Assembly: GCA_002269645.1 (NCBI GenBank)
Contig: NIVC01000906.1
Span: 350,639-414,638 of the forward strand
Reading direction: 5' to 3'
Length of the DNA stretch: 64,000 nt
Source of the DNA: Macrostomum lignano
Taxonomy: Eukaryota
Shown here piece after piece: positions 1 to 64,000 of the stretch. Within the stretch, counting starts at the first letter, position 1. The number at the start of each line of letters is the position of its first letter. A program made the position numbers and the translations under genes. The notes under the pieces are model-generated. The model was given only the letters and a program-made list of their open reading frames with translations. It made no database searches and was not told the DNA's origin.

Positions 1-765
1 CAGGATCCTCGGACAGGATATCGTATCTCGAGATCTATCCCCGTCCAGACTTGTCCTGAGATCCTATCCCCGTCCAGACTTGTCCTGAGATCCTATCCAG
101 ACTTGTCCTGAAATCCTATCCCGACTTGTCCTGAGATCCTATCCCGACTTGTCCTGAGATCCTATCCCGACTTGTCCTGAGATCCTATCCAGACTTGTCC
201 TGAGATCCTATCCAGACTTGTCCTGAGATCCTATCCAGACTTGTCCTGAGATCCTATCCAGACTTGTCCTGAGATCCTATCCCGACTTGTCCTGAGATCC
301 TATCCAGACTTGTCCTGAGATCCTATCCAGACTTGTCCTGAGATCCTATCCAGACTTGTCCTGAGATCCTATCCCGACTTGTCCTGAGATCCTATCCAGA
401 CTTGTCCTGAAATCCTATCCAGACTTGTCCTGAGATCCTATCCCGACTTGTCCTGAAATCCTATCCAGACTTGTCCTGAGATCCTATCCCGACTTGTCCT
501 GAAATCCTATCCCGACTTGTCCTGAGATCCTATCCCGACTTGTCCTGAGATCCTATCCCGACTTGTCCTGAGATCATATCCCGACTTGTCCTGAAATCCT
601 ATCCAGACTTGTCCTGAGATCCTATCCCGACTTGTCCTGAGATCCTATCCCGACTTGTCATGAGATCCTATCCCGACTTGTCCTGAGATCCTATCCAGAC
701 TTGTCCTGAGATCCTATCCCGACTTGTCATGAGATCCTATCCCGACTTGTCATGAGATCCTGTCT
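1..765. repeat. 23-bp minisatellite (GACTTGTCCTGAGATCCTATCC[C/A])
   Basis: Unit recurs with a 23-bp period from the window start; probably intronic in the UBE2Z-like gene. Confidence 0.95.
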
Positions 766-1039
766 TGCCCTGTCTCGACACCGTTCGAGCACTGATAGTA
801 ACCGGATAATGTCTAGCTAACAAATAAAATGCGCATTTAGACATATAGTTTACATAAACATGTACATTGAATCGGTACATTAGTTAAAAAAGCTTGGAAA
901 TGCATCCTCCATTTAGAATTCTTAATGGATTTCTTAAAGTTGTTAAACTTTCTTGTAGCGGCAGTGGTCATGTTTTCTTAACATGTGCACTTCCTTATAG
1001 TACAGTTTAGCAGCTAGACTGGAATCTGTAAGGGGCGCC

Positions 1040-1280
1040 AATATTAGTATTTTGGTGGGCGCCCCTGTCTTATGCTTGTCGCTTCTATCTCTTTTGGTGG
1101 GCGCTGCTGTCTTTTGACAGGCGCCCCTGTCTCATGCTTGGCGCCCCTGTCTCTCTTAGTGGACGCCCTTGTCTCATGCTTGGCGCCCGTGGCTCATGCT
1201 TGGCGCCCCTGTCTCATGCTTGGCGTCCCTGTCTAATGATTGGCGCTCCTGTCTCTCTTGGTGAGCGCCCCTGTTCCTGT
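1040..1280. repeat. Degenerate ~21-bp tandem repeat (GGCGCCCCTGTCTCATGCTT)
   Basis: About ten imperfect copies are visible. Confidence 0.8.
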
Positions 1281-1508
1281 CTATTCGGCTAATACTGGAT
1301 GCTACATCCAAGAGGTGGCAAAAGGTGAGCTCCTGTCATTCATCGAGCTTATGGTTTGCCTCCTTTTTATCTAGGTATCTGAGGAGTGCAACCTGCGACG
1401 CTGCTGCAGTTTATGGCCAAAGTTTTTTGCGGAACTGTATACGTTAAACAGCTACAAAAACACACGGTACAATGCCCCGATAAAAATGGTAATAATTATC
1501 TTATTTAC

Positions 1509-1894
1509 TTTTCCGGATATTCTGGCGGCGCGCGAACAGCAAAATGAAAGAATCCGCCTTCGTACGGCGTATCGGGTTGGCCACGGATCAGGTAGTCGAT
1601 TCGAGAAGTGTCGTTCTCGTTGGGAAACACATCGGCACCAGGGCGCCGCTCCTCTGGCATGAGATTGCGCAGATCTGACAGAATACGGGCTACACAGCTT
1701 GGTCCGTAGCTGCTGATACTGAATTGAATTCTGTCAGGGTGCCACTCGTCAGGCCTTTGCACGATAGGAATAGGAGCCACTGGTGGCAGACCTCCGAGCT
1801 GTTCAAACATTTGCTGCAGCGCTTCAAATGGAAACTGGATTAGATTTTCATTGTCCATATCTTCAGCCATATTTTGTTTGGTATCTAAAAACAT
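1509..1894 (-). CDS. UBE2Z: Ubiquitin-conjugating enzyme E2 Z-like, first coding exon; the rest of the gene lies beyond the left edge
   Basis: PSCVARILSDL...DVFPNENDTSRIDYLIRGQPDTPYEGGFFHFAVRAPPEYP resembles the UBE2Z UBC N-lobe. The exon ends at a GT donor (AA/gtaaat, 1508). The start may be ATG 1870. Confidence 0.75.
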
Positions 1895-2606
1895 TAGTAA
1901 AATTAAGTAAATAAACAGCTTTTAAAATGGACTTTTCAGACTATAATTTTAATTACTTTTTTCTCTATCGTCCACCTATGATTGACCAACAAGCATCCTA
2001 CAAAAATTGTATCATCTAAAATTTTTTGTGACATTAGGCTATATCAAGTAGAAGTATACATGCGTTTTTATTACCCATGCAGAAGTCAGAACCCTAGCCT
2101 GACTCTCAGTATACTGACCTTTTAAAAGTATTTAATATTAATTTGAGTAAGATATTTCATTACTGATGGTTGCACAAATACCAATAGGCCTACTATTGGA
2201 TTTCTTGGCCTCCCAAAGCTAGCGTAGTGGTAGAATATTGTAGAGGTACTTACTTCTATTTGCAAATAATTGAGATGTCCTTCACCTTTAATTTTAATTA
2301 TAGTTTGTATCGTCAAAGATTACTCAAATATACAGACAAACAAAGCAAGTCTCTCATGCAACTTTTATAAATCAAATACACAGATTATTTTACTGTGCGC
2401 ATTGCTCTAATGGTTCTTGGAAGATCCGAGTGACTAAGTTACTGCTCTTTCTTTCTCCGCAAATGTCCTCGCTCTTGATATTGCATTAGAGTATTTGAAT
2501 TGTAACGAAAGCGAAAATTTTCGCTTTTACAAATTAGATATTTAACAAAAACATTAACATCTTTACATAATTGTCGTATTAACGTTAGTTTTAAATAATT
2601 TAAAGT

Positions 2607-2868
2607 GAGGCTCTTCACGGCAATCGATTCCAGAACCAGAATCGGTTCGGATTTCCAAGAAAAAAAGCAGTATAACTTTTTAACTTTGTTGAATGTTTGA
2701 CTGCCTTAACAGCCTCACTCTGCACAATTTTTCACTTTCTTCTTGGCTATTGCCATCCAATAATCACAATTTTAAAGCACTAAAATCCCTCTAGTTTAGG
2801 AGACAAAAAGTTATACTTTACAAATTGGTTCTGGTTCTAGAACCAGAACAAGCAATATGAAGAGCCTC
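2607..2868. mobile_element. MITE with 11-bp TIR GAGGCTCTTCA/TGAAGAGCCTC and AGT flanking duplication
   Basis: Perfect terminal inverted repeat, subterminal AGAACCAGAA/GGTTCTGG motifs, and AGT on both sides. Confidence 0.55.
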
Positions 2869-5800
2869 AGTGAAAAATACTGTTACATTTTAACGATACT
2901 TAAAACTTTGTTTTACGCAACTAAGAAATAGCACTATTTTAACTTGCAATTAGCAGATTTAATTAGTTTCCCATCTAATACCTATTTAAATCGTCGTTAT
3001 TCATTATTTATCAGCATTTAATTAGTATTTAATTAGTTTCCTATCTAATACCTATTTAAATCGTCGTTATTCGTTAAACGTAAAGTTCTTTCGAAGTATG
3101 TTCATGTTCTTTTTTTCACGCTTTAAAATATCGCGCGCTTGCAAAATACTACATCTTTTTACAAAAAACGCTCTTTCAAATACCTTTATAATTTTACAAA
3201 TAATCGTAACTCGCATCGGAACTCGTGTAAAAATTGAACCTTTTGAACAAATTTAACCTTTTGAACCTAATCGTAATTAAACAACTAATGCTAAAATATC
3301 TTAAATACACAGAAATATACTGGCCAAACAGCCAACAGGCTTCTTGCCTGAGCCAACTTACTACTACTACTATTACAGTCCTTTTTTTTACGAATATCTT
3401 TCCTTCGTTTTAACTGCTTAATATTGCCAGCAATCTAGTTAGATTCGAAATTTGATATTGAATGATTAGTACCTATGAACTCATTTTAATCACCTACTGC
3501 CTCCAGTAGCCTACTGGATGAATTTGTTGCTCTCCATCAAGTTCACACAGTACTTGTTTTATATTCCTTATTTAAATACTTTTCGTTTTGTTACTTGTTA
3601 GCCATTAAAGTTCGTTCGAAGATTCGTAAAAAAATTTTAGCTGCTCAAAATAATACAAAATTTTAATATTTTGTCCTATATTTTTACAAAACTCGTACTT
3701 GTACTAAATGTACACTACTCTTGAATTACATGACTTATACTGGCCAAACAGAAAGGCACTTTTTGCAACATTTTAATACATAATACATATTCATAATAGG
3801 CCTACATAAATTATATAATTATGATTTCCTAATGCTTAAAAAAGCATCCTTAATTTTAAAGTGTCCTAAAGATGTGTCAAAAATGTGTTGGCAAAAGTTA
3901 TACAGGTAAGCCTACTACAACTATTAATTCTACTACTATTATAAGTTTTATTCTAGGCCTAACTAAGCTGTAAAGATGATTGCCTTCTAGTGAGGTATCA
4001 GGTGGTTTCATTGCCTACTCTGACCTTTTGTAATGCACATGCCCTATCAGGCTAGGGGCCTATGCCCTATTGGGATAAGGCAAGATGAGAATATTATGAC
4101 ATATAACAACAATAACACAACAACAACAAAATACACTGTCAGGATGGCAAAAGTCAGCATCACAGGGTGCGCTTCATGGCTTGGGGGCAAACAAAGGCCA
4201 TGCTTCTAGCAGAGTCTGCCACATTGACTTGCTGTTTGAGTAAGTCTATTAGCATCTAGGTCTCGGCGTTCTGGAGCAGGACAGTCTCATTTACCACCTG
4301 GAACAGCGCCACCCTCTGGTGGTCCAGTAGCCATAGGGCCTCAAACTGCAGAACTGCCCTCATAGAATGAAAGGCAGCATAGGCAAGCCTGTGATAGCAT
4401 CGCAGCATCTGGAACCAGACCGCCAAGGTACTGGTAGATAAACTGCTGACATCACAGGAGCTTGGTCGCATGCAACTCACAAACAATTTCAGCCTGTCAG
4501 TCACTTCCCTTCCTTCCATAAGAACCAAATTATGCTTTGCTTGGCTTCTTCATTTTTTCCATAGTGCCAAAACAGTAGGTAACCTAAAATGACTGCTGTA
4601 AAAAAATAAAATAAGCATATTTGATCGCACTGCCATTAAAAGTTGTGGGACATAAGTGCTGTCTATGGCCTAAAGTATGGTGACTTAACTGCCTTTCGTT
4701 TGGAAAAAAATGTTTGTCTACAAACTTTCCAAAAAACCCTCATACAATAGCAAGCATTTTCCAAATAGCAAACATTCACTAGACAGCAAGTAGCTAGTGC
4801 AAATATTTTGTCCACTAATGCAATAATTGCTTTCTCAAGTAGGCCTTGAATAATAATCCATGTCTCAGTTAGCACAATAATCCTCTTTTCATTTAGTGCA
4901 TTAATCATTTACTCATCAAGTCAAAGTGCAAAAATCAATGTCTTAGCTAGTGCAATAGTCCCTTTCTAAGCTAGTGCAATAATCCTTGGTTTATCAAGTG
5001 CAATAATTGTTGGTTTATCAAGTGCAATAATCTTTGGTTTATCAAGTGCAGTAATCCATCTTTTCAAGTAGTCCATTAATAAAAGCTTTCAATTTCAATA
5101 AAAGAATTTCCTATATACTCATATATGCGCAACAGTTGGCTGAGTCGGCTGATCCGGCCGACCAATTTAGCGGCCAAACAAGGAAGTCGCAAAAATGCCC
5201 ACTCAAAAAATACCCAAGTAGTAGAACTAAGTAGCTGATGAGGCATTTTGACTTAATAAGAAAAGTCATAGTTACACCTTTTGTTTACCCAAAGTAGCAT
5301 TAATTTTGCTTTATGCTACTTATGCTAGGGTTTTTTTACATGTAAGTCACATTTTTGGCCAAAGACTAGGTCACATTTTTGTTAAAACTAAGTTGCATGG
5401 CCGACCAAATTTTGGAGGTTGAGCATGTATGTATATACTATATAAATGAGTTGTCCAGGTATGTATGTATATATGTAGCTATATAGCTATACGATAGATT
5501 TAAAAAAATGGCTCAGCCAATTTTCTTCAAACTTGTACCATTCAATTAGAATTTTTTCTGTGATTGTACATGCATCGTGGCTAAAAAATTGGTTGATGCT
5601 AAAGGGATTAAATATTCAAAAAATATGCTTTTTTGCAAAGGTCAAGCAGCTTTTTTACTTGAAATACATTTTAAGAATGCTAGAGAAAAAACTGACTAGT
5701 TAAATTCTGATTTTGAAATAGATTGCCTCACACCAGGCTTTTTATTTATTCAGTCTATGTATTGGCTGAATTTTGACACTGAATTGAATTGCATCACAGT

Positions 5801-6269
5801 ATTGAAAATGCAGTGTGGAAACATAGCACAAGACTTGATTTATATTGTGTAACCATATTGCTAACTTTAATAGAGACTGGTACTGACTTGCCTGAGAAAT
5901 TTATTATCATAACTGACTTGGTGAGTGTTGAATTATAAATTCATACAACTTGAATTTATACAACTTGAGTTAGATTGTATAAATTCATTTATAAATTCAA
6001 TGAGAGATAGCCTAGATGTTTACATACTGAACTGCTAATGCAGCAACCTAGGTTTGAATCTTAGTAATGTACTAGAAATCTAGTGCCCCCCTTCAGGGTA
6101 GACAATAAGAAAAGGGCAAAATTTATTTATTTTAATTCTGGCAGTGATTGGTATGGTGTCATTGGTAACAATAAGCATGATGTCAAAGTATGACTACACT
6201 TAAAAAACTTTCAAACCATTTATAAAATTGCAAATCCACATTGCAGCTACCAATAATTCCCCAATCAGG

Positions 6270-7125
6270 TTTGCAATAATCTCCAATCAGGCTTGCAATT
6301 ATTCCAGTCAGGTTTAAAATGATCCTAGTCAGGTTTGCAATTATTCCAGTCAAGTTTGAAATGATCCCAGTCAGGTTTTCAATTATCCCAGTTGGGTTTG
6401 AAATGATCCCAGTCAGGTTTGCAATTATCCTAGTCAGGTTTGAAATGATCCCAGTCAGGTTTGCAATTATCCCAGTCAGGTTTGAAATGATCCTAGTCAG
6501 GTTTGCAATTATCCCAGTCGGGTTTGAAATGATCCCAGTCAAGTTTGCAATTATCCCAGTTGGGTTTGAAATGATCCCCAGTCAGGTTTGCAATTATCCT
6601 AGTCGGGTTTGAAATGATCCCTAGTCAGGTTTGCAATTATCCCAGTTGGGTTTAAAATGATCCTAGTCAGGTTTGCAATTATCCCAGTCAGGTTTGTAAT
6701 TATCCCCCAATCAGGTTTGAAATGATCCCTAGTCATGTTTCCACTGATCCCAGTGAGGTTTGCAATTATCCCCCAATCAGGTTTAAAATGATCCTAATCG
6801 AGTTTGCAATTATCCCCCAATCAAGGTTGAAATGATCCCAGTCATGTTTTAAATGATCCCAGTGAGGTTTGCAATTGTCCCCCAATCAGGTTTGAAATGG
6901 TCCTAGTCAGATTTGCAATGATCCCAGTCAGGTTTTCAATGATCTCCCAGTCTGGTTTGCAATGATTGCCCAGTCAGGTTTGCAATGCTCCCTTATTTAG
7001 GCTTGCAATAATCCCCTAGTCAAGTTTAAAATGATCCCCCAGTCAGGTTTACAATGTTCCCATTCAGGTTTGCAATGATCCTAGCAGGTTTGCAAGAATC
7101 CTAGTCAGGATCCTAGTCAGAATCC
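6270..7125. repeat. 21-bp minisatellite with alternating variants (CAGTCAGGTTTGCAATTATCC / CAGTCAGGTTTGAAATGATCC)
   Basis: Visible tandem units; the ORFs here are repeat artefacts. Confidence 0.95.
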
Positions 7126-7633
7126 TACACACATTTTTTGTAACCCCTAGCTTAAAAATTGGTGCCCCAAACTTGGTTTGCCCCCCCCCCCCTAAAATAA
7201 AATTCTTTATTCATCACTGATAATATGGTATTATATATATTATATCAATTGCCCAATTTGTTAGATTTTGAGTTTCATATATGCAAAATAACATTTAGCA
7301 TTAGCACGTATATTCATGATTCATGAAGTTATGCTAAAGTCTTTGACAATATTTTGCTCATTAATTTATAGAAATTTATGTTTTTGTATTAAGGAACACC
7401 TTTAGGTAAGTTAGCCATGTTATTGACAAATTTACTTAGCTTGTTCTATCCTACATGTTATATATACTTTTTAGTATATATACTTATACTTTTATAGTAA
7501 CCCTATATAATTTTTCTAAATGTCAGTTTGTCATTAATTATCCTTGGTAGAAGATCCTAAAAAAGGTTGAAATATTTAGCAGTCTGTGTGCTTTAATTTT
7601 CAGTTAAAAAATTACTGTTAATCAAGTTAAACG

Positions 7634-8763
7634 ATGGCAGCCAGCGGCGATCCATTCTATGAATATGTGTCCAAACTAGCCGGCTCCGTGGTGGTGCATC
7701 CACTAACCTTCTCCCGCATCCTGGTGCAGCTGGGCTGGGAGCCGGACCCGCCTAGCCTGGGCAAGAATCTGTTCCGTCGGCAGAAGCTGTTCTATCCGAA
7801 CATGTTTCGCCACGTCGGCCGGGTCCGAGACGAGGTTGGCGGCGTGTTTCCGCTGTGGACCACCGGCCTGCTGGCCAAGCTGACCAGTCAGGTGATTCGC
7901 GAGCTGACCCTCCGAGGCGTTGAGGCAGCCTGCGGCGGCGGCGGTGCCAGCGAGAAGAACTGGGAGCTCAATGCGAACTCGCTGAAGCAGATGGCCCAGC
8001 GCTGCTGCTACTCCAGCGTCGGTCGCTCCCTGGCGGTGTTCGCCTCCTACCCGCTGCACTCCGTCATGGTCCGCCAGATGGCCGCCGCCGTCTCCCACGA
8101 TGCCATCTATCGCGGCAACATTCTGAGCGTCATTCGCGAGATCTTCAACGAGGAAGGCATGCCGGGATTCTTCCGCGGCGTCACCGTGGCGATTGTTGGC
8201 GACCTGCTGGCGCTGTGGGCCACCAGTTTCATAGCCTATGCCGTTAATCAGTACATCATTGCCGACCGGTCCGCCCCGGATGTCAAGCAGGTGAGAGAGC
8301 CTGGGACAGAGCGATCACTTGAGAGGAATTTTCGCGTTACCTTTCGCGTGAGTACAGTTACTCACAGTTACAGTTATGATCTCCTCGCTAACTGCAGGTG
8401 GACTGTCGCCTTTATTTGCGGCAGCATCCACAGCCTCCCTGTGAACTTATGAATAACTTTGAAATGCTACGCTAAAAAAGTATATAGTCGCGCATACACG
8501 ACTTGTAAACCTCGCCCACTTCAAACTCTTAGGTGAGCCCAGTCATCGCCTCGTTCCTAGTGAGCTCCTGGACCTATCGCTACGGCGTGGTGTCCACCAA
8601 CCTTTGCATCCGTGGCAGCTCCGGGCTCAGCTTGTGCGTGCCGTACACCGACAGCGTTGAGTGCTGGCAGACGCTTAAACTGGCTGGCGGCCTGTCCCGC
8701 GGCGACAGCCTGTTCTTCCGGGTGGCCCCGCAGAGCGCCATGGCTGCTACCAGGCGGCGCTGA
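7634..8763 (+). CDS. MTCH2: Mitochondrial carrier homolog 2 (MTCH/Mtch); exons 7634-8290 and 8533-8763, 295 aa
   Basis: HPLTFSRILVQLGWEPDPP...LFRRQKLFYPNMF, YPLHSVMVRQMA, IFNEEGMPGFFRG, CWQTLKLAGGLSRGDSLFFR; phase-0 GT-AG intron. Confidence 0.9.
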
Positions 8764-9204
8764 GTCATGAAAATGAATAACAAAATATTTAAACTAAACA
8801 AGTTAGTAAGTTTGCGCCCAATTGTGGACTTTGTGAGTTTTAGAATAATTTGTAGCTATGAAAAATTCGTAACAAAAAGGTACTGACCTATAATGTTCAG
8901 CAGTCCTTTTGCTCTCTTCGTTATCCCGTTCAGATTGATTACTACTTTTATTATTACATATTAGTTAGCTAATGAAATGATATGAATAATATTACATTGT
9001 TGTAACTCTGAAGAAGTGCTTAATTTTCAATAGCTGCCACAGTTGTTAGAATAACTAGATGCGTCAGTTGCTAAAAAATGCGCTTTTTATTGCCTTCAGT
9101 AGTAAAATTAGCTAGAATTTGCAGGTCCTGTGCGTCTGCATAGCGAGAATTAAAAAAAGGAAGTGACACCCCGGCCCCCAACCAGGCTGATATTCCTTTT
9201 GCTT

Positions 9205-9745
9205 TTGCCCGCTTGTCTGACTTTGACCTCTCTCCTTACTGCTCTCTCATTGGCTGAGCCAGATTGGGCCTGCCTTCTAGACTGAGTTTCGTCCGTCTGA
9301 CTTTGACTTCTCTCCTTAATGCTCTCTCATTGGCTGAACCAGATTGGGCCTGCCCCCTAGACTGAGTTTCGTCCGTCTGACTTTGACTTCTCTCCTTACT
9401 GCTCTCTCATTGGCTGAGCCAGATTGGGCCTGCCTTCTAGACTGAGTTTCGTCCGTCTGACTTTGACTTCTCTCCTTAATGCTCTCTCATTGGCTGAGCC
9501 AGATTGGGCCTGCCCCCTAGACTGAGTTTCGTCCGTCTGACTTTGACTTCTCTCCTTAATGCTCTCTCATTGGCTGAACCAGATTGGGCCTGCCCCCTAG
9601 ACTGAGTTTCGTCCGTCTGACTTTGACTTCTCTCCTTAATGCTCTCTCATTGGCTGAACCAGATTGGGCCTGCCCCCCTAGACTGAGTTTCGTCCGTCTG
9701 ACTTTGAATTCTCTCCTTACTGCTCTCTAATTGGCTGAGCTAGAT
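9205..9745. repeat. 80-bp tandem repeat, about 6.5 copies, with two ATTGG motifs per unit
   Basis: GCTCTCTCATTGGCTGA recurs at 9241, 9321, 9401, 9481, 9561 and 9641. Confidence 0.95.
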
Positions 9746-10355
9746 TTTAAAAAACTAGCTGCTGAGAAAGAGTAGACACTTCACACCTTTAATTGCGAAC
9801 ACACAATGCTGACCTAAAGTGAACTATCTGACATATCTGGTTATTCTAGTATCTCTAACAGCTACTGGTGAGGACTATTTTATGAGCCATTATTCATCGT
9901 TAGTTCTGTGTGGAAATCAATATTTATATATTTTGCTTTAATAATAATAATATTTGCTAATTAGACATTTAACTGATTTAGCTATAATATTTCGTATTAA
10001 TTGTTTCATTTTTCAAATAATTGGTATGCTCCTGTCCGGTTGCTGTACCGTTATGTTGGCTATTTTGGTGTCATTTTTCCGTAAATAAATTGACTAGACC
10101 AACCTGCGCTTAGCATTGTTTAGTGAAGTAGGGCAAAAGCTACGAAATTAAAGTCATCTGAAATTTTTTAAAATTCTTATTTGAGTAGGCTATGAGAAAG
10201 CGAATTGTTTCTAGGAAGAAACTGTCTGTCTTAATAAGCGAGCAATTCGAGTGCGTGTAAGTTTGGACACAATTTTCACTGCAAAATGCATTGGCTGGGT
10301 CTAGATGGGATTTTTCATCACGTTCAAGTCACGTTTTGAACTACCTTTGACAACA

Positions 10356-10618
10356 GGGGTTGTAGCCTAGTGGTTAGAGCGTGGAACTCACGACTGAAAG
10401 GTCGGGGGTTCGATTCCCGATCCTACTGGAACAATTTGTGTCCTTGAGCAAGACACTTAACTCTGCATTGCTTCAGTTCACCCAGCTGTAAAATGGGTGC
10501 CAGCATTAGCTGGGGTAACTGAGGGTGTGTGTGGCGACCCCCCTGCAGTCCTTGGACTGAACAGCCGTACGCAGCCTTCAGATGCGCCGCGCAATGGCTG
10601 CGGCTGAGCTGTCGGTTT
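10356..10618 (+). mobile_element. tRNA-derived SINE family 1 with CORE-like middle domain
   Basis: tRNA-like head (TAGCCTAGTGG A-box, GGTTCGATTCC B-box), then CCTTGAGCAAGACACTTAAC...CTGTAAAATGGG resembling the MIR/CORE domain. Other copies at about 35620, 39245 and 22265. Confidence 0.85.
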
Positions 10619-10929
10619 CACCTCTGCCAATAAGGAGTTACAATTAAATTATATTTAATGGCGCAACAGACGCTACACGGGTGCGTATTATTAAGCTAAC
10701 AATTGTCATTTGCACAAATTCCTAAGTTGTCCTATGCAGACTACTCGTACAAGATAGTACGTAGTAATTCTAATGCTGCATTTACTCAGAATGGCAGTTT
10801 TGGCCGCAGACATATTGTTTATACATCGGCTTAGGAGTGAAGAAATTGGCTTCAACTTTATTTGGGAATTTATGTAGTTTTAACAGAACAAAATAAAGTT
10901 AAAATCCTCATATCTAGCTGAAGCCGGAC

Positions 10930-11750
10930 ATGCCAGACTCAAAAAAAGCCGAGCGGACCAACATGGAGGAGATCGCCCTGCGCGGCGGCCTAAACGAGAA
11001 CGCCTACGACAGATTTCATCGCACGGTAGAGGTGCAAATCTTTCCGCAAAACCTGCGCGTCACATGGGACGACAACGGCTGCTGTGTGAGCTTCGCCGTT
11101 CTGTTGATAGCGGCTCTGGTTGGTTTAACAGTGTCTGGCTATTACCTGAAGCAGATCCATCTTAACGAAGCTCAGGTGAATTCCTCGGAAACTTTGGCCT
11201 TATTCAGCGAGACTCACCTGCTAATTGTTGCTCTGTTCTGCGGAGGCATTCTGCTCGGCTTCTTTGTGATGTGCCTCTGCGGAGTCAATACCCAGGTGAG
11301 AGAGTCCAGTGAATTGAGACTTGACTCACACACAGCCCCCCTGCATCTAATAAAAGTGCATGTACAAGTATTGTACACGAAAGATCAGTTTTTTTTAAGA
11401 AATGAGGTTTCCCACCGGCCTTGTTTTGCAAAGGTCCCATTTCAATCGACATCCCGCAGCTCATGGCGGCCAAGAAGCGCCGGTTCGGCTCGCTACGCAA
11501 AAATCGGATTCTGCTGTCGCTGATGCGCGGCCAGAGCGCCTGGGACGAGCCGGAGTTTCAACGCCGGCTGCGCCAGCAGGACAGGCGGATAGACCGGGTG
11601 CAGGACACGGTGGAGGCCCGGCTAGAGAACTGGCTAAACCAGCGGGACGCCCGGGTCCGCTACATGCAGGAGGCCCGGATTCGCATTGCCAAAGAGCGGG
11701 CGCGCAAAGAGATGAAAGCCAATAAGCACGTTGGATGCACTGTACTGTGA
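10930..11750 (+). CDS. Uncharacterised 2-TM protein with coiled coil and C-terminal CaaX (CTVL); exons 10930-11295 and 11460-11750
   Basis: Two hydrophobic helices. Donor CAG/gtgaga with phase-0 acceptor cccgcag/CTC joins to the charged LMAAKKRR...HVGCTVL frame. Confidence 0.6.
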
Positions 11751-11837
11751 AAATGCAAATGCTTAGCATACAGTAGCCTTCGGGATTGACTTTGAGCTGA
11801 GCGAGATTGTACATAAGCTACTCGTAGATTGGATCAG

Positions 11838-12228
11838 AAGGAATGTACACTCGGTGGATTGGCTCAGAGAGAGTGGGACTGCACACTCGGTGGATGGGCT
11901 TAGAGAGAGGGAATGTACACTCGGTGGATGGGCTCAGAGAGAATGAATGTACACTCGGTGGATGGGCTCAGAGAGAGGGAATGTACACTCGGTGGATGGG
12001 ATCAGAGAGAGGGAATGTACACTCGGTGGATGGGCTCAGAGAGAGGGAATGTAGACTGCATCGATTGGCTCAGAGAGAGGGAATGTACACTCGGTGGATG
12101 GGCTTAGAGAGAGGGAATGTACACTCGGTGGATGGGATCAGAGAGAGGGAATGTACACTCGGTGGATGGGATCAGAGAGAGGGAATGTACACTCGGTGGA
12201 TGGGATCAGAGAGAGGGAATGTACACTA
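11838..12228. repeat. 34-bp minisatellite (GAATGTACACTCGGTGGATGGGCTCAGAGAGAGG)
   Basis: Visible period of 34. Confidence 0.95.
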
Positions 12229-12834
12229 ACGATTATATTGATTGTCTCAAAAAATATTGTGCAGTACTCCGTTACCTTTCCTGTATTTTTTTGGTAAACC
12301 CTAGCTTATATATGTAAATAAATACAGTTTGCATCGTATTTTTATTTTAATTGGCTTTGGTAAAGAGTTTTAAGCTATTCATAAAAAGCTTATTTCTATC
12401 CAACTCAAAGGTTTGACACACATGTATAAATATATTAACTGCTTTTACATAAATTTCGTTGCAGAAATCCAACTAATTGATATTAAAAAAGACCAACATT
12501 AAAACTTAACAAGACAAAAACTAGTTCAGTTACAAGAAGTAAAATTAGTGCTAAATATACTACTGCTAAAAGATCTTATAAGTAGGGTTAAAAGAAACCT
12601 AAATACGCAGGTTGTGCAGCCTACAGAAACTGAAGCATAAATACAGCAGATAAAACAATGCAATTAAGAAGCTGCTACGCTCGTAAATGAAAATTCAAAC
12701 TTCGCAACTATTTTTGTCAGCCAAAACTACAAAAGGTGCAGCGCGAATGAAGTAACTTGCGAAGGCAGCGAATTGAATTGTTAAAATTAAAGTTTAAAGA
12801 AAAATTGTCAGCCAGTAATCTTTTGAGAGTCGGC

Positions 12835-13345
12835 TGGCGCCCTCTAATTGGTCAGGGACTGAGAGGGAGTCACCTGGCGCTCTCTGATTGGTCAGGGACT
12901 GAGAGGGAGTCACCTGGCGCTCTCTGATTGGTCAGGGACTGAGAGGAAGTCACCTGGCGCTCTCTGATTGGTCAGGGACTGAGAGGGAGTCACCTGGCGC
13001 TCTCTGATTGGTCAGGGACTGAGAGGGAGTCACCTGGCGCTCTCTGATTGGTCAGGGACTGAGAGGTAGTCACCTGGCGCTCTCTGATTGGTCAGGGACT
13101 GAGAGGTAGTCACCTGGCGCTCTCTGATTGGTCAGGGACGGAGAGAGGCAGCTGGCGCTCTCTGATTGGTCAGGGACGGAGAGAGGCAGCTGGCGCTCTC
13201 TGATTGGTCAGGGACGGAGAGAGGCAGCTGGCGCTCTCTGATTGGTCAGGGACGGAGAGAGGCAGCTGGCGCTCTCTGATTGGTCAGGGACTGAGCGAAG
13301 CGGCTGGCGCTCTCCGATTGGTCAGGGACTGAGCGAAGCAGCTGG
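12835..13345. repeat. 40/38-bp tandem repeat containing TGATTGGTCA (CCAAT box)
   Basis: About 13 copies, directly downstream of the IMPDH stop codon. Confidence 0.95.
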
Positions 13346-13381
13346 CACTCAGGCTGTGGTCAGGGACCACAGCCAATCTGC

Positions 13382-23490
<10,109 letters not shown>

Positions 23491-24414
23491 TGTCCTTTCT
23501 CTAGCTCTAGTAAAACTTTTATTGAAACTATAGTAGGCTAGGCCTATATAATATTATAAAATGGATGTCCTGTCACTTCAACTTAACTCAAAAGCTGTGA
23601 GAATCATTCGCTTTAATCCACAGTCTTTTTTGGACAGATTTGAGTTCTGAACCTGACACCCTGGCCAATTATGCACGCGCCTAGCGCCCGGATGACAAAT
23701 ACACTGAAGCTAAGTGTTAAGTTAACTTAAGTAGGTGTTAGCTTAAATTAATGTTTCAAAGAAAATGCATCGTTTGAATAATCTTTTTAACAAAATTTCT
23801 CAGTATCACTCAGTAAAAGAAAGTATACAATAAAAAATAGTTGTGCAACATTCATATGTGATATAACATGAAATTTGTTTTAAAAGTATAAATAAAAGTC
23901 AGCCTAAATTTATATTTTATCCTAAGGTTATATCGTCAAAAGAGTGCTTGAATAATTGTCCTTGTGAGGTCACGCGCGAAGTCTAATTCATGAAGTACGC
24001 TGCGCACCGTACTTTCGTATTGTATTCTAAGCGTAAGGCCTTAGTTTTTAATTCAATTTTGTGATCATAGACTCGTGGGAGTAGTAGTAGATCTTAATTG
24101 AAGAGGGTTGTTTTTTACTTCTACTCACAAGTTATTAAAAGAAAAAAGTCATTTTGTTGATTTGTTGTTGCATTTTTAAACCATTAGGCCTTATTATTAA
24201 TTTTTAAACAAAAAATCTAGCTTCTGCTGCTCTGTAGTCTAGTGTAGGACCTACCACAATGAAAGCATGATAATCATCTAGATGGCCATGATAAGCATTC
24301 ACCACTACTTATCACTATTCTAATACCAAAATATATTTTGTCTTAATATAAATCTCAGAATTAATAGGCTGGAGCAATTTCAAGTTTCTATAGTAGGCCC
24401 TAGCTAGGTATTTT

Positions 24415-25650
24415 TTTGCAATTTTACTCTTTTGTTTGTTAAATTAATTTTTCATTTGAACACAGACAGTTACTAACTTTTAACAACAAAAAATGATAAC
24501 AGTATGTTGTGGAAACTTTCGTAGCATTTAGAAAAGCATGAAATGGAAATTGTGCCAAGGCGTGTAAGAAAGTGAAGCAACAACTGTCTTTTAGCAACTG
24601 TCTATGGTTAAAACTGTGGGGGTATCACTAGAAAGGTACGAAGAAAATCATTTGTAAGTCCTTTTAAGTTTTTAGTTAGCTACTACTTAAAAACATATAA
24701 TTATATTCAATGACATGGCTGGTTGCCCTGCAGCACCTACATTTATAGTACCCCCTAGGCAAGTGCATCCCATACTGTAGCTGTGCAACATTAATTTCAT
24801 AATGCGGGAGCTCGCCACTATCATGACAACACCTTGTGACATCAACTGGATGGCAATATACCATCTTATTGCAAACCAATGGTCTTGCTTAACCTGCCCT
24901 AGAGGTGGTGCTGGCGGTATAATGGCACTACAAATGCAATTGCAACGTTGTATGGGTGACCAATTCTTGGATGGACTGGCATGGGCATGTACTAGCTGTC
25001 ATGCCTAGGTGTCAATTCGGAAAGGCTCATTTTTTTAAGCTAGGCCTAGTCATCTTACGCTGCAGCAGCTGCTAGAACTCATTTAGTGGTGGGCTATAGA
25101 AGCAAAGCTTCTCCCTGGTATATGTGTGATTATTGATGAATGGCAAGCATATGCCCAGCTCCAGAATCATGCTGTTGTCAACCACCAGCTCTCATTTGTC
25201 AATTCTCAAGACCCAACTGTGCACACAAACCTCATTGAAAAGACATGGGCACACTGTAAGGAAAAGGTCCGAGCTATGCATGGTATAAGCTAGGCCCTTT
25301 CTGAGTAATCTCAAGGAATTCATGTGGCAAAGATGCACCCACAGAACACCTTTGGCAATATACTCTTTTGGATTGCCCACTATTACCCCAGCTATAAACT
25401 AAACTTCAAAGTTTTGACTTTTGAACTTCATCATTTTCTAGTGATATACACACAGTTTTAACCATAGACAGTTGCTAAAAGACAGTTGTTGCTTCACTTT
25501 CTTACACACCTTGGCGCGATTTCAATTTCATGCTTTTCTAAATGCTACGAAGGTTTCCACAATATATTGTTATCATTTTTTGTCGTTTAAAGTCAGTATT
25601 GTTTATGTTCAAACAAAAAAGTTAATTTAATGAATGAAAAAAAAATTGCA
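24415..25650 (+). mobile_element. Merlin (IS1016/ISXO2-like) DNA transposon relic with ~200-bp imperfect TIRs
   Basis: TIR arms at about 24415-24620 and 25448-25650 (AGCAACTGTCTATGGTTAAAACTGTG / CACAGTTTTAACCATAGACAGTTGCT). Disrupted transposase: WACTSC, SIRKGSFF, LPGICVIIDEWQAY...VNHQLSFVN...VHTNLIEKTWAHCK, FLSNLKEFMW. Confidence 0.85.
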
Positions 25651-27735
25651 ATTTTTTTCTAAATAATTTTTGTATGATTTATGAATATAAATAGTCTACA
25701 ATACAGTACAATTGATTTGGATATAATATATTATTTTTCAACTAAGTCTTGGCCTATGCCTACTATCAGTCTTATAAATAAGCTTGTTTATAGTCTTAGT
25801 TTAGTTTGTATAGGCTTGTATAGCTTGTATAGGCTTGTATACTATATTTATATAGTATAAATAATCATATTATTATCATCTAAAGGTATTGTTTTTATTT
25901 TGAATTAAAAATTTTTTAATCTGTGTAGCTTTTCTAGTATCTTAAATAAGTTTATTGTACTTTTTATAGTAGTATTTACTATTTATAATTGTCTTTGTAT
26001 ATATAGGTTGAAATTCATCCCAAAAACAAATAATGCATTCTATGCTAAGCAATAAGTAAAAAACTAAATGCACATATGTACAAAACCTCATTAAAAATTT
26101 TTTTTGGCCTTGAGCACCTTATTAATCAATTAATATTGGCCTTAGTATTATTATTGTTATATTTAAATTCAATAATATATGCAATTTTCTGGCAAAAAAT
26201 CCACTGTTATATGCACTTTTCTTGGTCATTTTTTTGTTCTATGTGCTTGATATATGAAGTATGATGTACCTTGGTAGCATTGAGATTTTGGTGCTAGGCC
26301 TACTATTTTGGTATTATTATTTATTTGTATTTAAGGGTCAGATGTGATAATAAGTGTGATAAAAAAATCATGATTTCACAACTTTTTTATGAGACTTATG
26401 AAATTTTAGCCTATGATTGTGATTTTCTTGATTCTTTGAATGCAAATTTCTGCAGATATAAAATCAAGTCTTCTAGTAAAAATGATATGAGCATAATTTA
26501 TAATTAGCATTTTTTAACCATTATCTAACTATAGGATTTTTATCTCAATCTGGTCTTTTAAACAGTCAAGTTAGTCCTAAATATTAAAAAGACAAAGTCT
26601 CAAGGTCTAGGGTTCTGTTTACAAATTTTTCTTTTTGTTCTTATCAATTTGATAATCTAAGTTGTCAATTTTTAACAAGCCATTTAAAATCTATGCATTA
26701 GTCATCCTGTATTTAGCATCTAATAAGACAAGAATAAAATGCAACAGGGCAGTGCAATGTAGAATAGCATAATAGAAAAAAATAGTGTTCATGCTAAATA
26801 ATCAGTTCTGAAAGTTAGGCCCCCTACTAAGCATAGAATTTGTATGCCAGTAATGGACCTTAAGAGACAGTGTATCATTTCACTGTGCAGTGCTTCCTTG
26901 TATTCTAGCACCTTTATGATCAAAGAGTACTTATTATTGCCAGCTGCAGTTCTTCTTCAGCAGTGGAAAAAATTTTGTTGCTCCCCAAATCCTTATCCAA
27001 GCACAGACTCCAAATAAAAACATACATAAAAATGCTTACATTGGATTAAATATATAGAGAATGGCTGATAAAGCTTCTTGACAGCTCTACTCAGTTACCT
27101 GAAATCATAATACATTAAGGTTAATTCCTGTGTGTCAGCTGATTTTCAACTATAATTTATATATAATTTCAACAGCTGTCAGACTGTCACGAATTCAAGT
27201 CTTGCACTCCTATCTATTTATTCAAATAATATTTGTTCTGTAAATGTTTGCACTTTTATTGGTACTGGAAATGTTTTCAAGGCCCCAACATTTTAGGTGC
27301 ATCAAAAATGTTCCTTCGCGCGTGCCAAAATATCGGTTCAGAAAATGTGTGCACTTCCTTATCTGATCTGTGTGTTTAGCTTCTAGCCATGTAATCATTT
27401 CCAGGTTCTGCAGTTGGTGTGTTTTTACTAATATTATCTAAATTTTACTCAAATTGCACTGGAAGCTTGGAAACAAGTTGATTTAAGGTTTAATTATTGT
27501 AGTTCGCCTGAAACAGTCAAAAGGTCACATTGCATCACGCAGCTGTGTTTCTTGTGCGCGTGTCTGAGGCGAGGGGTGGGGAGTAAAAGGAAAACAAACA
27601 GTAGATAAAACCCCAGTGCAGTAGTGCGGGCCTTCAAAACTGACTGGCAGGCTGATCTAACGAAAAATTTTTGTGTTACAGACACTTAACAACTCAGTAA
27701 AGAATCAGTAAGCTCAAACAGGCAGTCTACAGTCA

Positions 27736-30700
27736 ATGCCCAGCTCATTTGAGTCCCTGGAGGCCAAGGCGCCCCTGTTGCTGTCCTATCGCGCCCGCAC
27801 GGCAGCCGTTGTCTTTCTTGGCACTCTGATTCTGTACTCCCTGCGCGTCAACATGAGCATCGCCCTGGTCTGCATGGTGAAGCCACTGAACGAATCCGCA
27901 GACGGCTTGTTGCTAGGCAACGCCACCGACAGCCGGCAGCACTGCGGCGGCGGCAGCGTAGGAGACGCAGCTGCGCTCAATTCGACTGATTGGGAATCTG
28001 GCGGAGTGACTGGCGAGTTCGACTGGGATCGGACGGTGCAGGGTCAGATTTTGAGCAGCTTTTTCTTTGGCTACCTGTTTCTGCAGATCCCGGCTGGCCT
28101 GCTGGCCCAGCTCCTGGGGCCCAAGCTGGTGATTGCGGCCATGATCGGCCTGGCCTCGGTGGGTGTCAGAATCTGGTTATTGATTTTGCTGCCGTACCGT
28201 TTACTTTACAGCAGAAGATTGTACTTGGAGATTGAAGATTGGACAGAATGTAGCTTGTTCTTTCACAGCAGTAGTTACCGTTTGTACAACAGTAGTTTCT
28301 GCTTGTACAACAATAGTTTCTGCTCTTACAACAATAGTTACCGTTTGTACAACAGTAGTTTCTGCTTGCACAACAGTAGTTTCTGCTTGTACAACAGTAG
28401 TTTCTGCTTGTACAACAGTAGTTTCTGCTTGTACAACAATAGTTATTGTTTGTACAACAGTAGTTTCTGCTTGTACAACAGTAGTTTCCGTTTGTACAAC
28501 AGTAGTTTCTGCTTGTACAACAGTAGTTTCTGCTTGTACAACAGTAGTTTCCGTTTGTACAACAGTAGTTACCGTAATACCGTTTGTACAACAGAGTTAC
28601 CGTTTGTACAGCAGCAGTTTCTGCTTGTACAACAGTAGTTTCTACTTGTACAACAGTAGTTTCCGCTTGTACAACAGTAGTTTCTACTTGTACAACAGTA
28701 GTTTCTGCTTGTACAACAGTAGTTTCCGCTTGTACAACAGTAGTTTCTACTTGTACAACAGTAGTTTCTGCTTGTACAACAGTAGTTTCTGCTTGTACAA
28801 CAGTAGTTTCCGTTTGTACAACAGTAGTTTCCGCTTGTACAACAGTAGTTTCTACTTGTACAACAGTAGTTTCTACTTGTACAACAGTAGTTTCTGCTGG
28901 TACAACAGTGACTTGTAATTAAATTACACACTATTTTTAGGATCATGAATCGAGCTTAAAGTATCTTGTAACCAAGACTCAGCCTTCTCTTCGCCCCATC
29001 CAGGTGAGCACTTTGCTGCTGCCCGCGGCTGCCCGCATCGACTGGCGGCTGGTGGTGGCGCTGCGCATCCTCACGGGCCTGGGCTCCGGCGTGATGTTCC
29101 CCGGCCTGCACCAGCTGTGGTCGGGCTGGGCTCCGCCGATGGAGCGGTCCAAGCTGGTCGGCTTCAGCTATGCGGGCGCCCAGATCGGCACCATCATCAC
29201 CCTGCCGCTGTCATCTCTGCTGTGCCGCTCGGTGGGCTGGGACTCGATTTTCTACGTGTTCGGTGGCCTCGGCTGCGTCTGGGTGGCCGTGTGGCTCGGC
29301 TTGGTGCACAACTCACCAGAGCAGCACCCCTGGATATCGAAGGTATGGCGCCGGGTTCGGGATCGCTTTATGCTTTTTGTCACCTAAAGCTGTCTTGTGT
29401 CTGCCTCACCCCATTTTCTTGTGTCTGTCTCACTCCATTCTCTTGTGTCTGTCTCACTCCATTCTCTTGTGTCTGTCTCACTCCATTCTCTTGTGTCTGT
29501 CTCACTCCATTCTCTTGTGTCTGTCTCACTCCATTCTCTTGTGTCTGTCTCACTCCATTCTCTTGTGTCTGTCTCACTCCATTCTCTTGTGTCTGTCTCA
29601 CTCCATTCTCTTGTGTCTGTCTCACTCCATTCTCTTGTGTCTGTCTCACGCCATTCTCTTGTGTCTGTCTCACTCCATTCTCTTGTGTCTGTCTCACTCC
29701 ATTCTCTTGTGTCTGCCTCACCCCATTTTCTTGTGTCTGCCTCACCCCATTCTCTTGTGTCTGTCTCACCCCATTCTCTTGTGTCTGTCTCACTCCATTC
29801 TCTTGTGTCTGTCTCACTCCATTCTCTTGTGTCTGTCTCACTCCATTCTCTTGTGTCTGTCTCACTCCATTCTCTTGTGTCTGTCTCACTCCATTCTCTT
29901 GTGTCTGTCTCACTCCATTCTCTTGTGTCTGTCTCACTCCATTCTCTTGTGTCTGTCTCACTCCATTCTCTTGTGTCTGCCTCACTCCATTCTCTTGTGT
30001 CTGTCTCACTCCATTCTCTTGTGTCTGTCTCACTCCATTCTCTTGTGTCTGTCTCACTCCATTCTCTTGTGTCTGTCTCACTCCATTCTCTTGTGTCTGT
30101 CTCACTCCATTCTCTTGTGTCTGTCTCACTCCATTCTCTTGTGTCTGTCTCACTCCATTCTCTTGTGTCTGCCTCACTCCATTCTCTTGTGTCTGTCTCA
30201 CTCCATTCTCTTGTGTCTGTCTCACCCCATTCTCTTGTGTCTGTCTCACCCCATTCTCTTGTGTCTCATCTCATTCTGTTGTCTCCGTCCCACCCACGCC
30301 ATTCTCTAACATCTCTCTTTCCGCCTGTAGCGTACTCAGCAAACTAACAAGAGTAAAAAAACTTGTAACTCTTCAGGCGGAGAAGCGGTATATTCAGCGC
30401 TCGCTTCAGGGCCAGGTCTCCGCCTCAGGCGAGCACAGCGCCCGTCTGCCTGTGCTGTCGGTGGCTGCCAGCCTGCCATTCTGGGCTATAATTGTGTCCA
30501 ATGTGGCCTACGACTATGGCGGCTACACCTTCCTGACTAACCTGCCCACCTACTTTAAGGTGAGGGTTTTGTTACCGCATGTCTGTCTGTGTGAATGTCA
30601 GCTGCCTGTACCAGTTAATGTCCTGGTGTCTTTAGCACCTGTCTTAGTGGCAGTTTTATTAGTGACAAACTGTCTGTTCGTCTGTCTGTCTGTCTGTAAG

Positions 30701-32441
30701 TCTGTCTGACTGTCTGTCTGTCAATCGCACTCTCACACTGACTCACTCACTCACTCACTCACTCACTCACTCACCCAATCACTCACTCACTCACTCATTC
30801 ACTCACCCAATCACTCACTCAGACTCACTCACTCACTCACTCACCCAATCACTCACTCAGACTCACTCACTCACTCACTCACCCAATCACTCACTCACTC
30901 ACTCACCCAATCACTCACTCACTCATTCACTCACCCAATCACTCACTCAGACTCACTCACCCGATCACTCACTCTCTCACTCATTCACTCACCCAATCTC
31001 TCACTCACTCACTCACTCACTCACTCACCCAATCACTCACTCACTAACTCACTCACTCACTCACTCACTCACTCACTCTGACCCCACCCCAGGATGTGTT
31101 CGGCTTCACTCTGATGGCCAACGGGCTGCTGTCCGCTCTGCCCTACATCGGCTTCTTCGTCTTCCAATTCGTGGCCGCCTGGTTGGCCGACTTGCTGCAG
31201 GCCCGTGCCGTGCTGAGCACCCGCAACACCCGCAAGCTGATGTCCGTGCTGAGCATGGGCGGGCCGGGCAGCATCATCATCTCCCTTGGCTTCATCGGCT
31301 GCGATGCCTACGCACTGGGCATCGCAATGCTAGTGATTGGCATCACGTTCAAGGGTGCCGCCTTCTCAGGATTCCTCATCAATCACGTGGATATAGCTCC
31401 CAGGTGAGCAGCTATTCAGTTTATGTTTGAGTCGATAAAACTTCAATATTAAGTTACTTGGACACGAAATATTGCCTAAATTGGTGTCTTTAGATTTCTT
31501 AAAATTGGTGTCTTTAGATTGCCTAAATTAGTGTCTTTAGATTGCCCAAATTGGTGTCTTTAGATTGCCCAAATTGGTGTCTTTAGATTGCCCAAATTGG
31601 TGTCTTTAGATTGCCCAAATTGGTGTCTTTAGATTGCCTAAATCGGTGTCTTTAGATTGCCCAAATCGGTGTCTTTAGATTGCTTAAATTGGTGTCTTTA
31701 GATTGCCCAAATCGGTGTCTTTAGATTGCCCAAATTGGTGTCTTTAGATTGCCCAAATTGGTGTCTTTAGATTGCCTAAATTGGTGTCTTTAGATTGCCC
31801 AAATTAGTGTCTTTAGATTGCCTCAATTGGTGTATTTAGATTGCCTAAATTTGTGTCTTTAGATTGCCTAAATTGGTGTCTTTAGATTGCCTAAATTAGT
31901 GTCTTTAGATTGCCCAAATCGGTGTCTTTAGATTGCCGAAATCGGAGTCTTTAGATTGCCCAAATCGGTGTCTTTAGATTGCCGAAATCGGAGTCTTTAG
32001 ATTGCCCAAATCGGTGTCTTTAGATTGCCTAAATCGGTGTGTTTAGAAACTGTCTTGAGAAACTCAGCTCAACCTGACCTCCCTAAGCATTTCAAGCCGA
32101 ATCCCCATCCGTCGCCCAGGTACGCGGGTGTGCTGTTCGGCGTCAGCAACACGGTGGCGGCCCTCACCGGCCTCATCGCTCCCAACGTGGTGGCCGCCGT
32201 GGTGCGCTCCGGCAGCCAGTCTGAGTGGCTCCGCGTTTTCCTCATCACCTCGACCGTGTACTGGTTCGGCTCTCTCTTCTACGCCGCCTTCGGCCAAGGC
32301 GAGCTGCAGCCCTGGGCGGCGGTGGCCGACAAGCCAGCGGGCGACAAGCAGACTGAAAAGAAGGCCATCGGAGAAGATGGCGTCGCGCTGGCGCTGCTGC
32401 CTCCGGTCTCAGCTGGCAACGGGCCGGCCAATGCTGTTTAA
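27736..32441 (+). CDS. SLC17/sialin-like MFS anion transporter, 525 aa; exons 27736-28158, 29004-29342, 30377-30559, 31093-31403, 32120-32441
   Basis: RVNMSIALVCMV, FDWD...QGQILSSFFFGY, WAPPMERSKL, PFWAIIVSN, LLSALPY, NHVDIAPRYAG; GT-AG introns in consistent phase. Confidence 0.93.
28265..28912. repeat. 21-bp minisatellite in SLC17 intron 1
   Basis: TACAACAGTAGTTTCTGCTTG units. Confidence 0.95.
29390..30265. repeat. 24-bp minisatellite in SLC17 intron 2
   Basis: CCATTCTCTTGTGTCTGTCTCACT units, highly homogeneous. Confidence 0.97.
30725..31078. repeat. (TCAC)n microsatellite in SLC17 intron 3
   Basis: Visible tetranucleotide run with CCAA interruptions. Confidence 0.97.
31475..32040. repeat. 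23-bp minisatellite in SLC17 intron 4
   Basis: AAATTGGTGTCTTTAGATTGCCC units. Confidence 0.95.
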
Positions 32442-32584
32442 ACTGCCCTGGGGTTTTTGGGAATTTCAGCATTTTCATTGGTTATGATTTATGATTAATA
32501 CTTAGAAACCCAGTTGCTTGAAATCTGGCTTTTATTCTTATCCCTTAATTCCTGATTTCTTTGTTTTCCTAAGTCGGCTTAATG

Positions 32585-33065
32585 TCCTGAATCCCGACCG
32601 CAGGTCCCAATGCTCCAAATAATCCCTTGTCCTGAATCCCGACCCCAGGTCCCAATGCTCCCAAATAATCCCTTGTCCTGAATCCCGACCCCAGGCCCCA
32701 ATGATCCCAAATAATCCCTTGTCCTGAATCCCGATCCCAGGTCCCAATGCTCCCAAATTATCCCTTGCCTGAATCCCGACCCCAGGCCCCAATGATCCCA
32801 AATAATCCCTTGCCTGAATCCCGACCCCAGGTCCCAATCATCCCAAATAATCCCTTGTCCTGAATCCCGACTCCAGGTCCCAATGCTCCCAAATAATCCC
32901 TTGCCCTGAATCCCGACCCCAGGCCCCGATGATCCCAATTCCCTTGTCCTGAATCCCGACCGCAGGTCCCAAATATCCTAAATAATCCCTTGTCCTGAAT
33001 CCCGACCGCAGGTCCCAAATATCCTAAATAATCCCTTGTCCTGAATCCCGACCCCAGGTCCCAAT
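32585..33065. repeat. ~46-48-bp tandem repeat
   Basis: CCTGAATCCCGACCCCAGGTCCCAATG...AAATAATCCCTTG units. Confidence 0.9.
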
Positions 33066-34319
33066 CCTTTTATATTCCTAAACTATCGAAATCTTATTGT
33101 TTCATAACTGCCTAATCGCCATACTTCGTATTAGAGAGAAGGTATTCAAAAGGAAACGATTATTTCTAAGAGTTAATTCTTTATTTCTTTTAAATTGCTA
33201 TTACTGTCCTACTTTAAGTAGCGTATATTTTCCCCTATCTGCGGTGTTTTCGAAGTGCTACCGTCATAATTAGTTTTTCCATAATTCCGTTTTGTTAAAC
33301 TATTTTTTAACTAAATTGACAAACTGATTTTTCTGACCTTTGCGTTTTTTCTTGTAAAAAGATGCGCTTGAAATCTTCCTGTTTTACTTACAGTAGTGCG
33401 TCAGTGCTAATATGGCACTCATTATTTTTTAGCCAAACATAACGCGCCCACTGGACAATCCTGAGGCTATTTTTTTACTTTTTACAGACTTTGGATTGTC
33501 CGGTATTTTTTGGTCGTTAATTACTGCCTTTTGGTCATTTTATCTGATATTTTTTATCTTGAGTCGTTCGGGATTTCGGCTAAGGTCAAAAGGTCAACCC
33601 GAACATTTTCAATCATTAGAAAATTCGCAGAATTCCGAACGACCCAAGGAATGTGTTTGATTTCTAGTGCTTCTGCTTGTACTCGTAAATCACAATTGTT
33701 TTTTATTACTTGTTGATTTTTTGCTTTTTTGCGTCTGTTTTTGCAATTTTCTTTGAAGCTTTACCGTGGTACATTTGGCCTTCTTTGCTGCAGAATTGAA
33801 GCGCTGAATTGCTGCAACATCGATTTTTTTCCTCATCTTTGTACTGAGAAATCAATCCTTAAAGTGATTCGCGTTTTTAGAATATTTTGTGGATTGATTT
33901 CTATTGTATCGTCTGAATCAATAATTGTTCATAATGGTGGTTTTCTCAGTTAACTAACCCTTTTAACGCAGCTTTAACAATGCAAATTGGCTTAACTGTA
34001 CATTTTGTAGTTTTGAGGAGTTTCACCCCTAAACTTGTTTTTTCTGTTGCTAATTTGACCGATCTTTTGTTTTCAAAAGCATTGTTGATTTTTTTTTCTT
34101 TTTTGGTTTTAAACTCTATTATCCGTTGATAAAATACAATTTCTTTAGGATAATGGGTTTTAACAGAATGGATTAAATACTTCTGATTGTCACTAAGTGT
34201 TGTTGGTTTGTGTGTTTTAAAGTATAGATACTTTATTTACTTAATTTTTTTAGTTCATTAAAACTAATTCGTAATTAAAAAGGTTAAAATACATATATAA
34301 AAGTGGGGTTGCGGGCTTA

Positions 34320-34870
34320 CATGAGGCGGGGCACAGTGATTCTCAGGGGCTTGCGCGAGACGGGGCACAGAATGTGGATTGGGGGTTGCGTGAGGCGGGA
34401 CACAGAATGGTAGTAGGGGCTTGTATGAGACGGGGCACAGAATGGGGGTTGGGGGTTTGCGCAAGGCGGGGCACAGAATGGGGGTTGGGGGTTTGCGCGA
34501 GGCGGGGCACAGAATGGGGGTTGGGGGTTTGCGCGAGGCGGGGCACAGAATGGGGTTGGGGTTTGCGTGAGGCGGGGCACAGAATGGGGTTGGGGTTTGC
34601 GCGAGGCGGGGCACAGAATGGGGGTTTGCGCGGGGCGGGGCACAGAATGGGGGTTGGGGGGTTTGCGCGAGGCGGGGCACAGAATGGGGGTTGGGGGGGT
34701 TGCGCGAGGCGGGCACAGAATGGGGTTGGGGTTTGCGTGAGGCGGGGCACAGAATGGGGTTGGGGTTTGCGCGAGGCGGGGCACAGAATGGGGTTTGCGT
34801 GAGGCGGGGCACAGAATGGGGGTTGGGGGGTTTGCGCGAGGCGGGGCACAGAATGGGGTTGGAGTTTGCG
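34320..34870. repeat. G-rich ~33-36-bp tandem repeat
   Basis: GAGGCGGGGCACAGAATGGGGGTTGGGGGTTTGCGC units. Confidence 0.9.
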
Positions 34871-35156
34871 CGATGCCGGAAACAGGATGGGTGTTGGAAG
34901 GCTGGTTCGAGAATTGAGTCATTGAAGCACTTAATGCAGATTTATCGCATTGGGTACATGTACAAGCTACTTGTTCTTACATTACATGAGCAGTTATTTG
35001 TTAGTTACAGTAATTGGCATTCGTTTAGGCCGTCGTTTAGACAGGTTTAAACCGCAGTTCCTTCGCGCGCTTTACTTTAAAGCCACTTGACAATTTAATG
35101 CATCCATAGAATTTAAGGCAGCCATAGTAGTAGAAGTGATTCGAGCGTGACAACAC

Positions 35157-35260
35157 ACAGTCAAGGCCCAGCTAATTGGAGCCCCATATACAAAGGCGTC
35201 CCTGTTGCTGTCCCATCGCTCCCTAATAGCAGCCGTTGTCTTTCTTGGCACTCTGATTCT
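35157..35260 (+). pseudogene. Degenerate copy of the first ~100 bp of the SLC17 coding region
   Basis: Aligns by eye to 27728-27833 and shares GCAGCCGTTGTCTTTCTTGGCACTCTGATTCT; the ATG has become AAG. Confidence 0.8.
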
Positions 35261-35619
35261 CGTGCCGCTGAATAAATACGCAGACGCTTTTGGCTTCTTT
35301 TTTTCGTTTTTCTGGAATCAAAGTGTTGTGTATGCTATTTAAATTTTCTTTTTTTGGTATGCTTAAAACTTAAAAAAATAGTGTAAAAAGCGGCATAACT
35401 TCATCTTGCGCTATAGGGCTACAGATCGTGTCCTTTTCGCGTAACGTAAGGCAAAATTACAATATCAGTTGTTTTAAGTGAATTTATCGAAAAAAATCTA
35501 TAGAATAAAGATTGTGAGGGACTTGTGTTTACTATATTTTTATGTGTGTTTCAAGTGAATATTCTACCCGTTTTCATCATTTTTAGAGCTTTGCTAACTA
35601 TCATAATATATAATAGCTC

Positions 35620-35910
35620 ATAATTGATTGCACCTGCCTTAATAGCCAGATTTGCAACCGACCAGCTCAGCCGCAGCTATTGCGCGGCGCATCTGAAGGC
35701 TGCGTACGGCTGTTCAGTCCAAGGACTGGGGGTCGCCACTCTTAATTACCCCAGCTAATTAATGCTGGCACCCATTTTACAGCTGGGTGAACTGAAGCAA
35801 TTGCAGAGTTGAGTGTCTCGCTCAAGGACACAAATTGTTCCAAGTGGATTGAGAATCGAACCACCGACCTTTCAGTCGTGAGTCCGACCTTCTCTAACCA
35901 CTAGGCTACA
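35620..35910 (-). mobile_element. SINE family 1, near full-length copy
   Basis: Reverse complement of 10356-10618 with an additional 3' tail. Confidence 0.9.
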
Positions 35911-36804
35911 ACCTCTATTGTACTGTGTTTCATCCTGATAAAACTTGAGACTACATCTCAGACAAAACAATATAATTGCTTCATTTGTAGTTTGGCAGTC
36001 AAACAACAACATTAACAAAAAACTGACGTAAAACTAGAACTGGACCTTTTGTACTTGTAGAAATAACAATTTAATTGACGCAGTATTATTACTTTTATTA
36101 TTATTACGAGATATTACTCAATTGTTTGTCAAACGATATAGCTTTTCTATCGACGTTGATAAGTAAATTAGGAGAATTTCACGTTGCGACATTTAAAAAA
36201 ATAAAAAGAGCCCAAATGAATTGATTTGTTTGTAGACGGTATTTTCACATGACTAATGTGAAAGATGGGAATTTTCACATTTAATCCTTTCACATACACT
36301 TGACTAAAGTACACGCGACAGTTGAGGCGATAGAAGATGGGAGAGAATGGATGAATGCGACTGCACTCAGCTTTAAAGTTTACACGATGAGTCAGAGCCG
36401 GGGGTACACTCGGAGAATGCCAATGTTTTTGGGGGGGGGGGTTGTTTGACGTGCCTTGCTGTGACAACGGTGCCCTGCAGTTGCCAGTAAATTGGCTTGG
36501 CGGGCCAATAGTGGCAGTTGGCCTTCTCTAAGACTGCATGGTAAGCACGTTTTGTGCCAAAAAAAACGCCAAACCCCAACTTGCCCATTCTTTGTTCTAT
36601 AAATACGTAGAAATTTCGACTTTCATTAAGGCTCAGACACAAAATTCTCTATTTAGGCAGCAAGGCATCTCCACCTACGTAGACGCAACGTAGGCAGTTT
36701 TTCAATTGTGTCCGAATTTCGCAATTAGCTAGTACTCGCTAATACCGAGCTCGTAATTTTAATTTGCGCGCATTCGCCAGTTTGTTTCAAGCCAGCCAGC
36801 CAAG

Positions 36805-39800
36805 ATGAAGAATCTGAATGCTGCCAGTTCGTTTTCCATCTTTGCGGCTCTGCTAGCGGCCGTCTTGGTTGATGGTTAGTTATTATTATTATTATTATTA
36901 CTATTATTATGTAGGAAGTAAGATAGGGTAGACAGGCATATAAGGCGCATGCATGTAGGTTGCTGTTTTGAAGCTCTCAGGTCCTAGCTCGTACACAAAC
37001 GTTGTTAATCCTCTTTCTCTCGCCTACCCGATCCTGCAGCCTACCCGATGGGACCCCCGGCAGCCGCGTGCCTCAACCAGCAGCCGTTCCACACCAAAAC
37101 TAAGAAAGCGGGCGCCACCGACTTGTACCCGGGCGTTGCTGGCAAAGCTCAGTTTGCCATCACCGTCGGTTCGACAACTTGGAGTGCGGGCGGCACTTTG
37201 ACAGGTAAATATTGGCTTTTTGTAGGGGACGCTTGATTAAGCGTGAATGACACAAACTGCTTGACTCCGGTGCAAGAGCGCATTTTAAATGTACGTATCT
37301 GGCACAAGGACTACTCAAGTAGTCCACAAGTAGTCCTCGAGGGGAAACTCGTTTCTTAGAAAATTTGAGTAGGCAGATTTTTCCGAGAAAGAGACACTAC
37401 GGAGATAGGAAGTTTACATTTTTCAGCACAAAAATGGTTATTGCTTTCGATAGGATGCAGGCCCAATTTTCATTTTTTGATATGTGTTGCGCCTTTCTTA
37501 GGTCTTATCGATATTCATAAAGCTTTCTCGTTCAGAAAATTACGCGTAGGAGTCTATATTAATTTTTATCCTAATTTTTATCCTAAAGGGGTTTCCCGTC
37601 CTTCTTACAATTAAGTAGTCCTTGGTCTGGCACAGGCGGCAGGCGCGTATCTAAATGCAATTTGAGTTCAGGTAATTGATGGATGTTTCATGCGTGTCTT
37701 GATGATTTAGCCCCTCCCCTCAAGTGGAGTTCAGTTCAAGTGAATGCAGAATATTCTCGAGGCTACGGGTCTAAAACATAGGGGCGCTAGTCAGTCATGT
37801 GATGTACATCTTTTGTGGTTCTTAATATACGAAGAATACCTGCAACCACGGGAGAAATTGTGTTGTGGCTGATAGTGCAGATGTTGGTTCGTGCCTTTAT
37901 TGGTATCAAAATTATCTGCACTCTTTTGTCACTGCTCGTCGTTTGGGCGCTTATGTCGAATACTGTAAAAAATACCCATGCGCGCTAATGTCATTCGCGC
38001 TTATTTAGCTCTCCATTATGCAGTGCTCAATCTCACCAGGTACGACATGATCTTATTTTATTATTTTTATTAGAGGTGGGGGTTGTGTGCACCCTGGCGC
38101 ACTTTAAGCGACATAGGCACACAACCGGCGAGAGGCATTACTGCCCATTCCGCCGACTCCCCTGAGCAGGCATACAAGCGCGCGGATACGTACGCAGGCA
38201 CACACTCACACAGGAGTGTACAGCGGCCCTAAATTTATTTTTATCGTTAGGCATGTACACTTCACTGCGCCTTGGGGGGTTGGCTCTCAAGGCCGTTAAT
38301 TGCACGAGCAGAGCCAAGCCGAGATTCCAATTCAGCCCCAAATTAATGTGACTGCACTTGGAATCGAGCCTGGGTCGCTGGCACACCAGAGCAGCTGCGC
38401 TACCGCTGGGCTACGGTCCCCCTACGACATGATCTTGTGATCGTATTAACTAATTAGCTGCTTATAAAACTGTTTCGCAGTGACCCTGGCCGGAGCCTCT
38501 GGCTCAACGAAATTCGCCGGCTTTGTAATGAAAGCAGTTCGAGCATCGAACGGCTATACTAACAACAACCTCGGCCCCCTGCTGGGCAGCTTCGCCTGTT
38601 CAACCTCCGCCGGCATGACTGCCCCGCCAAGATACTTCTCTGTGTACGCGCCAGGCGGGGTGAGGCGAACTGCATCGCTTTCGATGACAAGTCAATGGAA
38701 AACCCTTAAAAGGGCCGTTTTAACTATAAAACTTTCAGGAAAACAACTGCGTCGCGCACTCGACGGGAGACGACGACATGTACAGCTCGGTCACGTGCAC
38801 TTGGACCGCTCCTACTACCAACGAAGGCCCCATAATGTTCTCGTGAGTGTTAATAACTATTGATTACAAGTAATAATTAACTATCTGCATACTCCTTGCT
38901 AAATAATGCAATAAACCTTTCTTTCCAGCGCCACTGTCGTGAGCGACTACGACAAATATCAGACTCAGATTCAGAGCGCTGCCATTCCCAACTCAGCTGG
39001 GGCAGGCAATTTCTCTACTGGCAATGTGAGTCGCTCGCACGATATGAGCTTAAAATGAAGGAAAAATCTTCACCATTGCTCTTCTGGATTGATTTTAGTC
39101 ATCTCACTTTAACCTTTACTTAGAAACTGTGTACCTAGAAGTGACGTGACGAATAAACTTTCTGAGAATCGATAGCACTAGAAGTTGCAGCTAGTTGTAT
39201 GAGGACATAGCCACCGGCGTCCACCCGCGTCCATGAGGATACGCAACCGACAGCTCAGCTGCAGCTATTGCGCGGCACATATGAAAGCTGCTACGTACGG
39301 CTGTTCAGTCCAAGGACTGGGGGTGGCCACACACACCCTCAGTTAAAGCTGGGTGAACTGAAGCAATGTAGAGTTAAGTGTCTTACCCTCAAGGACACAA
39401 ATTGTTCCGAGGCGGTGGATAAGCGTGAGCCCGACGCTCTAAACCCCCCTTCCCCCAACAATGGTCCCTGTATTTAGCAAAAGTGTCCTGCTGGCATATC
39501 CAATGCATGTAGCTTCTACAAACAACTAAATATACTGTTGATGTTTTAGGACTCAAAGATGTTTCAACGGTTGACTCTCACCCGCCTATTGAACTGTTTG
39601 TGTTATCTTGAGTCTTTGTTACCGCCCACAGGACACGCTGCAGTCCATGCCTACCATGTTCGGTTGCGGCTCCACCAAGACCTGCTCTCTCTACCCGCCA
39701 TCGTGCGACACCCGCGGCGGCTGCCGCTACGGCGTGATGATCACCCCGATGCCATCGACCAACCAGCTGATGTTTGAGATTTTCGGCCACACATTCGACT

Positions 39801-42800
39801 GGCTGGCTGTGGGTCTGGGTGACTCTACTGAGATGGTGAGTCTCAAAATGCATTAGCAATATGGTTTAGCCTTTAATTTCTAGCACTTGATTGGCATTAA
39901 AAAATATTCGTTAGCCGAGTTCTGCGATCGATTTTGATTTTTTTGAAATGCTTTTATAAAGACTGGAAGCATGACTCAATTCCAGCCATAGATAGGGACT
40001 CAAATCCAGCCATAAATAGGGACTCAATTCCAGCCACGGATAGGGACTCAATTCCAGCCACGGATAGGGACTCAATTCCAGCCACGGATAGGGACTCAAT
40101 TCCAGCCACGGATAGGGACTCAATTCCAGCCACGGATAGGGACTCAAATCCAGCCATAGATAGGGACTCAATTCCAGCCACGGATAGGGACTCAATTCCA
40201 GCCACGGATAGGGACTCAATTCCAGCCACGGATAGGGACTCAATTCCAGCCACGGATAGGGACTCAATTCCAGCCACGGATAGGGACTCAATTCCAGCCA
40301 CGGATAGGGACTCAATTCCAGCCACGGATAGGGACTCAAATCCAGCCATAGATAGGGACTCAATTCCAGCCACGGATAGGGACTCAAATCCAGCCATAGA
40401 TAGGGACTCAATTCCAGCCATGGATAGGGACTCAATTCCAGCCACGGATAGGGACTCAATTCCAGCCATGGATAGGGACTCAATTCCAGCCACGGATAGG
40501 GACTCAATTCCAGCCATGGATAGGGACTCAATTCCAGCCACGGATAGGGACTCAATTCCAGCCATGGATAGGGACTCAATTCCAGCCACGGATAGGGACT
40601 CAATTCCAGCCACGGATAGGGACTCAATTCCAGCCACGGATAGGGACTCAATTCCAGCCATCGTGACCAAGTTTGAGCTGAAGCAAATCACCATGTGTTA
40701 TGTGAGACAATTGAGTAAAGATAAAGATCTGTCAGTGACAAATCCTCGTGAAAGAAACTCAGTTGAAACACACGGCTTCACCGTATCAACTTTGTTGAGT
40801 CAGAGTCTGAGAAACAAACTATGAGCCGATTGTCAGTAGAAAAATATGTCCGAAACTTAGTTTTTTGCTGAACAAATGCACACGATCTCTAATGTGAGTG
40901 AGTGAACACTTGGGTGCAGATAAACTCTGCAAACTCCACTGAGACGGCAAACTCTGCAGGCAAACAAAGTTTGAAGAAACTGAGAGACGAATTTCTCCCA
41001 GAGAAGCAGCTGGCAAACTTCTGGGCTTTTCTGTTTTCATAGCCAGTCTTGCCGCCCTTTCCCAGAACTGTGAAATTCACATTTTGAATGAATTTCACAT
41101 TGATGAGTCAGTAGGCGTGGGTTACTGGCAGATACTGGTCGCACATTACTGTGAAAATTTAAGAAAACCTTTAGAAAACTGTTCATCACAGAGTGATGGT
41201 AGCTTGATGCCTAAAATAAATCAATGAGGCCTACGAATAAATGGAAAAAAATTAAACGAAAATTGGCACAGTTAAATTTATCCATATTAACTCAACAGGA
41301 GGACCTCGAGATCGTTTTGTGTGGCTATGATTCCAAGAACTCGAAAACTCGCATGGAGTTTGGGTTCGCTCCAGGAGAGTTCTTCGTACCCGTGTACAGG
41401 GTGAGTATTCGAACTCGATGTGCTCAGTCTTCCAACTGCAAATCCTTCTCCCGCAAAACTTTGCTTTAAACCATTTCCCGTTGTAACGCTCTAACAGTAA
41501 AGTGGGCATGTACATGTACCCCTGTGTCTGCAAACCTTTCCATGAGGTTCAGAGTGTGTTTTGAACACGCGAGGTCGTTCATAAACTTAATCAACAATAA
41601 AAGCACCAACAAAACACGCTGAGACAAGGTCTAGCTAGTCATAAAAGCGTCACACAGGGCCCGCTTCATGGCTTGAGCGCTAGCATAGGCCGCTGCGCCG
41701 AAAGAGTCCGGGGCGCCGACGTCTATCAGCGGGCAGTCGATCAAACGTCGAATGTGCGCCTGTCCTCGCCGGTACTCGTAGGGTGCCTGCAGCGTCAGCA
41801 GCCCCTAGGGGCTGGCTGACTGCCAGTGCCAGACTGTCAGGTGTCGGGTGGAGGTCCTCTGCCACGGACACGAACTCTGGCATTCGGTAGACCCACTGGG
41901 CCTGCGGGTGCAGCTGACCTGCCAGGCGACCAATGGGCAGTAGGGATGAGGATAACTGGCAGGGATGACGTCGGGGCCGACCGGGGCTTCGGGGAGGATG
42001 ACGTCTATGCCTAGCGCTGAATTAACAGCCCCTTGCCCTTGGGATGACGCCTGGACTCATTTCCGCAGTCCGCCTCAAGGTCAGCTGGGAGGACCTCGGT
42101 CTGCCCACCGCAGCTGCACCAAAAACAATAAAAGCGTCAGCAGCAGCACCTCCTGCAAAGGCTTTGGGCGGTACGACTCGGCGCGGATGATGTGGCCTGC
42201 GAGCTGGAGTCACCGTTGGCAAAACAGAATGGCTTGGACGCTTTTTAGCTTGAACGGACCTGAACTAAATCAGGAAGATTATTAAGCATGCAAATACCCT
42301 ACAGTTTCTTCCCAAATAAACGATTCTAGAAAAATTCACCCGCAACCCCAAGTAAAATACTTATCTCCATCGTGAAACTGCCTCAAATCCAGTCGGACAT
42401 CACGGACATGAAGAGTCGAATTGAATTGGGCAACGCAGACGCAGCCAGCCTGCCCGTTCAGCCGAACAGAATCAGCTGCCAGTTTGTTCGACCAGTCGAT
42501 GCAACCTTCTCCTACTACAGGTACAACCGGACCAGCACGACGAGCTCGTTGGTCTCTGTCACTAGCAAGATGTCGGCTGAGGGCAAGTTTGTGATACTGG
42601 CTCAAGGACTGAACGTGCCAAGTAAGTGCTTGCGCTGCATTGGGGACTTTCGCCTGAGATATTACACTGGTTGAGATATTGCGTTTGATCACCCTGACTA
42701 CCGCAGACACCCCCAACCTCGGCAAGCACACTCACATTCCGCTGCGATCTCCAGTGCGACTCACTCCAATGGGCAACAAAGCCACCGTGTATTTCAGCGG

Positions 42801-45204
42801 TATCGAAGCCAAAGTGCAGACTCACGGTGAGACTCAAATGCATCTATACAAAACATAATTTTGAAAAGCAAAGGTTCTATAATTGTCTATGATTTATTCA
42901 AAGAATTTTGTTGACCATCCTATGACCGCCACCTTGAATTGTCGAATGATAAAAATATCTAACCCCCCCCCCGCATCGCACCTCAGGCACCCTCATGACC
43001 ATCTTCTGGCTCTTCCTATGCGGCCTGTCTATCGTTGTTGCCCGGCACACTCGTCCGGTCCTGACGCAGGAGCTGGTCAAGAAGCAACTGTGGTTCCTCA
43101 TCCACGTCTGCGCAATGGTCATTGGCTACGTTATCGCGCTGGCTGGCTTCATCTACATCCTGGTGAAGGAGGGCGAGTGGGAGACCGACTCCCAGGTGCA
43201 CGGAATTTTCGGCGTCATCGGCATGTCGCTCGGCCTCATCAACATCATCGCCGGCATTTTCCGGCCGCACCCGGGCACCAAGCACAGGTCGATCTTTAAC
43301 CGGCTGCACCGCTGGAACGGCCTGTTGGCGATGGCGTTCGCCAGTAAGTCACAGGCTTGACTGAGTATTGGGATGCGATCCCTGCATCCAGCAAGAGTTC
43401 ATGCTGTTGAAGATGGGCTTTCTGTTTGACGCTCCAGTGACCTTTTAGGCCCAAATGGCAGCCATGACTCACCTAGCATAGGGCAGTTATTTTGTCAATT
43501 AATTATTCTTCATTCATTTAAATACATGCATGGTAGAGTACGGCTACAACTTAAATAATAAAAAATAGTTCTTTCATTTCAATAACTTTAACTTGGACCA
43601 TTTCAGCCGTCGCCATTTGGCTGGGCGCCACATTCGAAAGTCTCAGGCCGGAATTCCGTTTCTGGGCCGTCATCGTGCTGGCCATCTACACGGGAATGCA
43701 GATTATCGCCATGATTCTGTTCGAGTGCCTGCGCATCCGTGAGTGCCATGTCATGGATAACTGCAGTATTAGGACTTTGACTTGACTCAGCTGCAGGGGG
43801 TTCCGGGCATCCGGATACAGCGGGGAGGCGTCGACGCCCGTTCCGCTTACCCCCTAGCGACCACGGGTAGCTGGTGCTGCGGTGTCGCGGAGGGAGATAC
43901 TGTGGTGCCGTTGTCCGCAGCGAGGTTCCCCCTCCAGAGGGTCCAAGAGGTTGGATGGTCGCTCACCCACATCCGCCGTTAGGGTAGCGGACGAGCTGGC
44001 AGAGATTCTCGGGCATGAAAATATCGGTGAGGGCCGGGTAGGTGAGCCTGTCTTGAGTAAAGCTGGAGCATTCACAGATGAAGTGCTCCGCATTCTCAAA
44101 ACCGGAGAGGCAGAATGGCATTCCTCGCTACGGATTTTTCCCTGCAGGTGATGATGCCTGGCAGAACAGTCAAAACCTGAGAGGGCTATATATGGACACC
44201 GACCTGATGTCCCTGATTGTCTGCAATCGAGGGCGTTAGCCCACCTCTGCCTGTGCTTTGAAGCCACCCTCTGGTTGATCCAAGTGGTGAAAACGGCAGT
44301 TGGGGTGGGGCAGGAAACCAGTAAAAGATCCGATCGAGGCAGCCTTAGCCAGGCAATCGGCAACTCGTCACCTGAGTGTCCGGGGATCCACCCTAGAGAC
44401 ACCTTCTTGGAGGCGCCTAAGCGATTAAGCTGCGCGATTCAGTCGATGACTGTGCGCGAGCAACTGGTGGTTCACTCAAATGCGTGGATCGCCGCTTGAC
44501 TGCCCGAGTGGTGGGTAATTTCCTTCCTCTAGGCTCTCTGGTTGTACAGCTCCATGGCACAGGAGCTGATGGTGAGAACTTTGTTCTGAAAGACGGTAGG
44601 GCAGGTGCCGATGTATTGGGAGAAGTTCGCAACGGTTCTCCCCCGAGACACCAGATGCGGCAACCGTAGACAGAGGCGGAGTTGATTTGGGACTCGTCAG
44701 TGAAGCAGTGGATTTTACGGGGTTGCCAGTTGTTCCTTGCTTCGTGACGCGGTGGAATGCTGGTTTTGAATTTACGCGGAGGGCAGAGCATGGACGGAGT
44801 CCACCGAAGGGTCAGCAGGGCCGCTGCTTCCAGGTCTCGTAGAAGCTGGAAGTCGGTAAAGAACGTATGCATTTAACGACTCGCGAGTGTTGCATTCTTC
44901 TACTTTGTTTGCTGATTATTTAGGTGCTGCGACTACGAACAACAAAAAGTATTAATTTAATCTGCCCTTTCATTTTCACTTTCCAAAAGGCGCCGTCCGC
45001 AACAAGAAGCTGGAGGGCGCCATCAGCCGACGCTTTGAGCTGACTGACAAGTCTACGGAATCGGTGGCTGCCACCAACAGCGAGCCGGAGCCGAAGATCA
45101 AAGGCAAGCAGCTCGAGCACGTCAGCGAAGGCTGGCTGGTGGCCTACGCATGCGTGTTCTTGGCCTTGGCCGCCGCCTTCTGGGCTGGTCTGTGGATGCA
45201 CTGA
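36805..45204 (+). CDS. FRRS1: Ferric-chelate reductase 1-like (signal peptide, Reeler, DOMON, cytochrome b561); exons 36805-36874, 37040-37204, 38481-38659, 38739-38842, 38929-39025, 39632-39835, 41299-41400, 42393-42621, 42707-42826, 42987-43343, 43607-43738, 44990-45204
   Basis: [24 protein letters not shown] and SATVV (Reeler); [15 protein letters not shown] and ISCQFVR (DOMON); heme His motifs QTHGTLM, FLIHVC, VHGIFG and RLHRWNG. Phases are consistent. Confidence 0.88.
37305..37624. mobile_element. hAT-type MITE in FRRS1 intron 2
   Basis: 11-bp TIR CAAGGACTACT/AGTAGTCCTTG and an 8-bp flanking duplication ATCTGGCA/GTCTGGCA (7 of 8 match). Confidence 0.75.
38055..38422 (-). mobile_element. 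tRNA-derived SINE family 2, full length
   Basis: Minus-strand head GGGACCGTAGCCCAGCGG...GGCTCGATTCC, A-rich tail, and a perfect 14-bp TSD TACGACATGATCTT at 38041-38054 and 38423-38436. Confidence 0.85.
39245..39440 (-). mobile_element. SINE family 1, degenerate partial copy
   Basis: CAGCTCAGCTGCAGCTATTGCGCGG...GCTGTTCAGTCCAAGGACTG...CAAGGACACAAATTGTTCC matches the other copies. Confidence 0.8.
39965..40662. repeat. 24-bp minisatellite in FRRS1 intron 6
   Basis: GGGACTCAATTCCAGCCACGGATA units. Confidence 0.97.
41650..42225 (-). mobile_element. RTE-like LINE 3' ORF fragments
   Basis: [26 protein letters not shown] and [23 protein letters not shown] resemble the RTE-clade C-terminus (LAGH..R / RRG motifs); the two pieces are separated by unrelated sequence. 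Confidence 0.55.
43780..44875 (-). mobile_element. 5'-truncated degenerate LINE with RNase H and C-terminal CCHC motif (I/R1/Loa-like)
   Basis: [22 protein letters not shown] (RNase H) and [17 protein letters not shown] (zinc knuckle); several frameshifts. Confidence 0.75.
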
Positions 45205-45859
45205 GCTGAACTGCGTTCAAAGAGAAGCTGCTGCTGTGTCTGAAGCTCGAAAATCAACTGTTCAAATATTTGATTGAATGACTGTGAAGGACGTTCGATG
45301 GATTGAGACAGCGACGGGAGATGGCCTATGCGTTAGCCATGATGGCAGCCATTGTGCCTCATTTTCGAGTTCGAATTACTGGAATTAGTGGTGTTAACAG
45401 TAGCCGACTGTATAAACCAGCCTAATGGAGGCCTCGAGTATGAAAGTTTTAAATAAGATTAATTTTTTATTCGAAAATAATGCGTTTTTGTTATTCGAAA
45501 TGTCCAGATATTTTCACAGAAAACTAAGCTTTACTATTCCTAGCTAACATGCTTATACCCACAGAATACAACTGGTGCAGTTGTATGTAGAGATTTTATA
45601 TAGCTAAATTGTGACTTTTTTAATCATAACAATCGTCAATAGACTAGATTTTTAATGGGTAATCAGTGCTAAAATGCACAGCAAATTGCAGAAATGAAAT
45701 TTTGCCTGAAATTTTTATTAGTATCGCGGCGGAGCCGCCTATACATATACTATTTCTAGAATTCTTAAGAATGTCATGTAGCTAATCATGACAATGTAGC
45801 CTATTACACTGTTAAAACTTACAATATTTATTAATCAATACAAATACAGCGATATATTC

Positions 45860-46045
45860 TATCTATCTAAATCTAAGCTGTCTCTGTCTATCTGTCTGTC
45901 TGTCTGTGCGATAAATAGAAAAAAACGGCTCAACCGATTTCCACCAAACTTGCACCATTCGATCAGAAATTTCTCCATGACGGTACATGGGGTCGTGGCT
46001 AAGAAATTGCTCAATGCTAAAGGGATTAAATATTCGAAAAACGGT
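45860..46045. repeat. Dispersed repeat with (GTCT)n; second copy at about 5500-5630
   Basis: Both copies share CAAACTTG(C/T)ACCATTC...CGTGGCTAA...ATGCTAAAGGGATTAAATATTC; possibly a non-autonomous Helitron/Helentron derivative. Confidence 0.55.
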
Positions 46046-47286
46046 ATTATCACTATCTAATTAGTGTATTTTTCTTGCAGTGAGAGCTCAATACGTCAAT
46101 GGCCATAGACTAAACTTCAATTCTTGAGCTGCTGCTGAGTTATAAATAGCTATACCTAGCTTATTAAATTGTAATATTTATGAATATCTTTGTCTTTAAC
46201 TTTAATTGTTTCAATCCGGAACTGATTGTTTGAATTAAAGTCGGGTGTTACTAAAGTGCATAATCACTTGAACAGAAATGCCTCAACGACATTGTAATTA
46301 TACTTTTACCCAGACGCAATGAAAAAATATTTTGGCCATTATTCCACAGTTTTGATGTGTACCATAGACATTTGGATTGAAAAAATCCATCGCTCAGTAT
46401 TTTTGTTAATAAATACAGAATAACAAGAAGTGAATGAACAAAAAGGAAAAATCATTAAAACTAAAGTACCAGCTACACGAAAAGAGTTAATAATAAATGT
46501 CACAGCTAGTGCAGTTTATCAGTTTGTAGTCGAAATTTGACAATGTAAAAATCAATTTGTCACCCAAAGTGAAACATGCACAGTTCTCAAAGCCGCAGTT
46601 TCCAAAGATGCTCGACACTTTAGCCTGATGATTTGGCACTGCAAAAGGAGTTGGTCTATGTTGAATGTTTTCTATGAAAGAGGAATACAGGTGCTCAAGT
46701 ATAGTTGCCGAACTTACCATTTGAAAGATGCACGTCTTGGTTAAATTGGCATGCGACTGATGAGCTTCGTCTGATGAGCTTCTTTGGTACTGCAGTATCC
46801 AAGCTGGGATTCTTTGGGACTGTCGGCTGCTCGACTGAATCGATTGGCCGCTTTCAGGCATCGTTTATAGCCGTCGAGGCGTTGAAGACTGCATGGTCGC
46901 GTTTTCTTCCTGCGGTAGCGGTGCGGTGCGGTAGCGCCGCACGGTTCGTTCAGTCGTCGACAGGAAGATTTTTTCAATTAATAAGCGCGGCTGTTTGACG
47001 AGATGCACCAGCCATGGTTGTTTGACAAGACAAATAGCTTTTTCTCCCACTACTCGCTTTCCTGATTTCTTGCAAGACGCAAGCGAAATCAGCACTCATC
47101 ACAGTGTTGTCTATGGTCAAACTAAGCCACACAACTCAGTCGTCTATGAATAAAACAACTCTTAAAACAGCCAATTGAAGCATGATAAAAAGTGTGGAAT
47201 GATGACAGCGACAAAAGTGTGGAATAATGGCCGCAAAAGTGTGGAATAATGACTGAGCGCTGAGTGAAAGTATAAATACAATGCAC

Positions 47287-47391
47287 TTGTATAGTATGCA
47301 ACTGAGTTGAATAATGGCCAAAACTCGAGTGCGCGTAGCGTAGCGCACGAGTGTCTATGGCCATTATTCAACTCAGTTGCATACTATACAA
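47287..47391. other. Perfect 34-bp inverted repeat with a 37-nt spacer
   Basis: TTGTATAGTATGCAACTGAGTTGAATAATGGCCA (47287-47320) and its exact reverse complement (47358-47391). Confidence 0.95.
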
Positions 47392-47409
47392 TCTACCATT
47401 GTGCTAGGT

Positions 47410-47645
47410 TTAAGAGGGAATTGCTGAGATGTCAAGGCTTAATGGGAAATTGCTAATATGTCAAGGCTTATAGCTAGGGGAATTGCTGGGATGTCAAGGC
47501 TTACAGCTGGGGGAATTGCTAAGATGTCAAGGCTTATGGGGAATTGCTGAGATGTCAAGGCTTATGGGGAATTGCTGGGATGTCAAGGCTTATGGGGAAT
47601 TTCTAAGATGTCAAGGCTTGTGGGATTGTTGAGATGCCAAGGCTT
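47410..47645. repeat. ~29-bp tandem repeat (GGGGAATTGCTGAGATGTCAAGGCTTAT)
   Basis: About seven imperfect copies. Confidence 0.9.
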
Positions 47646-48937
47646 ACTGGAAGCATCGCATGGGTCTATTCTTTAATTTAAGCAATATTTTCATTTTCTT
47701 TTTTGCACTCCCGAACGGGCTGGATTGCTAGTACCTAACTAAATCAAACTTGCTTATCTTTCTACTAAACTGTGTGGAAGTGCAGAACTTTAAATTGGAG
47801 GTGTGTGAATGGGTTTTATCGGAATTTAGCTTACTCGTTTGTTAGCCTAAAATATCCGATAATCACTTGTCAGCTCTTTTTGCATATGCTACAACTATAA
47901 AATCCTAATGTACGCAATTAGTCATAAATTCATTGCAAACGTGCGAAACGTCTTATTGAACAGTTGTTTAATTGAATCCTGTAGAAACTACATGGGGCAG
48001 TTTATCTTGTGTAAAATGCATTTGCTTTCTACAGTGACTATAGCTGCTTCTCAAGTACGCAGAGGCAGGGACGATACAAATTTAGGGACCTTTTTCAAGC
48101 CCAGTGCGTATGAAGCTTTAAAATTTCTCGAAGATGGATCTCTGCGATTCCACGAAAGTGGACAGCAGCAGAGTTGGAAAAGTTGCACAGCGATCCAAAG
48201 CACAAATACCGCTTTGGATCTGCTTACTGCATTTTTCAGAAAGGCTATTTTTAACCAACTCTCGGGAATCCAACTCAAGCCGTAATCGCTCCGCATTTGC
48301 AAATGCAGATGGAGCAACCAAAGCAGCTGAAAAACTTCTGATGCCGTACTCAGCATCTTTCCGAACGCGCCATTCTACCCGAGCAAAACTGTTTCTGAGG
48401 AGCGACCTACCACCACGACACCTGCTCAGACTCGGCGAGAGAGGGCCATGTCTTACTACGAGGACGAGGCGGAAACCTTGCTCGAAACCGATGTCATTGG
48501 GGGCTTCTATGATCTACTGGCGTTCGAGTTTCCCGCCACAATGGGTTTTAAAATCTTTTTTTCCGCGCTAAAAGAAAGAACAGTTTTGTTAATAATGCTA
48601 CTCAACCTTGGGAATCATAAAATTCTGAATGTTTTGCGTTGAATGTTGCAAACCGAATCTTTCTATGCCTTTTACTTACAAAGTTATCAGCCATAGTTCA
48701 AATGAAAAATAGTTGCATTTTCCTATTCTCTCACTGCATTTGTATTCGGCTTTTACCTATAAACTTGTAAGCATTGCTTTGAGTAGTGTCCCTTTCTTGG
48801 GAGCGCAGCGAGCCAATTGTATTCTCTGGCAGAGGGTAAAAGAAAAAAAGAGGAGAGGTCTGTAGTAGGGCGAATTATGATACTGCCGCACTAGCACTGG
48901 CGAGATAGGCGGCAATGCAAATGTATAGGGAAAAATA

Positions 48938-49435
48938 CACTGCGGAGATATGAGCCCTATCTCTGTGCATTGGGGACGGCTAAGCACTGCAGAGATATGA
49001 GCTCTATCTCTGTGCATTGGGGACGGCTAAGCACTGCAGAGATATGAGCTCTATCTCTGTGCATTGGGGACGGCTAAGCACTGCAGAGATATGAGCTCTA
49101 TCTCTGTGCATTGGGGACGGCTAAGCACTGCAGAGATATGAGCTCTATCTCTGTGCATTGGGGACGGCTAAGCACTGCAGAGATATGAGCTCTATCTCTG
49201 CTTAACACAGGAGTGATAGGAGAAGAGGCGGCCTATTTCTTTACACTGGAGATGGTTAACACTGCAGAGATAGGAGGAGAGGCGGCCTATCTCTTTGCAT
49301 TGGGGGTGGTTAACACTGCAGAGATAGGAGGAGAGGCGGCCTATCTCTTTGCATTGGGGGTGGTTAACACTGCAGAGATAGGAGGAGAGGCGGCCTATCT
49401 CTTTGCATTGGGGGTGGTTAACACTGCAGAGATAA
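48938..49435. repeat. Composite hairpin-unit array: six 47-bp units followed by about four 54-bp units
   Basis: Units start at 48938, 48985, 49032, 49079, 49126 and 49173, then 49258, 49312 and 49366. All share CACTGCAGAGATA...TATCTCT.TGCATTGGGG. Confidence 0.95.
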
Positions 49436-49476
49436 GATGTTAATCTATGTAATTGGAAATAATGTTTGCGAAAGAG

Positions 49477-49537
49477 CCAATCACAGAGCCCGGAGTGGGA
49501 TGGGTGGTTTGGGGTGGTTCGGTCGAGGGTATATAAG
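49477..49537 (+). promoter_or_regulatory. Putative Pol II promoter of the viral sense cluster
   Basis: CCAAT at 49477-49481, G-rich boxes, and TATATAAG at 49530-49537, about 105 nt upstream of ATG 49642. Confidence 0.65.
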
Positions 49538-49641
49538 CCCCGAAATTGACAAGGAAGAATTCTCAATTTTTCAAATCCAAAATTTCATCCGAAATTTTCC
49601 TCAGCTTTTAACTTTTGTGAGTTTTCAATTGCGAAAGGAAA

Positions 49642-50418
49642 ATGGACATCTGTGAAGGCTATAAGGCACAAGTCCAGGAGTTTGAAGGACAAAAATTTAT
49701 CGCTATTCGCAAATTTTACCGACACGGCAGCACGGCAAGTCTGAAGCCAGGCGTCCCAGGATTCAACCTGAATGTTCACCAATGGAAGAAATTGAAGGAG
49801 GTGAAACGCTCACTTGTGATTTCTGCACGCAACAACGAGCCCAAGGTCGTGAAACTCGGCTTCGATAAGTTTGTGGAAGTCAAAGGCGGCATCATTTGGC
49901 TCAAACGGCTGCCGGAAGATTGCTGCGAGGAGTTTTTGAGACGAAACGCCGTACCACTGACTCCGCCGCTGTGGCAGAAGCTCTGGAAAATCGCCTCCTG
50001 GATCGACGGTCAGCTGGTGGCTCCCTTGAGGAACACAATGCAGTACGAGCTGGAGTCTGATGAGGAAGAGGAGGAAGAGGACAAGAAGCTCAAGTTGGAG
50101 GCTGACCAGGACACGAAGCCCATAATGGAGACTGATGAGGGCGGAGATCATGCTGATGACGAGGACGTTAGCTCGCCCACAAGGCCGCGCATTGTGACTG
50201 AGCCAATCACATCCACACCGATACCTTCGGTTGATTCTGATGCTGGACTGCTTCCGCAGCGGGACACCAACCTTGAGGAAGATCCGGTGTGGTATCAGTT
50301 CAGGGCGCATGCAGCGGCTTCGACGGTGAGCAGCAGCAGCAGGAAGCGAAAGCTGCCATTTCAACTTCGTCGGCAGGACGCGATGAGGCTGCAGCCCAAT
50401 GTTCGCTTTGATAACTGA
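49642..50418 (+). CDS. PC4/Sub1-like ssDNA-binding coactivator with two tandem PC4-like repeats and an acidic tail
   Basis: EFEGQKFIAIRKFY...KPGVPGFNLNVHQWKKLKE matches the PC4 signature; a second repeat reads LGFDKFVEV...LTPPLWQKL. Confidence 0.8.
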   Translation: MDICEGYKAQVQEFEGQKFIAIRKFYRHGSTASLKPGVPGFNLNVHQWKKLKEVKRSLVISARNNEPKVVKLGFDKFVEVKGGIIWLKRLPEDCCEEFLRRNAVPLTPPLWQKLWKIASWIDGQLVAPLRNTMQYELESDEEEEEEDKKLKLEADQDTKPIMETDEGGDHADDEDVSSPTRPRIVTEPITSTPIPSVDSDAGLLPQRDTNLEEDPVWYQFRAHAAASTVSSSSRKRKLPFQLRRQDAMRLQPNVRFDN

Positions 50419-50738
50419 ACAGCTAGAATGCTTTGAATGCATTGGACTAACTAAATTACTTTTAGCTTGCACATGATTATCCAGCCTGACGGCACTATGC
50501 TGTTTTTTATCTCTGCTATTTCTGAAATGCTGGTGTGCGAGTGTTTTAGTGTTCGTTTTTATGGATTGTTTGCTTTCGGAAAATACACCGACTGTTACGA
50601 TGTTAGAGGTTTCAATCTGACAGTAATAAATTAATTTGCCACTCGTTTCTCTATCATTTAATTGGAATATAAATTTCTACTTAAGAAAAAATACTGTACA
50701 GCTAGAGCAGGTGGATAGGCACGTATCTTGATAAACCC

Positions 50739-51809
50739 ATGATGGAGAAAATTTATTTGAAACCTGAGCAACCGGCTAGTTTTTCTTGTGCCTCAAAGTT
50801 GCTGCATGAAGTGAGGCAAAGAGGTGATCGAATATCTGCAAAGAGCATTGAGCAGTGGCTCAGCGAGCAGCCAGTGCACACTCTGCACAAGCCAGCTAGG
50901 AGGCGATATCCAAGGGCCCCAATCATAGTGCGCGCAATCGATGATCAGTGGGAACTTGACTTAGTGGAAATGATTCCATTCGCAAAGCATAATAAAGGCT
51001 ACAAATATATTCTCACATGCATTGACGTGCTCTCAAAATGTGCTTGGGCCAAGGCACTGAAAAATAAATCTGCTGCAGAAGTGAAGTCAGCATTCGAGAG
51101 CATACTGAGAAGTTCAAAGCGCCAGCCACGCACAGTTCGCACAGATCAGGGGAAGGAATTTATCAACTCCACTTTCCGTCAATACTGCATTGACAGAGGG
51201 ATTCTGGCTTTCCCAACTAACAGCGAGCAGAAGGCAGCTGTCATTGAGCGATGGAATCGAACTCTGAAAAGTAGAATGTGGCGCTACTTCACCTACAAGA
51301 GCACACTGCACTGGCTTGATGTGCTGCCTAAGCTGGTAAAATCCTACAACAATACCTACCACAGAAGCATCAAAATGGCACCCACTAGTGTCTGCAAAGA
51401 GAATGAATCTGAAGTGTGGATGAACCTGTACGATGGAAAAGCAGTCGAGACTCTAGAAAAATTAAAGAAGCCTAAGTTCGCTGAAAACCAGTCAGTGAGA
51501 ATTTCCAATGCTCCACGGATATTCAAAAAGGGATACAAAGCGAGCTGGAGTGAGGAAGTGTACACCGTGGTGAGCAGAGCCCCAAAACATTATCCCTACA
51601 TGTACAAGATTAAAGACATGCGGGGGCAAGAGATTCGAGGACTCTTCCATGAGCACGAGCTGCAGGCTGTCCCGGACTCACAGCGGCTGTATGTGATTGA
51701 GAAGATCCTGAAAACGGAGAAGCGGAAGGGAAAAATTCGCTATCTGGTGAAATGGGCGGGCTACGACTCGACTGGCTGGGTGGATGAAAAAGACTTAAGA
51801 AAGGTTTAG
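50739..51809 (+). CDS. int: Retroviral-like (rve) integrase with C-terminal chromodomain
   Basis: QWELDL, IDVLSK, TDQGKEF, IERWNRTLK, YNNTYHRSIKMAP; chromodomain YVIEKIL...YLVKWAGY. Confidence 0.97.
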   Translation: MMEKIYLKPEQPASFSCASKLLHEVRQRGDRISAKSIEQWLSEQPVHTLHKPARRRYPRAPIIVRAIDDQWELDLVEMIPFAKHNKGYKYILTCIDVLSKCAWAKALKNKSAAEVKSAFESILRSSKRQPRTVRTDQGKEFINSTFRQYCIDRGILAFPTNSEQKAAVIERWNRTLKSRMWRYFTYKSTLHWLDVLPKLVKSYNNTYHRSIKMAPTSVCKENESEVWMNLYDGKAVETLEKLKKPKFAENQSVRISNAPRIFKKGYKASWSEEVYTVVSRAPKHYPYMYKIKDMRGQEIRGLFHEHELQAVPDSQRLYVIEKILKTEKRKGKIRYLVKWAGYDSTGWVDEKDLRKV

Positions 51810-51837
51810 CTTTGGCACAGCCCTCATCATGTAGTTT

Positions 51838-52656
51838 ATGATTATAATGCGAACTATTTTGATTAACAGTGAGCATGCTGAAGGTACTCCTAGTGACTTT
51901 AATTTTTACCTGCCTTCACCTATTTACTTGGATCGAAATGTGGACTATGAGGCAGGTCTGGCTGAAATCCATCTGCCTGCTGCATGGTTCAATGTTGACG
52001 AGCCTTACTGCTTCACTGTCTCAGATGGAAGAGAGCATGAGGCCCTGGTTCTTCAACCCGGACGCTTTGCTAGAGTGGAGGAGCTGGTGGAGCGCCTGAA
52101 TGAGCTGCTGGCCAACTCTGATTCGCTGTTCTTTGATGCAATGAGTGACAGGGAGTCTGAGATGGAGGCTGATGAGTCCGGCCTGATGGGGCGTAGTGGC
52201 AACAGGGAATTTGGTATGAAGTTCGAAATCCGCAACTCACGAACTGTGGTGCACAACAACACTGCGAGAGCAGAGCTGTTTCTTCCATCTAGTAAAATTC
52301 TGCATTGGCTGGGATTTGGAAACCAGGCTGTGAAAATCCAGCCAGGGAGCCGCGTATCCGAGCATTGCATTGGCTGCCCGCGCACCAGCTTAATCAATGT
52401 GCACTGCAGTATCGTTGAGTCAACTAATTGCAACTGGAGCTCCTTGTTGAGAACAGTTGGAATGAAAGCTGGCATTGAATGGGGCAACTATCAAACAAAA
52501 ATATTTAAGAAAACAATATTCTTCCCGATTCAACGAATCAGTCTTCTTCACAGCATTCGAGTTCAGCTGCGGGACATCTATGGTTGCCCACTGATTGCAC
52601 AGACTCACAGCCCTGTTCTGCTTACAGTTCAAATTCAGGAGAAACGCATTCAATGA
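51838..52656 (+). CDS. Minor capsid protein (penton, single jelly-roll), putative
   Basis: TPSDFNFYLPSPIYL..YEAGLAEIHLPAAWFNV N-terminus, and C-terminal VHCSIVES..LLRTV..IRVQLRD pattern typical of Polinton pentons. Confidence 0.75.
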   Translation: MIIMRTILINSEHAEGTPSDFNFYLPSPIYLDRNVDYEAGLAEIHLPAAWFNVDEPYCFTVSDGREHEALVLQPGRFARVEELVERLNELLANSDSLFFDAMSDRESEMEADESGLMGRSGNREFGMKFEIRNSRTVVHNNTARAELFLPSSKILHWLGFGNQAVKIQPGSRVSEHCIGCPRTSLINVHCSIVESTNCNWSSLLRTVGMKAGIEWGNYQTKIFKKTIFFPIQRISLLHSIRVQLRDIYGCPLIAQTHSPVLLTVQIQEKRIQ

Positions 52657-53030
52657 ACTACCAGCAGCTAATCCAGCAATATTCGGGGGTGAGGACAGGA
52701 CACGAAAAGCCTGCACTCTATGGCTGTGGGAGCTTCCCAGGGATCATGACATACCAGCCTCCGCCAGCGGCTATATCATCATCATCAGCCTCGACGCTTA
52801 GCAACGTCAGGCGCAAAAGAAATACTGAAGCAAGTCCGAAACGATTGAAGAAAAAGAAGGGCACCCGAAAGGCAACTGGTGGAAATCGCAGTAAGAGGTC
52901 GAGCAAGGCTAGTGGGAAAAAGCTTAAGAATAGGAAGACGAAAGCAAAGAAGAATAGAGCAGGCGGAGGAAAGCGAAAGCAAAAAGTCAGCAAGAAAACT
53001 GTGAAACGCGTGCTCGACTCTCTGTCATAG
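52653..53030 (+). CDS. Small basic Lys/Arg-rich putative virion core protein
   Basis: YGCGSF motif and a very basic C-terminus. The ATG overlaps the penton TGA, and the stop lies 2 nt before the capsid ATG. Confidence 0.6.
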   Translation: MNYQQLIQQYSGVRTGHEKPALYGCGSFPGIMTYQPPPAAISSSSASTLSNVRRKRNTEASPKRLKKKKGTRKATGGNRSKRSSKASGKKLKNRKTKAKKNRAGGGKRKQKVSKKTVKRVLDSLS

Positions 53031-53032
53031 AC

Positions 53033-54316
53033 ATGGCTTACGGATTCAATCCCAGACTTGATTTATTTAAGACGCCCGTTCTACAAACCTGCATTGAAAA
53101 AGCTACTTATGTTGATATTCACCCAGTTAATTCCATTGTTGCAAACTCTCCCATTGAATTTGACTGCCACCAATCTGCCGATGAATATACAGATCTGCTT
53201 AATTCTTTTCTTTATATTCGCTGCCGCCTTGTGAGACTGGATGGGGGTTTGCTGAGGGAGGATGTTCGAGATGGAGATGGCATCATCACCGAGCGCAGAG
53301 ACAGTGACGTGCACCCAGAAAATTTTGTTCTGTCTACAGCCTTCTCAGATGTAATTGTGAGCATTAACCAGCGAGTGGTGTCTGGTGGAGACCAGCTCTA
53401 TCCCTACCATGCGTACTTCAAAGCACTAATGAGCTCATCCGATGCCCAGCAACTAAAACTTTACCCTGCTGGCTTCCTGGAGCCGAACTCGGCAGCTGAA
53501 GAGCACACGGAGAGCCACAGGGAATCCCAATGGATGGAGTATGCGGGGCCGCTCTTCAGCGATGTTTTCCAGTGCCCAGTGTTTCTGCTAAGCAATCTGC
53601 ACCTGCACATCAAACTGGTCCCCAGCGATGGGGCCTTTGCCATCAGAACCCCGAATGCAAACAACGCGGCATACCGAATGGAAATCTCTCACAGCATTCT
53701 GCATCTTCGCCGAGTCAAAGTGATGCCCCACATCAGCCTGGCCCATGAGCAGGGGCTGACAAACCAAAATGCACTGTATCCCATCGAGCGAACTGAAATG
53801 CAGAACTTCATCCTACCCCAGGGTATTCAGTCAAAAAACATTGAAGGATTCACTCATGGAAAATTGCCGAAGTTCATCATGCTGGCCTTCGTGAGCCACC
53901 GAGCATTCAACGGTCATCATCACGCGAGCCCGTTACAGTTCCAGAGCTTCAACCTTAGCCGATTGGCTCTAAAGAAAGGTGGGGAAACCGTGTGCCACGG
54001 CGCCTTCACACCTGAAAACAATTCCTTCGTAAGAGAATACTTGCACTACCTGAAAAGCTGTCAATCTGCAAGCCACACAAACTCGGTCCCGTGGATCCCC
54101 TACCAGCTCTTCTCCAACAACACCACGGTGTTTGCATTCGATCTCACACCCGAGGGAGCGGCTCTGTGGTACGGACAGAAGGAGGGCAACCTGCGGCTGG
54201 AGATTCGCTTCCAACAGGCTCTGAATGAAGCGGTGTCCCTGATTGCTATGTGCCTGTATGACTCGCTGATTGAGGTCACCAAGCACCGAGAGCTTTTGCT
54301 GGACTATTCCTCTTAA
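53033..54316 (+). CDS. Major capsid protein (double jelly-roll, hexon-like)
   Basis: LFKTPVLQTCIE..YVDIHP..SPIEF..EYTDL; GKLPKFIMLAFV..AFNG..PLQFQSFNL; FAFDLTP..GNLRLEIRF; 427 aa, intact. Confidence 0.92.
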   Translation: MAYGFNPRLDLFKTPVLQTCIEKATYVDIHPVNSIVANSPIEFDCHQSADEYTDLLNSFLYIRCRLVRLDGGLLREDVRDGDGIITERRDSDVHPENFVLSTAFSDVIVSINQRVVSGGDQLYPYHAYFKALMSSSDAQQLKLYPAGFLEPNSAAEEHTESHRESQWMEYAGPLFSDVFQCPVFLLSNLHLHIKLVPSDGAFAIRTPNANNAAYRMEISHSILHLRRVKVMPHISLAHEQGLTNQNALYPIERTEMQNFILPQGIQSKNIEGFTHGKLPKFIMLAFVSHRAFNGHHHASPLQFQSFNLSRLALKKGGETVCHGAFTPENNSFVREYLHYLKSCQSASHTNSVPWIPYQLFSNNTTVFAFDLTPEGAALWYGQKEGNLRLEIRFQQALNEAVSLIAMCLYDSLIEVTKHRELLLDYSS

Positions 54317-54321
54317 TTGAC

Positions 54322-54834
54322 ATGGATGCAATTCAACTACTTAATCTCGCCAGAAAATTTTTGCCTTACCAAAAATTTCTCATAGTTACTTTACATTTGC
54401 GCTATAAAAATTCTCTGCCCTTGAATGTAAAAAGAAAATTTAGATCATCAATTTCCTTTGAAAACAAGTTTGTTTTTGTCCTACTTCAGCACAATGGCTC
54501 ATTTGGTCACTGGGTGGTGTGCTATGTTGGGCAAGGAAATCGCATTGAGTTGTTCAACTCCCTCGGCTGGGAACCTGAAATTTTATCTTTGGTTTATAAT
54601 TTGTTTCGAGAGATTAAAACAACTGGCTTTTGGCTCCGAAGCAATATAAACAGAGTTCAATGTGCTAACTCTAATAAATGCGGAATGTTTTGCATCTATT
54701 TTGCTTATCAAAAGTTTCTGTTCAATCGGTCATTTGAGGGGATTTTGAAGCATTTGCATGCTAATGAGAAAAATCATTTGAATGATAGAATCTTACAGAG
54801 GTTTGAAGCCAACTTAAGAAAAAGATGTCCGTGA
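54322..54834 (+). CDS. Adenain-like cysteine protease
   Basis: GHWV, ELFNSLG and VQCANSNKCGMFCIYF (Q and catalytic C). Confidence 0.85.
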   Translation: MDAIQLLNLARKFLPYQKFLIVTLHLRYKNSLPLNVKRKFRSSISFENKFVFVLLQHNGSFGHWVVCYVGQGNRIELFNSLGWEPEILSLVYNLFREIKTTGFWLRSNINRVQCANSNKCGMFCIYFAYQKFLFNRSFEGILKHLHANEKNHLNDRILQRFEANLRKRCP

Positions 54835-55504
54835 TTTCTAATATTTATGCATTAAACATGGGAGAAAAGCAAGTTTGCTACGATATCCGCCTCAGGCAGG
54901 GAAGCTGCATGATTGTCTGCGGGCCCACCAATGCAGGAAAAACAACCTTTGTCGAACACCTGATCCAGTACAGAGACGTCATGTTTGATGTGAAGCCTGG
55001 CAGAGTTCTGTGGTACTATGGGATCTCACAGGCAGGCCATGCAGAACTGAACAGCCTAGGTGTGCAGCTGCGCCAGGGATTTCCCACCAACATCGAGGCA
55101 GCACTTAGGCCCAATGACCTGGTTGTTTTCGATGACTTAATAGAGGAAACTTCAAACTCTGCTTCAATGCGAAATTTTTTCACAGGAATCGCACATCACT
55201 TGCCGTGCTTTTTGGTGATGCTGACTCAGAATATATTTTTCAAGGGAAAAGAGTCGCGAACAATGAGCTTGAATGTAATGTACTTAGCTATCTTGAAAAA
55301 CCCCGAGACCAGCTGCAGATTGCAGCACTGGGCAGGCAGTGCTTTACAGAGAAGCCCGGCTTTCTGCTGTCAGTGTTCAAGCACGTGACCGCGCAGGGCA
55401 GGGGAGCCTACCTGTTCCTAGACTTTCACCCATCAACTCCCGATGAGCTGCGAGTGCGGGCCAGAATTCTGCCCAACCAGCGACCCCATCTTGTATTTGC
55501 TTAA
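54825..55504 (+). CDS. A32/FtsK-like packaging ATPase, split by a 1-nt frameshift at about 55301-55304
   Basis: Walker A GPTNAGKT, Walker B LVVFDD, HH..LTQNIF. After LKNP the homologous RDQLQIAALGRQ continues in the -1 frame. Confidence 0.9.
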
Positions 55505-55545
55505 GAAAGTGAAGCTTGTTTTTATCAGCTATTGTTTTCATCGCA

Positions 55546-55884
55546 ATGGAAGTGCTTGATTCATATGCAAGTCTTTTTGCGGTTCTTGCGTCACCTAAAT
55601 ATACCGTGCGCTTCAAGCGGCTGTTGATAAAAAATTGTCCAAAAGAAGTGCGTTATTTTCTTGTCGAGGCCTGCCATAATCTCTTACAAAACAATCTATC
55701 GTTTTCGCTCGATGAAAAAGCTGTTCTTGCAAAGTCAAAAGAGATAATTCGAAAAATTACTCACAAAAGAAGAAAGACAGACTTGTTGAAGGCTGGCTTC
55801 ATCAAAATACTCCCGATTCTGCTTAAGCTGGTAAAGAAGAAGAAGCAAAATGAACAAATTTTCAGAAATGGTTCTGATTCCTAA
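55546..55884 (+). CDS. Small basic conserved Maverick protein
   Basis: LVEACHNLLQNN...KIT..KRRK..LLKAGFIKILP resembles the ECALN.L.GN / GGF.LP small protein of Mavericks. Confidence 0.6.
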   Translation: MEVLDSYASLFAVLASPKYTVRFKRLLIKNCPKEVRYFLVEACHNLLQNNLSFSLDEKAVLAKSKEIIRKITHKRRKTDLLKAGFIKILPILLKLVKKKKQNEQIFRNGSDS

Positions 55885-56542
55885 AGCAGAGTATGAGATG
55901 TTGATGCAGAATTTGAAGCCAAATGAGACTACCACTGAAGCTGACTTGAAGCAGGCTCAGAAGAAATGCGATGACATCTTGTATGCCGAGGATTGTCCAG
56001 AAGATGTGAAAACCGCCATGTACCAAAGTGCAATGCAAAGTTTGCTGGCCAAGCGCAAGCACGCTGGAAAAGAAGGAGCACGCAATACTGAAGCCAAGTT
56101 GATGAAAACAGAGACACCCCAGATAAGCACCTGGGAAGAGAAGATCAGCAAGTCGGTGCCACAGAAATTCAAAACCAGGGCTCGCAGTCTGTGGACGATC
56201 CTGTCCACCAATCCAGAGCTGATTCGAGTTTGTGAAAACGGGGAGGTGGAAATCGCAGGCACGTCAATCCCTTCCTCAAACATACTGGACTTGATTCAGC
56301 ACACAGTGAGGGATTCGCCATGTGAGCGTGAACCAGTTGGGTGGAACGAGTTCATCGATTTTCTGCAGCAGAAAAAGCTTAATGTTCCGCTTTCCGCTGT
56401 TGGTAAATCAGTTAAGAAGAAAATGGCAACCAGCAGAGGGGGTGAACTGGAGAAAGAACAGGAGAGTCTAGTCAAGGGGTACGGGAGCAACACAGCCTGG
56501 CTGAAATTGCCTGCCAGAAAAGTATATAAGAAGGTGGACTGA
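55850..56542 (+). CDS. Conserved uncharacterised Maverick protein
   Basis: KSVP.KFKTRA..L, NGEV..G..IPSSNILDLI, PVGW.EF...NVP pattern seen in Polinton ORFs. Confidence 0.7.
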   Translation: MNKFSEMVLIPKAEYEMLMQNLKPNETTTEADLKQAQKKCDDILYAEDCPEDVKTAMYQSAMQSLLAKRKHAGKEGARNTEAKLMKTETPQISTWEEKISKSVPQKFKTRARSLWTILSTNPELIRVCENGEVEIAGTSIPSSNILDLIQHTVRDSPCEREPVGWNEFIDFLQQKKLNVPLSAVGKSVKKKMATSRGGELEKEQESLVKGYGSNTAWLKLPARKVYKKVD

Positions 56543-56571
56543 CTCCGAAATTTTCGAAGGAAAGCTGCATC

Positions 56572-57423
56572 ATGAACTACATTGACTTCCAAGGATTCCC
56601 GTGCAACAGCACAAGCAAAAAATTTGTTGTGAAGGAGTTGGCAGTTGTTCAAATCAGAGCGGGGAGCTACCACATTGCTCACCATGTGTACGCACCTCCG
56701 TATCCATGGGAGAGAGTCTCACCTGACATGCGAGTTTACTACAGACAGCTATCTAAGAGTCTGCACCAGTTTAAGTGGAATGATGGAACCCGTCCGTACA
56801 TGGAACTGGCGGAAGACATTCTGAGCATTGCCAGTGGTCCGATCTGGTCAAATGGGGAAAGGAAGTCGATTTTTCTGACTGAGCTGCTTGGAAGACAGGT
56901 TTATAACCTAGAAGATTTGGGAGCACCCTCGACTGAAGATTCAGATACTGGCTGTGCAGTGAGAAATTCGTTGCTGCACTACAGTTGGCTTAAGCCAAAG
57001 TTCTGCATCAACTTAAGAAGCGAGCAGTGTCCGTGGCACACGAGCAGTAAAGTTGGCAGAAGCAGATTTGGTGAAGAAGTTGACGATCGAAATGAGCCCA
57101 CCAGCTACAGCCCTAAGAGTGACCAATCTGGTTGGCGGAGTAGATCTGAGACTGGATGGTGGCAGGGGCGCTCAGCTGCCTCTACGGGAACTGGCTCTCA
57201 GCATGGCTCATGTGATCTACCGGCCCGTCTGGCCCCGGGTGCTCATCAAGCGGATGCGGATTCCCAGAGTGACTCTCCTACTCTACCCTACTGGGCAACT
57301 GAGCATCTGCGGTGCCAAGACCCACGCAGACGCCAAAAGGGCTGCCCGTCGCTTCGTGGCTATGCTGCATCGGAGAGTGCCGGCTCAACTGCTGCCTCAT
57401 CAAACAATTTGTGTTCGAATTAA
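56572..57423 (+). CDS. DEDD-like exonuclease-fold Maverick protein; C-terminal ~110 aa overlap the next ORF and may be non-functional
   Basis: IDFQGF..FVVKELA..PPYPW..HQFKWNDG.RPY..NGERK..VYNLEDLG..CAVRN. Confidence 0.6.
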   Translation: MNYIDFQGFPCNSTSKKFVVKELAVVQIRAGSYHIAHHVYAPPYPWERVSPDMRVYYRQLSKSLHQFKWNDGTRPYMELAEDILSIASGPIWSNGERKSIFLTELLGRQVYNLEDLGAPSTEDSDTGCAVRNSLLHYSWLKPKFCINLRSEQCPWHTSSKVGRSRFGEEVDDRNEPTSYSPKSDQSGWRSRSETGWWQGRSAASTGTGSQHGSCDLPARLAPGAHQADADSQSDSPTLPYWATEHLRCQDPRRRQKGCPSLRGYAASESAGSTAASSNNLCSN

Positions 57424-57664
57424 AACTATTACTGCTCATGGACAGCTCCCAGTTCATTCCGCACTTTCCTTATTAATGTTAAAATCAATTATCCCAAACG
57501 CCGAATATGAACCAGAATCCTTTTCTGCTTTAATTTTCAATTTAAACTTTTGTAAATGTCTGCTTTTTCACAGCGGCTCTTTTGTTCTCAGTGGAGCTCG
57601 GTCCTTGAATCAGTTGCATACCGATAGCATGCGTCTACTCAATGTAGTTCTTTCCATTGAATAA
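57092..57664 (+). CDS. Divergent TATA-binding protein (TBP)-like core, 190 aa
   Basis: Two TBP repeats: VTNLVGGVDL..LPLRELAL..VIYRPVWPRVLIKRMRIPRVTLLLYPTGQLSICGAKTHADAKRAARRF and AEYEPESFSALIF..CLLFHSGSFVLSGARS. AATAAA x2 at the stop. Confidence 0.85.
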   Translation: MSPPATALRVTNLVGGVDLRLDGGRGAQLPLRELALSMAHVIYRPVWPRVLIKRMRIPRVTLLLYPTGQLSICGAKTHADAKRAARRFVAMLHRRVPAQLLPHQTICVRIKTITAHGQLPVHSALSLLMLKSIIPNAEYEPESFSALIFNLNFCKCLLFHSGSFVLSGARSLNQLHTDSMRLLNVVLSIE

Positions 57665-58266
57665 AAATAAAGTCAAGTCAAGCAATTTGCCGCAAATATT
57701 TCAATGATTAGTGAAAAGTGAATAAAAGGATAAACTTGGTATTCTTTACATTCATTTTCCCAGGCAGACAGCTATGGAACACTTCAAAAACGTATTTAGC
57801 CCATCACCAAAAGTATCGCAAAACGCATATCAAATCCGAAAGTAAACAATACTACCATCGTTATAACAAACGATGTGCACCGAGAGAAGAGAAATAGAAA
57901 AGTGATAGAGAAAATATGATTAAAACGCTGATTGAATTTACAGGAACAATTTGTGTCAGATAAAAACCAAAAACACATTTTAAACAAGTAGTACACAAAG
58001 CAAACAAAAATGAATTAATATTGTATGAGCGCACTTGCCACACAGCTTTATAAAAAGTAAAACTTAAATTGATATCAATATTTCACGCCGCAAAAACAAA
58101 TTGACAGCTAAATCTAGCGCAATTAGCCAAGCATACAAATTTGTAAAAGTTACTACATGCAAGTCACTACATTTAAAACAGAATTTGGCAATTTAAACAA
58201 CTCTAAAAGCAAGAAAAAGTACTAAACAGTCTGTTAAACACCCGCACTAGACCAGTCGGATGCGCT

Positions 58267-61200
58267 TCAGCTGATCGTGGATGCGGGCGTCAGCGCATAG
58301 TGTCCGTAGGGCAGGCTTCGATTACTGCTAAGCCACACTCGCTTATCCTCCCACACCGATAGGCTTCTTTTCTCCATGACCGACGTGAAGATTTCGTGTT
58401 TCTTGGAAACAATCGCTGTCATGGCAACCATCTGCTCTTGCTTGGACTCGAACGCGTCGACATAGTTCGCATGCGAAATTTGCTGTCTTACTACTGACTG
58501 CTTCACGCCTTTGGCAGTTTTCTTGATCTTTGCACTCGAATTCTCGGCAGGGAGAAACGAATAAAGTTTTGGACGCAAAAGAATCCACTCCTGGTAAATT
58601 CCACCAGCAGATTCATCTTTAACGCAGCCCAGCTTTCCTTTTAACTCTTCAGAGAAATGCGGATGGTCTCGAGAATAGTTGGATGTGTCAAGTATTTTTT
58701 CCTCTCTAAGCTTCGGGATTACCTCCGATGTTAAATCATGATTCTTGAAAGCTAGAAAAAATGAGTCAGTATCACCTCCGCAAAGCATCATGTCTCTGGA
58801 ACCGTCTGAATGACAGAACAGCGGTCGGAGCCTGTCATATAGTAGGCTGTACATGGCCATCTTAGAGAGATCGAGAACTGCCTGGCCAACGAAAATGGCC
58901 TTGTCAAGCGTGACTTTATCTTTTTTGAGCTGAAAAATGCTCAACGACTCATTGATAATCGAGAATGCGGCACAGTTTGGTCGAGAGGCGCAAGTTTCTG
59001 CTTGAGTCTGGTTAGTGCAAATTCGAACATCGCATCTTTTTCGAACGTTCTCCATAGTTTTTCCAAAGAGAGAATTGTTTTTCAATTTGTAAAAATCCTT
59101 AGCAAACTCGGAAGTTGCCAAAGCTCTTTTTTCATTGTTGCTGGCAATGTACGGCGCGAAAATATTTTCCTGCTTGAACGAAATCATTTTTTTGACGCAC
59201 TTGATCCGCATTCCGTGTTGCAGGTAAAATCTTAAAACGGTGCTGTGAACTACGTAAGAATCCTTGTCGGTACAGGTGAGTAGAAGCTTCTCCGTTGCTT
59301 GAAACTTAGCTTCAGCATTGCCAGTTCGCTGTTCAGCAATCTCTTTCCATAGTTCGGCCATGTACGGCGAGAATTGATCTGGCTGTGGTTTTGATTTTTC
59401 AGGTGCAAACGGTAACTCCTGAGTCGAATCGTGAATCTCAGCTGGGTATTCTAGATCGAGTTGAACAAGGTAGGCGATCTCGGCTTCTGGATTGAGTGAC
59501 AGAAACCGATTGGAGTCCCAGAACTGGATTTCCTGTTCCGGTACCCACCTGAATTCCCTGCATGGAAGCGGAAGCGACAGGGCAAAGCCATACAAGTTGT
59601 TCATATCGATCGGCATGAGGCTTACACTCTCTTGCTGATCATCATAACCTGGCAAGCTAGGATTATTACCTTTGACGCAATGCACATTAATGAAGGACAT
59701 GCCTCCTCGTATTCCCTTCTCAAACAGATGATACATGTCAGCATCAGTCAGCTGCTCTAGAACCACTCCAGTCGACTTTAGAGCTGAGTCGTAAGACAAA
59801 CCAGGAGTAGTAAAGTAGTGTACCGGATCCAATCCGTCCTCTTTCAGACTGGCCTGTCGGAATGTCTCGAAAATGTCAGCCAGCTGCCTTACATCCATTT
59901 CAAGATAGGCGAGCATATAATCCTTCAAACTTTTGCATTGAAATGCCGCCCATGCCGCTCTTGCTCTATTGTAGTCGTCGTCGGAAATTCCCCGATCGGA
60001 AAGTCGATTAAAAAAAGCATCTTTAGGCGGCAAAACCGACTGCTCGAGAATCTCAAATCCTGTGAGGTAATCATATGGGAAAATCCCTTTTTTTCGAAGT
60101 AGCTCTCTTGAAAGATGTGGTCTTGACTCAAGCATTTGCATTGTCAGCTTGCATTCAGCTTCGGGAAGATTAGCAAACAAATTGGACAAACTTCCCTTCA
60201 AAAAGCAGAGCGAGTCGATGAACTGAATTGTAAACATGATTGGCACAACTTTTCCGTTCTTTACGTAACTTGCAACAGGGAATTCCGCCCTTAGTGACAA
60301 GTATCGCTCGGATGATTGCGGAACAACACTAAGTTTCCAATTTTTCATGCTCCCAAGCGCAGTGGAAAGTAGAAGATGAAGGTCGTAGCCGCCTAAGTTG
60401 TGAAAAACCAGGGGCAGAAACCGGCGTCGGAGCTGTGCTCGCAGGTTGCATTCTTGACATGCTGCACCTTTGTACTGTCCATTTAAATGATCGTGGTCAA
60501 AATGTTTATCTGTAGAACTTTTAAAGTTCTTCTTGCAGTAGTGACATACCTCAGCAGAATTGAAATCATCCATGACGGTCGCGGATGATCGGTCAGCCGG
60601 CTGGTGGCTATGCTTCTGGTTCCAGTGAAATATATCCTGAGCCAGGCTTTCAAGAGATTTGAGAAAACCAAGGATACACTCATCAGGGTCCGCATTGCAA
60701 AAGACCTTGTACATGTCTCCTTCTGGCCTAAGCGGAGGTCCTGTCATGCCTTCACGAGGCACTGCAAGAAAAGCTGCTGCACATGGTTCATGCTTTGAGA
60801 TCAGGTTAGCAGGGTCTGTGTTCGCTCGCAAAATGGCTTCCAGGTCGGCATAGGCAACGAATGGTGGACTGACAGTGTTTTGACAGTTTCGGAACTTTAT
60901 TTCATTCTGTCCTGGAACTGGAAGCGTTTCTTTGACAGGATTTTCTGCAGTAATGCTGCATTCGTTCCTGTGCTCTTGAAGCCTCTCGTTGCTATAAAAT
61001 GATGTTAAACATTTCGTGCACCACTTCCTCATGGCGGGACCATTACGACTGTTCATTAACCTGTCAAAATTAGTAATTGCACACCAGTGCTCCGATCCGT
61101 AGCTGTCTTTAACTAGCAAAAGCATGAGGTGTCTTCGGTCATCTGACTCATGCTTGCGGCGACGGAGAAGAGTCACACTGCCCTGCTGCCAAGAGAACGC

Positions 61201-61596
61201 AGAAATGCAAATTCCTGGATTGTTAGACTCGACGCGATCGATATCAGCGACACTCACTGGCATGGAGATTTCTGCAAAGTCCAGCTCACGCAACCATTCA
61301 TCGTAAGAGGATATTCTGTTGGGCGATTTCTGAACTTTCGGATCGGCGCTGTGCAGTGCAGCGAGACAGGCGTACAGGAAACAGTCTTTGCCTGTGCTCG
61401 GTGGATTGATAACAGCCTTTTTGTTCTTCAAACTGGCAGGAAGATTGAATCTAACGGCTCTGCCCTGGCGAAATCGAATTGGATTGTACCTGGCAAGGTT
61501 GATGTCTAGAAAATTAATTTGTTTAATTGTCCAGCCACTGCCGTTCGTATTAATCATACTACAGATCCTCTCCAACTCCTGCTCCTGCTCAATCAA
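58267..61596 (-). CDS. polB: Protein-primed family B DNA polymerase with an endonuclease VII-like insert
   Basis: Exo YADLEA, FHNLGGYD and YLEMDV; Pol IDMNNLYG, KLKNNSLFGK, GDTDS and RPKLY; insert CHYC..DHDHLNG..KGAACQECN. The N-terminus extends upstream across a frameshift. Confidence 0.97.
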   Translation of the reverse strand: MIEQEQELERICSMINTNGSGWTIKQINFLDINLARYNPIRFRQGRAVRFNLPASLKNKKAVINPPSTGKDCFLYACLAALHSADPKVQKSPNRISSYDEWLRELDFAEISMPVSVADIDRVESNNPGICISAFSWQQGSVTLLRRRKHESDDRRHLMLLLVKDSYGSEHWCAITNFDRLMNSRNGPAMRKWCTKCLTSFYSNERLQEHRNECSITAENPVKETLPVPGQNEIKFRNCQNTVSPPFVAYADLEAILRANTDPANLISKHEPCAAAFLAVPREGMTGPPLRPEGDMYKVFCNADPDECILGFLKSLESLAQDIFHWNQKHSHQPADRSSATVMDDFNSAEVCHYCKKNFKSSTDKHFDHDHLNGQYKGAACQECNLRAQLRRRFLPLVFHNLGGYDLHLLLSTALGSMKNWKLSVVPQSSERYLSLRAEFPVASYVKNGKVVPIMFTIQFIDSLCFLKGSLSNLFANLPEAECKLTMQMLESRPHLSRELLRKKGIFPYDYLTGFEILEQSVLPPKDAFFNRLSDRGISDDDYNRARAAWAAFQCKSLKDYMLAYLEMDVRQLADIFETFRQASLKEDGLDPVHYFTTPGLSYDSALKSTGVVLEQLTDADMYHLFEKGIRGGMSFINVHCVKGNNPSLPGYDDQQESVSLMPIDMNNLYGFALSLPLPCREFRWVPEQEIQFWDSNRFLSLNPEAEIAYLVQLDLEYPAEIHDSTQELPFAPEKSKPQPDQFSPYMAELWKEIAEQRTGNAEAKFQATEKLLLTCTDKDSYVVHSTVLRFYLQHGMRIKCVKKMISFKQENIFAPYIASNNEKRALATSEFAKDFYKLKNNSLFGKTMENVRKRCDVRICTNQTQAETCASRPNCAAFSIINESLSIFQLKKDKVTLDKAIFVGQAVLDLSKMAMYSLLYDRLRPLFCHSDGSRDMMLCGGDTDSFFLAFKNHDLTSEVIPKLREEKILDTSNYSRDHPHFSEELKGKLGCVKDESAGGIYQEWILLRPKLYSFLPAENSSAKIKKTAKGVKQSVVRQQISHANYVDAFESKQEQMVAMTAIVSKKHEIFTSVMEKRSLSVWEDKRVWLSSNRSLPYGHYALTPASTIS

Positions 61597-62159
61597 CCAG
61601 TTGTTTAAACGGCCTGCTTCACCACCTAGGTCTAGGCCTGCATTTTACAGCTTATCCATCTGTCCTCTTCGGCAAGCATCTCCCCATCTCTTATTCGGAC
61701 CATTCGAATATTCGCCTTTAGCTGAACTTTGTAATGATGTCTTGAAATTCTTTGCTGAACTGCCTCAATAATTTTGTCTCCAGCTTGGACAAAAAATTCT
61801 GACGGAAGCGTGTCTGGGTGACTCGATCTGAGCCTCAGTATTTCCAGTGATTGATCATAGGCTTGGGCAACTCTGCTGAAGCTGACTGTTGAACCTGGTT
61901 TGTGGTTTTAGGATAATATTTTTGTTTTTTGCTGCCTATAGTTTCAAATATCAAAGATACTAAACTAAACGTCTGTACCCAAGCATACATGTACAACCCT
62001 ACCGGTATAAAGTCTTTTATCTCCCCTTCTCCCATTCTTTGGACTAAAATTTTAGACTGCATAATATACATCGCATTGATAAGAAAATTTTTAAGTAAGT
62101 TGAAAAGGATAAATAAAGGCACTTACCTTGGTGTGCATCAGTCACCGACTCGCTGTTGG

Positions 62160-62520
62160 CTGCTGACTCGCTGCTGGCTGCTGACTCGCTGCTGGCTGCT
62201 GACTCGCTGCTGGCTGCTGACTCGCTGCTGGCTGCTGACTCGCTGCTGGCTGCTGACTCGCTGCTGGCTGCCGACTCGCTGCTGGCTGCCGACTCGCTGC
62301 TGGCTGCCGACTCGCTGCTGGCTGCTGACTCGCTGCTGACGTCATGGTCCACCCAAGGGTGGTCATACTCGATCCACGAGTGGTCATCCTCCATCCACGA
62401 GTGGCCATTCTCCATCCATGAGTGGTCATTCTCCATCCATGAGTGGTCATTCTCCATCCATGAGTGGTCATTCTCCATCCATGAGTGGTCATTCTCCTGC
62501 TCCATCCAGGAGTGCTCAAC
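62160..62520. repeat. Adjacent 18-bp (SESAAS) and 21-bp (ENDHSWM) in-frame repeats
   Basis: Unit lengths are multiples of 3 and lie within one open minus-strand frame. Confidence 0.9.
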
Positions 62521-63539
62521 CATAGAAAAGGCAAGCAGTTAAAAGCTGACAGTGTTTACTGGCTGCAACTGAGTGTCATAAGCAACTGGGAGTGAATATT
62601 TGAAATCTTTTTCGTAAGTCTTTATTGCTGCAATACTGGTACAATATCCACACTTACAAGCTAGTAGATGCTGGTTATATTTTTTTGGTTCTCCTTAAGC
62701 TAGCTCTCTGCATGCATATTCTATTGATCCCTATTCGTAAAAGTTCGTTTCTATTTGCCTCCTACGCAGACTCAATCGGTAAAAAATGCAAAATGAAGCC
62801 AATAGTTAATTAACAAACCAATCACCGAGTGGAAAAATGCTGACATTATATATATTTTTTTAAAAAAAATATCGAATTCACATGGTGCAATCATAGTCAA
62901 TAAACAATGCATGGAACAATGAATTACAAATACAGACGAGAGTTTAGAAGCAGAAATATAGCTGAAAAGTTCAATAATTAAAGAATGAGGAAACACCGCG
63001 TCAAAGCAGTAGAAAGAAAATTATACCTAATCAATCGCACCAAGCATACGAAACCATCACCAATTTATTGAAAGTATGTTATGTTGATTTTAATTTGTTA
63101 AATTCAACTGTATAATGTTTCACCTACTTTTCAAATAATTTTTTTTACCTCGGATACCAAAAAAATATTGGTTGCCACTACGAGCTACGAGCTTTTTTTA
63201 AAACTAATTTGGAAATGAAAACTGAAAACTTATAAGCAAGATTCCTAGAAGCGAATACAGAGTTATGAGATGATCAAATCATTAATTAATGTACCTACTT
63301 TCAACTTTAAAAAGCTAGTTGAAATAAAGTTTTAGCAATAATTGCAATAAATGGGTAGATTTCTCACTCCACACAGAAAGCAAAAAAGTACAAAAATTGC
63401 TTAGTCACAGCGGCACAATTCTAATACGATTTTCGAAAATCGTTACCTCGTACCCAGCCCCGCCGACAGGAGGCAGAAAGAAGGCAACTCCAGCTGGCAC
63501 GGGTGGAGTTTCGGATTGAGAAGCTGGAATTGTAGAGGC

Positions 63540-64000
63540 TGCAGCTGGGGCGGCTGGAGCAGCTGGGGCAGAGAGCAGCTGGGGCGGCCAGAGCAGCTGG
63601 GGCGGCTGGAGCAGCTGGGGCGGCCAGAGCAGCTGGGGCCTGGAGCAGCTGGGGCAGCCAGAGCAGCTGGGGCGGCCAGAGCAGCTGGCGGCAGAGCAGC
63701 TGGGCGGCCAGAGCAGCTGGGCGGCCAGAGCAGCTGGGCGGCTGGAGCAGCTGGCGGCAGAGCAGCTGGGCGGCCAGAGCAGCTGGGCGGCCAGAGCAGC
63801 TGGGCGGCAGAGCAGCTGGGGAGCAGGCCAGAGCAGCTGGGGGCCAGAGCAGCTGGGCGCTGGAGCACGGGGGGCCAGAGCAGCTGGGGCGGCTGGAGCA
63901 GCTGGGGGGCCAGAGCAGCTGGGGCGGCCAGAGCAGCTGGGGCGGCCAGAGCAGCTGGGGCGGCCAGAGCAGCTGGGCGGCAGAGCAGCTGGGGCGGCTG
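63540..64000. repeat. GC-rich ~18-bp repeat (GAGCAGCTGGGGCGGCCA), running off the window
   Basis: Visible units of 15-18 bp. Confidence 0.9.

Follow-up and report, generated by a model that had tools for sequence, protein, structure and literature searches.

A locus on contig NIVC01000906.1 of the flatworm Macrostomum lignano probably carries a single integrated member of a Maverick family (Polinton/adintovirus-type) that is young and present in many copies in this animal; the family as a whole probably has an unbroken coding set, and the one-base breaks found in this copy are most likely errors of the assembly. A check of open reading frames (ORFs) within the window, which is the whole 64,000-nucleotide stretch of this contig that was analysed, confirmed those listed at their positions and in their order. 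The order originally predicted is thus borne out, running from PC4 through integrase, penton, basic core, capsid, protease, ATPase, two ORFs and a nuclease-like gene to a gene resembling that of TATA-box-binding protein (TBP), convergent with a protein-primed B-family DNA polymerase (pPolB). Between 49,642 and 61,907, 11,239 of 12,266 bases (92%) are coding. Pfam, the capsid fold and motifs likewise uphold the assignment to the Maverick/adintovirus type with all core genes. For the penton, basic core and packaging ATPase, position, motifs and one Atlas look-alike agree with the original prediction, but no family match was obtained. Directly supported, in sum, are the gene set, the predicted capsid and TBP folds, the catalytic motifs, the host, the multiplicity of copies and an excess of synonymous differences. 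Macrostomum was recognised as the host from matches of 99-100% to named M. lignano proteins.

The coding core spans 12.3 kb, set against a length of 13-25 kb for Mavericks and Polintons. Positions 49,440 and 62,523, originally given as the ends, were not borne out as such, nor was the copy established as complete; within the 64-kb window, a repeat finder and self-BLAST found nothing that pairs the two sides as terminal inverted repeats (in Mavericks 100-1,500 bp long), and no target-site duplication (in Mavericks 5-8 bp) was found. Two words considered as end marks, AGTAGT (48,782) and AGAGAG (48,438), were rejected, both being single. The window stops 2.1 kb beyond the polymerase, and the right end of the element probably lies outside it. 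To the left of the element are host genes with introns, and a repeat search located two adjacent tandem arrays at 48,938-49,434 (a 47-mer in 5.6 copies and a 54-mer in 4.3 copies), possibly subterminal repeats of the element or else host minisatellites. The host window is rich in minisatellites.

The integrase and virion module lie on the plus strand. The integrase (50,739-51,809; 356 aa) is of the retroviral-like DDE type expected of a Maverick, with D74, D136 and E170 in place, Pfam matches to rve (3e-13) and Chromo (1e-5), and the chromodomain at its C-terminus. The following ORF (51,838-52,656; 272 aa) probably encodes the minor capsid protein, or penton, a putative single-jelly-roll protein, as suggested by its position and by Atlas look-alikes (score 0.97, to viral and eukaryote clusters of 227-283 aa). 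A Lys/Arg-rich ORF of 125 aa (52,653-53,030), which drew no family match from Pfam or a further family search, is a possible virion core protein judging from its composition. The major capsid protein (53,033-54,316; 427 aa) is predicted to adopt the double jelly roll typical of Mavericks; its AlphaFold2 model (pLDDT 84, pTM 0.87) matches the capsids of PBCV-1, Sputnik and mavirus with E-values of 1e-15 to 1e-13, and adomavirus and MELD capsids match as well. Capsid relatives with 57-79% identity retain the full length. The adenain-like maturation protease (54,322-54,834) carries His63, Gln113 and Cys120 of a cysteine protease and scores 23 bits against the Peptidase_C5 cut-off of 21.3 (7e-5); a comparison with solved structures gave no meaningful match. 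Its Asn79, at a position that is usually acidic, counts against the preferred reading. The packaging ATPase (54,825-55,504), broken in frame near 55,300, contains Walker A (residues 33-40) and Walker B (100-104) motifs; library searches returned just weak P-loop matches, and its motifs and position make it a putative member of the FtsK/A32 type.

The polymerase occupies the minus strand (58,267-61,907), with a frame break at about 61,635-61,645, and was identified from Pfam, motifs and relatives, of which there are 3,218 at E<=1e-30. Its layout comprises a terminal-protein region, vOTU-like Cys/His residues, exonuclease motifs I-III, an Endonuclease VII insert and Pol motifs A-C. As in a Maverick polymerase, Pfam reports DNA_pol_B_2 (PF03175; 2e-12), along with Endonuclease VII, and all six Exo I-III and Pol A-C motifs could be placed. 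The two pieces in the window span 1,214 codons, and the upstream piece can be aligned with residues 30-61 of a relative with 50% identity. A putative OTU-like domain is suggested by motifs with Cys and His, located at main-frame residues 59 and 157, that fit the description in PMC11071308. The PF03175 score is weak (47 bits) and leans towards the Beta adintoviruses, defined by a PolB divergent from the PF03175 type that is archetypal of Alpha; Jeong's table files the host loci as PolB1. The odd motif C (GGDTD) was rejected as a lesion, since 8 of the 12 closest relatives have the same motif. Upstream of the polymerase on the minus strand, a repeat-encoded, acidic and Ser-rich ORF (62,127-62,523) ends at a perfect 5' splice site. 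This is the only GTRAG donor in 62,520-61,900, and joining it to any of several candidate acceptors would keep the N-terminal frame of the polymerase in phase. The ORF may be the polymerase's first exon, or may be unrelated to it.

The accessory genes are all on the plus strand. The first (49,642-50,418; 258 aa) encodes a PC4-like single-stranded DNA-binding/coactivator protein with an acidic tail, matching Pfam PC4 at 5.5e-8 and PC4 structures at 4e-5; a second PC4 repeat suspected by eye was unconfirmed on testing. The ORF list further includes a PW-like ORF of 112 aa (55,546-55,884), whose C-terminus is amphipathic and basic and for which Pfam gave no significant match, and a 230-aa ORF (55,850-56,542) that has a counterpart in a related M. 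lignano element, where an N-terminal look-alike begins gene model P0037. The nuclease-like ORF (56,572-57,423) has an RNase H/DEDD-like lead from Atlas look-alikes, scoring 0.96 to clusters of 155-181 aa and, again as a lead, 0.87 to a Maelstrom cluster. Its final 110 codons overlap the TBP-like ORF in a different frame (P=0.011), an overlap missing from the original prediction.

The TBP-like ORF itself (57,092-57,664; 190 aa) encodes a divergent two-repeat TBP homolog (Pfam TBP, 8e-25), with AATAAA coming after it at 57,660 and 57,666. Its model (pLDDT 80) shows the two-repeat saddle fold and superposes on archaeal and human TBP with Z-scores of 16.3 and 16.2 over 175-180 residues at 22-25% identity. 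A YEPE stirrup and the second-repeat phenylalanines align with those of TBP, while the first-repeat positions are W and Y; these positions would bear on binding of TATA DNA and TFIIB. The search for close relatives (70-99% identity) turned them up in M. lignano records and Logan contigs alone, and the presence of a 99% identical protein in the RNA-seq-based M. lignano annotation indirectly indicates expression of the family. The M. lignano gene models P0034 and P0029, labelled 'TATA-box-binding protein' or 'Parvo_NS1 domain', are pieces of such elements and not host genes. Trans-splice acceptors are not enriched before the 11 plus-strand starts (P=0.16), and a trans-spliced operon is therefore unsupported.

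That the element is recent and multi-copy, as originally predicted, is supported by contigs assembled from public runs and by the table of Jeong et al. (2023; PMC10748475, Supplementary Table 3), which lists, for NIVC01 (M. lignano Mlig_3_7), 78 pPolB loci linked to an integrase. An integrase frame of 1,104 nt, the length found in the window, with an equal HMM score recurs in 7 of the 78 rows, and six of these seven have a polymerase frame of 1,220-1,221 codons, near the window's 1,214; the family assignment is by frame lengths and scores, not by sequence. Polymerases of 1,220-1,221 codons occur in 9 of the 78 rows, six of which pass the table's filter for terminal inverted repeats. The M. lignano reference line has duplicated chromosomes (PMC5730564), and several rows may therefore be copies of a single insertion. 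Among the 40 of 134 differences that were listed, 36 are coding, and 20 of these leave the protein unchanged (synonymous), as opposed to 28% expected (P=5e-4). Searches for related loci found none in viral contigs and none confirmed among 211 pattern matches in metagenome contigs, and an exact look-up of ten window proteins in a protein collection returned 0 of 10. No RNA run was listed among those that contain the element's words; one run (X1), presumed to be RNA, has a contig that crosses the spacer where the convergent genes meet and shows no splice joint, so the run may be DNA and was set aside.

Both of the 1-nt lesions originally described are present, but public contigs reveal a third one-base length difference at 58,278, a trivial site in the last pPolB codons, past the part common to relatives. 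Their placement at short homopolymers holds for the ATPase, where the break lies in true homopolymer runs, but not for pPolB, where it lies at doublets. That they are probably sequencing errors is supported by the public contigs, which differ by one base in length at the pPolB break in 4 of 4 runs, from four studies, and at the ATPase break in 3 of 4, the fourth listing no depth there. This comparison left out the tandem arrays, and four runs with almost no words of the element were left uninterpreted. In the polymerase region, the contigs of two runs carry no substitution relative to the window, with 2 gaps in 4,536 letters in one and 4 gaps in about 4,310 in the other. Genuine decay yields mainly substitutions, and insertions or deletions without substitutions indicate consensus error. 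Because two runs show no substitution over 4.3-4.5 kb, the breaks look like assembly errors, most likely of NIVC01 itself.

It is improbable that the breaks are instead real mutations private to a recently disabled, possibly end-truncated copy whose sister copies are whole: over a stretch of the polymerase region that exceeds 4 kb, 2-4 length differences accompany 0-3 substitutions, the reverse of the usual mutation spectrum. Such mutations would agree with the lack of terminal inverted repeats in the window, and the contigs give majority paths only, with other copies having one-base differences of their own. One of these, in the protease tail (54,768), occurs in 2 of 4 runs and counts against the preferred reading; others, from one run, lie in the capsid, 230-aa ORF and polymerase genes. 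Some copies are therefore broken, and since the contigs collapse copies, they are no proof that the window locus itself lacks breaks. Far less probable still is that the assembly wrongly attached a contaminant or a free virus to host DNA, given that 20 runs of eight studies of one organism contain 0.86-0.91 of the element's words, that similar loci sit deep within long host scaffolds and that intron-bearing host genes flank the element on the left; what room this reading has lies at the junction with host DNA, where the contig comparison excluded the tandem arrays.

We infer a life cycle, including the role of the TBP-like protein and any particle, by analogy with the Maverick family. Starting from a protein primer, its terminal-protein domain, which the vOTU-like protease may release, the polymerase would copy the linear genome after its excision; the PC4-like protein would coat single strands during replication, and the integrase would insert new copies. 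A probable role of the TBP-like protein is to help bring host RNA polymerase II to the promoters of the element, and capsid, penton, ATPase and protease could package genome copies. There is somewhat less than an even chance that the family spreads only within the genome, as a self-synthesising transposon with a capsid module that is a young relic or silenced, and forms no particle. This concerns function, and is compatible with the anatomy preferred here. PMC8097293 states that Maverick particles had not been observed as of its writing, PMC8532177 describes PIWI holding down planarian Polintons, and among 29 capsid matches there is no near-identical protein from the host annotation, which also counts against the preferred reading. 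Against such confinement, the capsid, penton and protease frames are open, 5 of the 7 listed capsid differences are synonymous, and the relatives at 57-79% identity are full-length. A bolder proposal is unlikely: that the family represents an integrating DNA virus of M. lignano which is active at present, makes particles in ordinary cultures of the laboratory and runs its genes with a TBP and a PC4 of its own, the nuclease/TBP overlap being dual-coded. If true, a transparent, transgenic model animal would give direct access to whether animal Mavericks make virions, long an open question, as stated for vertebrates in PMC8097293. In any case the family, being young, with nearly identical copies and capsid genes under selection, and living in a flatworm established in the laboratory, offers a convenient place to seek particles.

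The element type itself is ordinary, and the family is already catalogued in bulk in the supplement of Jeong et al.; the modest points of interest are the pair of TBP and PC4 and the tractable host. Animal genomes commonly contain Mavericks that are intact and young, 134 having been reported in 17 vertebrate species (PMC8097293). Literature searches found nothing relevant on Macrostomum Polintons or joining Polintons or Mavericks with TBP, and Mlig021525 is absent from the literature searched and from the supplements of PMC5730564, PMC12801592 and PMC7806878. The searched text of PMC11071296 contains no mention of TATA, PC4 or Maelstrom, that of PMC11131425 and PMC11071308 none of TBP or PC4, and the possibly truncated text of the Starrett supplement, apart from its figures, none of TBP, PC4 or Maelstrom. 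The loci of Jeong et al. (PMC10748475), listed under Platyhelminthes, share the host species and, judged by frame lengths, belong to this family, which the table classes as PolB1; they are given as coordinates only, with no gene map or accessory genes, and Macrostomum by name is absent from the main text and supplement.

As described by Starrett et al. (2021; PMC8502044) and Barreat and Katzourakis (2021; PMC8097293), the Maverick/Polinton 'adintoviruses' share with the present element a pPolB with an OTU-like N-terminal domain, putative here, an rve integrase and an adenain-like protease; a packaging ATPase and a minor capsid protein, both probable here, a major capsid protein and tightly packed genes in two facing modules are common to both as well. 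Unlike them, the M. lignano element has PC4-like, nuclease-like and TBP-like accessory genes. Its ATPase lies in the capsid module, whereas that of vertebrate Mavericks is described beside pPolB, and the possible intron at its polymerase 5' end would differ from the intact vertebrate elements, reported to have no introns (PMC8097293). Planarian Polintons, from another flatworm order, are alike by description, being Mavericks of flatworms that are capable of transcription and targeted by piRNAs (PMC8532177). A divergent, virus-borne TBP also appears among MELD viruses, according to the legend of Fig. 5 in Starrett et al. (2021), and the fold is shared with giant-virus homologs in BFVD (Heterosigma akashiwo virus, Terrestrivirus and ASFV B263R-like) at just 10-20% identity. 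Together, the TBP and PC4 genes suggest that some Mavericks, like giant viruses, bring part of their own transcription-initiation kit.

The element is a real Maverick, and all open reading frames (ORFs) of the original prediction were found at their places and in the order claimed. The plus strand carries a PC4-like gene starting at 49,642 (Pfam PC4), an integrase at 50,739 (Pfam rve and chromodomain), a 272-aa penton candidate at 51,838, a basic ORF at 52,653, a 427-aa capsid at 53,033, assigned by fold, a protease at 54,322 (Pfam adenovirus-type protease), an ATPase at 54,825 with Walker A and B motifs, two ORFs of unnamed function at 55,546 and 55,850 (the latter ORF230, of 230 aa), a nuclease-like gene at 56,572 and a TBP-like gene at 57,092 (Pfam TBP). 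Convergent with these, the minus-strand polymerase (Pfam DNA_pol_B_2) ends at 58,267 and carries an Endonuclease VII/HNH insert within 59000-60600. Coding frames make up 11,239 of the 12,266 bases of the element core, and from the integrase through the nuclease-like gene no gap between neighbours exceeds 41 bases, with overlaps reaching 35. PHROGs and NCBIfam searches of the ORFs gave little beyond the Pfam names.

The capsid model, folded on 26 sequences (pLDDT 84, pTM 0.87), matches the double-jelly-roll capsids of PBCV-1, Sputnik and mavirus (E 1.6e-15 to 3e-13), as well as those of adomavirus and MELD viruses. The 272-aa protein has a look-alike score of 0.97 to unnamed viral and eukaryote clusters, and it is this resemblance, with gene position, that suggests a penton. 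The active-site motifs are in place: the DDE of the integrase, His and Cys of the protease, both Walker motifs (A and B) and the six motifs of the polymerase. The protease has Asn79 where an acidic residue is usual. Polymerase motif C reads GGDTD, which was ruled out as a lesion because 8 of the 12 closest relatives share it; of at least 140 such sites counted across 150 relatives, 25 have it as well.

The model of the TBP-like protein (pLDDT 80) aligns with TBP of archaea, human and yeast at Z 15-16 and 22-25% identity, the next unrelated structure scoring Z 7.6. The YEPE stirrup and second-repeat phenylalanines are retained; the first repeat has W and Y instead, and thus its DNA preference may differ. 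In a word-based search with 8,000 candidates scored, every close relative found came from an M. lignano record or an unnamed Logan contig. The neighbouring nuclease-like protein falls in unnamed clusters whose members have 155-181 aa, and a score of 0.87 links it weakly to Maelstrom. Its ORF continues without a stop through 110 codons of the TBP-like gene (57092-57423; P=0.011, a post hoc value based on codon usage), a length not reached in the corresponding shifted frame of five other ORFs. Conservation is higher in the overlapped half of the TBP-like gene than in the other, and further contigs contain this half and then diverge (loose ends at 57,102 and 57,441-57,443). The arrangement may reflect dual coding, a shared module or a lost stop.

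Two one-base lesions at short homopolymers, possibly sequencing errors, had been proposed. Both frame shifts are present, near 55,300 in the ATPase and near 61,635-61,645 in the polymerase, whose upstream piece matches the N-terminal end of a relative of 1,198 aa (E 4e-10), but only the ATPase break lies in true homopolymer runs. Contigs from four runs of four studies were compared with the window over 49,440-62,140. A one-base length difference from the window occurs in all four runs at the polymerase break and in three at the ATPase break, where the fourth lists no depth; all four differ also at 58,278, in the last polymerase codons, beyond the stretch that relatives share. Over 4.3-4.7 kb of the polymerase region, the contigs of the four runs show 3, 1, 0 and 0 substitutions against 2, 3, 2 and 4 gaps. 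Since indels nearly devoid of substitutions are the pattern of consensus error, both breaks are very probably such errors, a reading that is no proof for the window's own locus because contigs merge copies and lose rare variants. Some copies of the family are nevertheless broken, as one-base differences affect the protease tail in two runs and the capsid, ORF230 and polymerase genes in one.

The suggestion that the element may be recent was supported: it belongs to a young, multi-copy family. Intron-containing host genes lie to its left, and the named M. lignano protein records P0030 and P0029 match it at 99-100%. Of the 24 listed runs, 20 contain 0.86-0.91 of the sampled words, and these come from 8 studies of a single organism; the other 4 have next to none. 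The structural block splits into many loose-ended contigs, a pattern that sharing among several related families would produce; capsid relatives stand at 78-79% identity and TBP relatives at 70-89%. Among 40 listed of 134 copy differences, the 36 with coding assignments comprise 20 synonymous and 16 non-synonymous changes and no stop, a synonymous share above the 28% expected (P=5e-4, for the listed differences). Of the assemblies counted below, LFJF01 is presumably an earlier one of M. lignano. Supplementary Table 3 of Jeong et al. 2023 (PMC10748475) gives 748 integrase-linked polymerases in eight flatworm genomes, with 175 in LFJF01 and 78 in NIVC01, which is M. lignano Mlig_3_7 (PMC5730564). 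Matched to the window by frame lengths rather than sequence, seven of all 78 NIVC01 rows have its 1,104-nt integrase frame, with one shared HMM score; six of these have polymerase frames of 1,220-1,221 codons, near the 1,214 spanned by the two polymerase pieces in the window, and the polymerase frame of the seventh is shorter (PMC10748475). Nine of the 78 rows have a polymerase of 1,220-1,221 codons, six passing the table's TIR filter, and duplicated chromosomes of the line may inflate the family's count.

Indirect evidence of expression comes from Mlig021525g17, a TBP-like protein with a single residue changed, in an annotation that was based on RNA-seq and that gives near-identical transcripts a common prefix (PMC5730564). 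No near-identical capsid protein from this annotation occurs among 29 capsid matches. A TATA-like word lies about 70 bases upstream of the integrase start and AATAAA downstream of the TBP-like gene; a trans-spliced operon was unsupported (P=0.16). On the minus strand, a repeat-built acidic/Ser-rich ORF (62127-62523) runs up to a perfect splice donor whose phase fits the polymerase terminal-protein frame; that frame has no earlier ATG, and the ORF is a possible spliced first exon. The UniRef records P0029, P0034 and P0037 are public gene models that join pieces of the capsid, ATPase, ORF230 and TBP-like genes of such elements under the labels Parvo_NS1 or TATA-box-binding protein.

Terminal inverted repeats, which the original prediction proposed to locate, did not emerge: no inverted repeat in the 64-kb window pairs the two sides of the element, whose right end probably lies beyond 64,000. 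Tandem arrays occupy 47,416-47,646, 48,938-49,434, 62,147-62,497 and 63,541-63,998. Minus-strand open frames over a GC-rich 18-mer array (63405-64000) run off the window and may still be in the element. Close to the element's left end, a perfect 34-bp inverted repeat with a 37-base, partly self-complementary spacer (47287-47391) is possibly a small foldback element. Between two arrays, three overlapping frames of 100-150 codons without family match (47863-48642) could be a degraded accessory region of the element or another repeat. Host genes with minisatellite-filled introns (1505-45200) encode an E2 ubiquitin-conjugating enzyme, mitochondrial carrier, IMP dehydrogenase, MFS transporter and cytochrome b561-like protein; an intron of the last contains a degraded minus-strand insert (43854-44872) lacking a Pfam match, with a WIPGH word as in LINE RNase H domains. 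A dispersed repeat with a tRNA-like head, in at least three copies (10350-10635, 35663-35921, 39245-39384), is probably a SINE.

By analogy with the family as treated in PMC11071308, replication would be protein-primed, with the terminal-protein domain freed by a vOTU-like protease; the rve integrase would insert the element, and capsid, penton, ATPase and protease would carry out packaging. PC4 may serve as single-strand-binding protein or coactivator, and the TBP homolog may direct host polymerase II to element promoters. Because planarian Polintons are under PIWI control (PMC8532177), one might guess that the nuclease-like protein interferes with piRNA silencing. That the element is an active particle-forming virus in this model flatworm seems unlikely. 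Flatworm Orthopolintovirales insertions are mentioned elsewhere (10.1101/2025.04.19.649669); the literature searched yielded no account of the present family or of its TBP, most subscription papers, Repbase and figures being outside its scope. TBP-like genes are common in giant viruses, and a figure legend mentions them for MELD viruses (PMC8502044; preprint 10.1101/697771). The core gene set of the element, with its probable penton and packaging ATPase, equals that described for Mavericks and adintoviruses (PMC8502044; PMC8097293).

What the first reader, a model, noticed from the sequence alone, without database searches (positions are those of the whole stretch)
57092..57664. Maverick-encoded TATA-binding protein homologue
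The last gene of the viral cluster is an intronless 190-aa protein with both TBP repeats. The C-terminal repeat keeps the DNA-intercalating Phe pair (YEPESF, LLFHSG). The N-terminal repeat has W and Y at those positions (YRPVW, LLYPTG) and keeps the conserved Asn (TNLV), while the second Asn is replaced by Thr. TBP-like genes are established in some giant nucleocytoviruses, but TBP is not part of the standard Maverick/Polinton/adintovirus gene set as I know it. It could redirect host Pol II to viral promoters with altered TATA specificity, or act as a dominant-negative decoy that shuts down host transcription.
Basis: partly seen in the sequence, partly recalled or inferred. Interest (0 to 1): 0.9.

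Follow-up and report, generated by a model that had tools for sequence, protein, structure and literature searches.

The report
Maverick TBP with lineage-specific promoter boxes
Virus-like Maverick transposons in a flatworm genome carry their own altered TATA-binding protein, and each Maverick lineage has a different TATA-like box in front of its particle genes, which suggests a small built-in switch that points the host's RNA polymerase II at late viral genes.

Summary
Confirmed: a 190-aa, two-lobed TBP homologue (Pfam 87 bits) inside a ~16.7-kb Maverick. It is a standing gene. There are 152 matches in the genome, 50 of 50 checked loci have Maverick neighbours, and dN/dS is 0.07-0.45. Two further Maverick clades in this genome and marine-metagenome Mavericks carry more divergent TBP-like genes. 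Each of the three clades has its own strand-specific TATA variant, mostly 25-75 nt before particle genes: YWTAAGAA (19 sense/0 antisense), TATAAGC (27/1) and TATAAATA (13/0). The DNA-facing saddle is invariant (15 of 18 positions) but differs from host TBP, and both TFIIB-binding glutamates are kept. Best reading (0.6): a late-gene factor that reads the box and recruits host TFIIB-Pol II, like herpesvirus vTBP/TATT. Binding is not shown. Against it: clade 3's box is a canonical TATA, and a complex model docks the upstream overlapping ORF's domain into the saddle (0.65 vs control 0.03), so the saddle may also be a protein site. One published figure legend lists TBP in a related element. The scan noted Polinton TBPs in four findings on other genomes, one with a TATAAAC box, which gave me the lead. 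The box code was not found in 10 literature searches.

The parts
57092..57664 (+). TBP-like gene, 190 aa, two lobes, no N-terminal extension
   Evidence: purifying selection
57012..57019 (+). CTTAAGAA box 80 nt before the TBP-like ATG (inside the upstream ORF)
56572..57423 (+). 283-aa ORF: ~156-aa folded domain of no Pfam family (Atlas lead to Maelstrom-like at 0.87 only), plus a tail overprinted on the first 110 TBP codons; predicted to dock in the TBP saddle
56523..56532 (+). TATATAAGAA: canonical TATA and box in one, 47-49 nt before the 283-aa ORF
57420..57445 (+). zone between the two TBP lobes where sister elements switch ancestry (5' half goes with the upstream ORF, 3' half with pPolB); the overprinted frame stops and GC falls from 0.58 to 0.38 here
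   Evidence: loose ends at 57443 in 2 of 4 runs
57660..57671 (+). AATAAA signals at the end of the + strand array; no box after the last gene
50680..50687 (+). CTTAAGAA box, 59 nt before integrase
51794..51801 (+). CTTAAGAA box, 44 nt before the putative minor capsid gene
   Evidence: same site in family B
52504..52511 (+). TTTAAGAA box, 149 nt before the small basic gene
52923..52930 (+). CTTAAGAA box, 110 nt before the putative major capsid gene
54813..54820 (+). CTTAAGAA box, 45 nt before the likely ATPase start (12 nt before the first ATG of the frame)
55500..55507 (+). CTTAAGAA box, 46 nt before the 112-aa ORF; its TAA is the ATPase stop codon in sister copies
49530..49537 (+). TATATAAG before PC4; candidate early promoter for host TBP
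49642..50418 (+). PC4-like coactivator gene
   Evidence: Pfam PF02229
50739..51809 (+). integrase with chromodomain
   Evidence: Pfam PF00665, PF00385
51838..54316 (+). 272-aa, 125-aa basic and 427-aa ORFs; read as minor capsid, core-like and major capsid from position, size and recall (no Pfam hit, fold not tested)
   Evidence: the 427-aa protein matches a marine Maverick ORF at E 1e-32
54322..54834 (+). adenovirus-type protease
   Evidence: Pfam PF00770, E 7e-5
54825..55504 (+). packaging-ATPase-like gene; frame interrupted in this assembled copy
55546..56542 (+). 112-aa and 230-aa ORFs of unknown function
58267..61557 (-). protein-primed B-family polymerase; no YWTAAGAA on this strand
   Evidence: Pfam PF03175
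48862..64000 (.). the Maverick; left terminal inverted repeat of at least 324 nt from 48862; about 16.7 kb by comparison with a sister copy; right end lies beyond the contig end

Best explanation
The gene encodes the element's own late-promoter factor. Inferred steps: (1) host TBP opens canonical TATATAA promoters, for PC4 and for the unit that leads into the TBP-like gene; (2) the TBP-like protein binds a lineage-specific TATA variant (here C/T-T/A-TAAGAA) before the integrase, capsid, ATPase and other particle genes, and in this subfamily before its own gene, which would give positive feedback; (3) through its intact E-x-E stirrup it recruits host TFIIB and Pol II, since the element has no polymerase and no detected TFIIB; (4) in this clade only, the domain encoded by the upstream overlapping ORF may plug the DNA-binding saddle and act as a timer or chaperone. 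Shown here: fold, conservation, selection, box enrichment and clade specificity. Not shown: DNA binding, start sites, timing, TFIIB binding.
For: Box in this element: CTTAAGAA occurs 6 times, all on the + strand. It is in 6 of 11 120-nt upstream windows, and 0 of 5000 random window sets reached 6 for any 8-mer. The TAAGAA core is unchanged at 6 of 6 sites inside coding regions across five diverged copies, against a 5-20% background. The first gene of the array has a box with no coding end before it, and the last gene ends in AATAAA with no box, which favours a promoter over a 3'-end signal. Boxes by clade, sense/antisense: 19/0, 27/1 and 13/0; cross-clade counts are 0-3. The pooled -75..-25 test gave p 0.001, <0.001 and 0.002. 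Protein: 15 of 18 DNA-facing positions (list recalled from yeast TBP) are invariant in 14 clade-1 proteins versus 33 of 172 others, p 8e-8; most differ from host TBP. Asn159/Val161 equivalents are Thr/Ser in 12 of 12 Maverick-context rows and 0 of 5 cellular rows. The TFIIB-contact acidic pair is kept in 12 of 12 (E/E or D/E), unlike many giant-virus TBPs (PMC7221094). dN/dS is 0.07-0.45. Precedent: herpesvirus vTBP with a modified TATA box (abstracts). Partner model: score 0.65, best control 0.03, runs agree in at least 84% of contacts, partner pLDDT at least 79. The mark was reached by 51 of 78 solved and 2 of 108 mismatched pairs; for eukaryotes by 39 of 65 and 2 of 126.
Against: There are no binding or start-site data. 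Clade 3's box TATAAATA is a canonical TATA, and 2 of family B's 9 sites are TATAAAAR, so host TBP could read some of them. A per-element test without prior motif choice (120-nt windows, automatic ORFs) was significant in only 2 of 11 elements, the window at 0.008 and C2373 at 0.045. Pooled elements are related, so those p-values are optimistic. The marine element fails the -75..-25 test (p 1.0), and several TAAGAA sites there and in family B lie only 5-12 nt before an ATG or include a stop codon. The protease and 230-aa genes have no conserved box. Many sites encode Lys-Lys or Leu-Arg, which can bias strand counts. One intercalating Phe is lost and one is Tyr. The predicted partner covers 14 of the 18 DNA-facing positions, so their invariance could reflect a protein interface. 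Blind neighbouring genes passed that test in 7 of 44 cases.
Confidence: 0.6

Rival explanations
1. The boxes are ordinary, weak TATA promoters read by host TBP. The element's TBP-like protein is a modulator or decoy that soaks up TFIIB, Mot1/NC2 or TAFs and so shifts transcription indirectly.
For: Clade 3 box is canonical and family B is near-canonical. PDB holds wild-type TBP bound to G(-26) and T(-30) TATA variants (entry titles). The TFIIB glutamates are kept while two intercalating Phe are changed.
Against: It does not explain why each clade fixes a different variant at many separate promoters. The family A box departs from TATAAAAG at positions 1, 2 and 6, which is recalled as poor for TBP. 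It also leaves the near-invariant saddle unexplained.
Confidence: 0.2
2. In this clade the saddle is mainly a protein interface. The TBP-like protein and the upstream ORF's domain form a stable heterodimer, and the box is read by the complex or by another protein.
For: Complex score 0.65 vs best control 0.03, with contacts on the concave face (calibration as above). The two genes are adjacent and overlapping in 20 of 20 loci of families A and B, and their 5' parts recombine together (rho 0.84).
Against: No homologue of the partner was found in clade 2, clade 3 or marine loci (1 true hit, a family-B copy, in 35 loci), yet those have TBP-like genes, boxes and the same Thr/Ser saddle signature. 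Partner interface residues are not better conserved than the rest (10 of 25 vs 36 of 131, p 0.23). Four invariant DNA-facing residues lie outside the modelled interface.
Confidence: 0.12
3. The motif is not a promoter but a 3'-end or stop-restart signal, and the TBP-like protein acts elsewhere, for example at the termini or in replication.
For: Four boxes lie within 20 nt of the upstream gene's stop and one contains it. TAAGAATG joins stop and start in the marine element.
Against: The box before TBP is 409 nt from the upstream stop but 80 nt from the ATG. The integrase box has no upstream coding end. Boxes in all three clades are TATA-like and mostly 25-75 nt from an ATG.
Confidence: 0.06
4. 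A captured host TBP retrocopy carried as a passenger.
For: Short, with no N-terminal extension.
Against: 24% identity to host TBP core. Purifying selection in both lobes. Present in three clades (9 of 10 sampled places) and in marine Mavericks. It falls outside the eukaryote TBP/TRF group in a quick tree.
Confidence: 0.02

Closest known systems
Beta/gamma-herpesvirus viral TBP (KSHV ORF24) and its TATT late-promoter box (PMC12529657 abstract; PMC6541308 abstract and outline)
   Same: A nuclear DNA virus without its own RNA polymerase encodes a TBP mimic, and its structural genes sit behind a modified TATA box.
   Different: ORF24 works in a six-protein complex, uses an extra DNA-binding domain and pre-assembles with Pol II. 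The Maverick protein is a bare 190-aa two-lobe TBP that keeps the TFIIB glutamates; no such companions were detected; the box differs by lineage.
TBP (and TFIIB) of large dsDNA viruses (Ravarani et al. 2020, PMC7221094; passages and section 3 parts 2-3 read)
   Same: Full two-lobe viral TBP with conserved DNA-side aromatic residues; structural hits in BFVD at 6-18% identity.
   Different: There the two glutamates often diverge and most genomes have their own TFIIB. Here the glutamates are kept and no TFIIB was found among 12 ORFs. The paper has no occurrence of 'transpos'.
Adintoviruses / MELD viruses (Starrett et al. 2021, PMC8502044; passages, section 3.4, one supplement searched; preprint passages)
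   Same: Same kind of element. [quoted passage not shown]
   Different: The figure is not visible to me, so the element is unknown. The section is about non-animal datasets. The preprint has no occurrence of 'promoter' or 'late'. No function, prevalence or box is given.
Cellular TBP and TRF2/TLF (host L051, L057)
   Same: Fold, N-lobe Asn, C-lobe Phe pair, YEPE stirrup.
   Different: 24% and 22% identity over the core; saddle residues changed; mobile, about 100 near-full-length copies of this clade listed.

Membership tests
TBP family (PF00352) | Two TBP lobes in one chain | tested here: met
   the N-terminal part of the model is low confidence
TBP family (canonical TBP) | Four intercalating Phe | tested here: not met
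   F144 and F159 kept; Tyr65 and Pro48 at the other two columns
TBP family (canonical TBP) | Two central Asn | tested here: not met
   N12 kept, T112 replaces the second
TBP family (canonical TBP) | Two C-lobe glutamates that contact TFIIB | tested here: met
   E140 and E142 invariant in 14 of 14; feature from PMC7221094; mapping to these residues recalled
TBP family (canonical TBP) | Binds and bends a TATA box | not testable with these tools
   no protein-DNA modelling or assay available
Maverick/Polinton | Protein-primed PolB and retroviral-type integrase | tested here: met
   PF03175, PF00665
Maverick/Polinton | Long terminal inverted repeats | tested here: met
   left end matches the opposite end of sister copy L067 over 324 nt at 99.7%
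Maverick/Polinton | Adenovirus-type protease and packaging ATPase | tested here: inconclusive
   protease PF00770 just over cut-off; ATPase only weak P-loop hits in Pfam, 33% to a marine Maverick ORF
Maverick/Polinton | Double jelly-roll major and single jelly-roll minor capsid proteins | not tested
   assigned by position, size and recall; no fold prediction run
Maverick/Polinton | 6-bp target-site duplication | not tested
   right end of this copy is beyond the contig end
Herpesvirus vTBP/vPIC system | Modified TATA box before structural genes | tested here: met
   sequence level only:
Herpesvirus vTBP/vPIC system | TBP-like domain within a large protein with extra DNA- and Pol II-binding parts | tested here: not met
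   190 aa, wholly TBP core
Giant-virus orthogonal TBP-TFIIB pair | Own TFIIB gene and diverged glutamates | tested here: not met
   no TFIIB Pfam hit in 12 ORFs (a very divergent TFIIB could be missed); glutamates kept
TRF2/TLF | Groups with host TRF2 | tested here: not met
   22% identity; separate in a quick IQ-TREE run with long branches; the careful search did not finish

The most novel reading that the evidence does not exclude
Animal Mavericks run a one-protein early-to-late switch. Each lineage has co-evolved a private TBP-TATA code that hijacks host TFIIB and Pol II, so several Maverick lineages can share a genome without cross-activating each other. In this clade a second viral protein plugs the TBP saddle as a dedicated anti-TBP timer. 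A polar residue at the Val122-equivalent position tracks with G at box position 6 (Ser in clade 1, Thr in clade 2, Asn in marine L078; Ile with A in clade 3; four cases, contact geometry recalled). That would be a natural set of altered-specificity TBPs.
Probability: 0.4. Interest if true: 0.9.

Novelty: new variant of a known kind. Interest (0 to 1): 0.76.

Why it matters
How Mavericks/Polintons, which lack an RNA polymerase, time their capsid genes is not addressed in the papers I found. A dedicated TBP with a matching box would be regulatory evidence for a virus-like life cycle. It gives a marker (box-driven transcripts) to look for that cycle in existing RNA data. It also offers naturally evolved TBP-TATA pairs of different specificity, directly testable in vitro, and possibly a new TBP inhibitor.

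Tried and rejected
Expression: no run was on record as RNA. Four guessed-RNA contig sets covered all 30 bins and showed no joints. This says nothing on expression, start sites or splicing.

Viral-contig scans with the TBP, ATPase, capsid and partner alignments found no Maverick; the one hit, L076, is a giant-virus-like contig. So I could not test whether Mavericks without a TBP gene lack boxes.

Partner ORF identity: no Pfam hit, no PDB sequence hit and no homologue by word search. The Atlas gave unnamed arthropod clusters at 0.95-0.96 and Maelstrom at 0.87. 'Nuclease-like' is a lead only.

The overprinted tail as a conserved protein is not supported: omega is 1.2-4.7 in that frame. Yet stops are avoided, with T at 0 of 12-16 risk sites versus about a third of safe sites, and the chance of such an open frame is 0.001-0.055. 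This is unexplained.

An ORF-TBP fusion: one public gene model (P0007) fuses them, but it switches frame mid-lobe and lacks the TBP N-terminus; taken as an artefact, not followed up.

CTTAAG before the 230-aa gene was rejected as a box (not conserved). Over the whole 64-kb window the motif is not clearly enriched (8 vs 3.7 expected, 5 of 100 shuffles); the signal is local to the element.

One origin of all Maverick TBPs is unresolved: 4 changes on a quick tree, with long branches meeting. The first module test had a slicing error for L048 and was redone.

The classic paper on TBP-TATA variant structures was not held, and a search for it failed. Base-contact assignments are therefore recalled.

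Full report
OBSERVATION. 57092-57664 (+) is one open frame of 190 aa. It scores 87 bits on Pfam TBP with two stretches. It hits 35 TBP chains among 36 PDB sequence matches, aligns to a profile of 30 cellular TBPs at 99.8% probability, and its model finds TBP structures first (E 6.6e-11; pLDDT 67, N-terminus poor). A 99%-identical public protein is named from the flatworm Macrostomum lignano. The host's own TBP (L051) and a TRF2-like gene (L057) are separate loci, 24% and 22% identical over the core.

THE ELEMENT. The gene ends the + strand array of a Maverick: PC4, integrase-chromodomain, three ORFs read as capsid-module genes (by position and recall), protease, ATPase-like gene, two unknown ORFs, a 283-aa ORF, then TBP-like. 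pPolB faces it on the - strand. The left terminal repeat starts at 48862. A sister copy gives a length near 16.7 kb, and this copy runs off the contig. The ATPase frame and the 5' part of pPolB are interrupted in this assembled copy; whether these are real breaks or assembly errors is open.

A STANDING GENE. The own genome gave 152 matches. About 100 of the 150 listed are near full length without stops (my count from the table; haplotype duplicates not removed). They fall into family A (74-100%) and family B (38-39%). All 30 loci and all 20 have Maverick genes beside the TBP-like gene. dN/dS in the TBP frame is 0.07-0.45 over the 17 family-A pairs printed, in both halves where dS is not saturated. 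An ATPase search showed more Maverick families. Of 10 places sampled, 9 had a TBP-like frame: one family B, and eight from two further clades. Clade 2 is confirmed by Pfam in part (2 of 4 over cut-off), hhalign at 96.8% and a pLDDT-88 model whose top hits are TBP, although with low TM-scores of 0.33-0.43. Clade 3 is weaker (Pfam E 1e-4, just under cut-off, in 1 of 2; hhalign 72%). These clades have 83 and 91 matches. Outside this genome, 5 of 80 metagenome loci found with short TBP relatives have integrase, capsid, protease or ATPase neighbours, and L078 has the full set. 45 of 272 database proteins, median 172 aa, share the Thr/Ser saddle signature; their context is unknown.

THE BOX. An earlier scan note on another genome (e1-7879962) suggested looking upstream of the genes. 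CTTAAGAA occurs 6 times in the element, all on the + strand, 44-110 nt before integrase, minor capsid, major capsid, ATPase, the 112-aa ORF and the TBP-like gene. TTTAAGAA and TATAAGAA precede two more genes. No random set of 11 windows reached 6 for any 8-mer in 5000 trials. The TAAGAA core is unchanged at 6 of 6 coding-region sites across five diverged copies, against 5-20% background and 6 of 42 for similar Lys-rich 6-mers. It recurs at matching places in family B. The other clades have other boxes: TATAAGC(A) and TATAAATA. Sense/antisense counts are 19/0, 27/1 and 13/0, with cross-clade counts of 0-3, and most sites lie 25-75 nt before an ATG. Pooled tests gave p 0.001, <0.001 and 0.002, but 1.0 for the marine element. 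Results against: an automatic per-element test was significant in 2 of 11; pooled elements are kin; protease and the 230-aa gene lack a conserved box; some sites are 5-12 nt from an ATG; clade 3's box is a canonical TATA. A TATATAA-type site heads PC4 and the unit upstream of the TBP-like gene in the window, in 3 of 4 clade-2 and 2 of 2 clade-3 elements. No YWTAAGAA lies on the pPolB strand.

THE PROTEIN SURFACE. I used DNA-facing positions recalled from yeast TBP. 15 of 18 are invariant among 14 clade-1 proteins that are as little as 36% identical, versus 33 of 172 other positions (p 8e-8). Yet they are rewired: F99P, F116Y, V122S, T124C, Q158K, N159T, V161T and V203K equivalents. N159 and V161 are Thr/Ser in 12 of 12 Maverick-context rows and in none of 5 cellular rows. 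The two acidic residues that contact TFIIB are kept in 12 of 12. In large DNA viruses these often diverge together with a viral TFIIB (PMC7221094). No TFIIB was seen among this element's 12 ORFs. Two scan notes report Polintons elsewhere that do carry one (unchecked).

THE OVERLAP AND A POSSIBLE PARTNER. The 283-aa ORF runs 106-110 codons into the TBP-like gene in 16 of 16 family-A copies, and 128 codons in 3 of 4 family-B copies, in the same phase. Stops are avoided, but the tail's amino acids are not conserved. An overlapping frame would block re-initiation on the upstream mRNA and make the TBP-like gene depend on its own box (inference). A complex model of the TBP-like protein with this ORF's 156-aa domain scored 0.65 against a best control of 0.03. 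Runs agree in at least 84% of contacts and partner pLDDT is at least 79. The mark was reached by 51 of 78 solved and 2 of 108 mismatched pairs; for eukaryotes by 39 of 65 and 2 of 126; blind neighbours passed in 7 of 44. The interface is the concave saddle and covers 14 of the 18 DNA-facing positions. This supports binding but does not show it, and it weakens the reading of saddle conservation as DNA recognition. However, the partner was not found in the other clades, its interface is not specially conserved (p 0.23), and the Thr/Ser signature is shared with clades that lack it. I read it as a clade-specific plug, comparable to saddle-blocking host regulators (recalled).

RECOMBINATION BETWEEN THE LOBES. 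Among 14 family-A copies (91 pairs), 38 pairs are at least 90% identical in both the upstream ORF and the 5' lobe; 31 of them are under 80% in the 3' lobe. The 7 pairs at least 90% identical in the 3' lobe are the same 7 that are so in pPolB. Contigs of 2 of 4 public runs switch to another subfamily's 3' lobe at 57443, so the mosaics are not an assembly product. N- and C-lobes are thus exchanged along with the structural and replication modules. The saddle residues stay invariant through this.

MECHANISM AND ODDS. Most likely (0.6): host TBP drives the early units; the element's TBP-like protein then binds its lineage's box and recruits host TFIIB and Pol II to particle genes; in this clade the partner may time it. 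Shown: fold, selection, distribution, box statistics. Inferred: binding, timing, TFIIB use. Rivals: host TBP reads the boxes and the viral protein is a modulator or decoy (0.2); obligate heterodimer (0.12); non-promoter signal (0.06); passenger (0.02).

KNOWN SYSTEMS AND NOVELTY. It works, by inference, like herpesvirus vTBP with its modified TATA box (abstracts of PMC12529657 and PMC6541308), but it is not a member of that system. It is a TBP-family protein by fold, not a canonical TBP (two Phe and one Asn changed). Ten searches found one direct mention: the Figure 5 legend of Starrett et al. 2021 lists TBP for some MELD element (figure not visible; one supplement had no hit). Three other papers checked by term had no TBP passage on Polintons. 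The library lacks most subscription papers and repeat databases, so an earlier annotation may exist. The scan has four unchecked notes of Polinton TBPs on other genomes. What this window adds is three co-resident lineages with three boxes, the shared saddle signature, the predicted plug and the inter-lobe exchange. Verdict: real, new variant of a known kind, interest 0.76.

Noticed in passing
L158:7560-7625, L159:1830-1860, L161:3350-3380, L166:7740-7790: In 4 of 4 clade-2 elements the TBP-like coding region begins right after a pyrimidine-rich AG that looks like a 3' splice site, and three lack a start codon there, so it is probably expressed by splicing. Clade 3 also lacks an ATG before the first motif and has a conserved TTGCAG there.
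   Followed up: partly
L166:6372-7790 (-); L158:6293-7015 and 1026-1601 (-); L171:1265-2041 (+): Clade-2 elements carry a deoxynucleoside kinase right after the TBP-like gene (in frame with it in L166) and a dUTPase; a clade-3 element has a Fic-domain ORF.
   Followed up: no
window 58267-61557 vs L036-L049: pPolB is only about 46-55% identical to that of sister elements whose capsid-module genes are 85-98% identical: frequent swapping of the replication module.
   Followed up: partly
L031-L035, L071, L173-L174: Family B has the same core gene order but pPolB at the left and an inverted PC4 gene at the right end.
   Followed up: no
window 62044-62523 (-): A repeat-rich 159-aa frame upstream of pPolB, inside the element, followed by what looks by eye like a splice donor and acceptor; it may be a first exon of pPolB. 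No joint was seen in run contigs.
   Followed up: no
L078:2729, 7290, 8232: In the marine Maverick TAAGAA is co-oriented with genes 18 times against 1, and in places forms stop-GA-ATG junctions; it also carries two PC4-like genes near its TBP.
   Followed up: partly
L171:3037-3714, L169:2820-3527, L158:7839-9003: The ORFs upstream of the TBP-like gene in clades 2 and 3 are unrelated to the 283-aa ORF, have no Pfam hit, sit behind TATATAAG, and share weak similarity with each other (E 0.001-0.004).
   Followed up: no
window 48938-49450 and 63495-64000: Tandem 47- and 54-nt repeats inside the left terminal region and 17-18-nt repeats towards the right end of the element.
   Followed up: no
window 1-48800: Host DNA rich in minisatellites, with exons that by eye resemble a ubiquitin-conjugating enzyme (1505-1894), a mitochondrial carrier (7634-8452), an SLC17-type transporter (27736 on) and a cytochrome b561-like protein (42889-43360); names recalled, not tested. 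A small inverted-repeat element lies at about 46290-47391.
   Followed up: no
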